From contig NC_091288.1 of the NCBI RefSeq assembly GCF_032444005.1, forward strand, positions 224,006,001 through 224,070,000: DNA of 64,000 nucleotides, in the 5' to 3' direction. The notes under the pieces are model-generated. The model did no database searches. It was not told the origin of the DNA and saw only the letters and a program-made list of their open reading frames with translations. Within the stretch, counting starts at the first letter, position 1. Each line of letters starts with the position of its first letter. This DNA is from Ranitomeya imitator (taxonomy: Eukaryota). Of this stretch, positions 1 through 64,000 are shown piece by piece. Both the position numbers and the translations under genes were made by a program.

Positions 1-1317
1 ACTGTGCTAACCACTGAGCCACCGTGCTGTCCTCTACATACTGTATATAGTACTGTGCTAACCACTGAGCCACCGTGCTGTCCTCTACATACTGTATATA
101 GTACTCTGCTAACCACTGAGCCCCCGTGCTGTCCTCTACATACTGTATATAGTACTGTGCTGACCACTGAGCCACCGTGCTGTCCTCTACATACTGTATA
201 TAGTACTGTGCTAACCACTGAGCCACCGTGCTGTCCTCTACATACTGTATATAGTACTCTGCTAACCACTGAGCCACCGTGCTGTCCTCTACATACTGTA
301 TATAGTACTGTGCTAACCACTGAGCCACCGTGCTGTCCTCTACATACTGTATATAGTACAGTGCTAACCACTGAGCCACCGTGCTGTCCTCTACATACTG
401 TATATAGTACTGTGCTGACCACTGAGCCACCGTGCTGTCCTCTACATACTGTATATAGTACTGTGCTAACCACTGAGCCACCGTGCTGTCCTCTACATAC
501 TGTATATAGTACTGTGCTAACCACTGAGCCACCGTGCTGTCCTCTACATACTGTATATAGTACTGTGCTAACCACTGAGCCACCGTACTGTCCTCTACAT
601 ACTGTATATAGTACTGTGCTAACCACTGAGCCACCGTGCTGTCCTCTACATACTGTATATAGTACTGTGCTGACCACTGAGCCACTGTGCTGTCCTCTAC
701 ATGCTGTATATAGTACTGTGCTAACCACTGAGCCATTGTGCTCCCCTATGTGTAGTACGGTGCTAACCACTGAGCCATTGTGCTCCCCTACATGTAGTAC
801 TGTGCTGACCACTGAGCCACCGTGCTGTCCTCTACATACTGTATATAGTACTGTGCTAACCACTGAGCCATTGTGCTGTCCTATACATGCTGTATATAGT
901 ACTGTGCTAACCACTGAGCCATTGTGCTCCCCTATGTGTAGTACGGTGCTAACCACTGAGCCATTGTGCTGTCCTATACATGCTGTATATAGTACTGTGC
1001 TGACCACTGAGCCACCGTGCTGTCCTCTACATACTGTATATAGTACTGTGCTAACCACTGAGCCATTGTGCTCCCCTATGTGTAGTACGGTGCTAACCAC
1101 TGAGCCACTGTGCTGTCCTCTACATACTGTATATAGTACTGTGCTAACCACTGAGCCATTGTGCTCCCCTATGTGTAGTACGGTGCTAACCACTGAGCCA
1201 TTGTGCTGTCCTATACATGCTGTATATAGTACTGTGCTGACCACTGAGCCGCCGTGCTGTCCTATACATACTGTATATAGTACTGTGCTAACCACTGAGC
1301 CACTGTGCTCCCATATA
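1..1317. repeat. Minisatellite, 51-bp unit with a 42-bp variant unit interspersed in the 3' half
   Basis: Unit ACTGTGCTAACCACTGAGCCACCGTGCTGTCCTCTACATACTGTATATAGT repeats from base 1. The 17-aa and 14-aa periodicities in the ORF track reflect the two unit lengths. Confidence 0.95.
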
Positions 1318-1443
1318 TACTAAAATGCTAACTACCGAGCCAACGTGCTGCCTTTTATATAGTACAGTGCGAAAATCTGACCCACCATGCTCAACTATAC
1401 AGGGGCGTCTCACAAAACGAGAATATCATCAAAAAGTGAAGCA

Positions 1444-1645
1444 TGAGCATGAAGTGCTCTACAATGTCCTGGTAGACGGCTGCGCTTTGGTCTTGATAAA
1501 ACCCAGTGGACCTACACCAGCAGATGACATTGCTCCCCAAACCATCACTGATGGTGGAGACTTCACACTAGACCTCCAGCAGCTCGGATTGTGGCCTCTC
1601 CACTCTTCCTCCAGACTCTGGGACCTGGATTTCCAAATTAAATGC
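1444..1645 (-). mobile_element. Tc1/mariner transposase fragment
   Basis: The minus strand translates to FGN..PRVWRKSGEA..NPSCWRSSVKSPPSVMVWGAMSSAGVGPLGFIKTK..AAVYQDIVEHFM, typical of the Tc1 catalytic domain. No TIRs seen. Confidence 0.75.
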
Positions 1646-1651
1646 AGAATT

Positions 1652-2757
1652 TACCTGTATCTGTGTATACTCTTAGTGTTATCGATAGTAACTGCTATCA
1701 TTGTATCTGTTACTGTATCTGTGTATACTCTTAGTGTTATCGATAGTAACTGCCGTCATTGTATCTGTTACTGTATCTGTGTATACTCTTAGTGTTATCG
1801 ATAGTAACTGCTGTCATTGTATCTGTTACTGTATCTGTGTATACTCTTAGTGTTATGGATAGTAACTGCCCTCATTGTATCTGTTACTGTATCTGTGTAT
1901 ACTCTTAGTGTTATCGATAGTAACTGCTATCATTGTATCTGTTACTGTATCTGTGTATACTCTTAGTGTTATCGATAGTAACTGCTATCATTGTATCTGT
2001 TACTGTATCTGTGTATACTCTTAGTGTTATCGATAGTAACTGCTGTCATTGTGTCTGTTACTGTATCTGTGTATACTCTTAGTGTTATGGATAGTAACTG
2101 CCCTCATTGTATCTGTTACTGTATCTGTGTATACTCTTAGTGTTATCGATAGTAACTGCTGTCATTGTATCTGTTACTGTATCTGTGTATACTCTTAGTG
2201 TTATGGATAGTAACTGCTGTCATTGTGTCTGTTACTGTATCTGTGTATACTCTTAGTGTTATCGATAGTAACTGCCGTCATTGTATCTGTTACTGTATCT
2301 GTGTATACTCTTAGTGTTATCGATAGTAACTGCTGTCATTGTATCTGTTACTGTATCTGTGTATACTCTTAGTGTTATCGATAGTAACTGCTGTCATTGT
2401 ATCTGTTACTGTATCTGTGTATACTCTTAGTGTTATCGATAGTAACTGCTGTCATTGTATCTGTTACTGTATCTGTGTATGCTCTTAGTGTTATCGATAG
2501 TAACTGCCGTCATTGTATCTGTTACTGTATCTGTGTATACTCTTAGTGTTATCGATAGTAACTGCTGTCATTGTATCTGTTACTGTATCTGTGTATACTC
2601 TTAGTGTTATCGATAGTAACTGCTGTCATTGTATCTGTTACTGTATCTGTGTATACTCTTAGTGTTATCGATAGTAACTGCCCTCATTGTATCTGTTACT
2701 GTATCTGTGTATGCTCTTAGTGTTATCGATAGTAACTGCTGTCATTGTGTCTGTTAC
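1652..2757. repeat. Minisatellite, 58-bp unit, about 19 copies
   Basis: Unit TACTGTATCTGTGTATACTCTTAGTGTTATCGATAGTAACTGCTGTCATTGTATCTGT; period checked at 1711 and 1769. Confidence 0.95.
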
Positions 2758-2898
2758 TTATACACTGTTTCCCTTCCATTCTTTAGAAACTGGTTAGTAA
2801 ATATTCATATTATATTATCTAATCTTTGTGCGAGTCTGCTGATTGCTGTTGTACCTCTCATCCTGTGGCCGTCCCTCATCCAGATTTCAACAGTGCCA

Positions 2899-3204
2899 GC
2901 ATGTGGTTCTTACATTTATCCATATGACACACGGGGCAGCTCTGGAGAAGTTCTGGGTTCTCTCCTATAATTTAGTCTTGGGTGATAATGGTAACTGGAT
3001 GTGGTTCTTACATTTATCCATATGACACATGGAGCAGCTCTGGAGAAGCTCTGGGTTCTCTCCTATAATTTAGTCTCCAGAGATAATGGTACCAGGATGT
3101 GGTTCTTACACTTGTCCATATGACACATGGGGCAGCTCAGGAGAAGTTCGGGGTTCCCGCTTATGATTTAGTCTCCAGTGATAACAGCGTAAGGATATGG
3201 TTCT
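2899..3204. repeat. About 98-bp tandem repeat (3 copies); the fourth unit is split by an LTR insertion and resumes at 9877
   Basis: ATGTGGTTCTTACATTTATCCATATGACAC recurs near 2900, 2999 and 3097. The fourth unit GATATGGTTCT stops at 3204 and TACACTTATCC..ATATGACAC resumes at 9877. Confidence 0.75.
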
Positions 3205-3349
3205 TGTAAGGAGGTGAAGCACAAGAAGAGTCCGGGGGCCGTTACCTTCTCGGCTCTGTGCCTGGAACCATTGAGCTGTGCTACAGGTTCCCCAGGGGGC
3301 AGACTTAGACACTAGGACAGGAAGGAAGCCGGGCAGAGAGAGGGAAAGG

Positions 3350-6300
3350 TGTTATGAAAGGCAATTCAGTTCCACAATGGACATAGCGGTCAGAGCACAT
3401 ACAGTGATCTGACAATAACCCAAAATCATAGAACGAGCTCTGAGACGTGGGAACTCTGCAGACCGCAATCCCTAATCCTCTCCAAACAACACTAGAGGCA
3501 GCCGTGGATTGTGCCTAACTCTGCCTATGCAACTCGGCACAGCCTGAGAAACTAACTAGCCTGAAGATAGAAAATAAGCCTACCTTGCCTCAGAGAAATA
3601 CCCCAAAGGAAAAGGCAGCCCCCCCACATATAATGACTGTGAGTTACGATGAAAAGACAAACGTAGAGATGAAATAGATTCAGCAAAGTGAGGCCCGACT
3701 TTCTTAACAGAGCGAGGATAGGAAAGGTAACTTTGCGGTCTACACAAAACCCTAAAGAAAACCACGCAAAGGGGGCAAAAAGACCCTCCGTACCGAACTA
3801 ACGGCACGGAGGTACACCCTTTGCGTCCCATAGCTTCCAGCAAAACAATTAGACAAGCTGGACAGAAAAAATAGCAAACAAATAGCAAAGAAGAACTTAG
3901 CTATGCAGAGCAGCAGGCCACAGGAATGATCCAGGGAAAAACAAGTCCAACACTGGAACATTGACAGGAAGCCAGGATCAAAGCATTAGGTGGAGTTAAG
4001 TAGAGAAGCACCTAACGACCTCACCACATCACCTGAGGGAGGAAACTCAGAAGCCGCAGTACCTCTTTCCTCCACCAACGGAAGCTCACAGAGAGAATCA
4101 GCCGAAGTACCACTTGTGACCACAGGAGGGAGCTCTGCAACAGAATTCACAACAGTACCCCCCCCTTGAGGAGGGGTCACCGAACCCTCACCAGAGCCCC
4201 CAGGCCGACCAGGATGAGCCACATGAAAGGCACGAACAAGATCGGGAGCATGGACATCAGAGGCAAAAACCCAGGAATTATCTTCCTGAGCATAACCCTT
4301 CCATTTAACCAGATACTGGAGTTTCCGTCTTGAAACACGAGAATCCAAAATCTTCTCCACAATATACTCCAACTCCCCCTCCACCAAAACCAGGGCAGGA
4401 GGGTCAACAGATGGAACCATAGGTGCCACGTATCTCCGCAACAATGACCTATGGAATACGTTATGTATGGAAAAAGAATCTGGAAGGGTCAGACGAAAAG
4501 ACACAGGATTAAGAACCTCAGAAATCCTATACGGACCAATGAAACGAGGTTTAAACTTAGGAGAGGAAACCTTCATAGGAATATGACGAGAAGATAACCA
4601 AACCAGATCCCCAACACGAAGTCGGGGACCCACACGGCGTCTGCGATTAGCGAAACGTTGAGCCTTCTCCTGGGACAAGGTCAAATTGTCCACTACATGA
4701 GTCCAAATCTGCTGCAACCTGTCCACCACAGTATCCACACCAGGACAGTCCGAAGACTCAACCTGTCCTGAAGAGAAACGAGGATGGAACCCAGAATTGC
4801 AGAAAAATGGCGAAACCAAAGTAGCCGAGCTGGCCAGATTATTAAGGGCGAACTCAGCCAAAGGCAAAAAGGACACCCAGTCATCCTGATCAGCAGAAAC
4901 AAAGCATCTCAGATATGTTTCCAAGGTCTGATTGGTTCGTTCGGTCTGGCCATTAGTCTGAGGATGGAAAGCCGAGGAAAAAGACAAGTCAATGCCCATC
5001 CTACCACAAAAGGCTCGCCAAAACCTCGAAACAAACTGGGAACCTCTGTCAGAAACGATATTCTCTGGAATGCCATGTAAACGAACCACATGCTGGAAGA
5101 ACAATGGCACCAAATCAGAGGAGGAAGGCAATTTAGACAAGGGTACCAGATGGACCATCTTAGAAAAGCGATCACAGACCACCCAAATGACTGACATCTT
5201 TTGAGAAACGGGAAGATCTGAAATAAAATCCATAGAGATATGTGTCCAAGGCCTCTTCGGGACCGTCAAGGGCAAAAGCAACCCACTGGCACGAGAACAG
5301 CAGGGCTTAGCCCGAGCACAAATCCCACAGGACTGCACAAAAGCACGCACATCCCGCGACAGAGATGGCCACCAAAAGGATCTAGCCACTAACTCTCTGG
5401 TACCAAAGATTCCAGGATGACCAGCCAACACCGAACAATGAACCTCAGAGATAACTTTATTCGTCCACCTATCAGGGACAAACAGTTTCTCCGCTGGACA
5501 ACGATCAGGTTTATTAGCCTGAAATTTTTGCAGCACCCGCCGCAAATCAGGGGAGATGGCAGACACAATTACTCCCTCTTTGAGGATACCCGCCGGCTCA
5601 GATACACCCGGAGAGTCGGGCACAAAACTCCTAGACAGAGCATCCGCCTTCACATTTTTAGAGCCCGGAAGGTACTAAATCACAAAGTCAAAACGGACAA
5701 AAAACAACCACCAACGAGCTTGTCTAGGATTCAAGCGCTTGGCGGATTCGAGATAAGTCAAGTTCTTATGATCAGTCAAGACCACCACGCGATGCTTAGC
5801 TCCTTCAAGCCAATGACGCCACTCCTCGAATGCCCACTTCATGGCCAGCAACTCTCGGTTGCCCACATCATAATTTCGCTCAGCAGGCGAAAACTTCCTG
5901 GAAAAAAAAGCGCATGGTTTCATCACTGAGCAATCAGAAACTCTCTGCGACAAAACAGCCCCTGCTCCAATCTCAGAAGCATCAACCTCGACCTGGAACG
6001 GAAGCGAAACATCTGGTTGACACAACACAGGGGCAGAAGAAAAGCGACGCTTCAACTCTTGAAAAGCTTCCACAGCAGCAGAAGACCAATTGACCACATC
6101 AGCACCCTTCTTGGTCAAATCGGTCAATGGTTTGGCAATACTAGAAAAATTGCAGATGAAGCGACGATAAAAATTAGCAAAGCCCAGGAATTTTTGCAGA
6201 CTTTTCAGAGATGTCGGCTGAGTCCAATCATGGATGGCTTGGACCTTAACAGGATCCATCTCGATAGTAGAAGGGGAAAAGATGAACCCCAAAAATGAAA

Positions 6301-9156
6301 CCTTCTGCACACCAAAGAGACACTTTGATCCCTTCACAAACAAAGAATTAGCACGCAGGACCTGAAAAACCGTTCTGACCTGCTTCACATGAGACTCCCA
6401 ATCATCCGAGAAGATCAAAATGTCATCCAAGTACACAATCAGAAATTTATCCAGGTACTCTCGGAAGATGTCATGCATAAAGGACTGAAACACTGATGGA
6501 GCATTGGCAAGTCGGAATGGCATCACTAGATACTCAAAATGACCCTCGGGCGTATTAAATGCAGTTTTCCATTCATCGCCTCGCCTGATTCGCACCAGAT
6601 TATACGCACCACGAAGATCTATCTTGGTGAACCAACTAGCCCCCTTAATCCGAGCAAACAAATCAGATAACAATGGCAAGGGGTACTGAAATTTAACCGT
6701 GATCTTATTTAGAAGGCGGTAATCTATACAAGGTCTCAGCGAACCATCCTTCTTGGCTACAAAAAAGAACCCTGCTCCTAATGGCGACGATGACGGGCGA
6801 ATATGCCCCTTCTCCAGGGATTCCTTCACATAACTGCGCATAGCGGTGTGCTCAGGCACGGACAAATTAAACAATCGACCTTTTGGGAATTTACTACCAG
6901 GAATCAAATTGATAGCACAATCACAATCCCTATGCGGAGGTAGGGTATCGGACTTGGGCTCATCAAATACATCCCGGTAATCAGACAAGAACTCTGGAAC
7001 CTCAGAAGGGGTGGATGACGAAATTGACAGAAATGGAACATCACCATGTACCCCCTGACAACCCCAGCTGGACACCAACATGGAATTCCAATCCAATACT
7101 GGATTATGGGCTTGTAGCCATGGCAACCCCAACACGACCACATCATGCAGATTATGCAACACCAGAAAGCGAATAACCTCCTGATGAGCAGGAGCCATGC
7201 ACATGGTCAGCTGGGTCCAGTATTGAGGCTTATTCTTGGCCAAAGGCGTAGCATCAATTCCTCTCAATGGAATAGGACACTGCAAGGGCTCCAAGAAAAA
7301 CCCACAACGCTTAGCATATTCCAAGTCCATCAAATTCAGGGCAGCGCCTGAATCCACAAATGCCATGACAGAATACGATGACAAAGAGCAGATCAAGGTA
7401 ACGGACAGAAGAAATTTTGACTGTACCGTACCAATGGTGGCAGACCTAGCAAACCGCTTAGTGCGCTTAGGACAATCAGAGATAGCATGAGTGGAATCAC
7501 CACAGTAGAAACACAGCCCATTCAGACGTCTATGTTCTTGCCGTTCAACTCTGGTCAAAGTCCTATCGCACTGCATAGGCTCAGGTTTAAGCTCAGGTAA
7601 TGCAGCCAAATGATGCACAGATTTACGCTCACGCAAGCGTCGACCGATCTGAATGGCCAAAGACATAGACTCATTCAAACCAGCAGGCATAGGAAATCCC
7701 ACCATGACATCCTTAAGGGCTTCAGAGAGACCCTTTCTGAACATAGCTGCCAGCGCAGATTCATTCCATTGAGTGAGCACGGACCACTTTCTAAATTTCT
7801 GACAATATACCTCTATCTCATCCTGAGCCTGACAAAGAGCCAGCAAATTTTTTTTCTGCCTGATCCACTGAATTAGGCTCATCGTACAGCAATCCAAGCA
7901 CCAGGAAAAACGCATCGATATTACTTAATGCAGGATCTCCTGACGCAAGAGAAAATGCCCAGTCCTGAGGGTCGCCACGCAAAAAAGAAATGACGATCCT
8001 AACTGGTTGAACTGGGTCACCAGAGGAGCGAGGTTTCAAAGCCAGAAATAGTTTACAATTATTTTTGAAACTCAGAAATTTAGTTCTATCTCCAAAAAAC
8101 AAATCTGGAATAGGAATTCTCGGTTCTAACAAAGAATTCTGAACCACAAAATCTTGAATATTTTGAACTCTTGCCGTGAGCTGATCCACACATGAAGACA
8201 GACCTTTAATGTCCATTGCTACACCTGTGTCCTGAACCACCCAAATGTCTAGGGGGAAAAAAAGGCAAAACACAGTGCAAAGAAAAAAAAATGGTCTCAG
8301 AACTTCTTTTTTCCCTCTATTGAGAATCATTAGCACTTTTGGCTTCCTGTACTGTTATGAAAGGCAATTCAGTTCCATAATGGACATAGCGGTCAGAGCA
8401 CATACAGTGATCTGACAATAACCCAAAATCATAGAACGAGCTCTGAGACGTGGGAACTCTGCAGACCGCAATCCCTAATCCTCTCCAAACAACACTAGAG
8501 GCAGCCGTGGATTGTGCCTAACTCTGCCTATGCCACTCGGCACAGCCTGAGAAACTAACTAGCCTGAAGATAGAAAATAAGCCTACCTTGCCTCAGAGAA
8601 ATACCCCAAAGGAAAAGGCAGCCCCCCACATATAATGACTGTGAGTTAAGATGAAAAGACAAACGTAGAGATGAAATAGATTCAGCAAAGTGAGGCCCGA
8701 CTTTCTTAACAGAGCGAGGATAGGAAAGGTAACTTTGCGGTCTACACAAAACCCTAAAGAAAACCACGCAAAGGGGGCAAAAAGACCCTCCGTACCGAAC
8801 TAACGGCACGGAGGTACACCCTTTGCGTCCCATAGCTTCCAGCAAAACAATTAGACAAGCTGGACAGAAAAAATAGCAAACAAATAGCAAAGAAGAACTT
8901 AGCTATGCAGAGCAGCAGGCCACAGGAATGATCCAGGGAAAAACAAGTCCAATACTGGAACATTGACAGGAAGCCAGGATCAAAGCATTAGGTGGAGTTA
9001 AGTAGAGAAGCACCTAACGACCTCACCACATCACCTGAGGGAGGAAACTCAGAAGCCGCAGTACCACTTTCCTCCACCAATGGAAGCTCACAGAGAGAAT
9101 CAGCCGAAGTACCACTTGTGACCACAGGAGGGAGCTCTGCCACAGAATTCACAACA
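3350..9156 (-). mobile_element. Full-length Ty3/Gypsy chromovirus (Tf1/sushi-like) LTR retrotransposon
   Basis: LTRs 3350-4154 and 8353-9156 (TGTT...AACA, about 99% identical by eye). PPT GGGGGGGT-AC next to the 3' LTR. TSD GAAAGG at 3344-3349 and 9157-9162. Domain order gag-PR-RT-RH-IN-chromodomain. Confidence 0.97.
3986..8216 (-). pseudogene. Gag-pol polyprotein of the chromovirus, with two lesions
   Basis: Gag starts MDIKGLSS (8216). Motifs: zinc knuckle CFYCGDSTHAISDC, protease FVDSGA, RT YLDD, RNase H VDAS, integrase HHCC plus SMDF/SDRG/TERT, chromodomain YIVEKILDSR..YLVKWKGY. Lesions: +1 frameshift in an A8 run (plus-strand T8, 7848-7855) and an in-frame TAG at 5675-5677 (FDFVI*YLPGSKNVKADALSR). 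Confidence 0.93.
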
Positions 9157-9993
9157 GAAAGGCACCCGCGCAAGGAACAGAGCAGCGTGAATAGTGGTCA
9201 GAGCAGGGTGCAGCTGCGCTCCGGGAGAGAGAGAGAGCTCCCGGTCAGAGGACAATTACAGGGAAATTGCCCAGAAATACTGCATCTTGGGAGTACATGA
9301 AAGCGGACTCTGCTTTGACTGGAGAGGGGCACTTTGAGACCCGTGTAAAGACATTGGCCCGTGCAGAGACTGCGACCCCCTGGTACCCGCGGCATCAGTA
9401 CAGAGACTGTGACCCCTGGTACCCACGTTATCAGTGCAGAGCCCCTGACTTCTGGTGAGAGACTCAATAATAGACTGACCATTGTTTTCCTGGGATAGGC
9501 TGTGCTGTAAAAGCTAAAGACTCAGAGCCTGTGCATATCACATTAACTCCCGAAACCCCAGGCAGCGGGCTCCTAAAGACTACTCAGCCCACGGACAACA
9601 GAGGGACGACAAGTGCCGCTGTTTCTCGGTGCCTACATTGGAGAAGACGACCCTTCAAGCAAGTCCTCATCAGACTGATAAGTGTTCTTTTCTCAAGAAA
9701 TCCTGCTTACTTCTGTTACATCGTTTGACTCCCATATTTTTGCATTGTTTTGTTGCTAGTTATTTTCCATTGCTTCCTCCCTGCGAGGAGAACCTGATTC
9801 CTGTTATTAAACCCCTCAACTGTTGGACTGTCTGTTCCGTGATGACATAGTCAGAACCAGCATACTATTACATTCTTACACTTATCCAGATATGACACAT
9901 CTGGGAAGTAATACGTCAGGGGTTTGTTCTCGGCCTCCCATCATTGAAGTTCTGTCTTTCTTCTCTCTGTAGAGCTCTGGGACAGTGGTCATC

Positions 9994-11421
9994 ATGTCCT
10001 ACTTCTCCTGCCTGGTAAGATGTGGTCCTATCCATTCTTCCCATATTCCCCATCACATGGAGTTTGTGTCCAGACTACGGTGGTCACCATTACTCATCCA
10101 TATGCTGGCCTTCTCTCCTCAGGTCTCTGTCTTCTGCTTCCCTTTTGCTTGTTTGGGGGTCCTTTTACGTTACTCGGTATCAGTATTGGTGTCTCTGGTA
10201 AGGATGAAGTGTAACATTTATTCATTATTATTATTATTACCGCCATTATATCTGCGTCTCTCCATCCTACACAGATTTGTGGCTCCTTTTTCTCCCCTCG
10301 TGTTGTTGGGATTTTCTCACGCTCTGCCACGGTTGACTACGAGTGGCTGATGATGGCCTTGAAATCCCCCATGTTTACTGGTCTTGTGGCAGAGCCCCGG
10401 CCCGTGTACATCTCCAACAGGGACGAGTGTCACTTCCGAGAGGCCGTCCAAGACTGTGACTTTGTCATTCTATATCACACCAAGAACCGTGGGAGGATCA
10501 ACATCATCAACGTGACGGACTCCTTATACGATGAGGAGCTGACATACATGGCTTCTTCTAAAGGTAAAGTCTGGTGATGGCTGCGATTGTTCCCACGGTC
10601 ACTGGGTGGTGGCAATGATTGTACCCTGAGATCTACAAGCTCCAGCTCTGATCGAGATATCTTCCTGATGATTTCAGGTCTATTGGAAATAATCGGAACA
10701 TTTATTTTACTTTAAGGCAGGGACAATGTGATTGTTTTGGTGGATGACCTGGAGAAGAGCGACTACCAAGAGAAGCGCCGTATTCTGGATGGTCAGCCCG
10801 ATATCACAATCTACTCCCGAGACCTGATACTGGTCACTGGCAACGAGAAGCGGCACCCACATCTACTGGACCAAAAGCTGCAGGACATCAAGGCCAACAT
10901 CTCTGCTGGTAAATGGTCATTCCTGAGGATCTGGCAGGTTGTAGACGGTGAAGTATTGCCGCATGTTAGTACCATGGGGCTCCAGGCTGGAGAAACCTTT
11001 AGGGTAAATTTCAGAATAAGTGCATCAATCTCTGACTCGTCTTTGTCTCCTACAGGGTCTTGGACTACAGTGAATTTGTGGAATTATTTGGTAAGAAAAT
11101 CATCTGCAAGGTCTGGAGTTAAAATAAGTCTCTGTAAATCCTGCATTTTATCTAACCCCGTCTCTTCTGTGTTGGAAGTTTTTGCTTGTTTCGGCCCCAG
11201 GATGATTCTCTTTTATCTCTGCCGTTGACCCAAAGTACAACCAGACGTGTATGTAAGACGCGCTGACAAGTTTCCATCTCAGGGTCGCACAGGCCGAGGG
11301 GTTTCATTATATTCCCAGTGAAGCAGGTTCCTCCAGGTGTGTGCTGCCGCCTCTGTAGGTGTCGCCCTCTATAGATGCCATCGTAAGACCACACGTTCAT
11401 GTCCTCGAAGGGGACCAATAA
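9994..11421 (+). CDS. Predicted 240-aa orphan protein with hydrophobic N-terminus and TIR-like domain; coding exons 9994-10014, 10123-10197, 10275-10563, 10717-10908, 11056-11090, 11201-11248, 11359-11421
   Basis: All six introns are GT..AG with compatible phases (0,0,1,1,0,0). Spliced length 723 nt = 240 aa plus stop, with no internal stops. AATAAA near 11505. The two core exons give VVGIFSRS..DYEWLMMAL..PRPVYISN..FREAVQDCDFVILYHTKNRGRINIINVTDSLYDEELTYM..GRDNVIVLVDD..DLILVT. The small terminal exons are less certain than the core. Confidence 0.7.
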
Positions 11422-11687
11422 ATCCTTGGTAACGCCATGCCCTCTTCAACATTTCCTAGAACACTGTCATTATTTGTTCTACGTGGTGAACACTGCAAAA
11501 ACACAAATAAATAAAAAAAGAAATTGCCATTTGTGTTCATCTCCCCTCACAAAGAAACAAAGTTGTACAAATTCTAAAATGGCTCCAATTAATATTACAG
11601 CTCGTTACTCAAGGTACAAGCCCTCTGATCGCTCTGGAAATGCAACACGGAAAAAGTACAGAATGTGAACGAAAAAAAATATATATA

Positions 11688-13292
11688 CAGTGGGGCAAAA
11701 AAGTATTTAGTCAGTCAGCAATAGTGCAAGTTCTACCACTTAAAAAGATGAGAGGCGTCTGTAATTTACATCATAGGTAGACCTCAACTATGGGAGACAA
11801 ACTGAGAAAAAAAAATCCAGAAAATCACATTGTCTGTTTTTTAACATTTTATTTGCATATTATAGTGGAAAATAAGTATTTGGTCAGAAACAAACAATCA
11901 AGATTTCTGGCTCTCACAGACCTGTAACTTCTTCTTTAAGAGTCTCCTCTTTCCTCCACTAATTACTTGTAGTAATGGCACCTGTTTAAACTTGTTATCA
12001 GTATAAAAAGACACCTGTGCACACCCTCAAACAGTCTGACTCCAAACTCCATTATGGTGAAGACCAAAGAGCTGTCAAAGGACACCAGAAACAAAATTGT
12101 AGCCCTGCACCAGGCTGGGAAGACTGAATCTGCAATAGCCAACCAGCTTGGAGTGAAGAAATCAACAGTGGGAGCAATAATTAGAAAATGGAAGACATAC
12201 AAGACCACTGATAATCTCCCTCGATCTGGGGCTCCACGCAAAATCCCACCCCATGGGGTCAGAATGATCACAAGAACGGTGAGCAAAAATCCCAGAACCA
12301 CGCGGGGGGACCTAGTGAATGAACTGCAGAGAGCTGGGACCAATGTAACAAGGCCTACCATAAGTAACACACTACGCCACCATGAACTCAGGTCCTGCAG
12401 TGCCAGACGTGTCCCACTGCTTAAGCCAGTACATGTCCGGGCCCGTCTGAAGTTTGCTAGAGAGCATTTGGATGATCCAGAGGAGTTTTGGGAGAATGTC
12501 CTATGGTCTGATGAAACCAAACTGGAACTGTTTGGTAGAAACACAACTTGTCGTGTTTGGAGGAAAAAGAATACTGAGTTGCATCCATCAAACACCATAC
12601 CTACTGTAAAGCATGGTGGTGGAAACATCATGCTTTGGGGCAGTTTCTCTGCAAAGGGGCCAGGATGACTGATCCGGGTACATGAAAGAATGAATGGGGC
12701 CATGTATCGTGAGATTTTGAGTGCAAACCTCCTTCCATCAGCAAGGGCATTGAAGATGAAACGTGGCTGGGTCTTTCAACATGACAATGATCCAAAGCAC
12801 ACCGCCAGGGCAACGAAGGAGTGGCTTCGTAAGAAGCATTTCAAGGTCCTGGAGTGGCCTAGCCAGTCTCCAGATCTCAACCCTATAGAAAACCTTTGGA
12901 GGGAGTTGAAAGTCCGTGTTGCCAAGCGAAAAGCCAAAAACATCACTGCTCTAGAGGAGATCTGCATGGAGGAGTGGGCCAACATACCAACAACAGTGTG
13001 TGGCAACCTTGTGAAGACTTACAGAAAACGTTTGACCTCTGTCATTGCCAACAAAGGATATATTACAAAGTATTGAGATGAAATTTTGTTTCTGACCAAA
13101 TACTTATTTTCCACCATAATATGCAAATAAAATGTTAAAAAAACAGACAATGTGATTTTCTGGATTTTTTTTTCTCAGTTTGTTTCCCATAGTTGAGGTC
13201 TACCTATGATGTAAATTACAGACGCCTCTCATCTTTTTAAGTGGTGGAACTTGCACTATTGCTGACTGACTAAATACTTTTTTGCCCCACTG
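11688..13292 (+). mobile_element. Tc1-family DNA transposon, full length (1605 bp), with long TIRs
   Basis: CAGTGGGGCAAAAAAGTATTTAGTC...GACTAAATACTTTTTTGCCCCACTG termini; TIRs about 210 bp; TA on both flanks (11686-87, 13293-94). Confidence 0.97.
12054..13076 (+). pseudogene. Tc1 DD34E transposase with one in-frame TGA
   Basis: Paired-like HTH N-terminus, GRPR-like SGAPRK, WSDETK / QHDNDPKH / NPIENLW with 34 residues between the second D and E. TGA at 12666-12668 ([13 protein letters not shown]), probably CGA>TGA. Confidence 0.93.
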
Positions 13293-14394
13293 TATATTAT
13301 AGAGAAAAAGCTGTAAATGTGTGTTTAACAAAGTATAATTCATGTTATTAGCAAAATATACAAAATCGATAGCGGAATTTCTGGGTTTTACTCATCCAAC
13401 CTTATATAAGATGAAATCAAAAGTCGTTTGTATTAAAACAATGGCACCAATGACACCACGGCTGAAAACGGGCCCTCACCCGGCTCTACCCACATAAAAA
13501 CGCAGAATGTGACGGACTCAGAATATTATGACATTATTAATATAACATTATTTTTTGTGTAAAAGTAGTAATTCATAAGGTTTTATTTTCTTACTGACCT
13601 GCAGAATAAGGTCAATTCATCAATTCAATTGCAGTGTGAACAGTGCGTAAAAAAAAAAATCAAAATTATTTTTACATTCCATCCCCAAAAAATGTAATAA
13701 AAGTGATCAACCAGAAAAGAGCAACAGTGAAAACTACGTCTTGTCCTGCAAAAATGAATCCCCTGTGTATCTGAATGATGGAACGTTGTAAACCGGAGGA
13801 CGGTGACAGAAACGGTTGTTGTTTCTTTACAGAGTATTTATGGTACAAAAGTGATGAGACCTGAATGTGGTGCCGCCATAATCCCACGGACCCTCATAAT
13901 GAAGGAAACACCACAGGAAAAGCAGAAAGTTTAAAATCTAAAAAAAAATGTTTGTTTTTTTTTCAAATTTTCCGTATAAGCATCAAATAAAAGTTTTGCC
14001 GCTGACAAATACAGCTCGTCCCAGGATAAAGAGACGTCAATACAGCGACATTGGCTAAGAAAAGTCCTAGTGGACCAAAATGGGCCCGACATTGAGGAGT
14101 TAAAGGGTCGCTCCACTACTTTTGTATTAATACCCTACCCTAAGGCCATCCTCAGAGCAGTGCCGCCAGACGGATTTCAGCAGCTGCAGAGCTGAACACT
14201 ACAGATCTGAATACTCTGTGGTTGGTGGTGGCCACTGCTGGGTGCTGCTGACCCACTGCTCTTCTTTCACATGGGACAGATGTGCGGCCTCCGTGCCCCG
14301 GCCCGGCAGCTCCAGGATTCTATCACTAACACTTTCAGGTTTGGCTTACACGTAGCCTCTATCCCTGTTTCCTGCCGTCTCAGGGTCCCCACTA

Positions 14395-15507
14395 CCCCAC
14401 AGTTACCTTCTGCACCTCTGGCCTCGTACCACTGACGTTATCTCCTGTCTCGCTGTTCTGGACCTCTGGACTAGCCATCCTTATTCCAGATCCACCGTCA
14501 CGTACCTGACTCTATTACAGACTTGCTATCTCTGTCCTTCCTTCCCTCACCTAGGTGGTCTGGTCTCTTCACTCCGAGTCCTCACTTCTCTCCCTTTCGC
14601 ACTCTGACCAGCACTTATGGAGGAACTTCTTCTGCTCCTCTGGCCTCGTACCACTGACGTTATCTCCTGTCTCGCTGTTCTGGACCTCTGGACTAGCCAT
14701 CCTTATTCCAGATCCACCATCACGTACCAGACTCTATTACAGACTTGCTATCTCTGTCCTTCCTTCCCTCACCTAGGCGGTCTGGTCTCCTCACTCCAAG
14801 TCCTCACTTCTCTCCCTTTCGCACTCTGACCAGCACTTATGGAGGAACCTCTCCTGCTCCTCTGGCCTCGTACCACTGACGTTATCTCCTGTCTCGCTGT
14901 TCTGGACCTCTGGACTAGCCATCCTTATTCCAGATCCACTGTCATGTACCTGACTCTATTACAGACTTGCTATCTCTGTCCTTCCTTCCCTCACCTAGGC
15001 GGTCTGGTCTCTTCACTCCGAGTCCTCACTTCTCTCCCTTTCGCACTCTGACCAGCACTTATGGAGGAACCTCTTCTGCACCTCTGGCCTCGTACCACTG
15101 ACGTTATCTCCTGTCTCGCTGTTCTGGACCTCTGGACTAGCCATCCTTATTCCAGATCCACCGTCACGTATCAGACTCTATTACAGACTTGCTATCTCTG
15201 TCCTTCCTTCCCTCACCTAGGTGGTCTGGTCTCTTCACTCCGAGTCCTCACTTCTCTCCCTTTCGCACTCTGACCAGCACTTATGGAGGAACCTCTTCTG
15301 CACCTCTGGCCTCGTACCACTGACGTTATCTCCTGTCTCGCTGTTCTGGACCTCTGGACTAGCCATCCTTATTCCAGATCCACCGTCACGTATCAGACTC
15401 TATTACAGACTTGCTATCTCTGTCCTTCCTTCCCTCACCTAGGCGGTCTGGTCTCTTCACTCCGAGTCCTCACTTCTCTCCCTATCGCACTCTGACCAGC
15501 ACTTATG
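14395..15507. repeat. 222-bp tandem repeat, about 5 copies
   Basis: Identical landmarks at 14617, 14839, 15061 and 15283 (period exactly 222); the plus strand is pyrimidine-rich. Confidence 0.93.
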
Positions 15508-16378
15508 GAGAAAGGTCTTCTGCTCGTCTTGCCAGGGCTGGCTAGCTGTTAACCATTCCCTGGCTATGTGTCAGCAGTGTTCTCTCTCTCTAGAATTGTC
15601 CCATCTCTTGAATACAGGACAATGTCCATTCTGCAGGGAGTACTGGTGATCTCATAGACCTTTCACATGGGTATGACCGACCGTAAGGGAAAATGTCACC
15701 TGCTTCAGCAGCATGAATCGAAGCCCGGCTGTATGACCGCATCCAGAAACGTCACTTTCAAATGCTCCGATGTCAGAGAAGATACAGTTGTAGAGCTTCT
15801 CCGAGCTTCTAACAGGTCTCTTGCTAAGTGGACACATGGAAGTATACATGGTGGCAGCCGGGCTGCGGTTGTGGTGCCTGAGTCTTTGTCAGCATTGATT
15901 GACAGTTTCCCATTAAGGAACGGGACGTAGATGTGACAATGACCCTCCGCCATCTCTGACCTCTCCACCTGCTCTAGATGCCAAGTCTAACTGAATTTCT
16001 GCTTTCCAGGAATCTTTGGCTGTTTGGGTCCATAATAATGTGAGTTACATGGTGATATTGCCTGAGATGGTTCTTCTGTGTCTTTCTCTGTCTTCTCCTC
16101 TGTTCCTCCTCTGTGGCTCTCCTGGCTCCTCTGTGGTGAGTCCTCTGTGTCTCCTGTGCAGCTTACTATCACTGTGCTATATGATTACTACACCGTTACT
16201 TTTCCAGCTCGTTTTGTCCAGTATTATTTGTGTTACATTGTGTTTCCTTTTTACAGATCTCTGCAGTTTGCTCATCTACGGCAGTGGTAAGAAATCATCA
16301 TTACCAACTTGTGATCTTAAATCACACCGTTACATATGGGGAACTACACCGTGTCGGATCACACACCAGACTGTTACA

Positions 16379-18152
16379 CAGCAGGTGAAATAAGTATTGA
16401 AAAAGTGACAAATTCTCTAGCTAAATCTGCTTCTAAAGGTGATATTGACATGAAATTATCTCCAGATATCGGTAACAACCGATCAAATCCACACGGGAAA
16501 GAAATCACGGAAAATGTCTATAAATTAAGTTATGGGTAATAATGGGAAATGACACAGCAAAAAAGCATTGAACTGGCTTACTGAAATTTATTTAATAGTT
16601 CATACAAGTATGTTGGTGATGCAGCTTCAAGATGCCTCTTGCATGGAGAAACTAGTTGCAGGCATTGCTCAGGTGTGATTTTGGCCTAGTCTTTCACATA
16701 AAAACATCTTCACATCCAGAAGCTTCCTTGGCTCCTTCTATGAACTCAGAGCTTTAGTCCCTTCCATACATTTTCTCTTGGATTCCAGTCCGGTGATCGG
16801 TTCGGCCTTTGTAGCAGCTTTATTTTCTTTCTGTGAGACCAATTCAGAGTTTCCTTAGCTGTGGGTTTGTGATCATTGTCTTGTGAAACATTCACCCTTG
16901 TTTCATCTTCATCACCCTGGTAGATGGTCTCAGTACATTTGTCTATTCATCCTTCCTTCACTGAAATAAAGTTTGTCAGCCCCACACCATGATGTTCCCA
17001 CCTCCAGACTTTACTGTTGGTATGGTGTTTTTGAGGTGATGTTCAGTGCCTTTTGACCTCCAAGTATGTGAATTATGGCATCCAAAAAGTACAATTTTGG
17101 TCTCATGTGGCCAGACTATATTCTCCCAGTATTTCACGGACTTGTCTAAATGTTGTTGAACAAACTGTAAACGTGCTTGAACATGCTTTTTACTTAGCAA
17201 TGGAGTCTTGTGTGGTGAGCGTGCATACAGGCCATGGAGGTTGCGTGGTGAGAGTGCATACAGGCCATGGAGGGTGAGTGCATTACTTACAGTTTTCTGT
17301 GAAACAATTGTACCTGTTGATTCCAGGTGTTTCTATGGCTCTCCACAGGTGTCCTTGGCTTTTGGACAACTCTTCTGATAATTCTTGCAGTCCTCTTTCT
17401 GAAATCTTGCGAGGAGCACCTGGTCGTAGTTGGTTTATGGTGAAATTTTGCAGAAAGCCCCTGTTTATGGTCGGTTTATGGTGAAATCTTCTGGGGAACA
17501 CCTGGTTGTGGCTGGTTTATGGTGAAACCTTGCCCGTAGTAGCTGCTCGTGGTTGGTTTATGGTGAAATCTTGCGAGGAGCACTTGGTCATGGCTGGTTT
17601 ATGGTGAAATCTTGTAGGGAGCACCTGGTCATTTCTGGTTTATGGTGAAGTCTTGCGGGGAGCACCTGGTCATGGCCGATTTATGGTGAAATTATGTTCC
17701 TTGCACTTCTGGATTATGGCCGCAGTTTATAAATTCTTCTATAACCAATGCCATAAGTTTATTTTGCAACAGTAATGTTGTGAAGGTCTTGAGACAGCTC
17801 AATGGATTTCCCATCATGAGCTGTTTCTTGTGTGGCCCACTGGTAATAAGACTCCATTTATAGTCATCAGGTGAGCCAGCAGATGTAATTTTTCTCTAAG
17901 TGGAAGGATTGCTTTCTAATTACTGATAGATTTCATCAGGTGACAGGACTTTTTAGGGCTTTTTGCTCCTCTTTTTCTTCTTCTAGTGTTCAATATGTTT
18001 CCCTGTGTCACTTCCCATTATTACACATAATATATGGACATCTATAGTGATTTCTTTGCCTCTGTGGATTGGATGGGTTGTGACCGACATCCTGTGAGAA
18101 TTTCATGGCAATAGCAGCTTTAGAAAACTGGTGGCATGTTCAATACTTATTT
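16379..18152 (-). mobile_element. Degenerate Tc1 transposon with an internal ~39-bp tandem expansion (about 17410-17700)
   Basis: TIR-like CAGCAGGTGAAATAAGTATTGAA at the left and TTCAATACTTATTT at the right. The minus-strand ORF gives HVQARLQFVQQHL..YWENIVWPHETK..NTIPTVKSGGGNIMVWG. Confidence 0.8.
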
Positions 18153-18896
18153 GTATATGGGGGGATTGTAGTGTGTGGGGTCACACACGTTCCATAGTAA
18201 TAAGGTTACACGTCTGGGTCTCGGATCCATCGAGCAGTTCTTTGTTCTTTCTTCCAGTGCAGCCAATAATCATCATAATTCATCTCTCTAAAGTCGGGTA
18301 TACTAAGACAAATATGGAGGTCAGGCCCAGACCGGAGAACATTGCTCTTCATGTCTTGGCTCAGTTTACTATCGAGAACTTTTCTTCAAGACAAAATGTC
18401 TAAAATCTTTCTTCTTTGTAGCCTTACAGAAGAAGAGGACCAGGCGAGCTGGATGAGGTAACGGATAGTATAGTGGAATAACGTGATCAGAAATGGCGAC
18501 ATCTGGGGCCGGAAATGTCAGACGTAAGGAAAGTGCGAGCACGCCATAAACATATACATCAAAATTTAGATCAAATGTTTACATTCAGCGAGTCGCTCAG
18601 TCTCCTCCGGGATGGCAGAGGAGGATAACATTTGGCATCTTTACAACCTCTCAGTCCCCTTGACAAGTGATAAAGCCTCTGTAATCTCCTCGCTTTGGGA
18701 CCCCGGCTCCAGGTTCTGCTGCTCCGTAGTGTAGACCTTGCAGGGACGTTACATGACCGCGGCAGCCATGAGAAGCGCCATGATTTCTGACATCACTGAC
18801 AAATCATTCATGTGATGACATCACACATGACGTATCACTCTGCCGGAGCAGAACCTGGAGTAGGCGAGGCTCCGCTCACTGCCTCCAACATGTCCC

Positions 18897-19552
18897 TGTC
18901 ACGCCGTAAGCGGCGTTAAAGGTGCAGGATGGCGTACTGGGACCCGCACCTGTCCCTACTACTTTAATGGGGCCCTGGCTTTCCCTTATCTCGGGGGTAC
19001 CTATGATGGTTAAGAGGCCCGAGCCGCCAGCGTATCCCTGTCTCCTGTGCAGGCCCTATCAGTGGCCCCCTCTCCTCCCCAGGGAGGAGGACTGCACCAG
19101 TGTATAAACACAACAATAAACAGGGTATACAGACAAAGTAACTAAAAGTCTCAAACTCACCGAATGCTCACACGACCACAGAGGGTACACATAGAAGGGA
19201 AGAGAAGGAGAAAACTGTGAAGGAAAACAGGTTTAACAAACAACCAAAACAGCAGACACCAATCTCCAAACTCCTAATATCACTCTCCTTCAACCTCCAA
19301 GCCAGGCAGCAGAACTGATCACTGACACTAGCTGTAGTCAAGGCTGGGTCTATATAGAGGAGAAGATTACAAAATCCACTTCAGCTGAGAGACCCAGCTC
19401 ACAGCAACTTAGCAAATAAAGTTAACTCCTGCACTGCTGGCACAAAGCAGCCAGGTCAGAATACAGGTGAAGAGCTTCTGTTCACTGTGTGTGAACGAGG
19501 CCCAGAGCGCTGCGGTTCTCTGGAACCTCTCTGTCGCCGTAGCCCCATGACA
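18897..19552. mobile_element. Solo LTR, 656 bp
   Basis: TGTCA...TGACA termini; 5-bp TSD GTCCC at 18892-18896 and 19553-19557. Confidence 0.85.
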
Positions 19553-19921
19553 GTCCCCTCCTCATAGTGTACATGATGCAGGCGCCGCTATAATCTGCTT
19601 AACAAAGAGTCCAAATATGCTAAAAAATATAAAGATTTTATTCGTATTACAAAAAACACAGAAAAATATATGAACAATGTAAAATTTAAAAAGGTAACAA
19701 TGCAAAATAAGCTCAGCTATGAAAAGGATCCGTAATAGGCATCCATGTCATCTGATACTCCTATATTCAGTATATAGCAAAGGAGAAAATATTCCAATGA
19801 AAGAACAGTGGAACATAAAGTATCACTGAGTATGCTGCATGCCATAAATGTAATAGAAAAAGGGACAGTTAATGACAAGAGGAATCACCCATAGTTCGTG
19901 TAGATCCTGACAAGACCACAG

Positions 19922-19973
19922 CCACGTTCCTCGATGCATATTTGGCATTGTTACCGCTTCCTCAGGGGCGTGG
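19922..19973 (-). ncRNA. Decayed type I hammerhead ribozyme motif (Penelope-like tail)
   Basis: Minus strand CCACGCCC-CTGAGGA-AGCGGTAACAATGCC-AAAT-ATGCAT-C-GAGGAACGTGG. CTGANGA is intact; the GAAA box, stem II and stem I are eroded. Confidence 0.4.
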
Positions 19974-22513
19974 CTTAAGTGTGGCAGCTGTCCAGTATAA
20001 AGGTCACATGACCGGCCAGCAACCTATCAAATATTTTATTTATGCACACGCGCCCATCCTGGACCTCAAACCCCTCCCATCCCCTCCTCCGCCCACGTCA
20101 CAGTCACGAGAGACGGCCGGCGCCAGGCCGCACATCAAACATCTAACATGCTAAAGAAGTCAAATGTGCTCCATTATACTCTTGTACCAGTGCCAATAAA
20201 AATTTATTCTCAAATAATATCATCTAGTTTTCTTTGGTCTTTCAGCCGTTACTTGCCTGACCCAGAGCGGATCTTCTTGGCCCGGTTCTGTCACCTCGTC
20301 TCGTCACATCCTTCTTATGGCTCGCCCCAGCTGTCGGCCCTGAGGACTCAGGAATCCCGGAATATATTGATGAAGGATATATGTCCAACGTTGGAAAGAG
20401 AAACATAAAAATCCATAAGAATGTGACGCATCTCGCCGACCGGATGAGGTTACATCTCATCACTCAATGGAAGATTCTGTCCAACAGAGAAATCTCCTAT
20501 TCCGTGACGACGCATTGGACTGATACATTGTAACCTCAGAGGAGAGGAGTCGCCCCAATTTCTCCGTCACCCTTCATACAGCCACAATTTCTCTTACTTC
20601 TGGTGACTTTTTATTACTTATGGTTTTATCTCATCATTGATCACATCCACTTGGGGTCATTTGTGGAGTCGATATCAGAGAAGATCATAAGTTTATCTAA
20701 CGTTTAGCGGCAAAGCTTGTGTCTTCTGGGGTCAGAAATGTCTGTTGTCTAAGTTGTGAAGGCTTCTGTATTCTGTATTTGAATGAATGAAGATGGGGAT
20801 TATCTCATGTAGCTTCACCTGTTATCTCCTGATACAATTAATTAATAAAACATTCTGTAGTCACTTGGTGATGTCTGACCTTTAGTTACGAGAGCCTCTT
20901 CACACAGTGTAATATTTTAGGACTTTTCCACCATTGCAGCCTCTAATCTCCTGCAGAGAAGACGGCCACCAATGACGGGAGGATAATCATCTCGTGAGTC
21001 CAGAAGGCCAATAATTTCTTCCCGTATTGATTCCACAAATGGTCTATATGGAAATCTCTTCTATATCACCCGTCTTTCTGTGTAGTGAGTCTTGGATACC
21101 AAACACGAGACCCTCGTGCCTATCTATGCCTCACTTCACCATGCATCCCCGATATTCTAGGGTCTGATGGTGTTATTGCATGGGTTTGGTTCATGAGGGT
21201 CTGTAGACATATGACCTAGATGTCAGTGAGCTTCTAATAATGGAGATGTTATAGAGTAATAGTAGTCCTGACGACAGCCGACTACTGAAGATGGGACAAT
21301 GATCCATTGACTCATTCTGATTGGTAGATTTGGAGACATGAAGGAATTTGTGTCCTAATGTGGGGGTCATGAGGGATCAACACCGCAGGGGCATGGGCCA
21401 ACCCATAGATAGTTCCATACCTTTGGTTTGTGTAATTGTAGTGGGTAAGTCTACACTTCAGCCTTACAGTACTAATGATATTTTTTATGTTGTTGGCAAC
21501 TGTTTAGTAGCTTGGATCTTTGGGGTCCAGGTCGTGAGCCCCCTACAGATTGCTCAATAGAAGCAGAAGCTCTCGGTGTATTCTCCAATAGGAGCAGAGC
21601 CGGGCACAGACCCACAACCAAGTCTGGCTCATGCTCATCCTCGATATAAGCCAAGCGTTTCTGCCTTTGCCTTCATTAGACTGATGGGAGCGCAGGACTT
21701 GGACCCACTAACCATATGATGTTTGCCACCGATCAACGTTTTTATACAATTCTGTGCATTTATACTCGTACATTACAGCAGGCAAGGAGTCCAGGGATCC
21801 ATAATAGACTTTGTCTTCTCACATCTGGGTCATAGCCCAGCAGAAGGCATCACATAAATTAAGATAAGGAAACAGCGCTGGTGACATCTTTCTGTCTGGT
21901 TTTGGGCCCTCGGCTTCACCCAGGGAAAAGTATTGGGACTTGTGCCCTCTGAGGCCCCGTCTCTCTGTTTTAGCGGGACTCATGTTTATCCCACAGGGTA
22001 AATAGCAGATAATCATCTTATATCAGTTACATGGAAGGTGAAGAGCTGCATGGAAATCAGGTGCAAATTCTGCCATATAGACTAATGTTTTAAGCATCCT
22101 GACCACAAAAACAAATGAGTGAATCCCTTGCCCCTTCACTACTGCCCAGATCTTTGGATCATGTCTTTTTGGATCTGTCAGTACCTCTGCATGAACTTTC
22201 TGGAGCAGTGTTCTGTTGCTGCTGGTCCTGGACTCAGTTATTGATCAGACTTATTGGATGTGGCCTTGATTTGAATGATGTATTGGGTTAGTTCATAAAT
22301 GCAAATACGCGTAGACCGAAGCTGTTGACACAACGGAGTTCCACTATGTGCTCGGGTTTTGCATGTTGCCATGAATTCTGGACTTTCAGTCTTTGCTCAT
22401 ATATTCAGGTCTCAGAAGTAATTTCTGGAGAACATTTTACGTTCAGTCTCGGATTGATGACAATTGTGCATGAATCCAGCTGGCCAATCCGTATAAACTA
22501 GGAAAAGACTTGA

Positions 22514-22547
22514 CCAATCTCAAGAGCAATGATGAGCGTATAAAAAG
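22514..22547 (+). promoter_or_regulatory. Candidate CCAAT plus TATA promoter of the first TAS2R
   Basis: CCAAT at 22514-22518 and TATAAAAAG at 22539-22547, about 120 bp upstream of the ATG. Confidence 0.35.
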
Positions 22548-22658
22548 CCAGGACAAGAATTGGCTCCTGAGGGCTTCATTGACCATCATCTACTCCTTGT
22601 GAAAGTGTAGATGTCTTCACCTTCTTCTTTATAGGTGATCCTCTGTATTGGGATAGCC

Positions 22659-23618
22659 ATGGTCTACCATGACCCAATAATCACTATGTACATTGTTATC
22701 CTTAGTCTGGAGACCATTTATGGAGTGTCTACCAATGCCGTCATTATCTTGTTCCTTTCCTATTATTATGCTCGTGGACTGGACAGGAGAGTCAGTAATA
22801 TTATCATCTTGGCTTTGAGCATCTCCAATGTCCTCTACGCCTGTGTCTCATATGTGAATATTTTACTGCTCTATTTTAATCCCTTAGTTTTCCTGAAAAC
22901 CCTTATAACGCCAGCCGTCTACGTCTTTGCCACATTCATGATCACCTCCTCGTCCTGGCTCACTGCCTGCTTATGCTTCTTCTACTTCATGAAGATCCAA
23001 ACTTTTCGATCTGGCTTCCTCTCCTGGATAAAGATGAAGGTGAACATTGCTATTCCATGGATGATCCTTATGGCCGAGCTTATATCTGTTGTCTCCGCCT
23101 CACTGAACATTCTAGAGTTTCTTGAACACAATGAATCTTCAAAGAACATCTCCCTGGTCCAGTTGGCCAAGATGAAGGCAAAATCCAATGGGATATTTTC
23201 CAACAATTTGTACATCTCGTTTGTGAGCAGCTGCTTCCCGTTTCTCATAAGTGTGGTGACCACAGCAGCTACTGTTTGTTCCTTGAACAGACACCGCAAA
23301 AAGATGAAGAAAAATCAAACAAAATCTTCTGTCAATGTGAAAGCTTACGAAAATACAGTCCGCAACATGATACGACTTCTAGTCTTCTATGGGATGTTTT
23401 ACGTCACATTGTTCCTTTTCTACTTTAACCTATTTGTCACATACACCACCGGGTTTTGGGTGTTTCTGATTATTATATCTTTATATGCTCCAGTTCAATC
23501 AACTCTTCTAATTTTTTCTAACACCAAACTGAAGAAAGCCTGGATGAAGGTCTTCTACTGGAAAGTGATGTCCACAAAGGAAGAAGAGAGCAGGAACATC
23601 TCCTCACCAGAGAACTGA
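22659..23618 (+). CDS. TAS2R: Bitter taste receptor (TAS2R family), intact single exon, 319 aa from ATG 22659
   Basis: Seven hydrophobic segments; motifs TNAVII, LSISN, SSWLTACLCFFYFMKI, FLSWIKMKV, PF..SLNRHRKKM, QSTLLIFSNTKLKKA. No specific orthologue can be assigned. Confidence 0.93.
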   Translation: MVYHDPIITMYIVILSLETIYGVSTNAVIILFLSYYYARGLDRRVSNIIILALSISNVLYACVSYVNILLLYFNPLVFLKTLITPAVYVFATFMITSSSWLTACLCFFYFMKIQTFRSGFLSWIKMKVNIAIPWMILMAELISVVSASLNILEFLEHNESSKNISLVQLAKMKAKSNGIFSNNLYISFVSSCFPFLISVVTTAATVCSLNRHRKKMKKNQTKSSVNVKAYENTVRNMIRLLVFYGMFYVTLFLFYFNLFVTYTTGFWVFLIIISLYAPVQSTLLIFSNTKLKKAWMKVFYWKVMSTKEEESRNISSPEN

Positions 23619-24109
23619 ATCATGCTCTATCTACACCTGAGGCCTAAATAGAACAGATGGTAAACAGGTCATAGTTCATCTTTGACTGAAACCAATACGA
23701 GGCCATCAAATATCATAACTGTCAATACTTATTTATCAAACCATTGACCAAAATAATATAGTGACTGTAGAAATGTCGCAAAAAGTAATATAAAGGCTTG
23801 TATTAATGATTTGACATATTTTCTTGAATAATAAATTAAGGCTAAATTGTTTTGATTAAAATTTCTTCTGTTTCAAGAACATTTAAAGATTCCCTTATTA
23901 ATCTTCTTCTTTATATTTTCCAGACTTCTTGCTTCATCATCTTCGTTACCTTCTCGATTATCTTTCTTACCAGACTTCCTCATCTTCTTTGTTACCTCCT
24001 CAATCATATTCATTTGTTGCCTCCTCAATCATCTTGTTTATCTTACTCTTCCTTTACTTCCCGATCATCATCCTTACCAAACTTCTTGCTTCTTTACCTT
24101 CTCGTTTAT

Positions 24110-24570
24110 CTTCGATCATCTTCAGTGATTTTCAGGTGCTTTTACAAATCCTCGGGGCATCTTCAGTGATTTCCAGGTGCTTTTATGAGTCCTTGGATCA
24201 TCTTCAGTGATCTTTAGGTGCTCTTTCATCTTCTTGGGTCATCTTCAGTGATCTTCAGGTGCTTTTTTGAATCCTGGTTCATTGCAGTGATTTTCAGGTG
24301 CTCTTTTCACATCCTGGCGCCATCTTCAGTGATCTTCACGTGCTCTTTTTCATTCTAGGTCATCTTCAGTGCTCTTCAGGTGCTATTACATTTCCTTGGG
24401 TCATCTTAAGTGATCTTCAGGCACACTTATGAGTCTTCTGGTAATCTTGAGTGATCTTCAGCTTACACATCCTTGGGTTATCTTCAGTGATCTTCAAGTG
24501 TTGTTACATGTCCTCAAGTCATCTTCTATTTTCTTCAGGTGCTCTTATGCGTCCTCATAAGTGATCTTCA
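24110..24570. repeat. Degenerate ~40-bp minisatellite preceded by CTT-rich low-complexity DNA (about 23900-24110)
   Basis: Recurring CATCTTCAGTGATCTTCAGGTGCTCTT with variable spacers. Confidence 0.75.
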
Positions 24571-25071
24571 CTCAGTGCCGGGTCTACCAGCAGTGAATTT
24601 GCCTCAGACGTCACAACATGCATCACCCAACTTGTAATCAGTGCCTCGAGCTGCGTTGTGTTGGTATGATAGGATATGCTTCATGTCAAAAGAATACGCT
24701 GTGATGTCTGAGGACTAAGTGTCAGCAGGACAGGTGACTGGCAGGGTAGATTTTCTTTTCACCCTATGTTTGGGGTCTGGAGAAATGCTAGAGTGTAATA
24801 AAGAGCATTCAAGGTGCACCAAATAACTTTAATGCAAATTGAACTTCCTGGACAAATTCGACTGAACGGGGGAATTTGAACTTTGGCCAATTTTCTCGTC
24901 ACTGGTAGATGATCATTCAACTCCAGCATTTGTCTATAACTCTTTCCATCATTTACACAGCAGAATCTTAAACGCTTTAACTCTTCATCAATATCTAAAT
25001 CCAAAGTAAGAACATCAGGTCCAAGAATACCGGACTGACCTGCTTCTTGCATTTTGCAGTAGGCTATCTTC

Positions 25072-26825
25072 TGTTATGGCTGGCAATCAGGCAACACAGC
25101 GTGCAGTAATCAGCGCACATACAGAGATCTGGCAATAACCAAAAACAATAGGACGAGCTCTGAGACGTGGAATCTCTGTAGACTGCAGTACCTGATCTAT
25201 CCTCACACAACTATAAGCAGCAGTGGATTGCGCCTATAACTACCTATGCAACTCGACACTGCCTGAGGAGCTGACTAGCCTGCAGATAGAAATACAAGCC
25301 TGACTTACCTCAGAGAAATACCCCAAAGGAATAGGCAGCCCCCCACATATAATGACTGTTAGCAAGATGAAAAGACAAACGTAGGAATGAAATAGATTCA
25401 GCAAAGTGAGGCCCGATATTCTAGACAGAGCGAGGATAGCAAAGAGAACTATGCAGTCTACAAAAAACCCTAAAACGAAAACCACGCAAAGGGGCAAAAA
25501 GACCCACCGTGCCGAACTAACAGCACGGCGGTGCACCCCTTTGCTTCTCAGAGCTTCCAGCAAAAGTTAATAGCAAGCTGGACAGAAAAAACAGAAAACA
25601 AACTAGAAGCACTTATCTAGCAGAGCAGCAGGCCCAAGGAAAGATGCAGTAGCTCAGATCCAACACTGGAACATTGACAAGGAGCAAGGAAGACAGACTC
25701 AGGTGGAGCTAAATAGCAAGGCAGCCAACGAGCTCACCAAAACACCTGAGGGAGGAAGCCCAGAGACTGCAATACCACTTGTGACCACAGAAGTGAACTC
25801 AGCCACAGAATTCACAACAGTACCCCCCCCTTGAGGAGGGGTCACCGAACCCTCACCAGAACCCCCAGGCCGACCAGGATGAGCCACATGAAAGGCACGA
25901 ACAAGATCTGGGGCATGGACATCAGAGGCAAAAACCCAGGAATTATCCTCCTGAGCATAACCCTTCCATTTGACCAGATACTGGAGTTTCCGTCTAGAGA
26001 CACGAGAATCCAAAATCTTCTCCACAATATACTCCAATTCCCCCTCCACCAAAACAGGGGCAGGAGGCTCCTTGTACTGTTATGGCTGGCAATCAGGCAA
26101 CACAGCGTGCAGTAATCAGCGCACATACAGAGATCTGGCAATAACCAAAAACAATAGGACGAGCTCTGAGACGTGGAATCTCTGTAGACTGCAGTACCTG
26201 ATCTATCCTCACACAACTATAAGCAGCAGTGGATTGCGCCTATCACTACCTATGCAACTCGGCACTGCCTGAGGAGCTGACTAGCCTGAAGATGGAAATA
26301 CAAGCCTGACTTACCTCAGAGAAATACCCCAAAGGAATAGGCAGCCCCCCACATATAATGACTGTTAGCAAGATGAAAAGACAAACGTAGGAATGAAATA
26401 GATTCAGCAAAGTGAGGCCCGATATTCTAGACAGAGCGAGGATAGCAAAGAGAACTATGCAGTCTACAAAAAACCCTAAAACGAAAACCACGCAAAGGGG
26501 CAAAAAGACCCACCGTGCCGAACTAACAGCACGGCGGTGCACCCCTTTGCTTCTCAGAGCTTCCAGCAAAAGTTAATAGCAAGCTGGACAGAAAAAACAG
26601 AAAACAAACTAGAAGCACTTATCTAGCAGAGCAGCAGGCCCAAGGAAAGATGCAGTAGCTCAGATCCAACACTGGAACATTGACAAGGAGCAAGGAAGAC
26701 AGACTCAGGTGGAGCTAAATAGCAAGGCAGCCAACGAGCTCACCAAAACACCTGAGGGAGGAAGCCCAGAGACTGCAATACCACTTGTGACCACAGAAGT
26801 GAACTCAGCCACAGAATTCACAACA
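25072..26825 (-). mobile_element. Non-autonomous TRIM-like chromovirus derivative (LTR - PBS - chromodomain fragment - PPT - LTR)
   Basis: 748-bp LTRs at 25072-25819 and 26078-26825, with about 4 differences by eye. The 258-bp internal region encodes only VEGELEYIVEKILDSRVSRRKLQYLVKWKGY. TSD ATCTTC at 25066-25071 and 26826-26831. The U3 end is homologous to the LTR of 3350-9156. Confidence 0.93.
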
Positions 26826-27496
26826 ATCTTCAGAATCACTTGTTCTGCTGGTTCCATGATCCGTACATTTGTTGGATTCAAGCTTGGCTGGCTGGATTGT
26901 GAACCATTCTCAGCCTTCTTTAGTGGTTTCTTCTAAGAGATGATCTCAAGGACAACCTCTGCTACTCTCCAACTTATTGCCCCTCTCTAGAATAGTCCTG
27001 AATCCCACCCTTCACAAATCTGGTGAATTGCCTTGTTTTGCACATCTTTATTAAAGACTCTAAAGATTATATTTTGTGACAAAGGTTTTTTCATAATTTT
27101 TATTTAATGAAGGACAATGAAAAATGTTATGCATATCAGGACGATTAGTTAAAAAAATGGATGGAAGGTGAGTGGTGTTTAAGGATTTCTGATACCTAGA
27201 GGTCAAGACCATGACTTGCGTGTGATGATCACATTTACAGCCAGCTATGCAAAGTCTGAAAGAAATTCAATACATCCATAGTTTCCATACAAGAAAGGCT
27301 ATGCTAGACCATAAAAAGAAGAAATACTCGTGCAGCTGGATGGAGATGTGAGAAAGGTCTCTGATCATTTCCTTGGGGACAAGGGGCAAATATGTGACAC
27401 GATACTCTGCCACCTGAAAACTGGATATTGAACACATTATCCAACAGAAGCAGTGAAGGTTGTAGATCTGAAGGTCAGAGGCGTCTTCTCCAAGTC

Positions 27497-28411
27497 ATGG
27501 ACACCATTCAGCTATCGACTCTAGCTTGTATTACAGTAGTGATATTTGAAGCCGGTGCTGGGGTCCTGTCCAGTGTCTACGTCATCATCATAATTCTTCT
27601 TGATTTTCATAAAAAGAAAAACATGAGGACTGGAAATAAGATCCGGATCGCTCTGGGCCTGTCCAACGTCTATTTTTCCATCATAACAACTGCCAATGTC
27701 TTCAGTGGTTTCTATTGGCCCACGAAGCAGAGGAGAACCTTCACTACTGACATATTGTACCCGCTCACCATGTATTGCATCAGCTCGTGCTCCTGGCTGA
27801 GCGCCACTCTCAGCTTCTTCTACTTCGTCAAGATTGTCAACGTGAGGAACAGATTTTTAGTTTGGGCAAAGACAAATATCAGCTCCACTGTATCTTGGGT
27901 TATTCTGGTGGCAGAACTTGTATCTTTGGGGAGCTTTTTCAGTGTATTTTTTATCATTGTCCCTCCAGCATCAGTGAATAACGCTTCCGTCTCATTTAGC
28001 GCTTTTGGGGTGAGAGAACTCAGACGCCAATTCATATATATAGTCATAGTCGTCACTTTCCTGCCTTTACTCACTGTTTTGGTCACCACTATCTCCACGG
28101 CTGTGGTCCTTAGGCGGCACACGCTAAAGATGGAGCAGAACATGGGACCTTCGGGCAACATCCAGCTGGGAACATACGGAAGCGCTGTCTTCAGGATGCT
28201 GCGGCTATTGTTCTTTTTTTCTCTGTTTTTTGCTGACATGTTGCTCTTTTATTTGCCTGTTTTCACAGAGATGAGCCCAGGGTTTTGGGTATCTCTTATC
28301 CTCTTGTCCTCATTTACTTCGGTTCAGTCTGTGCTTCTTGTCGTTGGTAACCCGCAGCTGAAGAGAGCATGGAAAGAGCTGATGAAGTGTGTGAGGAGCT
28401 GTAGACATTAG
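27497..28411 (+). CDS. TAS2R: Bitter taste receptor (TAS2R family), intact, 304 aa from ATG 27497
   Basis: LGLSN, CSWLSATLSFFYFVKIV, FLVWAKTNI, LRRHTLKM, QSVLLVVGNPQLKRA; 7TM; single exon. Confidence 0.93.
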   Translation: MDTIQLSTLACITVVIFEAGAGVLSSVYVIIIILLDFHKKKNMRTGNKIRIALGLSNVYFSIITTANVFSGFYWPTKQRRTFTTDILYPLTMYCISSCSWLSATLSFFYFVKIVNVRNRFLVWAKTNISSTVSWVILVAELVSLGSFFSVFFIIVPPASVNNASVSFSAFGVRELRRQFIYIVIVVTFLPLLTVLVTTISTAVVLRRHTLKMEQNMGPSGNIQLGTYGSAVFRMLRLLFFFSLFFADMLLFYLPVFTEMSPGFWVSLILLSSFTSVQSVLLVVGNPQLKRAWKELMKCVRSCRH

Positions 28412-30912
28412 AAATAAAGGTGGCCCAGGAGACATCAGGACATGAGGACATCAGGACTGGGTACTGTGCTAAGCATGAAATGGCAGAAAACTAAGGATAA
28501 ACGTTGGGCACTAAAGATGGGAGAAAACAAAATTATCTGGATGCATCATTAATTTCATGAAAATTTGGGATTTTCTAGAATTCGGAATTTTACAAGATTG
28601 GATACAAATGAATCAAAAAACATGGCAGCCAAACGAGTCACCATTGTGCTGGATTTTTTTTTTGAAGGCCAGGACAAGGTTGGAAATTAGTAATACATCA
28701 TAGTCACCTGTCCTAGGCCCCCATCACTTGTCCTCCTTTGATTGTCTTCTTCAGTTTACTCTACCTGACTCTACCTCATGTGGTCACGTGGGGCAAGTAA
28801 GAATTCAGAATATAAAAAGTCTTTTTGGAGAACTTAAGATTTATTAAGAACTTTATAGGCAATTTTGACGAATCAAAACCAAATTTTCTAAAGTTTGCTC
28901 TTGTTTTGTGGTTCCATCTGTGAAGGTTCCATGAGGTTCCTTGGCAACCAATGGAAGACTCTGGACTTGTTTCCTCTATCTATAAAGTGAATATTGATGT
29001 AAGAAAACATAACAATAACGTTTACTTTTCACAATTTGGACTCATTTTAGTAGGTTTGTGCCATTTCTTTTTGATACTGTAGACATCATGCATGAAAGGT
29101 AAATATAATAAAGGTGTAATACTCTTGATCACAGCTGACGTATTGTCCAGGTGTCGTCTTGCTGAGGCTCTTTGTGGTTAATATTGTCCTATGAGGTTTC
29201 TGAGACATATGTGTATGTGATCATGTAACGCTGTGTTGGCTTTCATAATACGAGTGGTGATAACGTGGCATGGAGAGAAGATCTGAAGGAATAGAGGGAA
29301 TCTTATACCCGGTGACCTGTGGTGAATACAGAATTTGGGACAGAGAATGGTGAATAAAGAATGGTGGATAAAAGAATGTAGGATAAAGAATAGTGGACAA
29401 TGAATAAACAATAAATAACAAGTGAGTGGTAATGAATAAGACTATGAATGGTGGAGATCAAATGTTGGATGATGAATCATGGATAATAATTGAGAGATAA
29501 CAAATGGTTGGTAAAGACTGCTTGATAGTGAGTGGGATGGAATCTCTGGGAATCTTCACATTTTTGGAACTTCTGAACAGTTTCAGTTATTTAGAATAGA
29601 TTCGCTCATCTTTGGTGTTACAGTATTTTTTCTTTTGACCTTACAAGGAACCTGCCATGTTGAAAATGCTATTTGACCTGTAGGCCGGATGTTATAGAGC
29701 AGGAGAAGCTGGTCAGATTGACATACATTTCATTCGGAACCTGTCGTGTTGATCATGGAGTCCGATTTGTGGACAGCGTGGCGTAAAGAAGCAGAAGCTC
29801 AGTAGCTTCTCATTCTTTATACCATGCTGTCCATAAATCAGGTTCCATGATCAACGTGACCGGTTCCCTCTTATGGTGTCTTTGCAAATGGTTATCCGAC
29901 TGACTGTACATCGTGGATATAAATCCTTTCCCTTCTCCCCCAATTCTAATGCAGTCCGAATAGTACAGGAGACACTTTACCTGTCAAGACCGAACTGGAG
30001 GAAATGTTAGACCAATATCTCAATGAATCCAAGCTTCTAAAGACCCTTATCCAAGAGAGTAAAACCATCATCCTAAAACCTCAGGCAGCTTAACGTTTAC
30101 AACAATTAGATGCAATGGATGCACAGGTGATGACTTGTGCCCGACCTCACAATCGTAGCTAAGGTTAGGACAGATTGTCTATATCCAATGCCCAAGTCTA
30201 CCGCCTACACCAAAGGTAGGGCACAGCAACCAGTAATATGTGCTGCCGAATTTCCTGGGGGAACCTCATCTTCTTTCCCTTTATGTGCTGCAATTGTGCA
30301 ACCAAGTCGAATAACCAAATGGATAAATCAGGTGGTGACTATAATGGCAAGAGGGATGGATGAGGCAGAGTAGGTAAATATTTCCCATCTACTAAACACT
30401 GATATGAGAATTTAGGGTCACGATGTTCCAGATATCTATCGTCATTCATCTACAAGATCTGGTGAGAAGGTCTTCATGAAACGGAATACTCCACATCAGG
30501 TGATTCAATGAGGACATAAGACACGGTGTGACCTGTCGAGCCTTCCATGGCGGTGACAAGTGTAAGCCTATAACTCTGACGGGCGCAGGCGGTTCCCCCA
30601 TCACATTGCTATGAATCTGCCAGCTGATGACACTGATGACACCACCGATAATCCACTGCTTAACACAGATTCTCTGCTTGAGTTACCATGAAAAACTAAA
30701 GCTCCCTGGACGTCAACGGAATGGAAATCTCTTGCGCATTTGCATGTATCTTAATCAGAGGATTAAAGAATGAAGTGTGATTCCACCCACTGATGTCATG
30801 GGGTAGATTATGCAGGAGGTTAATAGGGAGGGATCGTGCGGAAGTTCTGCATATGTCTTCGTTTTGACCCTGTGGCTTGTGAACTTCTTCACCGGCCAAT
30901 GCTTCCATTAGG

Positions 30913-31839
30913 ATGGGCTTGGACAATTTTTATATTCCACCATTTGTGGAGTCCTTCCTTTTCGTCCTTATGATTGAGATTTGTACTGGCGTATTCACCA
31001 ATGTCTTTATCGTGGTGGTCAATGTCCATGACTGGCTGAGAGGACAGGCCTTGAACTCCAGTGATCATCTGGTGGTGTCCTTGGCTCTCTCTAATTTTTG
31101 CTTCTCTTGTGTCAATGCTGCCACCACAGTGTGCGTCATCTTGTTCTCCAGCATTTTCTTAGTGGATTATGTCTTTTATACCTTGTACAGTATCATGTCC
31201 TACAACATCTTCTCCACTTCTTGGCTCTCAGCATGGCTCTGTTTATTCTTTTGCGTAAAAATCATCAGCTTTAAAGATGGCTGTATGGCGTGGCTGAAGG
31301 TGAACATCACAACGGTGGTTCCATGGCTGATATTTTTTTCCCAAGTTTTCTCCATTGCCTCCAGTCTCCCGTTAATTTGGACCATCATGACAGTGTTTGC
31401 CCCGAATTCCACAGATGGGTTTCAGGCCAATGGGACATTACCAGTGATTGGGTATAAAATTAATGACACTTATAATGCTTTTTCCCTCCTCATTAATTGC
31501 TTTATACCGTTCATATTTGTGATGGTGACCACTGGCACTATCATTGCATCGCTCTGTGCACATGCCCGTCATATGAAACAGAACATGGACAACCATGGTC
31601 CAAGCTTGAAGGCCCACCAGAACGCTGCCATAACCATGATGTCTCTCCTAATTCTATATCTCATGTTTTATGTGGTAGAAATTGGCCTTGGCTTCCTCTC
31701 CATGATGGATCCATTATACTGGGTCTGCTTTTTACTGATTTATTCTTTTCCCACTTTACAGTCCATCATAATTATTAATGGAAACTCTAAGCTGAAGGAG
31801 ACGTTTCACAAACTGCTAAAGATCTGCAGAAATAAATAG
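30913..31839 (+). CDS. TAS2R: Bitter taste receptor (TAS2R family), intact, 308 aa
   Basis: GVFTNVFIV, DHLVVSLALSN, SWLSAWLCLFFCVKII, PF..SLCAHARHM, SLKAHQNAAITM, QSIIIINGNSKLKE; N-glycosylation sequons in ECL2. Confidence 0.95.
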   Translation: MGLDNFYIPPFVESFLFVLMIEICTGVFTNVFIVVVNVHDWLRGQALNSSDHLVVSLALSNFCFSCVNAATTVCVILFSSIFLVDYVFYTLYSIMSYNIFSTSWLSAWLCLFFCVKIISFKDGCMAWLKVNITTVVPWLIFFSQVFSIASSLPLIWTIMTVFAPNSTDGFQANGTLPVIGYKINDTYNAFSLLINCFIPFIFVMVTTGTIIASLCAHARHMKQNMDNHGPSLKAHQNAAITMMSLLILYLMFYVVEIGLGFLSMMDPLYWVCFLLIYSFPTLQSIIIINGNSKLKETFHKLLKICRNK

Positions 31840-34800
31840 AAATCTGAATAATCTGCCATGTCGGAGTATGCAGCAGCTGCAGGCTTATGCTGGATGACTG
31901 TCCTGAGCAGACAGCAGATGATGTGTGAACTGTACTGTATGTTTGCTGATATGTATAGTAGTTCCTCTAGACTGAACTGTCTGACTTCTCAGCTTTATTT
32001 GTGTCACACTGGATCCTCCATGTTGGGATCATGCAGATAAAGGGCGATGTATGTCCCAAGGAAAACAGTTAATTCTTCCCGAATGTCCGAGTGCGGATTA
32101 TTCTGCCGAATGCTGAAATCTGCAACATGTCAGACTAGAGAAAAGTTCACCTCGGCTTTTCATCTTGATCAGGTGTAAATTGTTGCAGTCGGTCTCTGGG
32201 TAATCGGCTGTTGTGTTGTGATGGTTTGGTTATGGTGATTCCTTCTTCTCACCATGTCACATACTCTTCTCAGGACAGGCGCTGGACGTCCTCCAGGAGA
32301 TCCTCTGGGATTGATCCTACACTTCATAGGTTCAAGCTCTTTGTCCTCGTTCCTATTAGGAAATCTCTTGAAATTTTAATTTCTCAGCTCTGATGAATTT
32401 TTCCTAAAAAATAGAAGAAGGAAAAGCCTCCAATTGCCCTGGAAAGACGTGCGATGTTCTGGGGTTTCACATTTCTATTTAACACCAACACAGCCTTAAC
32501 AAAGTCCGAAAATGCACATGGCTTGGTAACTATCAGCCTCTTTCACGCACTGATCTTTCTCACTGCTGTGCGGTCGTACACAATATCTGGACAGTTAGTT
32601 TAGGGTTTTATGGATTTCTCTATCTATTGTCCTCTCGCTATCCATATTCACAATAAAATGGCTGCTGCATTCCCTGTCTTGGCTTTTATACTGGCTGTGA
32701 CTCCGAATTGTCTGTGCTATAACATGTGATCTGATAGTTATAAAGCTTTATGGAGAAGCCCGTCCTCCAGTCACGCTGCGTTTATGTGATACGTCTCTAG
32801 CTGATGTAATCTTATGCAACCTGTAAAAGCCTCAGCCATTTTAAATATTTTGCCTGAACAAAACCTGAAATTGTTCATTTTCATTGGGTCTAAGGAATTC
32901 CCAAAAATTCAACACAAATTTCATTTTCATTGAATGTATTTGCTGATCTCCACTTGTCTCAATCGTTGCGGAAATTTGTGATTTTGGTCTTGACTACGAC
33001 TTTCCTCATTCAGCACCTTCTCTATAGCTGCACCCCGTAATGTGAAGACCCGTCCCACCTCTGCTCTCGCGGCTGGAATTCTGCTGTATGTAGTGTTTTA
33101 TATGTCTCTTATAAGGGACGTTTTCATTGTTCGTTTAGCTCTCACTATGAATGTGAGCAAAAAAAATCTTTACAAATCCGTTGAGTCTTTTGTCCGTAAT
33201 GAAGGATTGTGAGAGACAGTAACGTCTGCAAGGAACCGACGTCTCCTCACACTGAAGAAGATGAATATTTCGGCGAGTTTTCCCTTATTTGTGTCTGACA
33301 AATCTGTGGAATGCCACATTGAGGATTTTTGATTGCTCTTAATCACGAGATATGAGTTGATGTCACTGGTAGACCTGGGCGTCTTGGAGTTTGGGAACGT
33401 GAACGAGCTCATTGGTCTAGCCTTAACTTTGATTTGATAATTTAACACAGAAGATCTGAATTAAAGACCCAACATTTTGAAATCCAAATTCGACAGCTTT
33501 GGAAAATTTGAAGAAGAAATTAGATTTGTGACAAATTGATTTGCTGTCAATCACAACTTCTGGAAAGACGTATTACACTCTTGAGCCTCTTTCAAGCGCT
33601 GTGTCCCAAACTGGGCCATGGCAATGTGAAAGTGACCTCAACGTTTCTGGCTATGGGTAAATCTATGGGGCTGTATGTCACTGCCGCGTTGTCACGCACT
33701 GTCTACAATGTTTATGTTCTGAGCTGCGACGTCCTCTCATTATTCAGATTCTTCATAAAATGGCTTCTGCAAATAGTTCAAATTCACCCTGTTCAACCAT
33801 TTCCCCCAAAATTGACACAAATCCTATTTGCCCTGCATCACTTTGCTCATCTCTAATTGGAACACGTGCTTCTAATTAGTTGTGGTCAGAGAATGATGAC
33901 ATGATTGGATGCTTTGAGCTTGGTCCACATGCAGCCGCCAGGTCACACGTGTCCTCAGCTACAGGCTCTTAGGGCCCAATTCATTATTGCACTTGCGCCT
34001 GATATTTGTCTCGTTTCGTTGGTTTTCACATTTTTATTAATTGCAGCTAATTCTTCTCTCATATTCACCATTGTGGGTGGGTTTGGGGGCTTACAGATGT
34101 TTTCGGCTGATTCGCCAATTGTAACTTAAAAAGTCATAATTTTTTTTTTTGCATAAATATATTTCAATTTTCCCCTGGAGTGATTTTCTGTTCGGTCAAA
34201 AATTTTGGCCCAAATTTTGTGATATTGTAGTGAAACATGCAACTTTTTGTGCTAATAAAAGATTAAAAACAGAAATAAAGAACTTTTTTTTTTATTTTAC
34301 GCAAAATTCATGAACCAAGTGAACTCCAAAACAGGCACAAAAAATGAAACCCAATGCCAGAAGATAATAACAAAAGTGACTTAAAAAAAGCCACAAATGA
34401 TGAATCAAGCCAAAAATGCATCAAATTATGGCTCAAACTGCATGAAAGATTGGGGGTTTATCTGCTTTTTGCAACTCTTTAAACAACCTTGGAAAGTGTC
34501 TGTGACGTGTGCCACATTTAATAAGCAGATGCACCACAATATTGGTACAATCAGTGTAAAGAAAGCTCAGCTGAAAGGTGGCAAAAGGAAAAGAAACCTC
34601 GTCATGATGCGTGAGAACTGAAAAAGGAAAGATATGTACTGTATCTTTGTGCCGTGTAACCAGTAGATAGAAAATTATTTAGAATTGAGAGTCCTCGGTT
34701 GTTGACACCGTTTAATGTCTGACTTAAAAGATGGTAACAAATTGCAGCTTTCGAGACTACACAGGTCTCTTCATCAGTCATAGAATAACACAAAACCTGA

Positions 34801-34963
34801 AGATTCAGAGCAGATAAGGAGTGGTTATATACAGGTGCTAAGGAAAAATATCTTAATAGTCTCGAAAAAAATGTTTGGAAAAACAGTGTGCCGGATTTTT
34901 TTCGAGACAATACCTGAAGAGTCACTTTTTTATACACAACAGGACACAAGAATAATGCGAAAG

Positions 34964-35130
34964 ATTATTATTATTATTTATTGTTATAGCGCCATTTATT
35001 CCATGGCGCTTTACATGTAAGGAGGGGTATAATATACATAATAAAAACAAATACATTAATCTTGAACAATACAAGTCACAACTGGTAAGGAGGAGAGAGG
35101 AACCTGCCCACGAAGGCTCACAATCTACAA
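34964..35130 (-). mobile_element. L2/CR1-type LINE or SINE 3' tail
   Basis: Minus strand TGTAGATTGTGAGCCTTCGTGGGCAGG...TGTAAAGCGCCATGGAATAAATGGCGCTATAACAATAAAT(AAT)n: terminal stem-loop plus simple-repeat tail. It is inserted into the left arm of the foldback. Confidence 0.6.
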
Positions 35131-35516
35131 AGATAAGACAAGTGACGTGAAGCAGAACTATCATCATGGGAGAGGGATAAACAGTTGTGGCTGTAAATAT
35201 TGCATCAGTTCATAGAAAAGGAGGGTGAAAGTTTTATTGTCCTGTGATTGAGGTCTGGTCCATGGTCCTGATGCCTCCACAAGGTCTGAGGAGCACATTC
35301 CTTGGTTGATGTAGAAAGACATAAATCCATGCGACACATTCATTCCTGCACTGAGAGTGTCAAACTCTTCTGTCTCTCTGAGATTTGAAGTTACCTTTTA
35401 ATACCAGTAATTTTATGTCCATGGTGCTGTGATCAGGGATACAATAGTGTTTGGTCACAGGTAGATCCATTCTTTTTCTCTTTTATTGTGTGGCAATGAG
35501 AATTTATTCTTGTGTG

Positions 35517-36066
35517 CGTCATGATCCATTCCGGAGTTTAGTCCTGTCTGCTCTTTCTCTGGGTGGATCATTTCAAGGGTTAACTTTTTTCTGCCTCATT
35601 CTGGGCTCGGGTTTGCTATTTAGCTTCCAGGTATCCTATAGCTCTGTCTTTGGCGTGTGAACCTGACTCTGGAAGCCCTTGATTTGTCCTACTGTGAACC
35701 CTGACTTGTCCTGTGTCTGTTATCTCCCCCTGCCTGCCCTTTCCCAGTGTCTCTTTGTTTGTCTGTATATCTGCTTGACTCCCTGGTTCTGATCTCTTGG
35801 CTTGGCTTTTTGACTCCGTTTCAGTTTGTCCCTATTGTACCGTATTTTGCCCGTCCTGGTTTACTGATCCCTTGCTATGTCCTGACTATCCATTCTATCT
35901 AAATCCTTTTGTACTGTTGTGCTGTCTTGTGCTCTGACTTGGTTTTCCTGACCTCGCTCTCGCCACTAGGTGGCGTCTGTTCAGTTGCTCTGTGTGTGCA
36001 GTCTGGCTTCGATACCAGGCTCCCCCTGGTGGAGGTTGCGCTATACTGCACTGCAGCTGCATGACT
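35517..36066. mobile_element. Older solo LTR (550 bp), same family as 37779-38325
   Basis: CGTCATGATCC...CATGACT eroded termini; imperfect TSD GTGTG/GTGTT; shares GGGTTAACTTT..CTGCCTCATTCTGGG with the second copy. Confidence 0.65.
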
Positions 36067-37778
36067 GTGTTTTTTCCCCAGATCCCATCACAACCCTGGA
36101 CCAAACCTCAATCACAGGACAATAAAACTTTCACCCTCCTTATCTATGAACTGTTCCAATATTTACGGCCACAAGTGTTTCTCTCTCTCCCATGATGATC
36201 GTTCTGCTTCACGTCACTTGTCTTATCTATTGCATTATTCTGTTGTGTATAAATATGTGACTCTTCAGATTTTCTGTCTATGCCTGATGAAGAGACCAGA
36301 GGAGTATTGAAAGCTTGCTATTATGTTACCATTTTTTCACTCAGCCATTAAAAGGTATTAACCACTGAGAACTCTCAAATTGTAATATTTTTCGAGAACT
36401 GCAAGAAAGTTTTGGACAAAACACTAATCTAATAAAAGAAAAAACATGTAGCAAGATACCACAAATCTGTCATGATAATGTTCAGCCTCAACTCCATGAC
36501 CACAGACTGACACCAACACAGACAAAAAATTTTTTTTCAAAAACAAATTCTGAATAGTGACAGATAAAATCTTTTGACCACATCAGTCTTGGCTCTAGTC
36601 ACTCTGTTTATCAGATACCTGCAGAAACTTCACCCTTCAACTTCTATGGAGTGATTTAGACTTTCGACAGGGGTCCCCGTGGTTGCCTGCTGGCCGGTGG
36701 AGCGAGTCTAAGGCAAGAGGACATTAGCTAGCCGGACAGTAGCTGGAGGAACAGAAATAAGGACAGAATCATGAGGCAAAACAAAGTTATGGAAAACATT
36801 GAGGAAAGATACCAGTTGATCAGTCAAAGCATAAAAAGACATCCAAAGTCAGGATCAGAGGATAGTAAAAGCAGACATAGTCATGGTCACAACAAGCCAG
36901 ATGAAGATCAGGGTACATCAACAAGAAAAAACACCACAGTCCAGGGAGTAACGCAGGCACAATATCTGGCAACTCCCAGCAGGTTAGGTAGGATGTGGTA
37001 CTGCCACATAGGCCTCAGCAGGGCTCTGTGTACACCTGCTGGCCTAGTGGACAGAACACACACCCGTCACCTTGACTGGGCAGCAGCACAGGTCCTCAGC
37101 CTCACCAATTCCTGGTTTCTCCTGTGTCTCCCAGAGATAGCAGCCATGACGTCTCCTCCATCCCAAGCTCTCCACAGGGTGGCTACTGATTTTGCTGGAG
37201 AAAGGTAGAGATGTGACGTGAACAGGCACTAGAGATGTACAAACCTTTTGAAATTCAAATTCAACAGCTTTGGTGACTTTTTGCAAATTGACCATAATAC
37301 TATTAATCTGAAAAGTTGTGTTAGCTCCGAAGTTTCCTAGGCGATTATACCACTCCTTACAATGTCTTTCACGCAATGACCAGCTCAGGAGAGAGAATTC
37401 TATGGGTCCGCTGACCCAGCAATGCTAAACGCGAGATCACCACGAGCAGAGACACGGACTATGCTACTCCTTCCTGGATGGCGGCGCTATACCATTATTA
37501 CACCTAGAAAGACTGCACAAACCATGAATAGAAACATATAGCTTTATTATTGACATATGAAATTATACAGAACATGTATATGTGCATGGAGACGCCATCC
37601 TAAGACATCAATCCAGAAATGAGGGGCTCTGTTTGCATTAATCTTATGGATCAAAATAGATCTAAAATTGCTCTAGAAAACAACAAATCATATATAATGC
37701 TGAAGGAAAAAAAGAGCAGACTAAGGGAAGGATGAATGCCCAAAAAATAGTGGACTGTCCTAATATATAGATTGTATT

Positions 37779-38325
37779 TGTCATGATCCAGTCCGGGTTT
37801 TGAGTCCTGTCTGCCCTTTTTCCGGGCTGATCATGTCAAGGGTTAACTTTGCTCTGCCTCATTCTGGGTTCAGGTTTGCTATTTAGCTCCACTGCATCCT
37901 GCAGGCAGTGTCAGTTATATTTTCTGCCTACGGCGTGAGTATCGGACTCTAGTAGTACCCTGATTGGTCCTACTGCGCTTTCTGACCTTCCTCGTGTCTA
38001 TTCCTCCTTCCCTGCCCGTCCTGTCTTAGTGTTTCCTGATTGCTTTTGGATTTCCCGGTATTTGACTCGGCTTTGACTCTGACTTGACTTTGCTTCTAGT
38101 CCCTGGTACTTCTGCCTTTTGTCTGGTATTGACCCTTTGGCTCTCCACTGACTCTGTGCTTGTTTTTTCCCTTTGTACTGCGTGACGGTCTAGGCTTTGA
38201 CTCGGCTTGTTTGACTATTCTGCTGCCACCTGGCTGCAGGTCTGAACTTGCGGACTTGTTACTATCCTTCCACTCTTTTGCCATCTAGTGGAAGTTGCAG
38301 TTACCTGCATAGCTGCAGCGTGACA
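37779..38325. mobile_element. Solo LTR, 547 bp
   Basis: TGTCA...TGACA termini; 5-bp TSD GTATT at 37774-37778 and 38326-38330. Confidence 0.85.
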
Positions 38326-39249
38326 GTATTCTACTGAAATAAAATGTAACCAGTGACAGATACTGTATATGGGGTGAAAATGCTCAGTGCATAAATTAGA
38401 AATTCATAGAATATTCATTGAATTAATTGCAAAAAATATCACTCTACAAATATCCAATAAAGTGCAAGAGGTTATAGAAAGTAAGTGCAAAAAGTGACTG
38501 CAAAGTGCAAAAGTAGCGCAACGTGTAATATGCTGCAACTATAAATGACATTGTCGCCCTCATCAGCATATAATGGGTGCGCCCGTCCTGATGCATCCGG
38601 GTAACAGACCACACAGGGATAAAAGCTATGAAACCACAAACATAGTAAGATTGGAGCAAACAGACAACATCATGTGTTTGCGAACCGATATACTGTATGT
38701 TTCACCGTTGCTTTAGCAGAAAGAGGCCAGAAGATTGTCTGATAAGCTGCTGATCAATAGCTACAGGACCCGTGTGAGATCACCGAGTACACGATCGAGA
38801 GTCAAAAAACACATGAATGCAACACTAACCATCAGACACGATGGGCATGTACAGTATAACAGGAACTGGCTGCTGGAAATGACCAACATTCATCAATAGT
38901 AAAACCCTACGTATTCACGACGTTCAAGTTATATAAAGCAAAATATAATCTAAAAGACCACACCGCAAAACATTGCCATATGCTTACCCCCCAAATACAA
39001 TTATAAAGAAAGGAGGCTGTTATGATAAAAAGAACAACAGGGTTATAAAAATCTATATACAGCAAACAGGGAATAAACAGCAAAAATGTAAATCTATGCA
39101 TATAAACAAGGTAGAAAAAACCAATATAACGTGAAAGTGTACAAGTGCTGCCAAGCGAAATAGTGAACAACACACGTGTAAAAGGGAAAATAAAAATAAG
39201 AGGTGAATATGAGAGTAAGAAGGGTACATGTATATATGATCGAGGTGAG

Positions 39250-40300
39250 CTTTGAGGTATCATCCTCTTCTTTGGCGACTTCAATTGTTAAAAGCAGCTC
39301 CTTTGTCTAAATTCCCTGGAGGTGAGAACCACGTATTTAAGATTTGTCCTCAATCCTCAAAAGGATGACTCCATGTATAAATTAAAGAAAACTTATTGCA
39401 GCTTCAAGAGCTCTGATCATTGATAGAACAGAAATTCGCTGCCTCCAGTATGTTGGAGGCAAACTCTTCCAGTAAAATTACAGCCGGATGCACAATAAGG
39501 AGGGACAAAGGGTCGTCGTTTCATGGTCATTCACAATTCAACATGTCGTTAAACAAAAAAAAACCCATCATTAAACATGTGGTTTCATGAAATCATGGTT
39601 ACATCCTTTTATTATAAGAAGATGCTATGTGTTACTCTATAGTCCAAGGTTTCACCTAGAGCCACCATGACGCTAAAGGTCCTGGTGACCCAAGAGAAGT
39701 GTCTTCTGTAAATGTCGTATCCTTACTCACTCATTAATCATTTACCTTCCTAAATCATACCACGGGAAATGTTGTTTTCTAAACTGAATATTCTGAATTT
39801 CTTTTAAGCTGAAGACTACTTATATGACCATTTAAATGGATTTATAAAAGGAGATATATTAAAATCTTATCAGATCCTGCCTGTGATAGAACAAGAGATG
39901 TTAGGGGTAACTTTAAATTCTTTACTCCTTGTGGAATCATAAAAAACTGGTTGCTTCCTCCGCGTTGGAACACACAACACAGTCACGCCATAGCGTTCAT
40001 CCTCCAAGGGGGGCCTGAAAAACCACAGCCATGAACTCCACGTTCTTTCTTCCCACCTAATAGGAAAGTTTAATGCTCATATCGTTGTTGTTCATTGTCT
40101 TTACGAAGGAATCTGGGTCACTCATATTCCAAATCTAATCACAATCGCATCATCAATATATCTGGTGCATTTCTAATATGTTCATTCTGGAAGATCCTCC
40201 TCTTCTACAACCCCCAAAAAGAGACATGCAAATGAGAGTGTTGAGGACATTCCCTCGGAATTCTCCTGAGGCTGTAGGTAGACGACCTCCCGGAAAAAAA
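39250..40300 (-). pseudogene. Highly degenerate Penelope-like element RT plus GIY-YIG endonuclease remnant
   Basis: Minus-strand fragments GMSSTLSFACLFLG, TRYIDDAIVI and FVKTMNNNDMSIKLS (RT); HGVILL and LKYVVLTSREFRQR (GIY-YIG-like). Many stops and frameshifts. Confidence 0.6.
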
Positions 40301-42355
40301 AGGAACAATGTGTGAAGATAAATCACAGAAGTTATAAGATGAACTTACATAACTGTTCTATCCAAGTCCGACATCAACTGAAAGTTGTGCACTGCTTCCA
40401 AACCAGCTAAGTGTCTAACTGAGGTGATTTCCTGGATTTTATTTTAGATTTTCTATCTCTCAATGTTAAAATTAACCTACCCTTAATATTATAGACTGTT
40501 CATGTCTTTGTCAGTGGGCAAATGTACAAAATCAGCAAGGGATCAAATACTTATTTCCCCCTCTCTACATTATCCTTACACAGACCATAACCAATGGACT
40601 TATCTTCATCGTTTCTCCAGAGTCCTGCTCAATCCTCCTATGTCCGGCACATATGGACGGTGCAGGGAGCAATGATCCTACGCAGATCCCACCTGAAGGC
40701 TCGTATTGAAGCAGCCAGGACCAGGATCCTGCTCTGAGCACTGATCACATCTGATCACATCTGACCACAATCCTTTGACTGTTGAGTTGCTCAGGAGAAT
40801 CCCGACCTTCTCTTGGATTTTACATTTGTGGAGTAATTTACATGTATTCTTAACCCTATAATTATGGGAAATGACAGGTCATAAACTTTATCTGTTATCT
40901 TAATAGACAAGGATGGAAGAATAAGCACAAATATATCAGACTGTGGGGGCTGCTTCTGGAGGGTCTCCTCTGTCGGCTAGATGTCATGGATCCATCTTTT
41001 TCCGACTCTCGTCTTCTCCCTAGAACGCCTCATGTTCTCCAATGTAACTAGAAACAACCACAATGTGATTAACAAAGCAGCAGATTTACATTTTACCGAT
41101 CGAAATCGCTTTAACCTCCTATACAGTCACGTTCTCAGGACAAACACGATGACGGTGTAGATTTACCTTACACTATGCTGAAAACAACCTGTGAATAGTG
41201 GTCTCGGAAATAAACCCATCTGGAGTAAAGACGAAACCGGAAATTCCAACTTCCATGACATATCCATACCAGTGACATCTAATAATGTGACCCCATCATG
41301 TACCAAGCCTCCAAAGTCACAATTATCTCTGCACCCCTAAATCTGCACCCCACCTGCTCTACAAATGACAGTCAACGGCGCCACGTTCATACCGTAAGCC
41401 ACAGAACAGGTGTCAGACGCTGAGTTGTGAAGTTGTATCTTCATCACGGCTTTGGTCAATGTTCTCCTGATAATTATTCCATTACTTATTCCTCTTTCAA
41501 TGATTATGGCAACTGAACACATTGTACCAAATTAGTAAAAAAAGAATATTCTTGAGATAAATATAGGGATCAAGAAGCAAATATGGTGCAAAGCTTCCGG
41601 TCTAACGGAATGGACATTTTTGAACCTTATAGGAAGAAAAAAAATCTAAAAAAAAAACCTTTCTCCTAAAAATAAATGTTGACCCCTGGGTTTCTATTCT
41701 TGGAAATCTAATATAAATTAGGAGAAGATCCTTAAATAAAGTCGTTTGCTGAGACATTATTATTCTTAGCATACAAAATACTTCACATTTTTGGATTAAG
41801 CAAAATCCACCTGATACGAGTTCAGTTAGATACGAGGAGAAATCACATTCACAATTCTGAAAATTAAAATGAATCACTAAAACGATCTTTTCACTGATAG
41901 CTGATCTGATTGTCTGGAAAATAGACGATGGTTGACATCAGTGAGACGTGAACTAAGTGTTTTTTGCTGATACCGTGTTTGTCTTTCTTTCCCTTTTCCC
42001 TATCGCAGGGCCCACCGTTTTTATTGTGTCCCCGGTGTTCCCTTGTGAGTCTCGCCACTCTGTGACTGACCACCTGTTGGACGTGTCATGCTTGGACAGT
42101 CACTTCGTGACACAAAGGACTCGATGCCTAACATCTTGTGACCCCAGTAATGAAGCCGCAGGCTCCACAATGAAACACCACCTCAATGACTGATGGCTGC
42201 TCGAAGTCCTGCCTTCCTCGGGTTACTGTTGACAGTTCATTTTTCCAGGGACATTTGCATTCTGGGCACATTTGCATCCTTAGTCGCCTTGCAGTAGATG
42301 AAGCACAGAGGTTTATTCCACTGGAGCTCATGCGGTTGGAGACAAATGGTCTAAC

Positions 42356-43246
42356 ATGGAGTGGCCTCTGTGGATGTCCATCTACACGCTCATCTCATGC
42401 CCCTTTGGAATAATCATGAACTTCTTGATTTTTCATGTGTATTACAGAGATTACGCGCAGGGCAATCCTCTGACAGTGTGTGACCAGATCCTGTCCTCCA
42501 TGACGGTCAGCAGCCTCATCCTGCAGTGCACATTGTCTATCAGCATCATTACATACTGTGCACCAACCAGCCCCCTCATTCTTAGACATATCACAATATA
42601 TAACTTTTTCATGATTTTTTTCCTTAGTGAAGCTAGTTTTTGGCAGACAGCTCTCCTCTCAACCTATTACTGTGTCAAACTCCTCAGTTTCTCCCATCGA
42701 TTCTTCAGTTGGCTGAAAAAGACCATGTTGACCTGTACCATGAGGCTCGTGATGGTGACCACAGCCCTGTCATTCCTCATCAATATTCCCTTTGCGTGGA
42801 CACTACATCTAGGCAATCCTTACAATCTGACTGAGGACATGTGCGGGACAACTTACACTGTCAATCTTCCGTCTCTGCATGTGTCTCTAAACCTGATATT
42901 GGGCAGTTGTCTACCGTGTCTTGTTACCTTCACCTGTATTAGTCTCAGTGTCCACACGATTCTGCGACACGTCTGGCGTGTTGGGCAGAATGGGCTCCAG
43001 CTCAGCTCGGCTCGGCTTGGTGGCCTGGTTTGGGCGGCATGTACAATGAGTCTTTGTGTTTTCTGTGACTTGTCCTTCAGTGTGAATGTCATCGGGACAC
43101 TTTTATCGTCGTTCAGCATATCCGATGTTTTATACAGCATCTATTGGGTAATTTTGAGTTCTTATGGCACTGTGCGATCCATCATTTTAATAAGTGGAAA
43201 TCCAAAATTAAAACTTGGAGTGTTCAGAAGAAATGTCCACTCTTGA
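42356..43246 (+). CDS. TAS2R: Divergent TAS2R-family receptor, intact, 296 aa
   Basis: GIIMNFLI, CDQILSSM, FWQTALLSTYYCVKLLSFSHRFFSWLK, LRHVWRV, RSIILISGNPKLK; very short N- and C-termini. Confidence 0.85.
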   Translation: MEWPLWMSIYTLISCPFGIIMNFLIFHVYYRDYAQGNPLTVCDQILSSMTVSSLILQCTLSISIITYCAPTSPLILRHITIYNFFMIFFLSEASFWQTALLSTYYCVKLLSFSHRFFSWLKKTMLTCTMRLVMVTTALSFLINIPFAWTLHLGNPYNLTEDMCGTTYTVNLPSLHVSLNLILGSCLPCLVTFTCISLSVHTILRHVWRVGQNGLQLSSARLGGLVWAACTMSLCVFCDLSFSVNVIGTLLSSFSISDVLYSIYWVILSSYGTVRSIILISGNPKLKLGVFRRNVHS

Positions 43247-44110
43247 CTTCATAAAAATAGTGATCGATTCAAGTGTAACTTCGTCTGCAGCTGAATCCTC
43301 GCCTCATTGTTATTCTGGACTAAATGTAGACATTTTAGATTTTATTTGGGAATTCACCCACTTCCCCATAATGCAGACTCGTCTTCCATGTTTTATGATA
43401 AACTATCTTCTGCATGTGTCACGGCCAGCGTCGTCCATCATTACCCAGAAACGGAATGGAATCATACAGAATGGAAGTTCGATGATTAGTAAAGAAGATA
43501 CAGAATATCCACAGAAACCTTCTCCATCATCGAGACAACAGCCAATTTATGAAAGAAAGGACAATATCGAGAAGAAGAATGAATCAGCAGAAAAGTTCTG
43601 ATAACGTGACCCATGACGACAAAAATATAATGTGCTTTCTGCCAGCTACCTGGAATGGAGCAGACATGAAGACGGACTAAATACTAAGCTGCTTGTGCGT
43701 TACGCAAGGAAGCTCAATGGTCCTCCCGACCTAGAAAGAATCATTCTGTGGATTTTATTTCTTTCTTTGTTCCTTTTCTTCTAAATTGTATTAATTTGCT
43801 GATAAATGTAAATCTTTAGAAATAAAAATATATAGAGGAAACGTGATAATTTATTACAGATGTCTGGTAAGATGGTTCAGTGTGCAGAAACAAACGTGTG
43901 ACAGAACTTTATCAGTGAGAGAATGCATTTGAGTTCTACACGGATTTTACAAATAGGTGAATCTTTTGTAATTCGCTTCTGCACCGATTCAGCAAGACAG
44001 AGGTCATCGTCAGCCATTATTTTGAACCATAAAAATCATTAAAATGTAAAATAAATCCTTATGCACACCTCACAGCCGACCTGTCTGGTCATCCACTACT
44101 CACTGACACC

Positions 44111-46354
44111 CAGCGTCGGACTGGAGCACCTTGGGCCCCCCAGAGAAAATTATTCTTGGGGGCCACTATGTAGCTACATAGAAATAGATACGAGACCACC
44201 AATTGTGCAGTAAAACACGCTAATGTCAGGGTATAATATAAGGTAGTACACATCTTATTTATGCAGCAGGGGTTGGGGTAGAATCATAGAGGGGTAGCCC
44301 CCTCATAGAATATAATGCAGCCTCCCACATAAAATATAATGCAGCCCCCTCATAAAATATAATGTAGTCTCTCTCATAGAATATAGTGTATTCTCCCTCA
44401 TAAAATATAATGCAGCCCCCTCTCATAGAATATGATGCAGCACCGCACAAAATATAATGCAACCTCCTCAGGTATAACGCAGTCCCCACCATAGAATATA
44501 ATGTAGCCCCCTCATATGGTATAATGCAGCCCACCACAGAATATAATGCAGCCCGCCCATAGAGTATACTGTAGCCCCCTCATAGAGCATAATGCTGCCC
44601 CCCTCATATAGTATGATGAATCCCCCAGAATATAATGTAGTCCCCTCATAGAATGCTGTCCTACTACAGGATACAACAGAGCCCCCCCCCCATAGAGTAT
44701 ACTGTAGCCCCCTCATACAGTAATATGTAGCCCCCCAGAATATAATGTAGTCCCCTGAGAGAATAATGTAGCCCCACCATAGAATATAATGCAGTCCCCC
44801 ATGTAGTATACTGTAGCCCCCTCATATAGTATGATGTAGCCACCCAGAATATAATGTAGTCCCCTGAGAATTATGCAGTCCCACCACAGAATATAATGTA
44901 GCCCCCTCATAAAGTATAATGCAGCCCCTCTCCACCCCATCATTGTCCTCATCACCGCCTCCATCATTGCCTTTTCTCCACCACCATCATTGCCCATCAC
45001 CACCATCATTGCCTCCCCCACCACCATCATTGCCCATCACCTCCATCATTGCCTCCCCCAACCACCATCATTGCCCATCACCTCCATCATTGCCTCCCCA
45101 ATTCCATCATTGCCCATCACCTCCATCATTGCCTCCCTCACCATCATTCCCCATCATTTCCATCATTGCCTCCCTCACCATCATTGCCCATCACCTCCAT
45201 CATTGCCTCCCCACCATCATTGCCCATCACCTCCATCATTGCCTCCCTCATCATCATTGCCCATTACCTCCATCATTGCCTCCCCAACACCACCATCATT
45301 GCCCATCACTTCCATCATTGCCTCCCCTCACCATCATTGCCCATCACCTCCATCATTGCCTCCCCCCACCACCATCATTGCCCATCACCTCCATCATTGC
45401 CCCCCCACTGCCATCATTGCCCATCACCTCCATTATTGCCTCCCCCACCATCATTGCCCATCACTTCCATCATTGCCTCCCCACCCCACCATCATTGCCC
45501 ATCACCTCCATCATTGCCTCCCCACCCCCACCATCGCCCATCACCTCCATCATTGTCTCCCCCACCATCATTGCCCATCACCTCCATTATTGCCTCCCCC
45601 ACCATCATTGCCCATCACTTCCATCATTGCCTCCCCTCACCATCAATGCCCATCACCTCCATCATTGCCTCCCCACTACCACCATCATTGCCCACCACCT
45701 CTATCATTGTCTCCCCACCAATATCATTGGCCTTCCCCCCACCCTCCCACACACACAAACACCACCGCATCACTCTCAAACTCACACACAAAGCACAGCA
45801 TCACACACACTCGCACACACATATACACACACCCAGGCACACAGCACAGCTCACCTCCCCATAGCAGCAGCACATCCCGGCAGCCTCTTCCTCGTCGTCA
45901 GCTTTCTATCTGAGACAGCGCGCTGGATGATGATGTCATCCAGCTGAGCTGCCTGAGTCAGACAGAAAGCAGGACGCCGGGATGTGTTGCACTGTGAGTC
46001 TGTGTGTATGTGCTGCGGTGCTTTGTGTATGTGGTGCAGGCAGTATTAGCTGCAGCCTGCGGCTAACGCTGCACGCTATTAAAGAGAAATGACATTCATG
46101 CCTCTCCACGCCCATAGGGGCGTTGGGAAGCGTGAATATTCATTTTGCTTTAGCAGTGGGGACAGGATCCTGTCTCCAGCTGCTGCTACACTGCCACAGG
46201 GCAGGCCCCCTTGACTCAGGGTCCCCATAACCACTGGCAGGGGGCCCTGGAGCAGTGGGGGCGCTAGACAGCTGCTGGTCAGTATACCAGCAGGTGTCAG
46301 TGCCTGGGCCCACCGGAGAATCCTCCGGTTCTCCAATGGGCCAGTCTGAGCCTG
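44111..46354. mobile_element. Probable non-autonomous hAT-like element filled with simple repeats
   Basis: Imperfect TIRs CAGCGTCGGACTGG / CCAGTCTGAGCCTG. Interior: ~21-bp ATAGAATATAATGCAGCCCCC repeats (44290-44920), a CAT/CAC C-rich array (44930-45740) and (CA)n. No clean 8-bp TSD. Confidence 0.5.
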
Positions 46355-46463
46355 ACTGCATTGAGAACACGTGATGGTGTCTCCGCGGCTTTTCTACATG
46401 CATTTGCATATTTCCCATAAGGGATAGGGGCAGTGTTCTGGATCACTGCGTTGAGAAACACTT

Positions 46464-46502
46464 CCCCTGACGAAGCTGTCTTGAACAGCGATACGCGTAG
46501 GG
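46464..46502 (+). ncRNA. Type I hammerhead ribozyme variant with GAAA>GATA core mutation
   Basis: CCC-CTGACGA-A-GCTGT-CTTGA-ACAGC-GATA-CGCG-TA-GGG: stem I 3 bp, stem II 5 bp, palindromic ACGCGT stem III, GTA triplet. Confidence 0.6.
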
Positions 46503-47116
46503 CTCTCCCTCCGTTGCCCTTCACTTGCTGGCTGCCCAGTCCTTGCTATATTGTCTCTATATTTTGTGAGCCTTCTGTCTGGATCACCTTCTAGCTGCCG
46601 CAGCATGTTCCCCTCTTATGCTCAGGACGGGTGACAGCCGTGCTCCTTCTTCCTATTTGGGGTAATTATTTGGCCGCATTTGCATGTGCCCTACTCATTA
46701 CATACCAGGAGGACTATTTGCTGTGGGTAAGCTGCAGCCAGACAGGGTTTTGCTATCGACAGATATATCTTTTGCTGGTCAGGACAGGGCGGCTTTGCCA
46801 GTAATTATTTGTGTGTATACTATTTGATTATCTCCCATATTTGATGCATGTTTTCCACTACTATATGGAAGTATTGTGTGTTGGGCAGTGTTGGGCACAC
46901 GTATATGGAGGGAGTTTTGTGTGTATGGTTTTAATTGTTTTTATATGTTACCAATAAAGCTTGTTTGACTTATTATAACTTTTGGTGGTGTGCATACATT
47001 ATAGTGGCTCTTCTTTTCTTGTTTATTATCTGCTCTGCGTATTAGCCATTGTTTTGCACCCCCAATATATATTTATTTATTTGATATCATTGTGGTGTGC
47101 CAACTAATTTTTCTAT

Positions 47117-47541
47117 GAGAAACACGTGATGGTGTCTCCACGGTGTTGGATGTTCTGATCTCCCCGAGGTCATTCGTCCTTATGTTTATAGCCTTTTTAC
47201 TAGGCACTGCTCCTAATAGCCAGTTTCCTACTCCACACTGATGAGGGGCAAATACCCCGAAACAGCTGTCTGTGGATGGATACCATGCTTGGCATAGGTG
47301 GTTTTCCTTCATAGGATGCTGCCCTTCCCGTGGTTGTTCCTTCCCGGTGAAAGACCTGGCTATTTATTGCTTGCGCTGAGAAACACGTGATGGTGTCTCC
47401 GCAGCTTTTCTACATGCATTTGCATATTTCCCATAAGGGATGGGGGCAGTGTTCTGGATCACTGCGTTGAGAAACACGTGATGGTGTCTCCACGGTGTTG
47501 GATGTTTTGATCTCCCCGAGGTTATTCATCCTTATGTTTAT
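47117..47541 (+). mobile_element. Retrozyme-like unit of about 352 nt with terminal redundancy
   Basis: The block GAGAAACACGTGATGGTGTCTCCACGGTGTTGGATG.. repeats at 47117 and 47469. Block 47378-47477 is also found at 46363-46461. A hammerhead lies inside. Confidence 0.6.
47232..47276 (+). ncRNA. Minimal type I hammerhead ribozyme with intact catalytic core
   Basis: TCCACA-CTGATGA-GGGG-CAAATA-CCCC-GAAA-C-AGCT-GTC^-TGTGGA: 6-bp stem I, 4-bp stem II, palindromic ACAGCTGT stem III; predicted cleavage after 47270. Confidence 0.85.
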
Positions 47542-47544
47542 ACA

Positions 47545-48190
47545 TTTCCACCCTGGGCACAATGTCCTGGTGTCACATCTCCACCCCGGGCACAATTTCC
47601 TAGTGTCACATCTCCTCCACCCCAGGCACAATGTCCTGGTGTCACATCTCCTCCATCCTGGGCACAACATCCTGGTGTCACATCTCCTCCATCCTGGGCA
47701 CAACGTCATGGTGTCACATCTCCTCCAGCCTGGGCACAGTGTCCTGGTGTCACATCTCCTCCACCCTGGGCACAATGTCCTGGTGTCACATCTCCACCCT
47801 GTGCACAACGTTCTGGTGTCACATCTCCTCCTCCCTGGGCACAATGCCCTGGTGTCACATCTCCTCCACCCTGGGCACAAAGTCCTGGTGTCACATCTCC
47901 TCTACCCTGGGCACAACGTCCTGGTGTCACATCTCCAACATCCTGGGCACAATGCCCTGGTGTCACATCTCCTCCACCCTGGGCACAAAGTCCTGGTGTC
48001 ACATCTCCTCTACCCTGGGCACAACGTCCTGGTGTCACATCTCCAACATCCTGGGCACAGTGTCCTGGTGTCACATCTCCTCCTCCCCGGGCAAAAGGTC
48101 CTGGTGTCACATCTCCTCTTCCCTGGGCACAATGTCCCGGTGTCACATCTCCTCCACCCTGCGCACAACAACCTGGTGACACATCTCTTA
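47545..48190. repeat. 36-bp minisatellite (some 33-bp units), about 18 copies
   Basis: Unit GTCACATCTCCTCCACCCTGGGCACAATGTCCTGGT. Confidence 0.93.
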
Positions 48191-49995
48191 CATGTCCTCC
48201 TCTCATCTCAGTCATTCATTAGTATATGCCTGAAGAAGGTGCCATTGTGCTCTGGAAGCTGCAAATATCATTCTACTGGTTAACGATAAAGGGATCCCTC
48301 TGAGAACATAGTAAAGGGATCACTCCGAGAATATAATAACGGGATCACTCCTAGGATATAGTAATAGGATCACTCCAAGAATATAATAAAGGGATCTCTC
48401 TTAGGGGGAAGGGAGGTACCTGTCACTGCACATACTGCGGTCAGTGATGTAGAACCTGAGTATTTTTGCTACTTGGGAGAGCAGGAACTTCTACGTGGCT
48501 CCAGGAGGAGCCAAGGACTGTGCGGGTTACCTGTAGGGGAATCCTGCAGGAAGAGGACTCTTACGGACTGTGTCGGCCTTGTTTGTTTTACCCTTATGCC
48601 AGAAAGGCTGTTTGTTTTGCTGAACTCTGCTAAGGTTTACGCTGTGATTCTCTACCAGAACGGTTCCTGTGTCGACCTTGTGAAGCAGCGGAGGGAGTCA
48701 ACCGCTCACAAAGTATTTACACTGAAAACTCTTCAAAATCACTTCAGGAAGCTAAAAGAAAATTCCAAAAAACTCCCTGAAGAAGGAATGTTTCCTGAAG
48801 AAGTTTACACTGAAAAACTACAGAGGACAGAGGGGCAGTCGCACTGGGCCCCTGACATGAAGGGGCCCACCAGGAGCTACCGTTACACTTAACTACATTG
48901 GCGTACACAACACGAACAGGACGTCAGAATCCCGGCTTGATTATGTCAGCGCGTCGGATTGCCCAGACCTGCCGCTGCACCCTCTGGGGTTAAGTGAGCA
49001 CATGATGTTTATTTTACATTTTAATATTGCGTGAGAGTCATTTTGTGTGCAGAATACTAATGAAGCCCTAATATATAGTGGGGTCTACTAAGCGGAGCAT
49101 CATATATAGTGAGGGCTGCTATGGGGGACATCATACAGCATAGCAGACACTAAGGGGGCCATGATACAGTGTGAGTGCTACAAATGGGGCCTTCATACAT
49201 TGTGGGGGCTAATAAGGGGGCCATGGCCATGATACAGTGTGTGGGCTACTAAGTGGGCTAGTATACAGAATGGGAGCTACTAAGTTGGCCCTAATACAGA
49301 GTGGGGTCTGCTAAGGGGGCCCTCCCATATAATGCGAGACATTAAGGGGGTCATGATACAGAGTAGGGTTACTAAGAGGGCCATGATACAACATGTGAGC
49401 AACTAAGAGGACCATCATACATTGTGGGGGCTAACAAGGGGCCATAATACAGTGTGAGAGCTAGTAAGTGGGCTCATATACATAATGGGGGCTACTAAGT
49501 TGGCCCTCATACAGAGTGGGGTCTGCTAAGGGGGCCCTCTTATATAATGGGAGACATTAAGGGGGCCCTCACACATATTGATTGCTACTGAAGGGACCCT
49601 CATAAATAGTGTGAGATACTAAGGGGGCTCTCTTACTTAGTGGAGCTTCTTGTTGCAGAGTGCGTCTTCTTGCAGTCACTGCTGTACTTAGGAAAGCTTC
49701 AATCAGCAAGATATCTTGAGTAAACAGTATTTACTTCATACTGGATAAACATGAGATACAATTCAGTGTCACACAGTCCGTGCACTGAACACAACACATT
49801 CATGAAGAAAAGCAAAACCGAAAGTAAGAAAACAACCAACCACTGAGAGCTTCCCTCCCCACATTACAGCAAGTATATGACTTTACACACTATCGCCATC
49901 TGCTGTCTGGTTAGTATAAAGTCCTCCTTTCACTTATAATATGTCCCAATCTGGCATATGCCAACACCCTTTCTCAACAGTAAGGACTTATTCAA

Positions 49996-52845
49996 TCAAA
50001 CCCAACTTTTTTTTATTAGTCTCTGATGTTTATCAGCATTCAACGCCTTCGTGAAAATGTCTGCTGTCATTTCTTCAGTAGGACAGTACTCTAACTTCAA
50101 GACTCCTTGTTCCTGATGATCTCTCAAGAAATGATATTTCACATCAATATGCTTGGTTCTTGGATTGACTTTTTCCATCTGAGCAAGAACAAGACTTCCT
50201 TGATTGTCCTCTTTCAGTTTTGTTGGTGCCAACTGTGGTTGTCCTAATTCTGTCAACAATTGTCTTAACCACAGTACTTCTTGACTCGCATGTGCTGCTG
50301 CAACATATTCTGCTTCTGTTAAAGATAGTGTCACAATTGACTGTTTCTTACTTGTCCAACTTATTGGTCCACCTGAGAGGAAAAAAATATGTCCACTGGT
50401 AGATCTTCTGTCAGTTGGATCTCCAGCCCAATCTGCATCAACATATCCTGTTAAAATGCAATCATCGCTTGTGGGTAATTTCAGCTTAACATTGCTAGTT
50501 CCTTTCAAATAACGCATTACTCTCTTCACGGCATTCCAATCAGCTTTATTTGGTTTTGATACCTTTCTACTCAGGATTCCTACTGCTGCTGCGATGTCTG
50601 GTCTTGTAACGGTTGCTAGATACAGTAGTTTTCCTATTGCTGTTCTGTATTCTTCATTATTTGGTAGCATATTTTGTTCACTGTTCATCTCTTTGAGATA
50701 ATTAGTTTCCATTGGAGACTTTACTGTTTTTGCATCTTTTAATCCAAATTTTTCTGTTATGTCTTGAATCATGTGATTTTGATTCAGTAGGAAACTTCCA
50801 TCTTCTTCTCTTTCTACTTGTATTCCTAGATATTGTTTTACATTTCCCAAGTCTTTGATTTCGAAATGTTGCTTCAGGATTTTTAGAATGTTTTCGTTAT
50901 CCCTTTCTTGTTCAAAACAAATCAAAATGTCGTCTACAGATATGAGTATGTAAATCCATCTATTAATCAGCCTTTTTGTGTATAAGCATGGATCAGCTTT
51001 GCTTCTTTGAAATTTTTCATTTGTAAGTACTTCCGTGATTTTGTCATTCCACGCTTTAGCTGCTTGCTTTAAACCATATATGCTTTTCTGTAGTTTACAA
51101 ACTTTGTTTGGATTTCTTTCATCTTTGAATCCTGGAGGTTGTTCCATATAAAGGTCTTCTGTTAAATCTCCATTCAGAAAAGCTGTCTTTACATCCAGAT
51201 GTCTCAGTTGCATCTGTTTCATTGCTGCAACTGTAAGTAAAGTTCTTATTGTAGTGTGTTTAACAACTGGAGCAAATGTCTCATCATAGTCTTCTCCAAC
51301 AGGCAGTTTAGATATTTCTTCCCAAGAAGTAGGCTCATAGATTTTTCTTGTGCTTGTCTTGTATGAGAGACGTTTTGGTGGTTTTCCTTTGTTCTTTCTC
51401 ATTGAACGTCTTGGTTCTGTGTCTGTTTGTAGTTGTGATTCTTCACTTTCAGTATTTTGTTCTTCATTAACTTCTACTTTTTTCTCAGCAGATATTTCTT
51501 CAGTTGTGTCATTATTGGTTTTCTCATTTTTTGTTTCAACTGAAATCATAATATCTTCATTCAAATCTTCAATGAATGTCACACTGTTACTCACCGTAAC
51601 TCTGTCTGTTTTGGGATCTAGCATTCTATATCCTTTGCAATTTTCACTATATCCAACAAATATTCCTTCCATGGATCTGTTTTGAAGTTTGGAACGTTTT
51701 TCTGTTGGAATGAATATGAAAACTTTACATCCAAAAACTTTTAAATGATTGACACTTGGTTTCATACCTTGCCACAGTTCATATGGAGTTTTCGTCAGTT
51801 TTCTGGAAAAAAGTGGGTTCTGTAGATAAGTAGCTGTCATTGCTGCCTCACCCCAATATTTCTCTGGTAGTTTGGAATCCGTCAGCATACATCTTATCAT
51901 CTCTGTTAGAGTTCTGTTTTTCCTTTCTGCTACTCCATTTTGTTCAGGTGTGTATGGAACCGTTTTCTGGTGTTCTATCCCATTTTGTCTTAAGTAGTCT
52001 TCTATTCTGTGACCTGTAAATTCACCTCCATTATCACTTCTGATGACAATTGGCTTCCTTTGAAATTTGTTACTTGATCTTGTTACATAGTCTACAAGTT
52101 TATCAAAAACTTCACTTTTGTTTTTAATTAAGTATGTGACTGTGTATCTTGAGTAATCGTCTATAAAAGTCAACATGTATCTATTGCCTCCTGATGTAGT
52201 CACTTTCATGGGTCCACATACGTCAGTATGCACCAAATCAAGTGGTCTTTCGCTTTTCATCTCACTTTCTTTTGGAATAGATAACCTTGTGGCTTTGGAT
52301 TTTATACAACAATCACATCTTATAGTAATTGAGCAATCTGATATCTTTAAATCTTTTGTCAATTCTTTTCTCTGTAGTTCCCTTATACTGTCAGGGTGTC
52401 TATGTCCTAGACGTCTATGCCACATGTGAATACAGTTTTTGTGATCATGTGTACATACCTTCATCTGTTCCTTTGGTGTGTCAAAATGATATAATTGTTC
52501 ATCTGCCTTGACTTTGGTTATCACCTTGTTTCCTGCAATAATTGCACACTCATTGTCTTTGAGTTTCACTGTAAGTCCTTTTGCTGTTAAACGTTTCACA
52601 GATAATAATCCGCCTTCCAATTTTGGAACATACAACACATCTTGTACAAGTATCTTTGAATCTTGCCCGAACTTGTTTGAACAATTTAGCATACCTTGTC
52701 CGATACCTTCTGCGGTTATTTTGCTTCCATCTGCGAGATAAATGGCTTCTTTCTTATCTAAATCAAGATCAGTAAAGAAATTCTTGTCACTTGTCATATG
52801 ACTCGTTGCTCCTGAATCAATAAACCAACCAAGTGATGATTTCTT
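49996..52845 (-). pseudogene. Copia pol (PR, IN, RT, RNase H) with in-frame deletion of the RT N-terminus
   Basis: WFIDSGATSHMT (out of frame with gag), WHRRLGH..CDCC, DVCGP/SDNGGEF/AERKNR, YVDADWAGD. EPTSWEEISKLPV runs straight into GEDYDETFAPV, missing the conserved KWVFK..YKARLVA block. Confidence 0.9.
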
Positions 52846-53659
52846 GTCTTGTTACTTTAAATGTGCCATTCCAATTATTCTCACATGAATCGGAAATTGT
52901 GTTTTTTACTTTCTCTGTATGCCTTTTATGTTGTAATTTTTGTTGTTCTGCTTTCCATATGGTACAGTCTTTCTTTAAATGACCTTTTTTCTTACATCTG
53001 AAGCATTCTCTTGTCTCTTTATTATAGGGTTTTTGGAATTCTGTAGCTTTAAGAGCGTTTTCACTGTCCTTTTCAGTAGAAGAATCATTTCTTTGCTCTT
53101 TTCTTCTCTGATATTCATCTATTAGTCTTGTTTTCACAAAATCTAATGTAATGTCAGTTTCTGGTCTCGTCTCAAGGGCATTTATCAAGGCTGTATACGA
53201 ATCTGGTAAACTGCACAACAATATAGCTGCTACATGACTTTCTTTAACATCTTCACCAATAGATCTTAGCTGTGATATCACTTCCATCATTGAGAATATG
53301 TGCTTCTGCATATCGTCATTTGCACTCAATCTCATACTGTACAGCTTTCTTAATAAAAATAACTTGTGATTCAAGCTAGGTCTTTCATACAGTTTTCTTA
53401 ATGCTTCCCACATTCCCTTAGCTGTTTCTTCATTTCTTATATGTATTAATTGAGCATCATCCACTAATAAGCTAATGGTGGCTCTCGCTTGTATATCCTT
53501 CTTATCCCATGTCTGATTATCTTGATCTGGTCTTGCTGTAACAATTACTTCCCATAGATCATCCTTAGATAACAACATCTCTACTTTGAATTTCCATAAC
53601 TGATAATTTTCACTATTCAGTTTAGCTACTGTAAATTTCAGTCCTGTGTTACTCATCAT
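52817..53659 (-). CDS. Copia gag (UBN2-like capsid plus CCHC knuckle)
   Basis: LNSENYQLWKFKVEMLL, LLCSLPDSY, CFRCKKKGHLKKDC. It leaves the protease frame near 52850. Confidence 0.88.
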   Translation of the reverse strand: MMSNTGLKFTVAKLNSENYQLWKFKVEMLLSKDDLWEVIVTARPDQDNQTWDKKDIQARATISLLVDDAQLIHIRNEETAKGMWEALRKLYERPSLNHKLFLLRKLYSMRLSANDDMQKHIFSMMEVISQLRSIGEDVKESHVAAILLCSLPDSYTALINALETRPETDITLDFVKTRLIDEYQRRKEQRNDSSTEKDSENALKATEFQKPYNKETRECFRCKKKGHLKKDCTIWKAEQQKLQHKRHTEKVKNTISDSCENNWNGTFKVTRQEIITWLVY

Positions 53660-55222
53660 CTTTATATAGTCTTACTTGTTTAGAGAGTTGTACTGAAGAT
53701 ATTCTCCTGTATGTCCTGTGAATTCTCTGCAATTAAATCCAGCTCCTGGGATGCTGAATTCCTCTGTCACTCTGTATCTGGATTTAGTTCCTTCTGTTTA
53801 CAGAGCTTATCTGTGTGCTCCGTTATCTGGGCTATAAACCAGGATCCTTCTGCCTGAGCTTGTAGTGCAGACCTGTAGTGTCTGGGGTGCCTGGGTTGCC
53901 TGGGGTTATCTGGGGTGCCTGGGGTGTCTGGGGTTATCTGGGGTGCCTGGGCCCATAACCTGTTGCAGAGTGCATCTTCTTGCAGTCACCGCTGTACTTA
54001 GGAAAGCTTCAATCAGCAAGATATCTTGAGTAAACAGTATTTACTTCATACTGGATAAACATGAGATACAATTCAGTGTCACACAGTCCGTGCACCGAAC
54101 ACAACACATTCATGAAGAAAAGCAAAACCGAAAGTAAGAAAACAACCAACCACTGAGAGCTTCCCTCCCCACATTACAGCAACTATATGACTTTACACAC
54201 TATCGCCATCTGCTGTCTGGTTAGTATAAAGTCCTCCTTTCACTTATAATAAGTCCCAATCTGTTGCATATGCCAACACTTCTAAGAGAACCCTCATACA
54301 TAATTGGGGCTATTAATGAGGCCCTCATACATAGTAGGGGTTGGAAAGGGGGCTCATACAGAGTGAGGGCTACTAAGGTGGTCCTCCTACATAGTGAGGG
54401 CTACTAAGGGGGCCATCAAACAGAGTCAGGGCTACTAATGGGGCCAATATACTGTGTGGAATACTGTTGAGGCCCTCATAAATTTTGGAGACTACTGTGG
54501 GGATTATCGTACAGTGCGGAGGCTACTGTGGGGGAAAAGTGAACGACTCCATCACAAAGCACATCACATTTAAGTCACTATCTATAACTGTACTCTAATC
54601 TCTCTATGTTCTGCAGAACCGGCATCTACCACAATATGTCACCATATGGCCTTTGTATAGTGATTGACTTTCAGTAAGAGCGCGGTCATCTGCTGAGGAC
54701 CTTCCACAAACACTATTAGGGTCCCCCCTGTAAATGTAAACATGGTTATGGTTGCCTGGTCCACTCAGAGGTTCCCCCCAACCTGAATCCCTAGCTTCGC
54801 CTATACTCATAGTCTTACGACGATATTCAACCTTTCCTTTTATTTTTTAAGGTCTATGTAGACACTTAGAACATGAGATATTGAAAGTGTCTTGTTCATG
54901 TTTTTACCATTTCAATTTTCCATTGCATGGGTTGTTTCCATCAGTTTCGCTTTCCTTCCATGACGGCACCATTGATGACCATTAGTGGTACTCATGAGAC
55001 GTTTGCATGATGTGTATTCAAATAAGTCAATTTGTAAGACTTTCGGTAGGCCTGGAGTTTGCATAGTCACAGAGCTGTTCATCCTTTACAATGTACGAGA
55101 TACATGAGGGATGAGCGCTGGCAAACTTGTCTATTGCACTGTTACGCTGGGACATGAGAAGAATCTGTAGGACATTGAGAAGAATCTGTAGAATTTCATC
55201 AGAAAATCTGAGCATTAAAGAA

Positions 55223-56128
55223 ATGGATCCGGGCTTCTCTGGCACTGTGATTGGCCTTTCCATAGTAGCATGTGAGGCATTTGTCGCCATGTCTACCATC
55301 ATCTTCATCATATTTGCAATCATGTGGGATTTCTATAGAAAAAAGAAGTTGGACACTAAGGATAAGATTCAGGTGTCTTTGAACGTGCCCTGTGTCATGG
55401 TCACAATTCTGGTGACCTACGGGGAATTCTCTAAAGTCCTGCAACCCAAAAGTTCCATAGTGTCTCATCCAATATTTGTGCTGGTTTCTGTGTACAGCAA
55501 GTGCTCATGTGCCTGGATCACCGCCCTCCAATTCTTCTTCTATTTCATTAAAATTGTACCTTTCAGATGTCTCTTCATTGCTTGGGTGAAGATGAAGATC
55601 GGCTCCATTGTCTCAATGCTGATTTTGGTGGTGGAGCTGATGTCCGTGAGTATGGCTCTCTTACAGTTACTTCCTCAAATGAAGGCACACATCTCCTCCA
55701 TAAACAGCTCATATATCTCATCTACCGACACGACCAGTGACTACATGACAATAGCGTTAGCCGTTGTTAAGTGTGTGCCACTTATCTTGACAATCATTAC
55801 CATCCTCCCAACCACTACCTTCTTAATATACCACATAAAGAGGATGAAGGACACAAACACGTCTGGAGAAGTCCAACAGTAGAAGCGCGTGGTCCATATC
55901 ATGCTGCGCTTCCTCATCCTCTACTCCATCTTTCATGTTGTGATGTTACTTTACTATTTCTCATTTTTTGCACCTTACAGTGTTGGATACTGGATAAACC
56001 TTATCTTGGTGCAAGCTTTTATGCCACTATTATTCTTTCTACAAATACTTGACAACCCTCATTGGAGAAGCATCTGGACGGAGATGACAAGTTGTGTCAC
56101 CAGCTGTAAAGACCCGAACACCCATTAG
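55223..56128 (+). pseudogene. TAS2R: TAS2R with a single premature stop
   Basis: MDPGFSGTVIG.., CAWITALQFFFYFIKIV, FIAWVKMKI. In-frame TAG at 55880-55882 (EVQQ*KRVVHIMLRF), then TM6-TM7 continue in the same frame to ILDNPHWR. Confidence 0.88.
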
Positions 56129-59068
56129 ATGGAGCTGAGAAATGAGGAAGGGGGAAAATCACTGTGGGAAATGCAGAAAACAGTATAAAAATACATAATT
56201 TGGTCTCAGGACTTGAGATGAGCAAATCTCCTGACATTCGGGAGATGAACCGAGGTCGTCTAAACCTTTCTCTGAGCCTTGTCTACGTCTCAGACTTGGG
56301 TCGAGTCAGCAGGTTAATAGCTGGTGATCTCAGGATCCTCAGATATTATTATGCATTTGTTCTATCCGTTTTACTTCACCGTTTACTTCTTTGGTCCAAG
56401 TCCTAGAGATGATTTGAGAAACTTGTGTTTTTTTTATTTCCTTGTATTTTCTTTTTCCTCTCCCACACATCCTCGATAAGTTGTGTTTCTAGGGCTGAGC
56501 TCTGCACTCAATGGCTGATGTGTTGATGTCTCTTATTTAGCACTTATGTTAGGGCACGGAGAGATTTTTCCATATCATGTGGTCAATTATTCCAAGGTGC
56601 AGAAGATCATATTTTATCATAAGAACATGTATGATTCTAGAATATTCTTGTTTCTGCCATCAACCATTGCTGGTAACTAATAAGTCTCTTCTCAGAGGAA
56701 CATACAGAAAGTGTCATGATCTTGTGTCTTGGGCCACCACTGCTGTAAGAATTAGTAGCTTAATGACACTTCATATTTATTGTCTTATCTTTCCCAAATT
56801 CTTCATGGAAATATTCCAAATGTTCTCCTGACATTGTGCGTATCTGCTGGAGTCTAATTTCACGTCACTACTCAACTTTCCATTTCCTTTATTCTCAATG
56901 ATAGAAATAGGAAAAAATGGTCCGAAGCGTCACCTCCTAACCTTCCGAGTGGTCATTGGCTTTACGTCTACCCTTCATAAACTCCACAACATTTCCCTCA
57001 ATCCTCCACTACAACCCTTGGTGTTTTTTCAATTTAAGGTCACTCACTTTTTTGTCCTTTTCACTCGTGGATGGGTAAATGAAAATCTCAATAAAAACTC
57101 GTAGAACAATCCCAGTGTTACCTTGTGTGTGATTTTGACTAAAATGCCTCATTTTATCATAAAAACTAAAAAACTTAAACATTCCAAGTTAATTCCTGAT
57201 GATCAACATCTACTTTATTAAATTTGTAAATTTGTTTTCACATTTAAAATTGTACAAGAGAGAAAAAAAGAAAATCTCCCAAAAACGAGACACAATTGTG
57301 AAAAATCAAGGTAAGAGCACAAATGAGAAATGAAACAGGGACTGGACGCGAGCTCACGGTCAGGAATGGAATTGCCGAATCACAGCAGATCAAGGCATGA
57401 TATCTGGTCCCGGGCTCCAGGTTCCTTCTTCACATCCATGTACAGATGTGTCCAATCTATTATTTCTTTATTTTTCTTACATGAGAGACTATGAGCGGCG
57501 TAAGATTGACAGCATATCGATAGACCGCGTAGGTCCACTCTGTACGACCCAGGACTAAGGATGAACAAATCAATTACATAATTAATCAAATTCACATAAT
57601 AATTCCCAAACTTTGCACGTTCTAGTTTTTTACAATTTTTAGGAAATCAATTTGCATGAATTCTGGATTTATATGGGCTGAGATAGGGTTTAAAAAACAA
57701 CATAACATCAAAGACATCTCACCCCTCTCCTACCACTGCCACCACAGCTCCTCGGCGTTCTTCATCTGCCTGCCTGAGGCACCCACCCCCCGATCCAGCA
57801 CTAGTTTCCGCATCGCTTTCCTTGGTCTATTGGTGCCAGTTAGATCTCATTGTACATCACAAGGACCAGGGAGGGCAGGTGAAGACGAGACTGGATATGA
57901 AGGAGGTGTGGATGTCCTAAGAAGCCAACGGAGGACGGGTGGGGAGCTGGTGTAAATGAGACACAAGGTGACTATGACATATTAGTGGTTTTTAACCCCT
58001 TTCTAGTCCATCCAATTACTATACCTTTGGGTTGTGAGACCTCAGTGCATGACAGTTATGTTAGAACATGATATATAGCCATAGAGGTGTTAGGTGAAGT
58101 GATGTGTATCCAAGTGAACTGCCAACGAGAAGCCAACGGCGAGCGGACAGAACCTACAGTGACCGGTATCCTGGTAATGAGATGGAACGAGCATGATGAG
58201 GAAAAACATTGATCATCCTGATTGTGGGAGAACATGATCCAAAACTGGGTCACAAAATCTGTAAGTCCGAAAAGTCCAAAATATGATGACAACTTACCTG
58301 TCCATATGAGATCATGCCGGGCAAGGCCACCAAACATTCGAGTAATTGCAAGAAAGACGAGAGGGTCAGACATCATCTAGCTGGCTTTAAGTTATTGGGA
58401 AATGTGAAGACCATGATAATGTAATCCATTATATTACTTGTAAAAATGACAAAGATCTTTTAGGCAGAAGAGGTACACCCCCCTTGTCAAACAAGGCACA
58501 GAAAATGTGTTTAAAAAGCAAAAAAAGACATGGTGCAAGTAATGAGAGCAAACTATAAACTGAAATCTTCGTTTCGGCTTCATGTGTCATCGTTCACCTT
58601 CCCCTAGAAGATTTTCAGTTTCCATCAAATGATATTTATAGGTTGCGTACATGTGTGGTGGTGGCGCATGGTGCTGGTGAAATCCTTCATAGAGGTCCTC
58701 GTCTTTTAATTAATTTGTGCATCTTCCCCAGCACTCTCTGGGTTAATGAATCAGGCCTCTGTGTGAGACTCTCTGAGTGACTCCGGCCTCCAGCAGACCA
58801 GCATAGGCCCAAGGTTTGGCCGGATGTGACAATGTGATTCAGACCAGATGGCCAAATGAGTCAGCTGTGGTATCCAGCTCAGTTGTCACTAAACGCTCTT
58901 AGATGGGATCCAAGTTTTAACATTTCCCGGTTGCCGCTGACGCTGGCGTTGTATCCAGTGCCGGTAGATCCATAGCAGTGCTGATCACTGAGCTTTGTGG
59001 AGATCCAATCTCAAAGATTTTGGGGCTTAGTGAAGGCGTTAATACTACAGGTTTGGTGTCTGTGGGAC

Positions 59069-60338
59069 TGCAGCGCCCCAGAGACCTGGTCGTTGCAGTA
59101 TGACGCTCCGCCACTAAGGGGAGTGATGGTACGTCTGATGGCACTAAAGGAGTTCTCCTGACCAGGTATCACCAGAACACATTACACTTCACACTCCGGC
59201 CACTAGGGGGAGAAAAAGGCTTTATCTATTGGGCCACTCCTCACACTGGTAAAACTAGGGGTCGGGGAGGAAGTTAGTCAGAAGCTGACTGGGTTGGATT
59301 CAGGCAACATCCCGTGGCAGGGGGTGTTGCAGGGAGAAGACACAGGGGGTCCCTGTCAGGCGTGGGAACCTGGCAGGTGCCTAGCGAACAGAGCAGAACG
59401 TAACGGAACCGCGCCTGCACACCTTGCGGCGGTATCCTAAGAGAGAGACAAGAGGGGAAGAATATTGTGGAACAGTGCAAACGAGGTCAGCACAAAGGAG
59501 AGCCAGTAGGAGTCGTGCCGAGAGAGGAAGGCAACATCTTACTGAGGCGCGTAGTCGGTGGCCGGAACACCGTAGGAGTAACTGACTTCAGGCCTTACTT
59601 CAAACTCCGCAGGACAGTTAATTATAGGTTAGCTGTCTACCTTCTACACCTACGAAGACATAGGGGGCAACATTGGGAGAGGGGCGTCTCTAGAGTCCCG
59701 GAAGACCTCCAAGCCTTCCCGTCAAACGGGTGGCGTCCTAGCCATAAGATATCTGGGGGACGTTAGAAACTAGTAACATCTGGAACCAAAGAACAAGAGA
59801 GAGAAAGAAAGCTGTAGAGAACGAACGAACGAGAGCAGCAGTTCCGAATGCTCAGCAGGGTAGCACTACAACACACAGGCGCTAGTGGTAGGCAACGATT
59901 TCCATCTGCGAGGGAAACTCTGGATGTGCCCATCGGACCGGCCGGTCTCTGATAGCCCTGTTGAACGTACTCTGGATTGAGGATTCTGAAGCCTTCAGTA
60001 AAGAGGTAAAGAGACTGCAACCTTGTGTCCTCATTATTGCCTGCACCTCACACCATCTCCATCCTCCTTACTGGGAAGCCCTGGGGACATACTTCACCTG
60101 TGGGAAGGTTTACCATCCAGCTGCCATTCCATCACCCCAGCGGACCCCACAGCAGCGTCGGTCACCCTGACCGAACACCACAGGTGGCGTCACGAACCAT
60201 TGACAGACTGTACAAATCCCTTTACTGGACGCCCCTTAGCAGGGTCACGGACCGGGTCCAGCCACCGTGACAGCCTCACAACCGAACCAGAGAGGCCCGG
60301 TACCGAGAACTCGTGGCCCTGTGTCTGGGGGCGCTCTA
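59069..60338. mobile_element. Large solo LTR, 1270 bp
   Basis: TGCAGCGCCCC...GGGGCGCTCTA imperfect inverted termini; 4-bp TSD GGAC at 59065-59068 and 60339-60342. Confidence 0.8.
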
Positions 60339-60453
60339 GGACATTTTAGCTTCAGATGGGTGGATGACTTGTCTCCCTCCGTGCACGACCAAGCCAAGCT
60401 CCCATGACCACAGTAAACCAATAGAGCTTCATACAGCGTCATATAAAACCAGG

Positions 60454-63400
60454 TGTAATAGATATAGATATAGATGTCCTCCCTGTAAAGCGTAACTACG
60501 GAGAAGCTTTCATCTACCCGCTTCGCCCCGGACATCAGAGATCCATCCCACGTTCTGGAGTGACCTGCCCTTACACTTTTACGGTGACCTTCAATCTTCC
60601 TCTCCTTGTTTCTCTTCCTCTCTACTGCACCTTGTTCTTCTCTATGTCCCCACTGGATGGCTGGGCATAAGCTTTAATGTTACAGGGGAAGTTAGGCAGC
60701 TCGTGCACATAGCCCACCCGAGCACAAAGGGGTCCGGACCCTGACTGACTAATACAAGAAGACCTTCCAAACTTATTCCCAGCTAACCCCTACTACAGTT
60801 TAACTATTCACACTGACCCAGGACAATGTTACTGTAGGTGCGCTGGAATGTCTCTATCTAGTGGCCCGATAGGTGTACTGCGCTCTCCCTGCGTATAGTA
60901 CAGCCATAGGAACATTAAATACATTACATACAATAAATATATACATATAGCAGCATAGACATCTTAAAGGGGTAGACTTACCATCCCCTTACATTCCCCC
61001 TTTCTTAAATCATTGTCATTCCTGACAATGCTACAATCATAATAAACTTTTACTATTTTACAGTGGATATTCCATGCAGGGCGAACAAACATATACAACA
61101 GTTCAACATGAGCTAGATTTATGTGAAGTCAATGTCCACTTCATTTTCTTATTTACACACAGTGCCTTGCGAAAGTATTCACCCCCCCTGGAACTTTCCA
61201 ACCTTTTCCCACATATCAGGCTTCAAACATGAAGATACCAAATGTAAATTTTTGGTGAAGAATCAACAACAAGTGGAACACAATTGTGAAGTTGAACGAA
61301 ATTTATTGGTTATTTTACATTTTTGTGGAAATTCAAAACCTGAACAGTGGGGCGTGCAATATTATTCGGCCCCTGTAACTTTCAGTGCAGAAGTTCATTG
61401 TGGATCTCTGAATGATCCAATGTCGTCCTAAATGCCTAATGATGATAAATATAATCCACCTGTGTGTAATCAAGTCTCCGTATAAATGTACCTGCTCTGT
61501 GATAGTCTCAGGGTTCTGTGTGAAGCACAGAGAGCATCATGAAGACCAAGGAACACAACAGGCAGCTCCGTGATACTGTTGTGGAGAAGTTCAAAGCCGG
61601 ATTTGGATACAAAATAATTTCCAAAACTTTAAACATCCCAAGGAGCAGTGTGCAAGTGATCATATTGAAATGGAAGGAGTATCATACCACTGCAAATCTA
61701 CCAAGACCCGGCCGTCCCTCTAAACTTTCATCTCAGACAAGGAGAAGACTGATCAGAGATGCAGCCAAGAGGCACATGATCACTCTGGATGATCTGCAGA
61801 GATCTACAGCTGAGGTGGGACAGTCTGTCCATAGGACAACAATCAGTCGTACACTACACAAATCTGGCCTTTATGGAAGAGTGGCAAGAAGAAAGCCATT
61901 TCTCAAAGATATCCATGAACAACAAGCCACCTGGGAGACACCAAACATGTGGAAGAAGGTGCTCTGGTCAGATGAAACCAAAATCAAACTTCTTGGCAAC
62001 AATGCTAAACGATATGTTTGGTGTAAAGGCAACACAGCTCATCACCCTGAAAACACCATCCCCACTGTCAAACATGGTGGTGGCAGCATCATGGTTTGGG
62101 CCTGCTTTTCTTCAGCAGGAACAGGGAAGATGGTTAAAATTGATGGGAAGATGGATGGAGCCAAATACAGGACCATTCTGTTGAAGTCTGCAAAAGACCT
62201 GAGACTGGGACGGAGATTTGTCTTCCAACAAGACAATGATCCCAAACATAAAGCAAAATCTACAATGGAATGGTTCACAAATAAACGTATCCAGGTGTTA
62301 GAATGGCCAAGTCAGAGTCCAGACCTCAATCCAATCAATGGAGAATCTGTGGAAAGAGCTGAAAACTGCTGTTCACAAACGATCTCCATCAAACCTCACT
62401 GAGCTCGAGCTGTTTGCCAAGGAAGAACGGGCGAGAATTTCAGTCTCTCCATGTACAAAACTGATAGAGACAAACCCCAAGAGACTTGTAATCGCAGCAA
62501 AAGGTGGCGCAACAAAGTGTTAAGTTACAGGGGCCGAATAATATTGCACGCCCCACTTTTCAGTTTTTGATTTTCCACAAAATATTAAAATAACCAATAA
62601 TTTTTGCTCAACTTCACAATTGTGTTCCACTTGTTGATTCTTCACCAAAAATTTACATTTGGTATCTTTATGTTTGAAGCATGATACGTGGGAAAAGGGT
62701 GAAAAGTTCCAGGGAGCCGAATGCTTTCGCAAGGCACTGTATATGTCTTTTAACAAGCGCCTGTACTGACAGTCCTCAGGCAATGTCCTATAAAACACAA
62801 ACGACCCTCTTAGTAGGGTCTAGGATATTTTAGGGTGATCCCCCTTCCTTTTAGAGGAGCACCAATTACAATTAATCTGTGCATATGGGTGCGCGGTAAC
62901 AGTCCATCCGTAAGCACAGGCAGTCCATACTTAACGCACTTACTCTCAACTGAGTACTTAAAGGGGTCGGCCCCTTCTTTGGTGAATAGCACGGCCCCGT
63001 GTGCTATGTGCAGGCTGCCTATAAGAAGACACAGTCTGTTGCTACAGCCCACACTCAGCCCCGCAGTTCAACAGAGGCCAAACCAAAAAAAAACAAATGT
63101 CCATTTTTTCCCTTTCAAAACAAATGTCTGTGTAGACAGTCCTTGAGGGCGAGCCCTCCTGCCTTTAAGAGTAACACGATTCTGCATTACGCGTGCGGGT
63201 TGTTTGATCCTTCAACACAGTCCATTATTGCAACCGCCAACCGCACCTGGTCCAATAGTTTTTTTTTATTTTGGGCCCATAATGACATGTTTCTCCAATT
63301 CTGCTATTCAGCAAAGGGGCACAACAGCTGCAACAAAACAAAGAGAAAAACAACTTTTGGCATAAGCGTACTCAGTAAGTCGCAACGGCCGTTTTGCTCT

Positions 63401-64000
63401 TGACTATGGAGCGAAGCGGGGCTCCCTGCCCTGTAGGGACGCAGAACAGTCCTGGCTTAAGGTGTTAGGAGTCGAGTTCCCGGTGCTGCACAGGGGGAAT
63501 CTCGAGCCATGTCTGCTGCGGTCTCCCATTCTGCTTCGGCCGTAGTGGAGCCTGCTCGGCGGAGACGTTGGTCCCAGCATCTCACTCAGCCTGATACTGC
63601 GCAAAGGGTTACTGCTGCCTTTCCAGGTTCTGCTTTTGTAGCCTGCACTGGTCAGCGGTGTGCAGGTTTTTCTGGGACTAAGTCCTGCTTTGCACACACT
63701 TAGCATACCCATGGAGGACCTCTCATTGGAAGTCGGGGGTCACACGCTCAGGCCCTGTAGCAGATCCTATTGGACCACTTGGAAGGTCCTTGTCTGCTAC
63801 AGCTATAAAAGGTTCGCATGGTCACGGCCATGCGCCAGTATCGAACCAAAGTCTATGAGCTCAGCACCAGTGTGGTCATGTCTGGATGTGGTTAGGGTTT
63901 GGCTGAAATAAGCCCCTAGAATACCGGCACCTCCGGTGAGGAGTTTGTATGTGTGTATTCAGGGCCCTGGCTGAAATGAGCCCCTAGAATACCGGCACCT
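60454..64000 (-). mobile_element. 3' end of an ERV-like or Gypsy-like element: 3' LTR (60454-60993) plus degenerate internal region, interrupted by Tc1 and running off the window
   Basis: Minus-strand PPT AAGAAAGGGGGAA immediately followed by TGTAAGGGG at 60993; TGTAA...TTACA termini; ATTAAA on the minus strand near 60675. Confidence 0.55.
61160..62739 (+). mobile_element. Tc1-family transposon (1580 bp), defective
   Basis: CAGTGCCTTGCGAAAG...CTTTCGCAAGGCACTG TIRs of about 220 bp; right flank TA, left flank CA. Transposase from 61539 (PGRPSK, WSDETK, QQDNDPKH) has a short deletion before WSDE and a frameshift just before ENLW (about 62337). Confidence 0.92.

What the first reader, a model, noticed from the sequence alone, without database searches (positions are those of the whole stretch)
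9994..11421. Orphan multi-exon gene encoding a TIR-like domain with a putative catalytic glutamate and an N-terminal membrane anchor
Seen in sequence: seven small exons join in phase through GT-AG introns into a 240-aa ORF that the ORF track shows only in fragments. The core has alternating beta/alpha units: VVGIFS / DYEWLMMAL / PVYIS / FREAVQDC / FVILYH / LYDEELTYM / NVIVLVDD / LILVT. Established: TIR domains follow betaA FISY, alphaB xxEAIxxS, betaC xIVVLS, alphaC WCxxEL, betaD xVIPIF, and the alphaC Glu is catalytic in SARM1, plant and bacterial TIR NADases. Inference: SLYDEEL places Glu120 (codon 10536-10538) at that position. The first ~40 residues are hydrophobic and Cys-rich, suggesting a membrane anchor. 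The protein has no LRR, Ig, death or SAM domain, so it does not fit the TLR, IL-1R, MyD88 or SARM1 architectures. It may be a lineage-specific membrane-tethered TIR-type NAD+ hydrolase or signalling protein.
Basis: partly seen in the sequence, partly recalled or inferred. Interest (0 to 1): 0.85.

Follow-up and report, generated by a model that had tools for sequence, protein, structure and literature searches.

The report
Frog-specific membrane-anchored TIR-like domain gene
This is a real, spliced poison-frog gene for a small membrane-anchored protein; it is not an orphan but one of several hundred uncharacterised frog proteins whose shared domain folds most like a TIR immune-signalling domain, and whether it is a true TIR enzyme remains unproven.

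Summary
The gene is real. The true 3' exons lie at 16010-16039, 16257-16286, 18422-18457 and 20246-20260. That gives nine coding exons and 240 aa, 90% identical to a Dendrobates tinctorius protein.

'Orphan' is wrong. The ~155-aa domain defines a family of at least 460 clusters at 50% identity. Every hit whose source names an organism is a frog, none has an assigned function, and no member matches a Pfam model.

AlphaFold models (pLDDT 90 and 96) show five beta-alpha units. The top Foldseek hit for both models is the TIR domain of TIR-STING, but scores are marginal (E 2e-4 to 1e-3, TM 0.5-0.6) and mixed with CheY, flavodoxin and GTPase hits. No TIR model matches any member, and hhalign against a bacterial TIR profile gives 0.2%.

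Glu120 is kept in 90% of 357 domain copies but is Gln in four orthologues. Ser47, His100 and Asp138 are better conserved.

The N-terminal hydrophobic anchor is confirmed. A conserved C-terminal DxxLL motif suggests endosomal sorting.

Verdict: new domain family, TIR-like fold, mechanism open.

The parts
9994..10014 (+). Coding exon 1 (M1-L7). The exon's acceptor is at 9971/9972, so longer upstream-initiated isoforms can read through 'SSGTVVI' into this ATG.
   Evidence: Orthologues P0002 and P0004 start with the same MS[YF]FSCL.
10123..10197 (+). Coding exon 2 (V8-L32), the hydrophobic anchor exon. An in-frame alternative donor lies after 10176. The exon is skipped in some annotated isoforms (P0001, P0003).
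   Evidence: P0005 uses the shorter form '...LRYS|ICGS'.
10275..10563 (+). Coding exon 3 (I33 to the first base of G129): betaA through alphaC of the domain.
   Evidence: Family HMM E 9e-44. Orthologous cDNA L001 168-449 aligns to 10274-10564.
10717..10908 (+). Coding exon 4 (rest of G129 to the first base of G193): betaD through alphaE.
   Evidence: Family HMM E 6e-22. 100% identical to R. imitator protein P0001. cDNA L001 446-641 aligns here.
11056..11090 (+). Coding exon 5 (G193-L204, 'GSWTTVNLWNYL').
   Evidence: cDNA L001 640-678 aligns to 11055-11093.
11091..16009 (+). Intron 5.
16010..16039 (+). Coding exon 6 (E205-N214, 'ESLAVWVHNN').
   Evidence: tblastn of P0002 and P0004. AG/GT borders.
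16257..16286 (+). Coding exon 7 (I215-V224).
   Evidence: P0001 reads this same exon in another frame after skipping exons 5-6.
18422..18457 (+). Coding exon 8 (P225-E236, 'PYRRRGPGELDE').
20246..20260 (+). Coding exon 9 (P237-A240 plus stop). With exon 8 it forms the conserved C-terminal ...ELDEPLLA, a DxxLL-type acidic dileucine.
   Evidence: Unique pattern match. cDNA L001 770-806 aligns to 20244-20280. The tail is conserved in orthologues.
10003..10286 (+). Hydrophobic, Cys-rich membrane anchor, residues 4-36 (split over exons 1-3). The most hydrophobic 19-mer is residues 4-22. Arg23 and Arg41 lie on the C-terminal side.
   Evidence: The same feature occurs in 24 of 163 single-domain family members.
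10299..10907 (+). Family domain, residues 41-192 (interrupted by intron 3): five beta-alpha units, flavodoxin-like, TIR-like.
   Evidence: AF2 pLDDT 90.2. Foldseek.
10476..10538 (+). Most conserved stretch: His100 at the end of betaC, the KNRGRxN[IT]x[ND]VTDS loop, and the start of alphaC with Tyr117, Asp118 and Glu120 (codon 10536-10538).
10317..10319 (+). Ser47 codon (end of betaA), kept as Ser or Thr in 99.7% of 357 domain copies.
10743..10748 (+). Asp138-Asp139 codons (end of betaD), conserved at 98.9% and 94%.

Best explanation
Gene and family (shown). Positions 9994-20260 on the + strand hold an intact nine-exon gene for a 240-aa protein in a dendrobatid frog, with a 100% match to Ranitomeya imitator. 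It is the orthologue of 'uncharacterized LOC' genes found across frogs. It belongs to a large frog-restricted multigene family built on a ~155-aa domain that has no Pfam model.

Fold (shown). The domain has a five-stranded alpha/beta/alpha flavodoxin-like fold, and its best structural neighbours are TIR domains. A cluster of near-invariant polar residues sits at the C-terminal ends of betaA, betaC and betaD and on the betaC-alphaC loop and alphaC: Ser47, His100, Gly105/Arg106/Asn108, Tyr117/Asp118/Glu120 and Asp138/Asp139.

Topology (inferred). Residues 4-22 form a membrane anchor with the N-terminus outside, and the domain faces the cytosol. Arg23 and Arg41 follow the anchor. Forty-seven of 163 single-domain relatives in the sample carry the hydrophobic segment C-terminal to the domain, and the three whose ends I read are tail-anchored. 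The conserved extreme C-terminal DxxLL motif would need cytosolic adaptors and would direct TGN/endosome sorting.

Mechanism (inferred). The conserved pocket binds and probably cleaves a small nucleotide-type ligand. The leading specific model is a TIR or N-deoxyribosyltransferase-like N-glycosidase, such as an NAD+ hydrolase, using the alphaC acid Glu120. The family's expansion, tandem arrays and occasional fusion to an interferon-induced GTPase would fit an innate-immunity role.
For: Gene model. Orthologues and family: 460 representatives at E<=1e-3, 342 at E<=1e-30; every hit whose source names an organism is anuran. Transcription: 1-2 kb Logan contigs each carrying the complete ORF of the P0007 orthologue cluster, and a X. 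laevis cDNA clone, MGC115316. Fold: pLDDT 90.2 and 95.6. Foldseek top hit for both models is TIR-STING 9lmq_D; BCAP cryptic TIR, SfSTING, SIGIRR TIR and RPPT-TIR are also in the lists, together with MilB/BcmB N-glycosidases and viral N-deoxyribosyltransferases. One member carries the UniRef name 'TIR domain-containing protein'. Residue conservation and co-occurring losses. Anchor. Fusion with interferon-induced very large GTPase 1 in Bombina.
Against: No sequence-level link to TIR was found. Pfam, PADLOC and NCBIfam give no TIR model hit in the members scanned (36 against Pfam, 150 against each of the others). A profile search of PDB sequences finds no TIR. hhalign against an 80-sequence TcpC-like TIR profile gives 0.2%. 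The family profile pulled only 460 proteins from 1.84 billion, so it does not recognise ordinary TIRs. Foldseek E-values are marginal (2e-4 to 1e-3), TM-scores are 0.4-0.6, and the hits are interleaved with CheY, flavodoxin, dehydroquinase and GTPase folds. The BB loop is only 4-5 residues long. The aromatic-to-Glu spacing is +3 rather than the +4 of W-x-x-x-E. Glu120 is Gln in four close orthologues and is less conserved than Ser47, His100 and Asp138. Topology, sorting and immune role are inferences. The fusion models may be gene-prediction artefacts.
Confidence: 0.45

Rival explanations
1. A hydrolase or ligand-binding enzyme of the flavodoxin-like fold that is not a TIR. The near-universal Ser47 (end of betaA), His100 (end of betaC) and Asp138 (end of betaD) sit on what should be neighbouring strands (order 2-1-3-4-5). 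They could form a Ser-His-Asp-type catalytic centre or a phosphate/metal site, with Glu120 only accessory.
For: Ser47 is conserved at 99.7%, Asp138 at 98.9% and His100 at 96%, against Glu120 at 90%. Glu120 is replaced by Gln in four orthologues while Ser, His and Asp stay. Foldseek hits span many flavodoxin-like enzyme superfamilies. No TIR sequence signal was found.
Against: No SGNH hydrolase, amidotransferase or other triad hydrolase appears in the top 50 Foldseek hits. There is no nucleophile-elbow motif around Ser47. TIR remains the top structural hit in both models.
Confidence: 0.2
2. A non-catalytic TIR-like adaptor: a membrane-tethered scaffold that signals by homotypic or heterotypic domain assembly, as TRAM, TIRAP and BCAP do, without enzymatic turnover.
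For: BCAP cryptic TIR and SIGIRR TIR are among the structural neighbours. Many family proteins carry 2-6 tandem domains. Membrane tethering is recurrent. The Glu120-to-Gln change is tolerated in some orthologues.
Against: The most conserved residues are a dense polar and charged cluster at the classical ligand site of the fold. That pattern is typical of catalysis or small-ligand binding rather than of protein interfaces. No BB loop of the kind used by animal TIR adaptors is present.
Confidence: 0.2
3. A type II membrane or secreted orientation. The N-terminal hydrophobic stretch would act as a signal-anchor that puts the domain in the lumen or outside the cell, where the conserved N-x-T sites (N-I-T and N-V-T) would be glycosylated.
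For: The N-[IV]-T / N-V-T sequons in the conserved loop are widely kept. The N-terminal hydrophobic region has no charged N-flank.
Against: Forty-seven of 163 single-domain relatives have the hydrophobic segment C-terminal to the domain, and the three whose ends I read are tail-anchored, which forces a cytosolic domain. Ninety-two have no hydrophobic segment and no signal peptide. Positive charges follow the anchor. The conserved extreme C-terminal DxxLL makes sense only in the cytosol. In the window protein one of the two sequons is already lost (N-I-I).
Confidence: 0.08
4. Not a functional gene: a chance ORF assembly or a decaying pseudogene copy.
For: R. imitator's own deposited annotation (P0001) differs. 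It skips exons 2, 5 and 6 and starts in an exon that lies antisense inside a gypsy pol ORF.
Against: All nine exons are open and in phase with canonical splice sites. The protein is 90-91% identical to congeneric and confamilial orthologues and 62% identical to Hyla, with all family-invariant residues intact. An orthologous transcript confirms the junctions.
Confidence: 0.02

Closest known systems
TIR domains: bacterial TIR-STING (PDB 9lmq, 7un8), BCAP cryptic TIR (5for), zebrafish SIGIRR TIR (7fcj), plant RPPT-TIR (7xoz)
   Same: Five parallel beta-alpha units of similar size. Top-ranked Foldseek neighbour for two models. A conserved Ser at the end of betaA, a hydrophobic betaC, and an aromatic residue followed by an acidic residue early in alphaC. 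Membrane tethering of a small TIR-only protein recalls TRAM and TIRAP.
   Different: No TIR HMM or profile-profile signal. The BB loop is very short, and the long conserved loop lies between betaC and alphaC instead. The aromatic-to-Glu spacing is +3. Near-invariant His100 and Asp138/Asp139 have no TIR counterpart that I know of. The family is restricted to frogs as far as seen.
N-(deoxy)ribosyltransferase-like N-glycosidases (MilB 4jem, BcmB 4jen, viral NDTs; DNPH1/Rcl recalled from my own knowledge)
   Same: Flavodoxin-like fold with a catalytic Glu on the helix that follows the third strand. These proteins appear in the Foldseek lists. Rcl's 'SL..YEL' stretch resembles 'SLYDEEL', but this is recalled from memory and was not tested.
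   Different: Scores are weaker than for TIR (E 2e-3 to 4e-2). No sequence-level match. No phosphate-binding G-S-I-R-G-G-type loop after beta1.
CheY-like receiver, flavodoxin and other SCOP c.23 superfamilies
   Same: Comparable TM-scores (up to 0.61 normalised by target), which implies the same strand order.
   Different: The receiver signature (acidic pair after beta1, phospho-acceptor Asp after beta3, Thr/Ser after beta4, Lys after beta5) is absent. There is no flavin-binding loop. hhalign against one receiver domain gives 0.2%.
Acidic-cluster dileucine (DxxLL) sorting signals at the extreme C-terminus of membrane cargo, such as mannose-6-phosphate receptors, sortilin and BACE1 (my own knowledge)
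   Same: The protein ends in ...ELDEPLL-A, that is D-x-x-L-L one residue from the C-terminus, and this is conserved in orthologues.
   Different: Adaptor binding has not been tested, and the orientation of the C-terminus is inferred.

Membership tests
TIR domain (Pfam TIR/TIR_2/TIR-like; SCOP c.23.2) | A match to a curated TIR sequence model | tested here: not met
   None of 36 members hits a TIR model in Pfam at E<=1, and none of 150 hits one in PADLOC or NCBIfam. The window exons alone have no Pfam hit. One member carries a UniRef 'TIR domain-containing protein' name whose basis I could not inspect.
TIR domain (Pfam TIR/TIR_2/TIR-like; SCOP c.23.2) | Profile-profile or profile-sequence similarity to known TIRs | tested here: not met
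   hhalign of A3 against an 80-sequence TcpC-like TIR profile gives 0.2% probability, and against single TIRs 0.2-1%. hmmsearch of PDB sequences finds no TIR. The test has limited power because the bacterial TIR profile is narrow (Neff 2.7) and no secondary-structure scoring was used.
TIR domain (Pfam TIR/TIR_2/TIR-like; SCOP c.23.2) | Three-dimensional similarity to solved TIR domains above that to other folds | tested here: inconclusive
   TIR-STING is rank 1 for both models, and the only three hits with E<=1e-3 for model 1 are TIRs. However, TM-scores are 0.43-0.59 and the lists also contain CheY, flavodoxin, EF-Tu and IRGQ at equal or higher TM.
TIR domain (Pfam TIR/TIR_2/TIR-like; SCOP c.23.2) | An extended BB loop between betaB and alphaB | tested here: not met
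   AF2 secondary structure puts only 4-5 residues between betaB (70-77) and alphaB (83-91). The long conserved loop lies between betaC and alphaC.
Enzymatic TIR (NADase) | A conserved catalytic Glu early in alphaC | tested here: inconclusive
   Glu120 is the sixth residue of alphaC (115-128). It is Glu in 32 of 36, 124 of 150 and 322 of 357 sequences but Gln in four close orthologues. Its position relative to the pocket could not be measured.
Enzymatic TIR (NADase) | NAD+ cleavage activity | not testable with these tools
   This needs a biochemical assay.
Unnamed anuran domain family (this report; e.g. X. laevis MGC115316/LOC734410, X. tropicalis LOC100489315) | A significant match to the family profile with the invariant residues present | tested here: met
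   Exon 3 matches at E 9e-44 and exon 4 at E 6e-22. Ser47, His100, Gly105, Arg106, Asn108, Tyr117, Asp118, Glu120, Asp138, Asp139 and Gln155 are all present.
P-loop NTPases (KAP / AAA_16 / Sll1717) | A Walker A loop after beta1 plus a Walker B strand | tested here: not met
   A few members give weak hits (E 0.005-0.06). No G-x4-G-K-[ST] motif is present. Only three residues separate betaA from alphaA. The resemblance probably comes from the 'V-I-V-V-I-D-D-L-D' strand.

The most novel reading that the evidence does not exclude
Frogs have evolved and massively amplified a previously unrecognised, sequence-isolated branch of the TIR/N-glycosidase superfamily. Its members would be mostly membrane-tethered, cytosol-facing nucleotide-cleaving enzymes (NAD+ or signalling nucleotides) that act in innate immunity. 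This would be a vertebrate counterpart of bacterial and plant TIR-only immune enzymes, and the window gene would be its conserved N-terminally anchored, endosome-sorted member.
Probability: 0.2. Interest if true: 0.85.

Novelty: new variant of a known kind. Interest (0 to 1): 0.58.

Why it matters
If the domain is an active TIR/NDT-type enzyme, frogs would carry hundreds of copies of a nucleotide-cleaving immune module. In vertebrates SARM1 is the one well-established TIR enzyme of this type (my own knowledge). That would bear on amphibian defence against chytrid fungus and ranavirus.

Even without that, the result has value. The family has several hundred members from Ascaphus to Xenopus to poison frogs. 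It has no Pfam model, and I found no paper on it in the library searched. It has a confidently predicted fold and a sharply defined conserved pocket, so it is a clean target for structural and biochemical characterisation.

The work also corrects the gene model. The deposited R. imitator annotation is chimeric and starts inside a retroelement.

Tried and rejected
- Pfam on the window exons and on 36 members gave nothing relevant.
- PADLOC and NCBIfam on 150 domain copies gave no TIR model, only scattered chance hits.
- phmmer and hmmsearch against PDB sequences found no TIR. A weak caspase-3 p12 hit (E 0.04) runs gap-free into the His tag and mismatches secondary structure, so I rejected it.
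- I fetched E. coli CFT073 TcpC and a neighbouring TIR protein and built an 80-sequence TIR profile from metagenomes. hhalign gave no signal. A response-regulator receiver used as a control was also null.
- Weak KAP/AAA_16/Sll1717 P-loop hits probably come from the Walker-B-like 'VVIDDLD' strand. I rejected them because there is no Walker A loop.
- Pattern scans for bacterial, archaeal or viral relatives found none.
- A search for paralogues in the window found none.
- Four literature searches found nothing on this family.
- The 'MTEYDDKEQIK' 5' exon of the deposited annotation (7365-7397) lies antisense inside a gypsy pol ORF, so I regard it as spurious.
- I could not hand the spliced 240-aa window protein to the external tools because it has no reference. 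I used the orthologue P0002 and the window-identical P0001:30-185 instead.
- Neighbourhood look-ups: nothing is on record for D. tinctorius P0002. For the Hyla orthologue the look-up returned only the gene span (13.9 kb, no neighbouring genes within 10 kb) and no DNA.
Full report
**1. What is in the sequence**

The window is frog DNA. Exon 4 of the feature is 100% identical to a Ranitomeya imitator protein, P0001.
- 9994-10014
- 10123-10197
- 10275-10563
- 10717-10908
- 11056-11090

Each exon has an AG acceptor preceded by a pyrimidine tract and a GTAAG or GTAAA donor. Together they join in phase to 204 residues.

The Dendrobates tinctorius protein P0002 (240 aa, 'isoform X2') has the same order of segments, including the hydrophobic exon 2 and the 'GSWTTVNLWNYL' exon 5.

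**2. The 3' end is elsewhere**

The conserved C-terminal 36 residues of the orthologues map much further downstream (tblastn; sequence and borders):
- 16010-16039 (ESLAVWVHNN)
- 16257-16286 (ISAVCSSTAV)
- 18422-18457 (PYRRRGPGELDE)
- 20246-20260 (PLLA, stop)

The nine-exon CDS is 723 nt and encodes 240 aa. It is 217/240 identical to D. tinctorius, 219/240 to R. variabilis, 174 identities to Anomaloglossus and 149 to Hyla.

An orthologous transcript contig from a public sequencing run (L001, 1034 nt, complete 233-aa ORF) aligns as contiguous cDNA to exon 3, exon 4, exon 5 and the last exon. This directly supports those junctions. The cluster of that protein holds 23 sequences, all from 1-2 kb contigs.

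Intron 5 (11091-16009) carries a Tc1/Sleeping-Beauty-type transposase remnant.

The deposited R. imitator annotation (P0001) differs from this model:
- It skips exons 2, 5 and 6.
- It reads exon 7 out of frame.
- It starts in a 33-nt exon (7365-7397) that lies antisense inside a Ty3/gypsy pol ORF.

I regard it as a poor model. Exon 2 skipping (P0003) and a 21-nt shorter exon 2 using the donor after 10176 (P0005) also appear in NCBI isoforms of relatives. The hydrophobic anchor may therefore be alternatively spliced.

**3. Not an orphan**

A search with P0002 found 59 proteins, and all those whose source names an organism come from frogs. A profile of 33 domain sequences, scored against 1.84 billion representatives, found 460 proteins at E<=1e-3 and 342 at E<=1e-30. 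The word-indexed search found 337.

Among the 120 best hits listed, every one whose source names an organism is anuran. They run from Ascaphus, Bombina, Discoglossus, Xenopus, Pelobates and Leptobrachium to ranids, hylids, myobatrachids and dendrobatids. All are 'uncharacterized' or 'hypothetical', apart from one UniRef entry named 'TIR domain-containing protein'. One X. laevis member has a cDNA clone, MGC115316.

- No bacterial, archaeal or viral relative was found.
- No paper in the held library mentions these loci.
- The window holds a single copy.
- Only the best hits are listed by the tools, so presence outside Anura is not excluded.

**4. Architecture of the family**

Among the single-domain proteins:
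- 24 have an N-terminal hydrophobic segment. This is the window gene's orthologue group.
- 47 have a hydrophobic segment C-terminal to the domain. The three whose ends I read (P0031, P0043, P0054) are tail-anchored.
- 92 have none.

Some gene models fuse the domain to other modules:
- a kinesin motor in X. laevis, X. tropicalis, Discoglossus and Hyperolius
- interferon-induced very large GTPase 1 in Bombina
- a P2X7 C-terminal domain in Bombina
- Ig domains in Hyperolius

These may be real chimeras or prediction run-ons.

**5. Fold**

AlphaFold2 on the window-identical domain (P0001:30-185, 33-sequence alignment) gave pLDDT 90.2 and pTM 0.87. Confidence was low only in the most conserved loop. 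A second model of a 46%-identical X. tropicalis paralogue, built with a 150-sequence alignment, gave pLDDT 95.6.

| Foldseek search | TIR-related hits | Other hits |
|---|---|---|
| PDB, model 1 | TIR-STING (E 2e-4, 4.7e-4) and BCAP cryptic TIR (3.6e-4) are the only three hits with E<=1e-3. RPPT-TIR follows. | Type II dehydroquinase, CheY-like, flavodoxin, MilB/BcmB, GTPases. TM 0.4-0.62. |
| PDB, model 2 | TIR-STING again first (E 1.3e-3, TM 0.59). BCAP, SfSTING and SIGIRR TIRs follow. | CheY, EF-Tu/eEF1A and flavodoxin, interleaved. |
| BFVD viral library, model 2 | A Cap12/Pycsar-type TIR at rank 4. | N-deoxyribosyltransferases at ranks 13, 37 and 38. All weak. |

Most non-GTPase hits belong to the flavodoxin-like fold (SCOP c.23, strand order 2-1-3-4-5; this classification is from my own knowledge). 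The fold level is therefore solid. The TIR superfamily is the best guess, not a demonstrated assignment.

**6. Sequence-level tests of TIR membership are negative**

- No TIR model in Pfam, PADLOC or NCBIfam hits any member.
- A profile search of all PDB sequences returns no TIR.
- I fetched TcpC and a second TIR protein from E. coli CFT073 and collected 80 TcpC-like TIRs from metagenomes. I then ran hhalign against the 150-sequence family alignment. The probability was 0.2%.
- Single-sequence comparisons were also null, as was a receiver-domain control.
- The TIR profile is narrow, so this test has limited power. Even so, the family profile retrieves only its own 460 members from 1.84 billion proteins. 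The family is sequence-isolated.

**7. Conserved site and Glu120**

I tallied conservation over 357 domain copies.

| Residue | Conserved (%) |
|---|---|
| Ser47 (Ser/Thr) | 99.7 |
| Asp138 | 98.9 |
| His100 | 96 |
| Tyr117 | 96 |
| Trp56 | 95 |
| Gly105 | 95 |
| Asp139 | 94 |
| Lys173 | 94 |
| Gln155 | 92 |
| Asn108 | 91 |
| Glu120 | 90 |
| Arg106 | 88 |
| Asn80 | 84 |
| Asp118 | 82 |

These residues lie at the C-terminal ends of betaA, betaB, betaC and betaD, on the betaC-alphaC loop, and in the first two turns of alphaC. That is the classical ligand site of this fold.

Losses of these residues co-occur several-fold more often than expected. This suggests one functional site that decays as a unit, although shared ancestry inflates such counts.

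Three points count against it as the essential catalytic residue:
- It is Gln in four of the nearest non-dendrobatid orthologues: Hyla, Rhinoderma, Pseudophryne and the transcript cluster.
- It is less conserved than Ser47, His100 and Asp138.
- The Tyr-to-Glu spacing is +3, against +4 in W-x-x-x-E.

The betaB-alphaB (BB) loop, important in animal and enzymatic TIRs, is only 4-5 residues here.

**8. Membrane anchor and sorting**

Residues 4-36 are hydrophobic. The best 19-mer (residues 4-22) scores Kyte-Doolittle 2.35, and the stretch contains Cys6, Cys12, Cys17 and Cys34. This feature is conserved in the orthologue group.

Four observations lead me to infer an N-out, C-in anchor with a cytosolic domain:
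- There is no charged N-flank, while Arg23 and Arg41 follow the hydrophobic stretch.
- Relatives exist whose hydrophobic segment closes the protein, the arrangement of tail-anchored proteins.
- Many relatives are soluble and lack a signal peptide.
- The orthologues share an extreme C-terminal D-x-x-L-L plus one residue (ELDEPLLA here; GLDAPLLV in ranids).

That C-terminal motif has the form of GGA-type TGN/endosome sorting signals. This is from my own knowledge and was not tested.

**9. Interpretation**

The gene, family membership, fold, anchor and conserved pocket are shown. The topology, endosomal sorting, nucleotide-type ligand and immune role are inferred.

The specific TIR-type NADase mechanism is the leading hypothesis but is weakly supported. 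A Ser-His-Asp-centred hydrolase and a non-catalytic TIR-like adaptor are serious rivals.

**10. Context**

Four intact TAS2R bitter-taste receptor ORFs and one truncated one follow the gene on the same strand. Gypsy and copia retroelements flank the region. One Hyperolius family model even includes a TAS2R domain, which hints at a conserved neighbourhood.

Noticed in passing
window 22635-23618, 27428-28411, 30913-31839, 42356-43246 (+), and truncated 55127-55882 (+): A cluster of four intact TAS2R bitter-taste receptor ORFs and one truncated one lies directly downstream of the gene on the same strand. A Hyperolius family-member model (P0039) carries a TAS2R Pfam hit, so the neighbourhood may be conserved.
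   Followed up: partly
window 3986-7915 (-): Ty3/gypsy retroelement pol ORFs (integrase, chromodomain, RT, RNase H). The first exon of the deposited R. imitator annotation of this gene (7365-7397 +, 'MTEYDDKEQIK') lies antisense inside it and is probably spurious.
   Followed up: partly
window 12054-12668 (+) and 61539-62402 (+): Tc1/Sleeping-Beauty-type transposase ORFs. The first sits in intron 5 of the gene. On the opposite strand a 246-aa ORF (11963-12703) overlaps it.
   Followed up: partly
window 49996-53659 (-): A copia-type LTR retroelement (gag, zinc knuckle, integrase, RVT_2) with long open ORFs.
   Followed up: no
window 10909-11055 (intron 4): This 147-nt intron is stop-free and in frame, so the ORF track reads exon 4 through exon 5 and on to 11228 as one 166-aa ORF. 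An AATAAA lies at 11418-11423. Intron retention or an alternative short 3' end is conceivable but has no support.
   Followed up: no
family proteins P0065 (X. laevis), P0067 (X. tropicalis), P0084 (Discoglossus), P0188/P0197 (Hyperolius): Gene models in four distant frog species join an N-terminal kinesin motor (KIF13A-like) to one or more copies of the family domain. These are either a conserved chimeric gene or repeated run-on prediction across a conserved neighbourhood.
   Followed up: partly
family proteins P0130/P0196 (Bombina bombina): Two copies of the domain sit at the N-terminus of an interferon-induced very large GTPase 1 (URGCP domain plus GTPase) model. This is the only hint of an immune link, and it comes from a single species.
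   Followed up: partly
window 44919-45947 (+), three overlapping ORFs of 271-342 aa: This region has strongly skewed composition (GC skew -0.50 over 44001-46000) and long ORFs in all three + frames with no Pfam hit. It is probably a low-complexity repeat.
   Followed up: no
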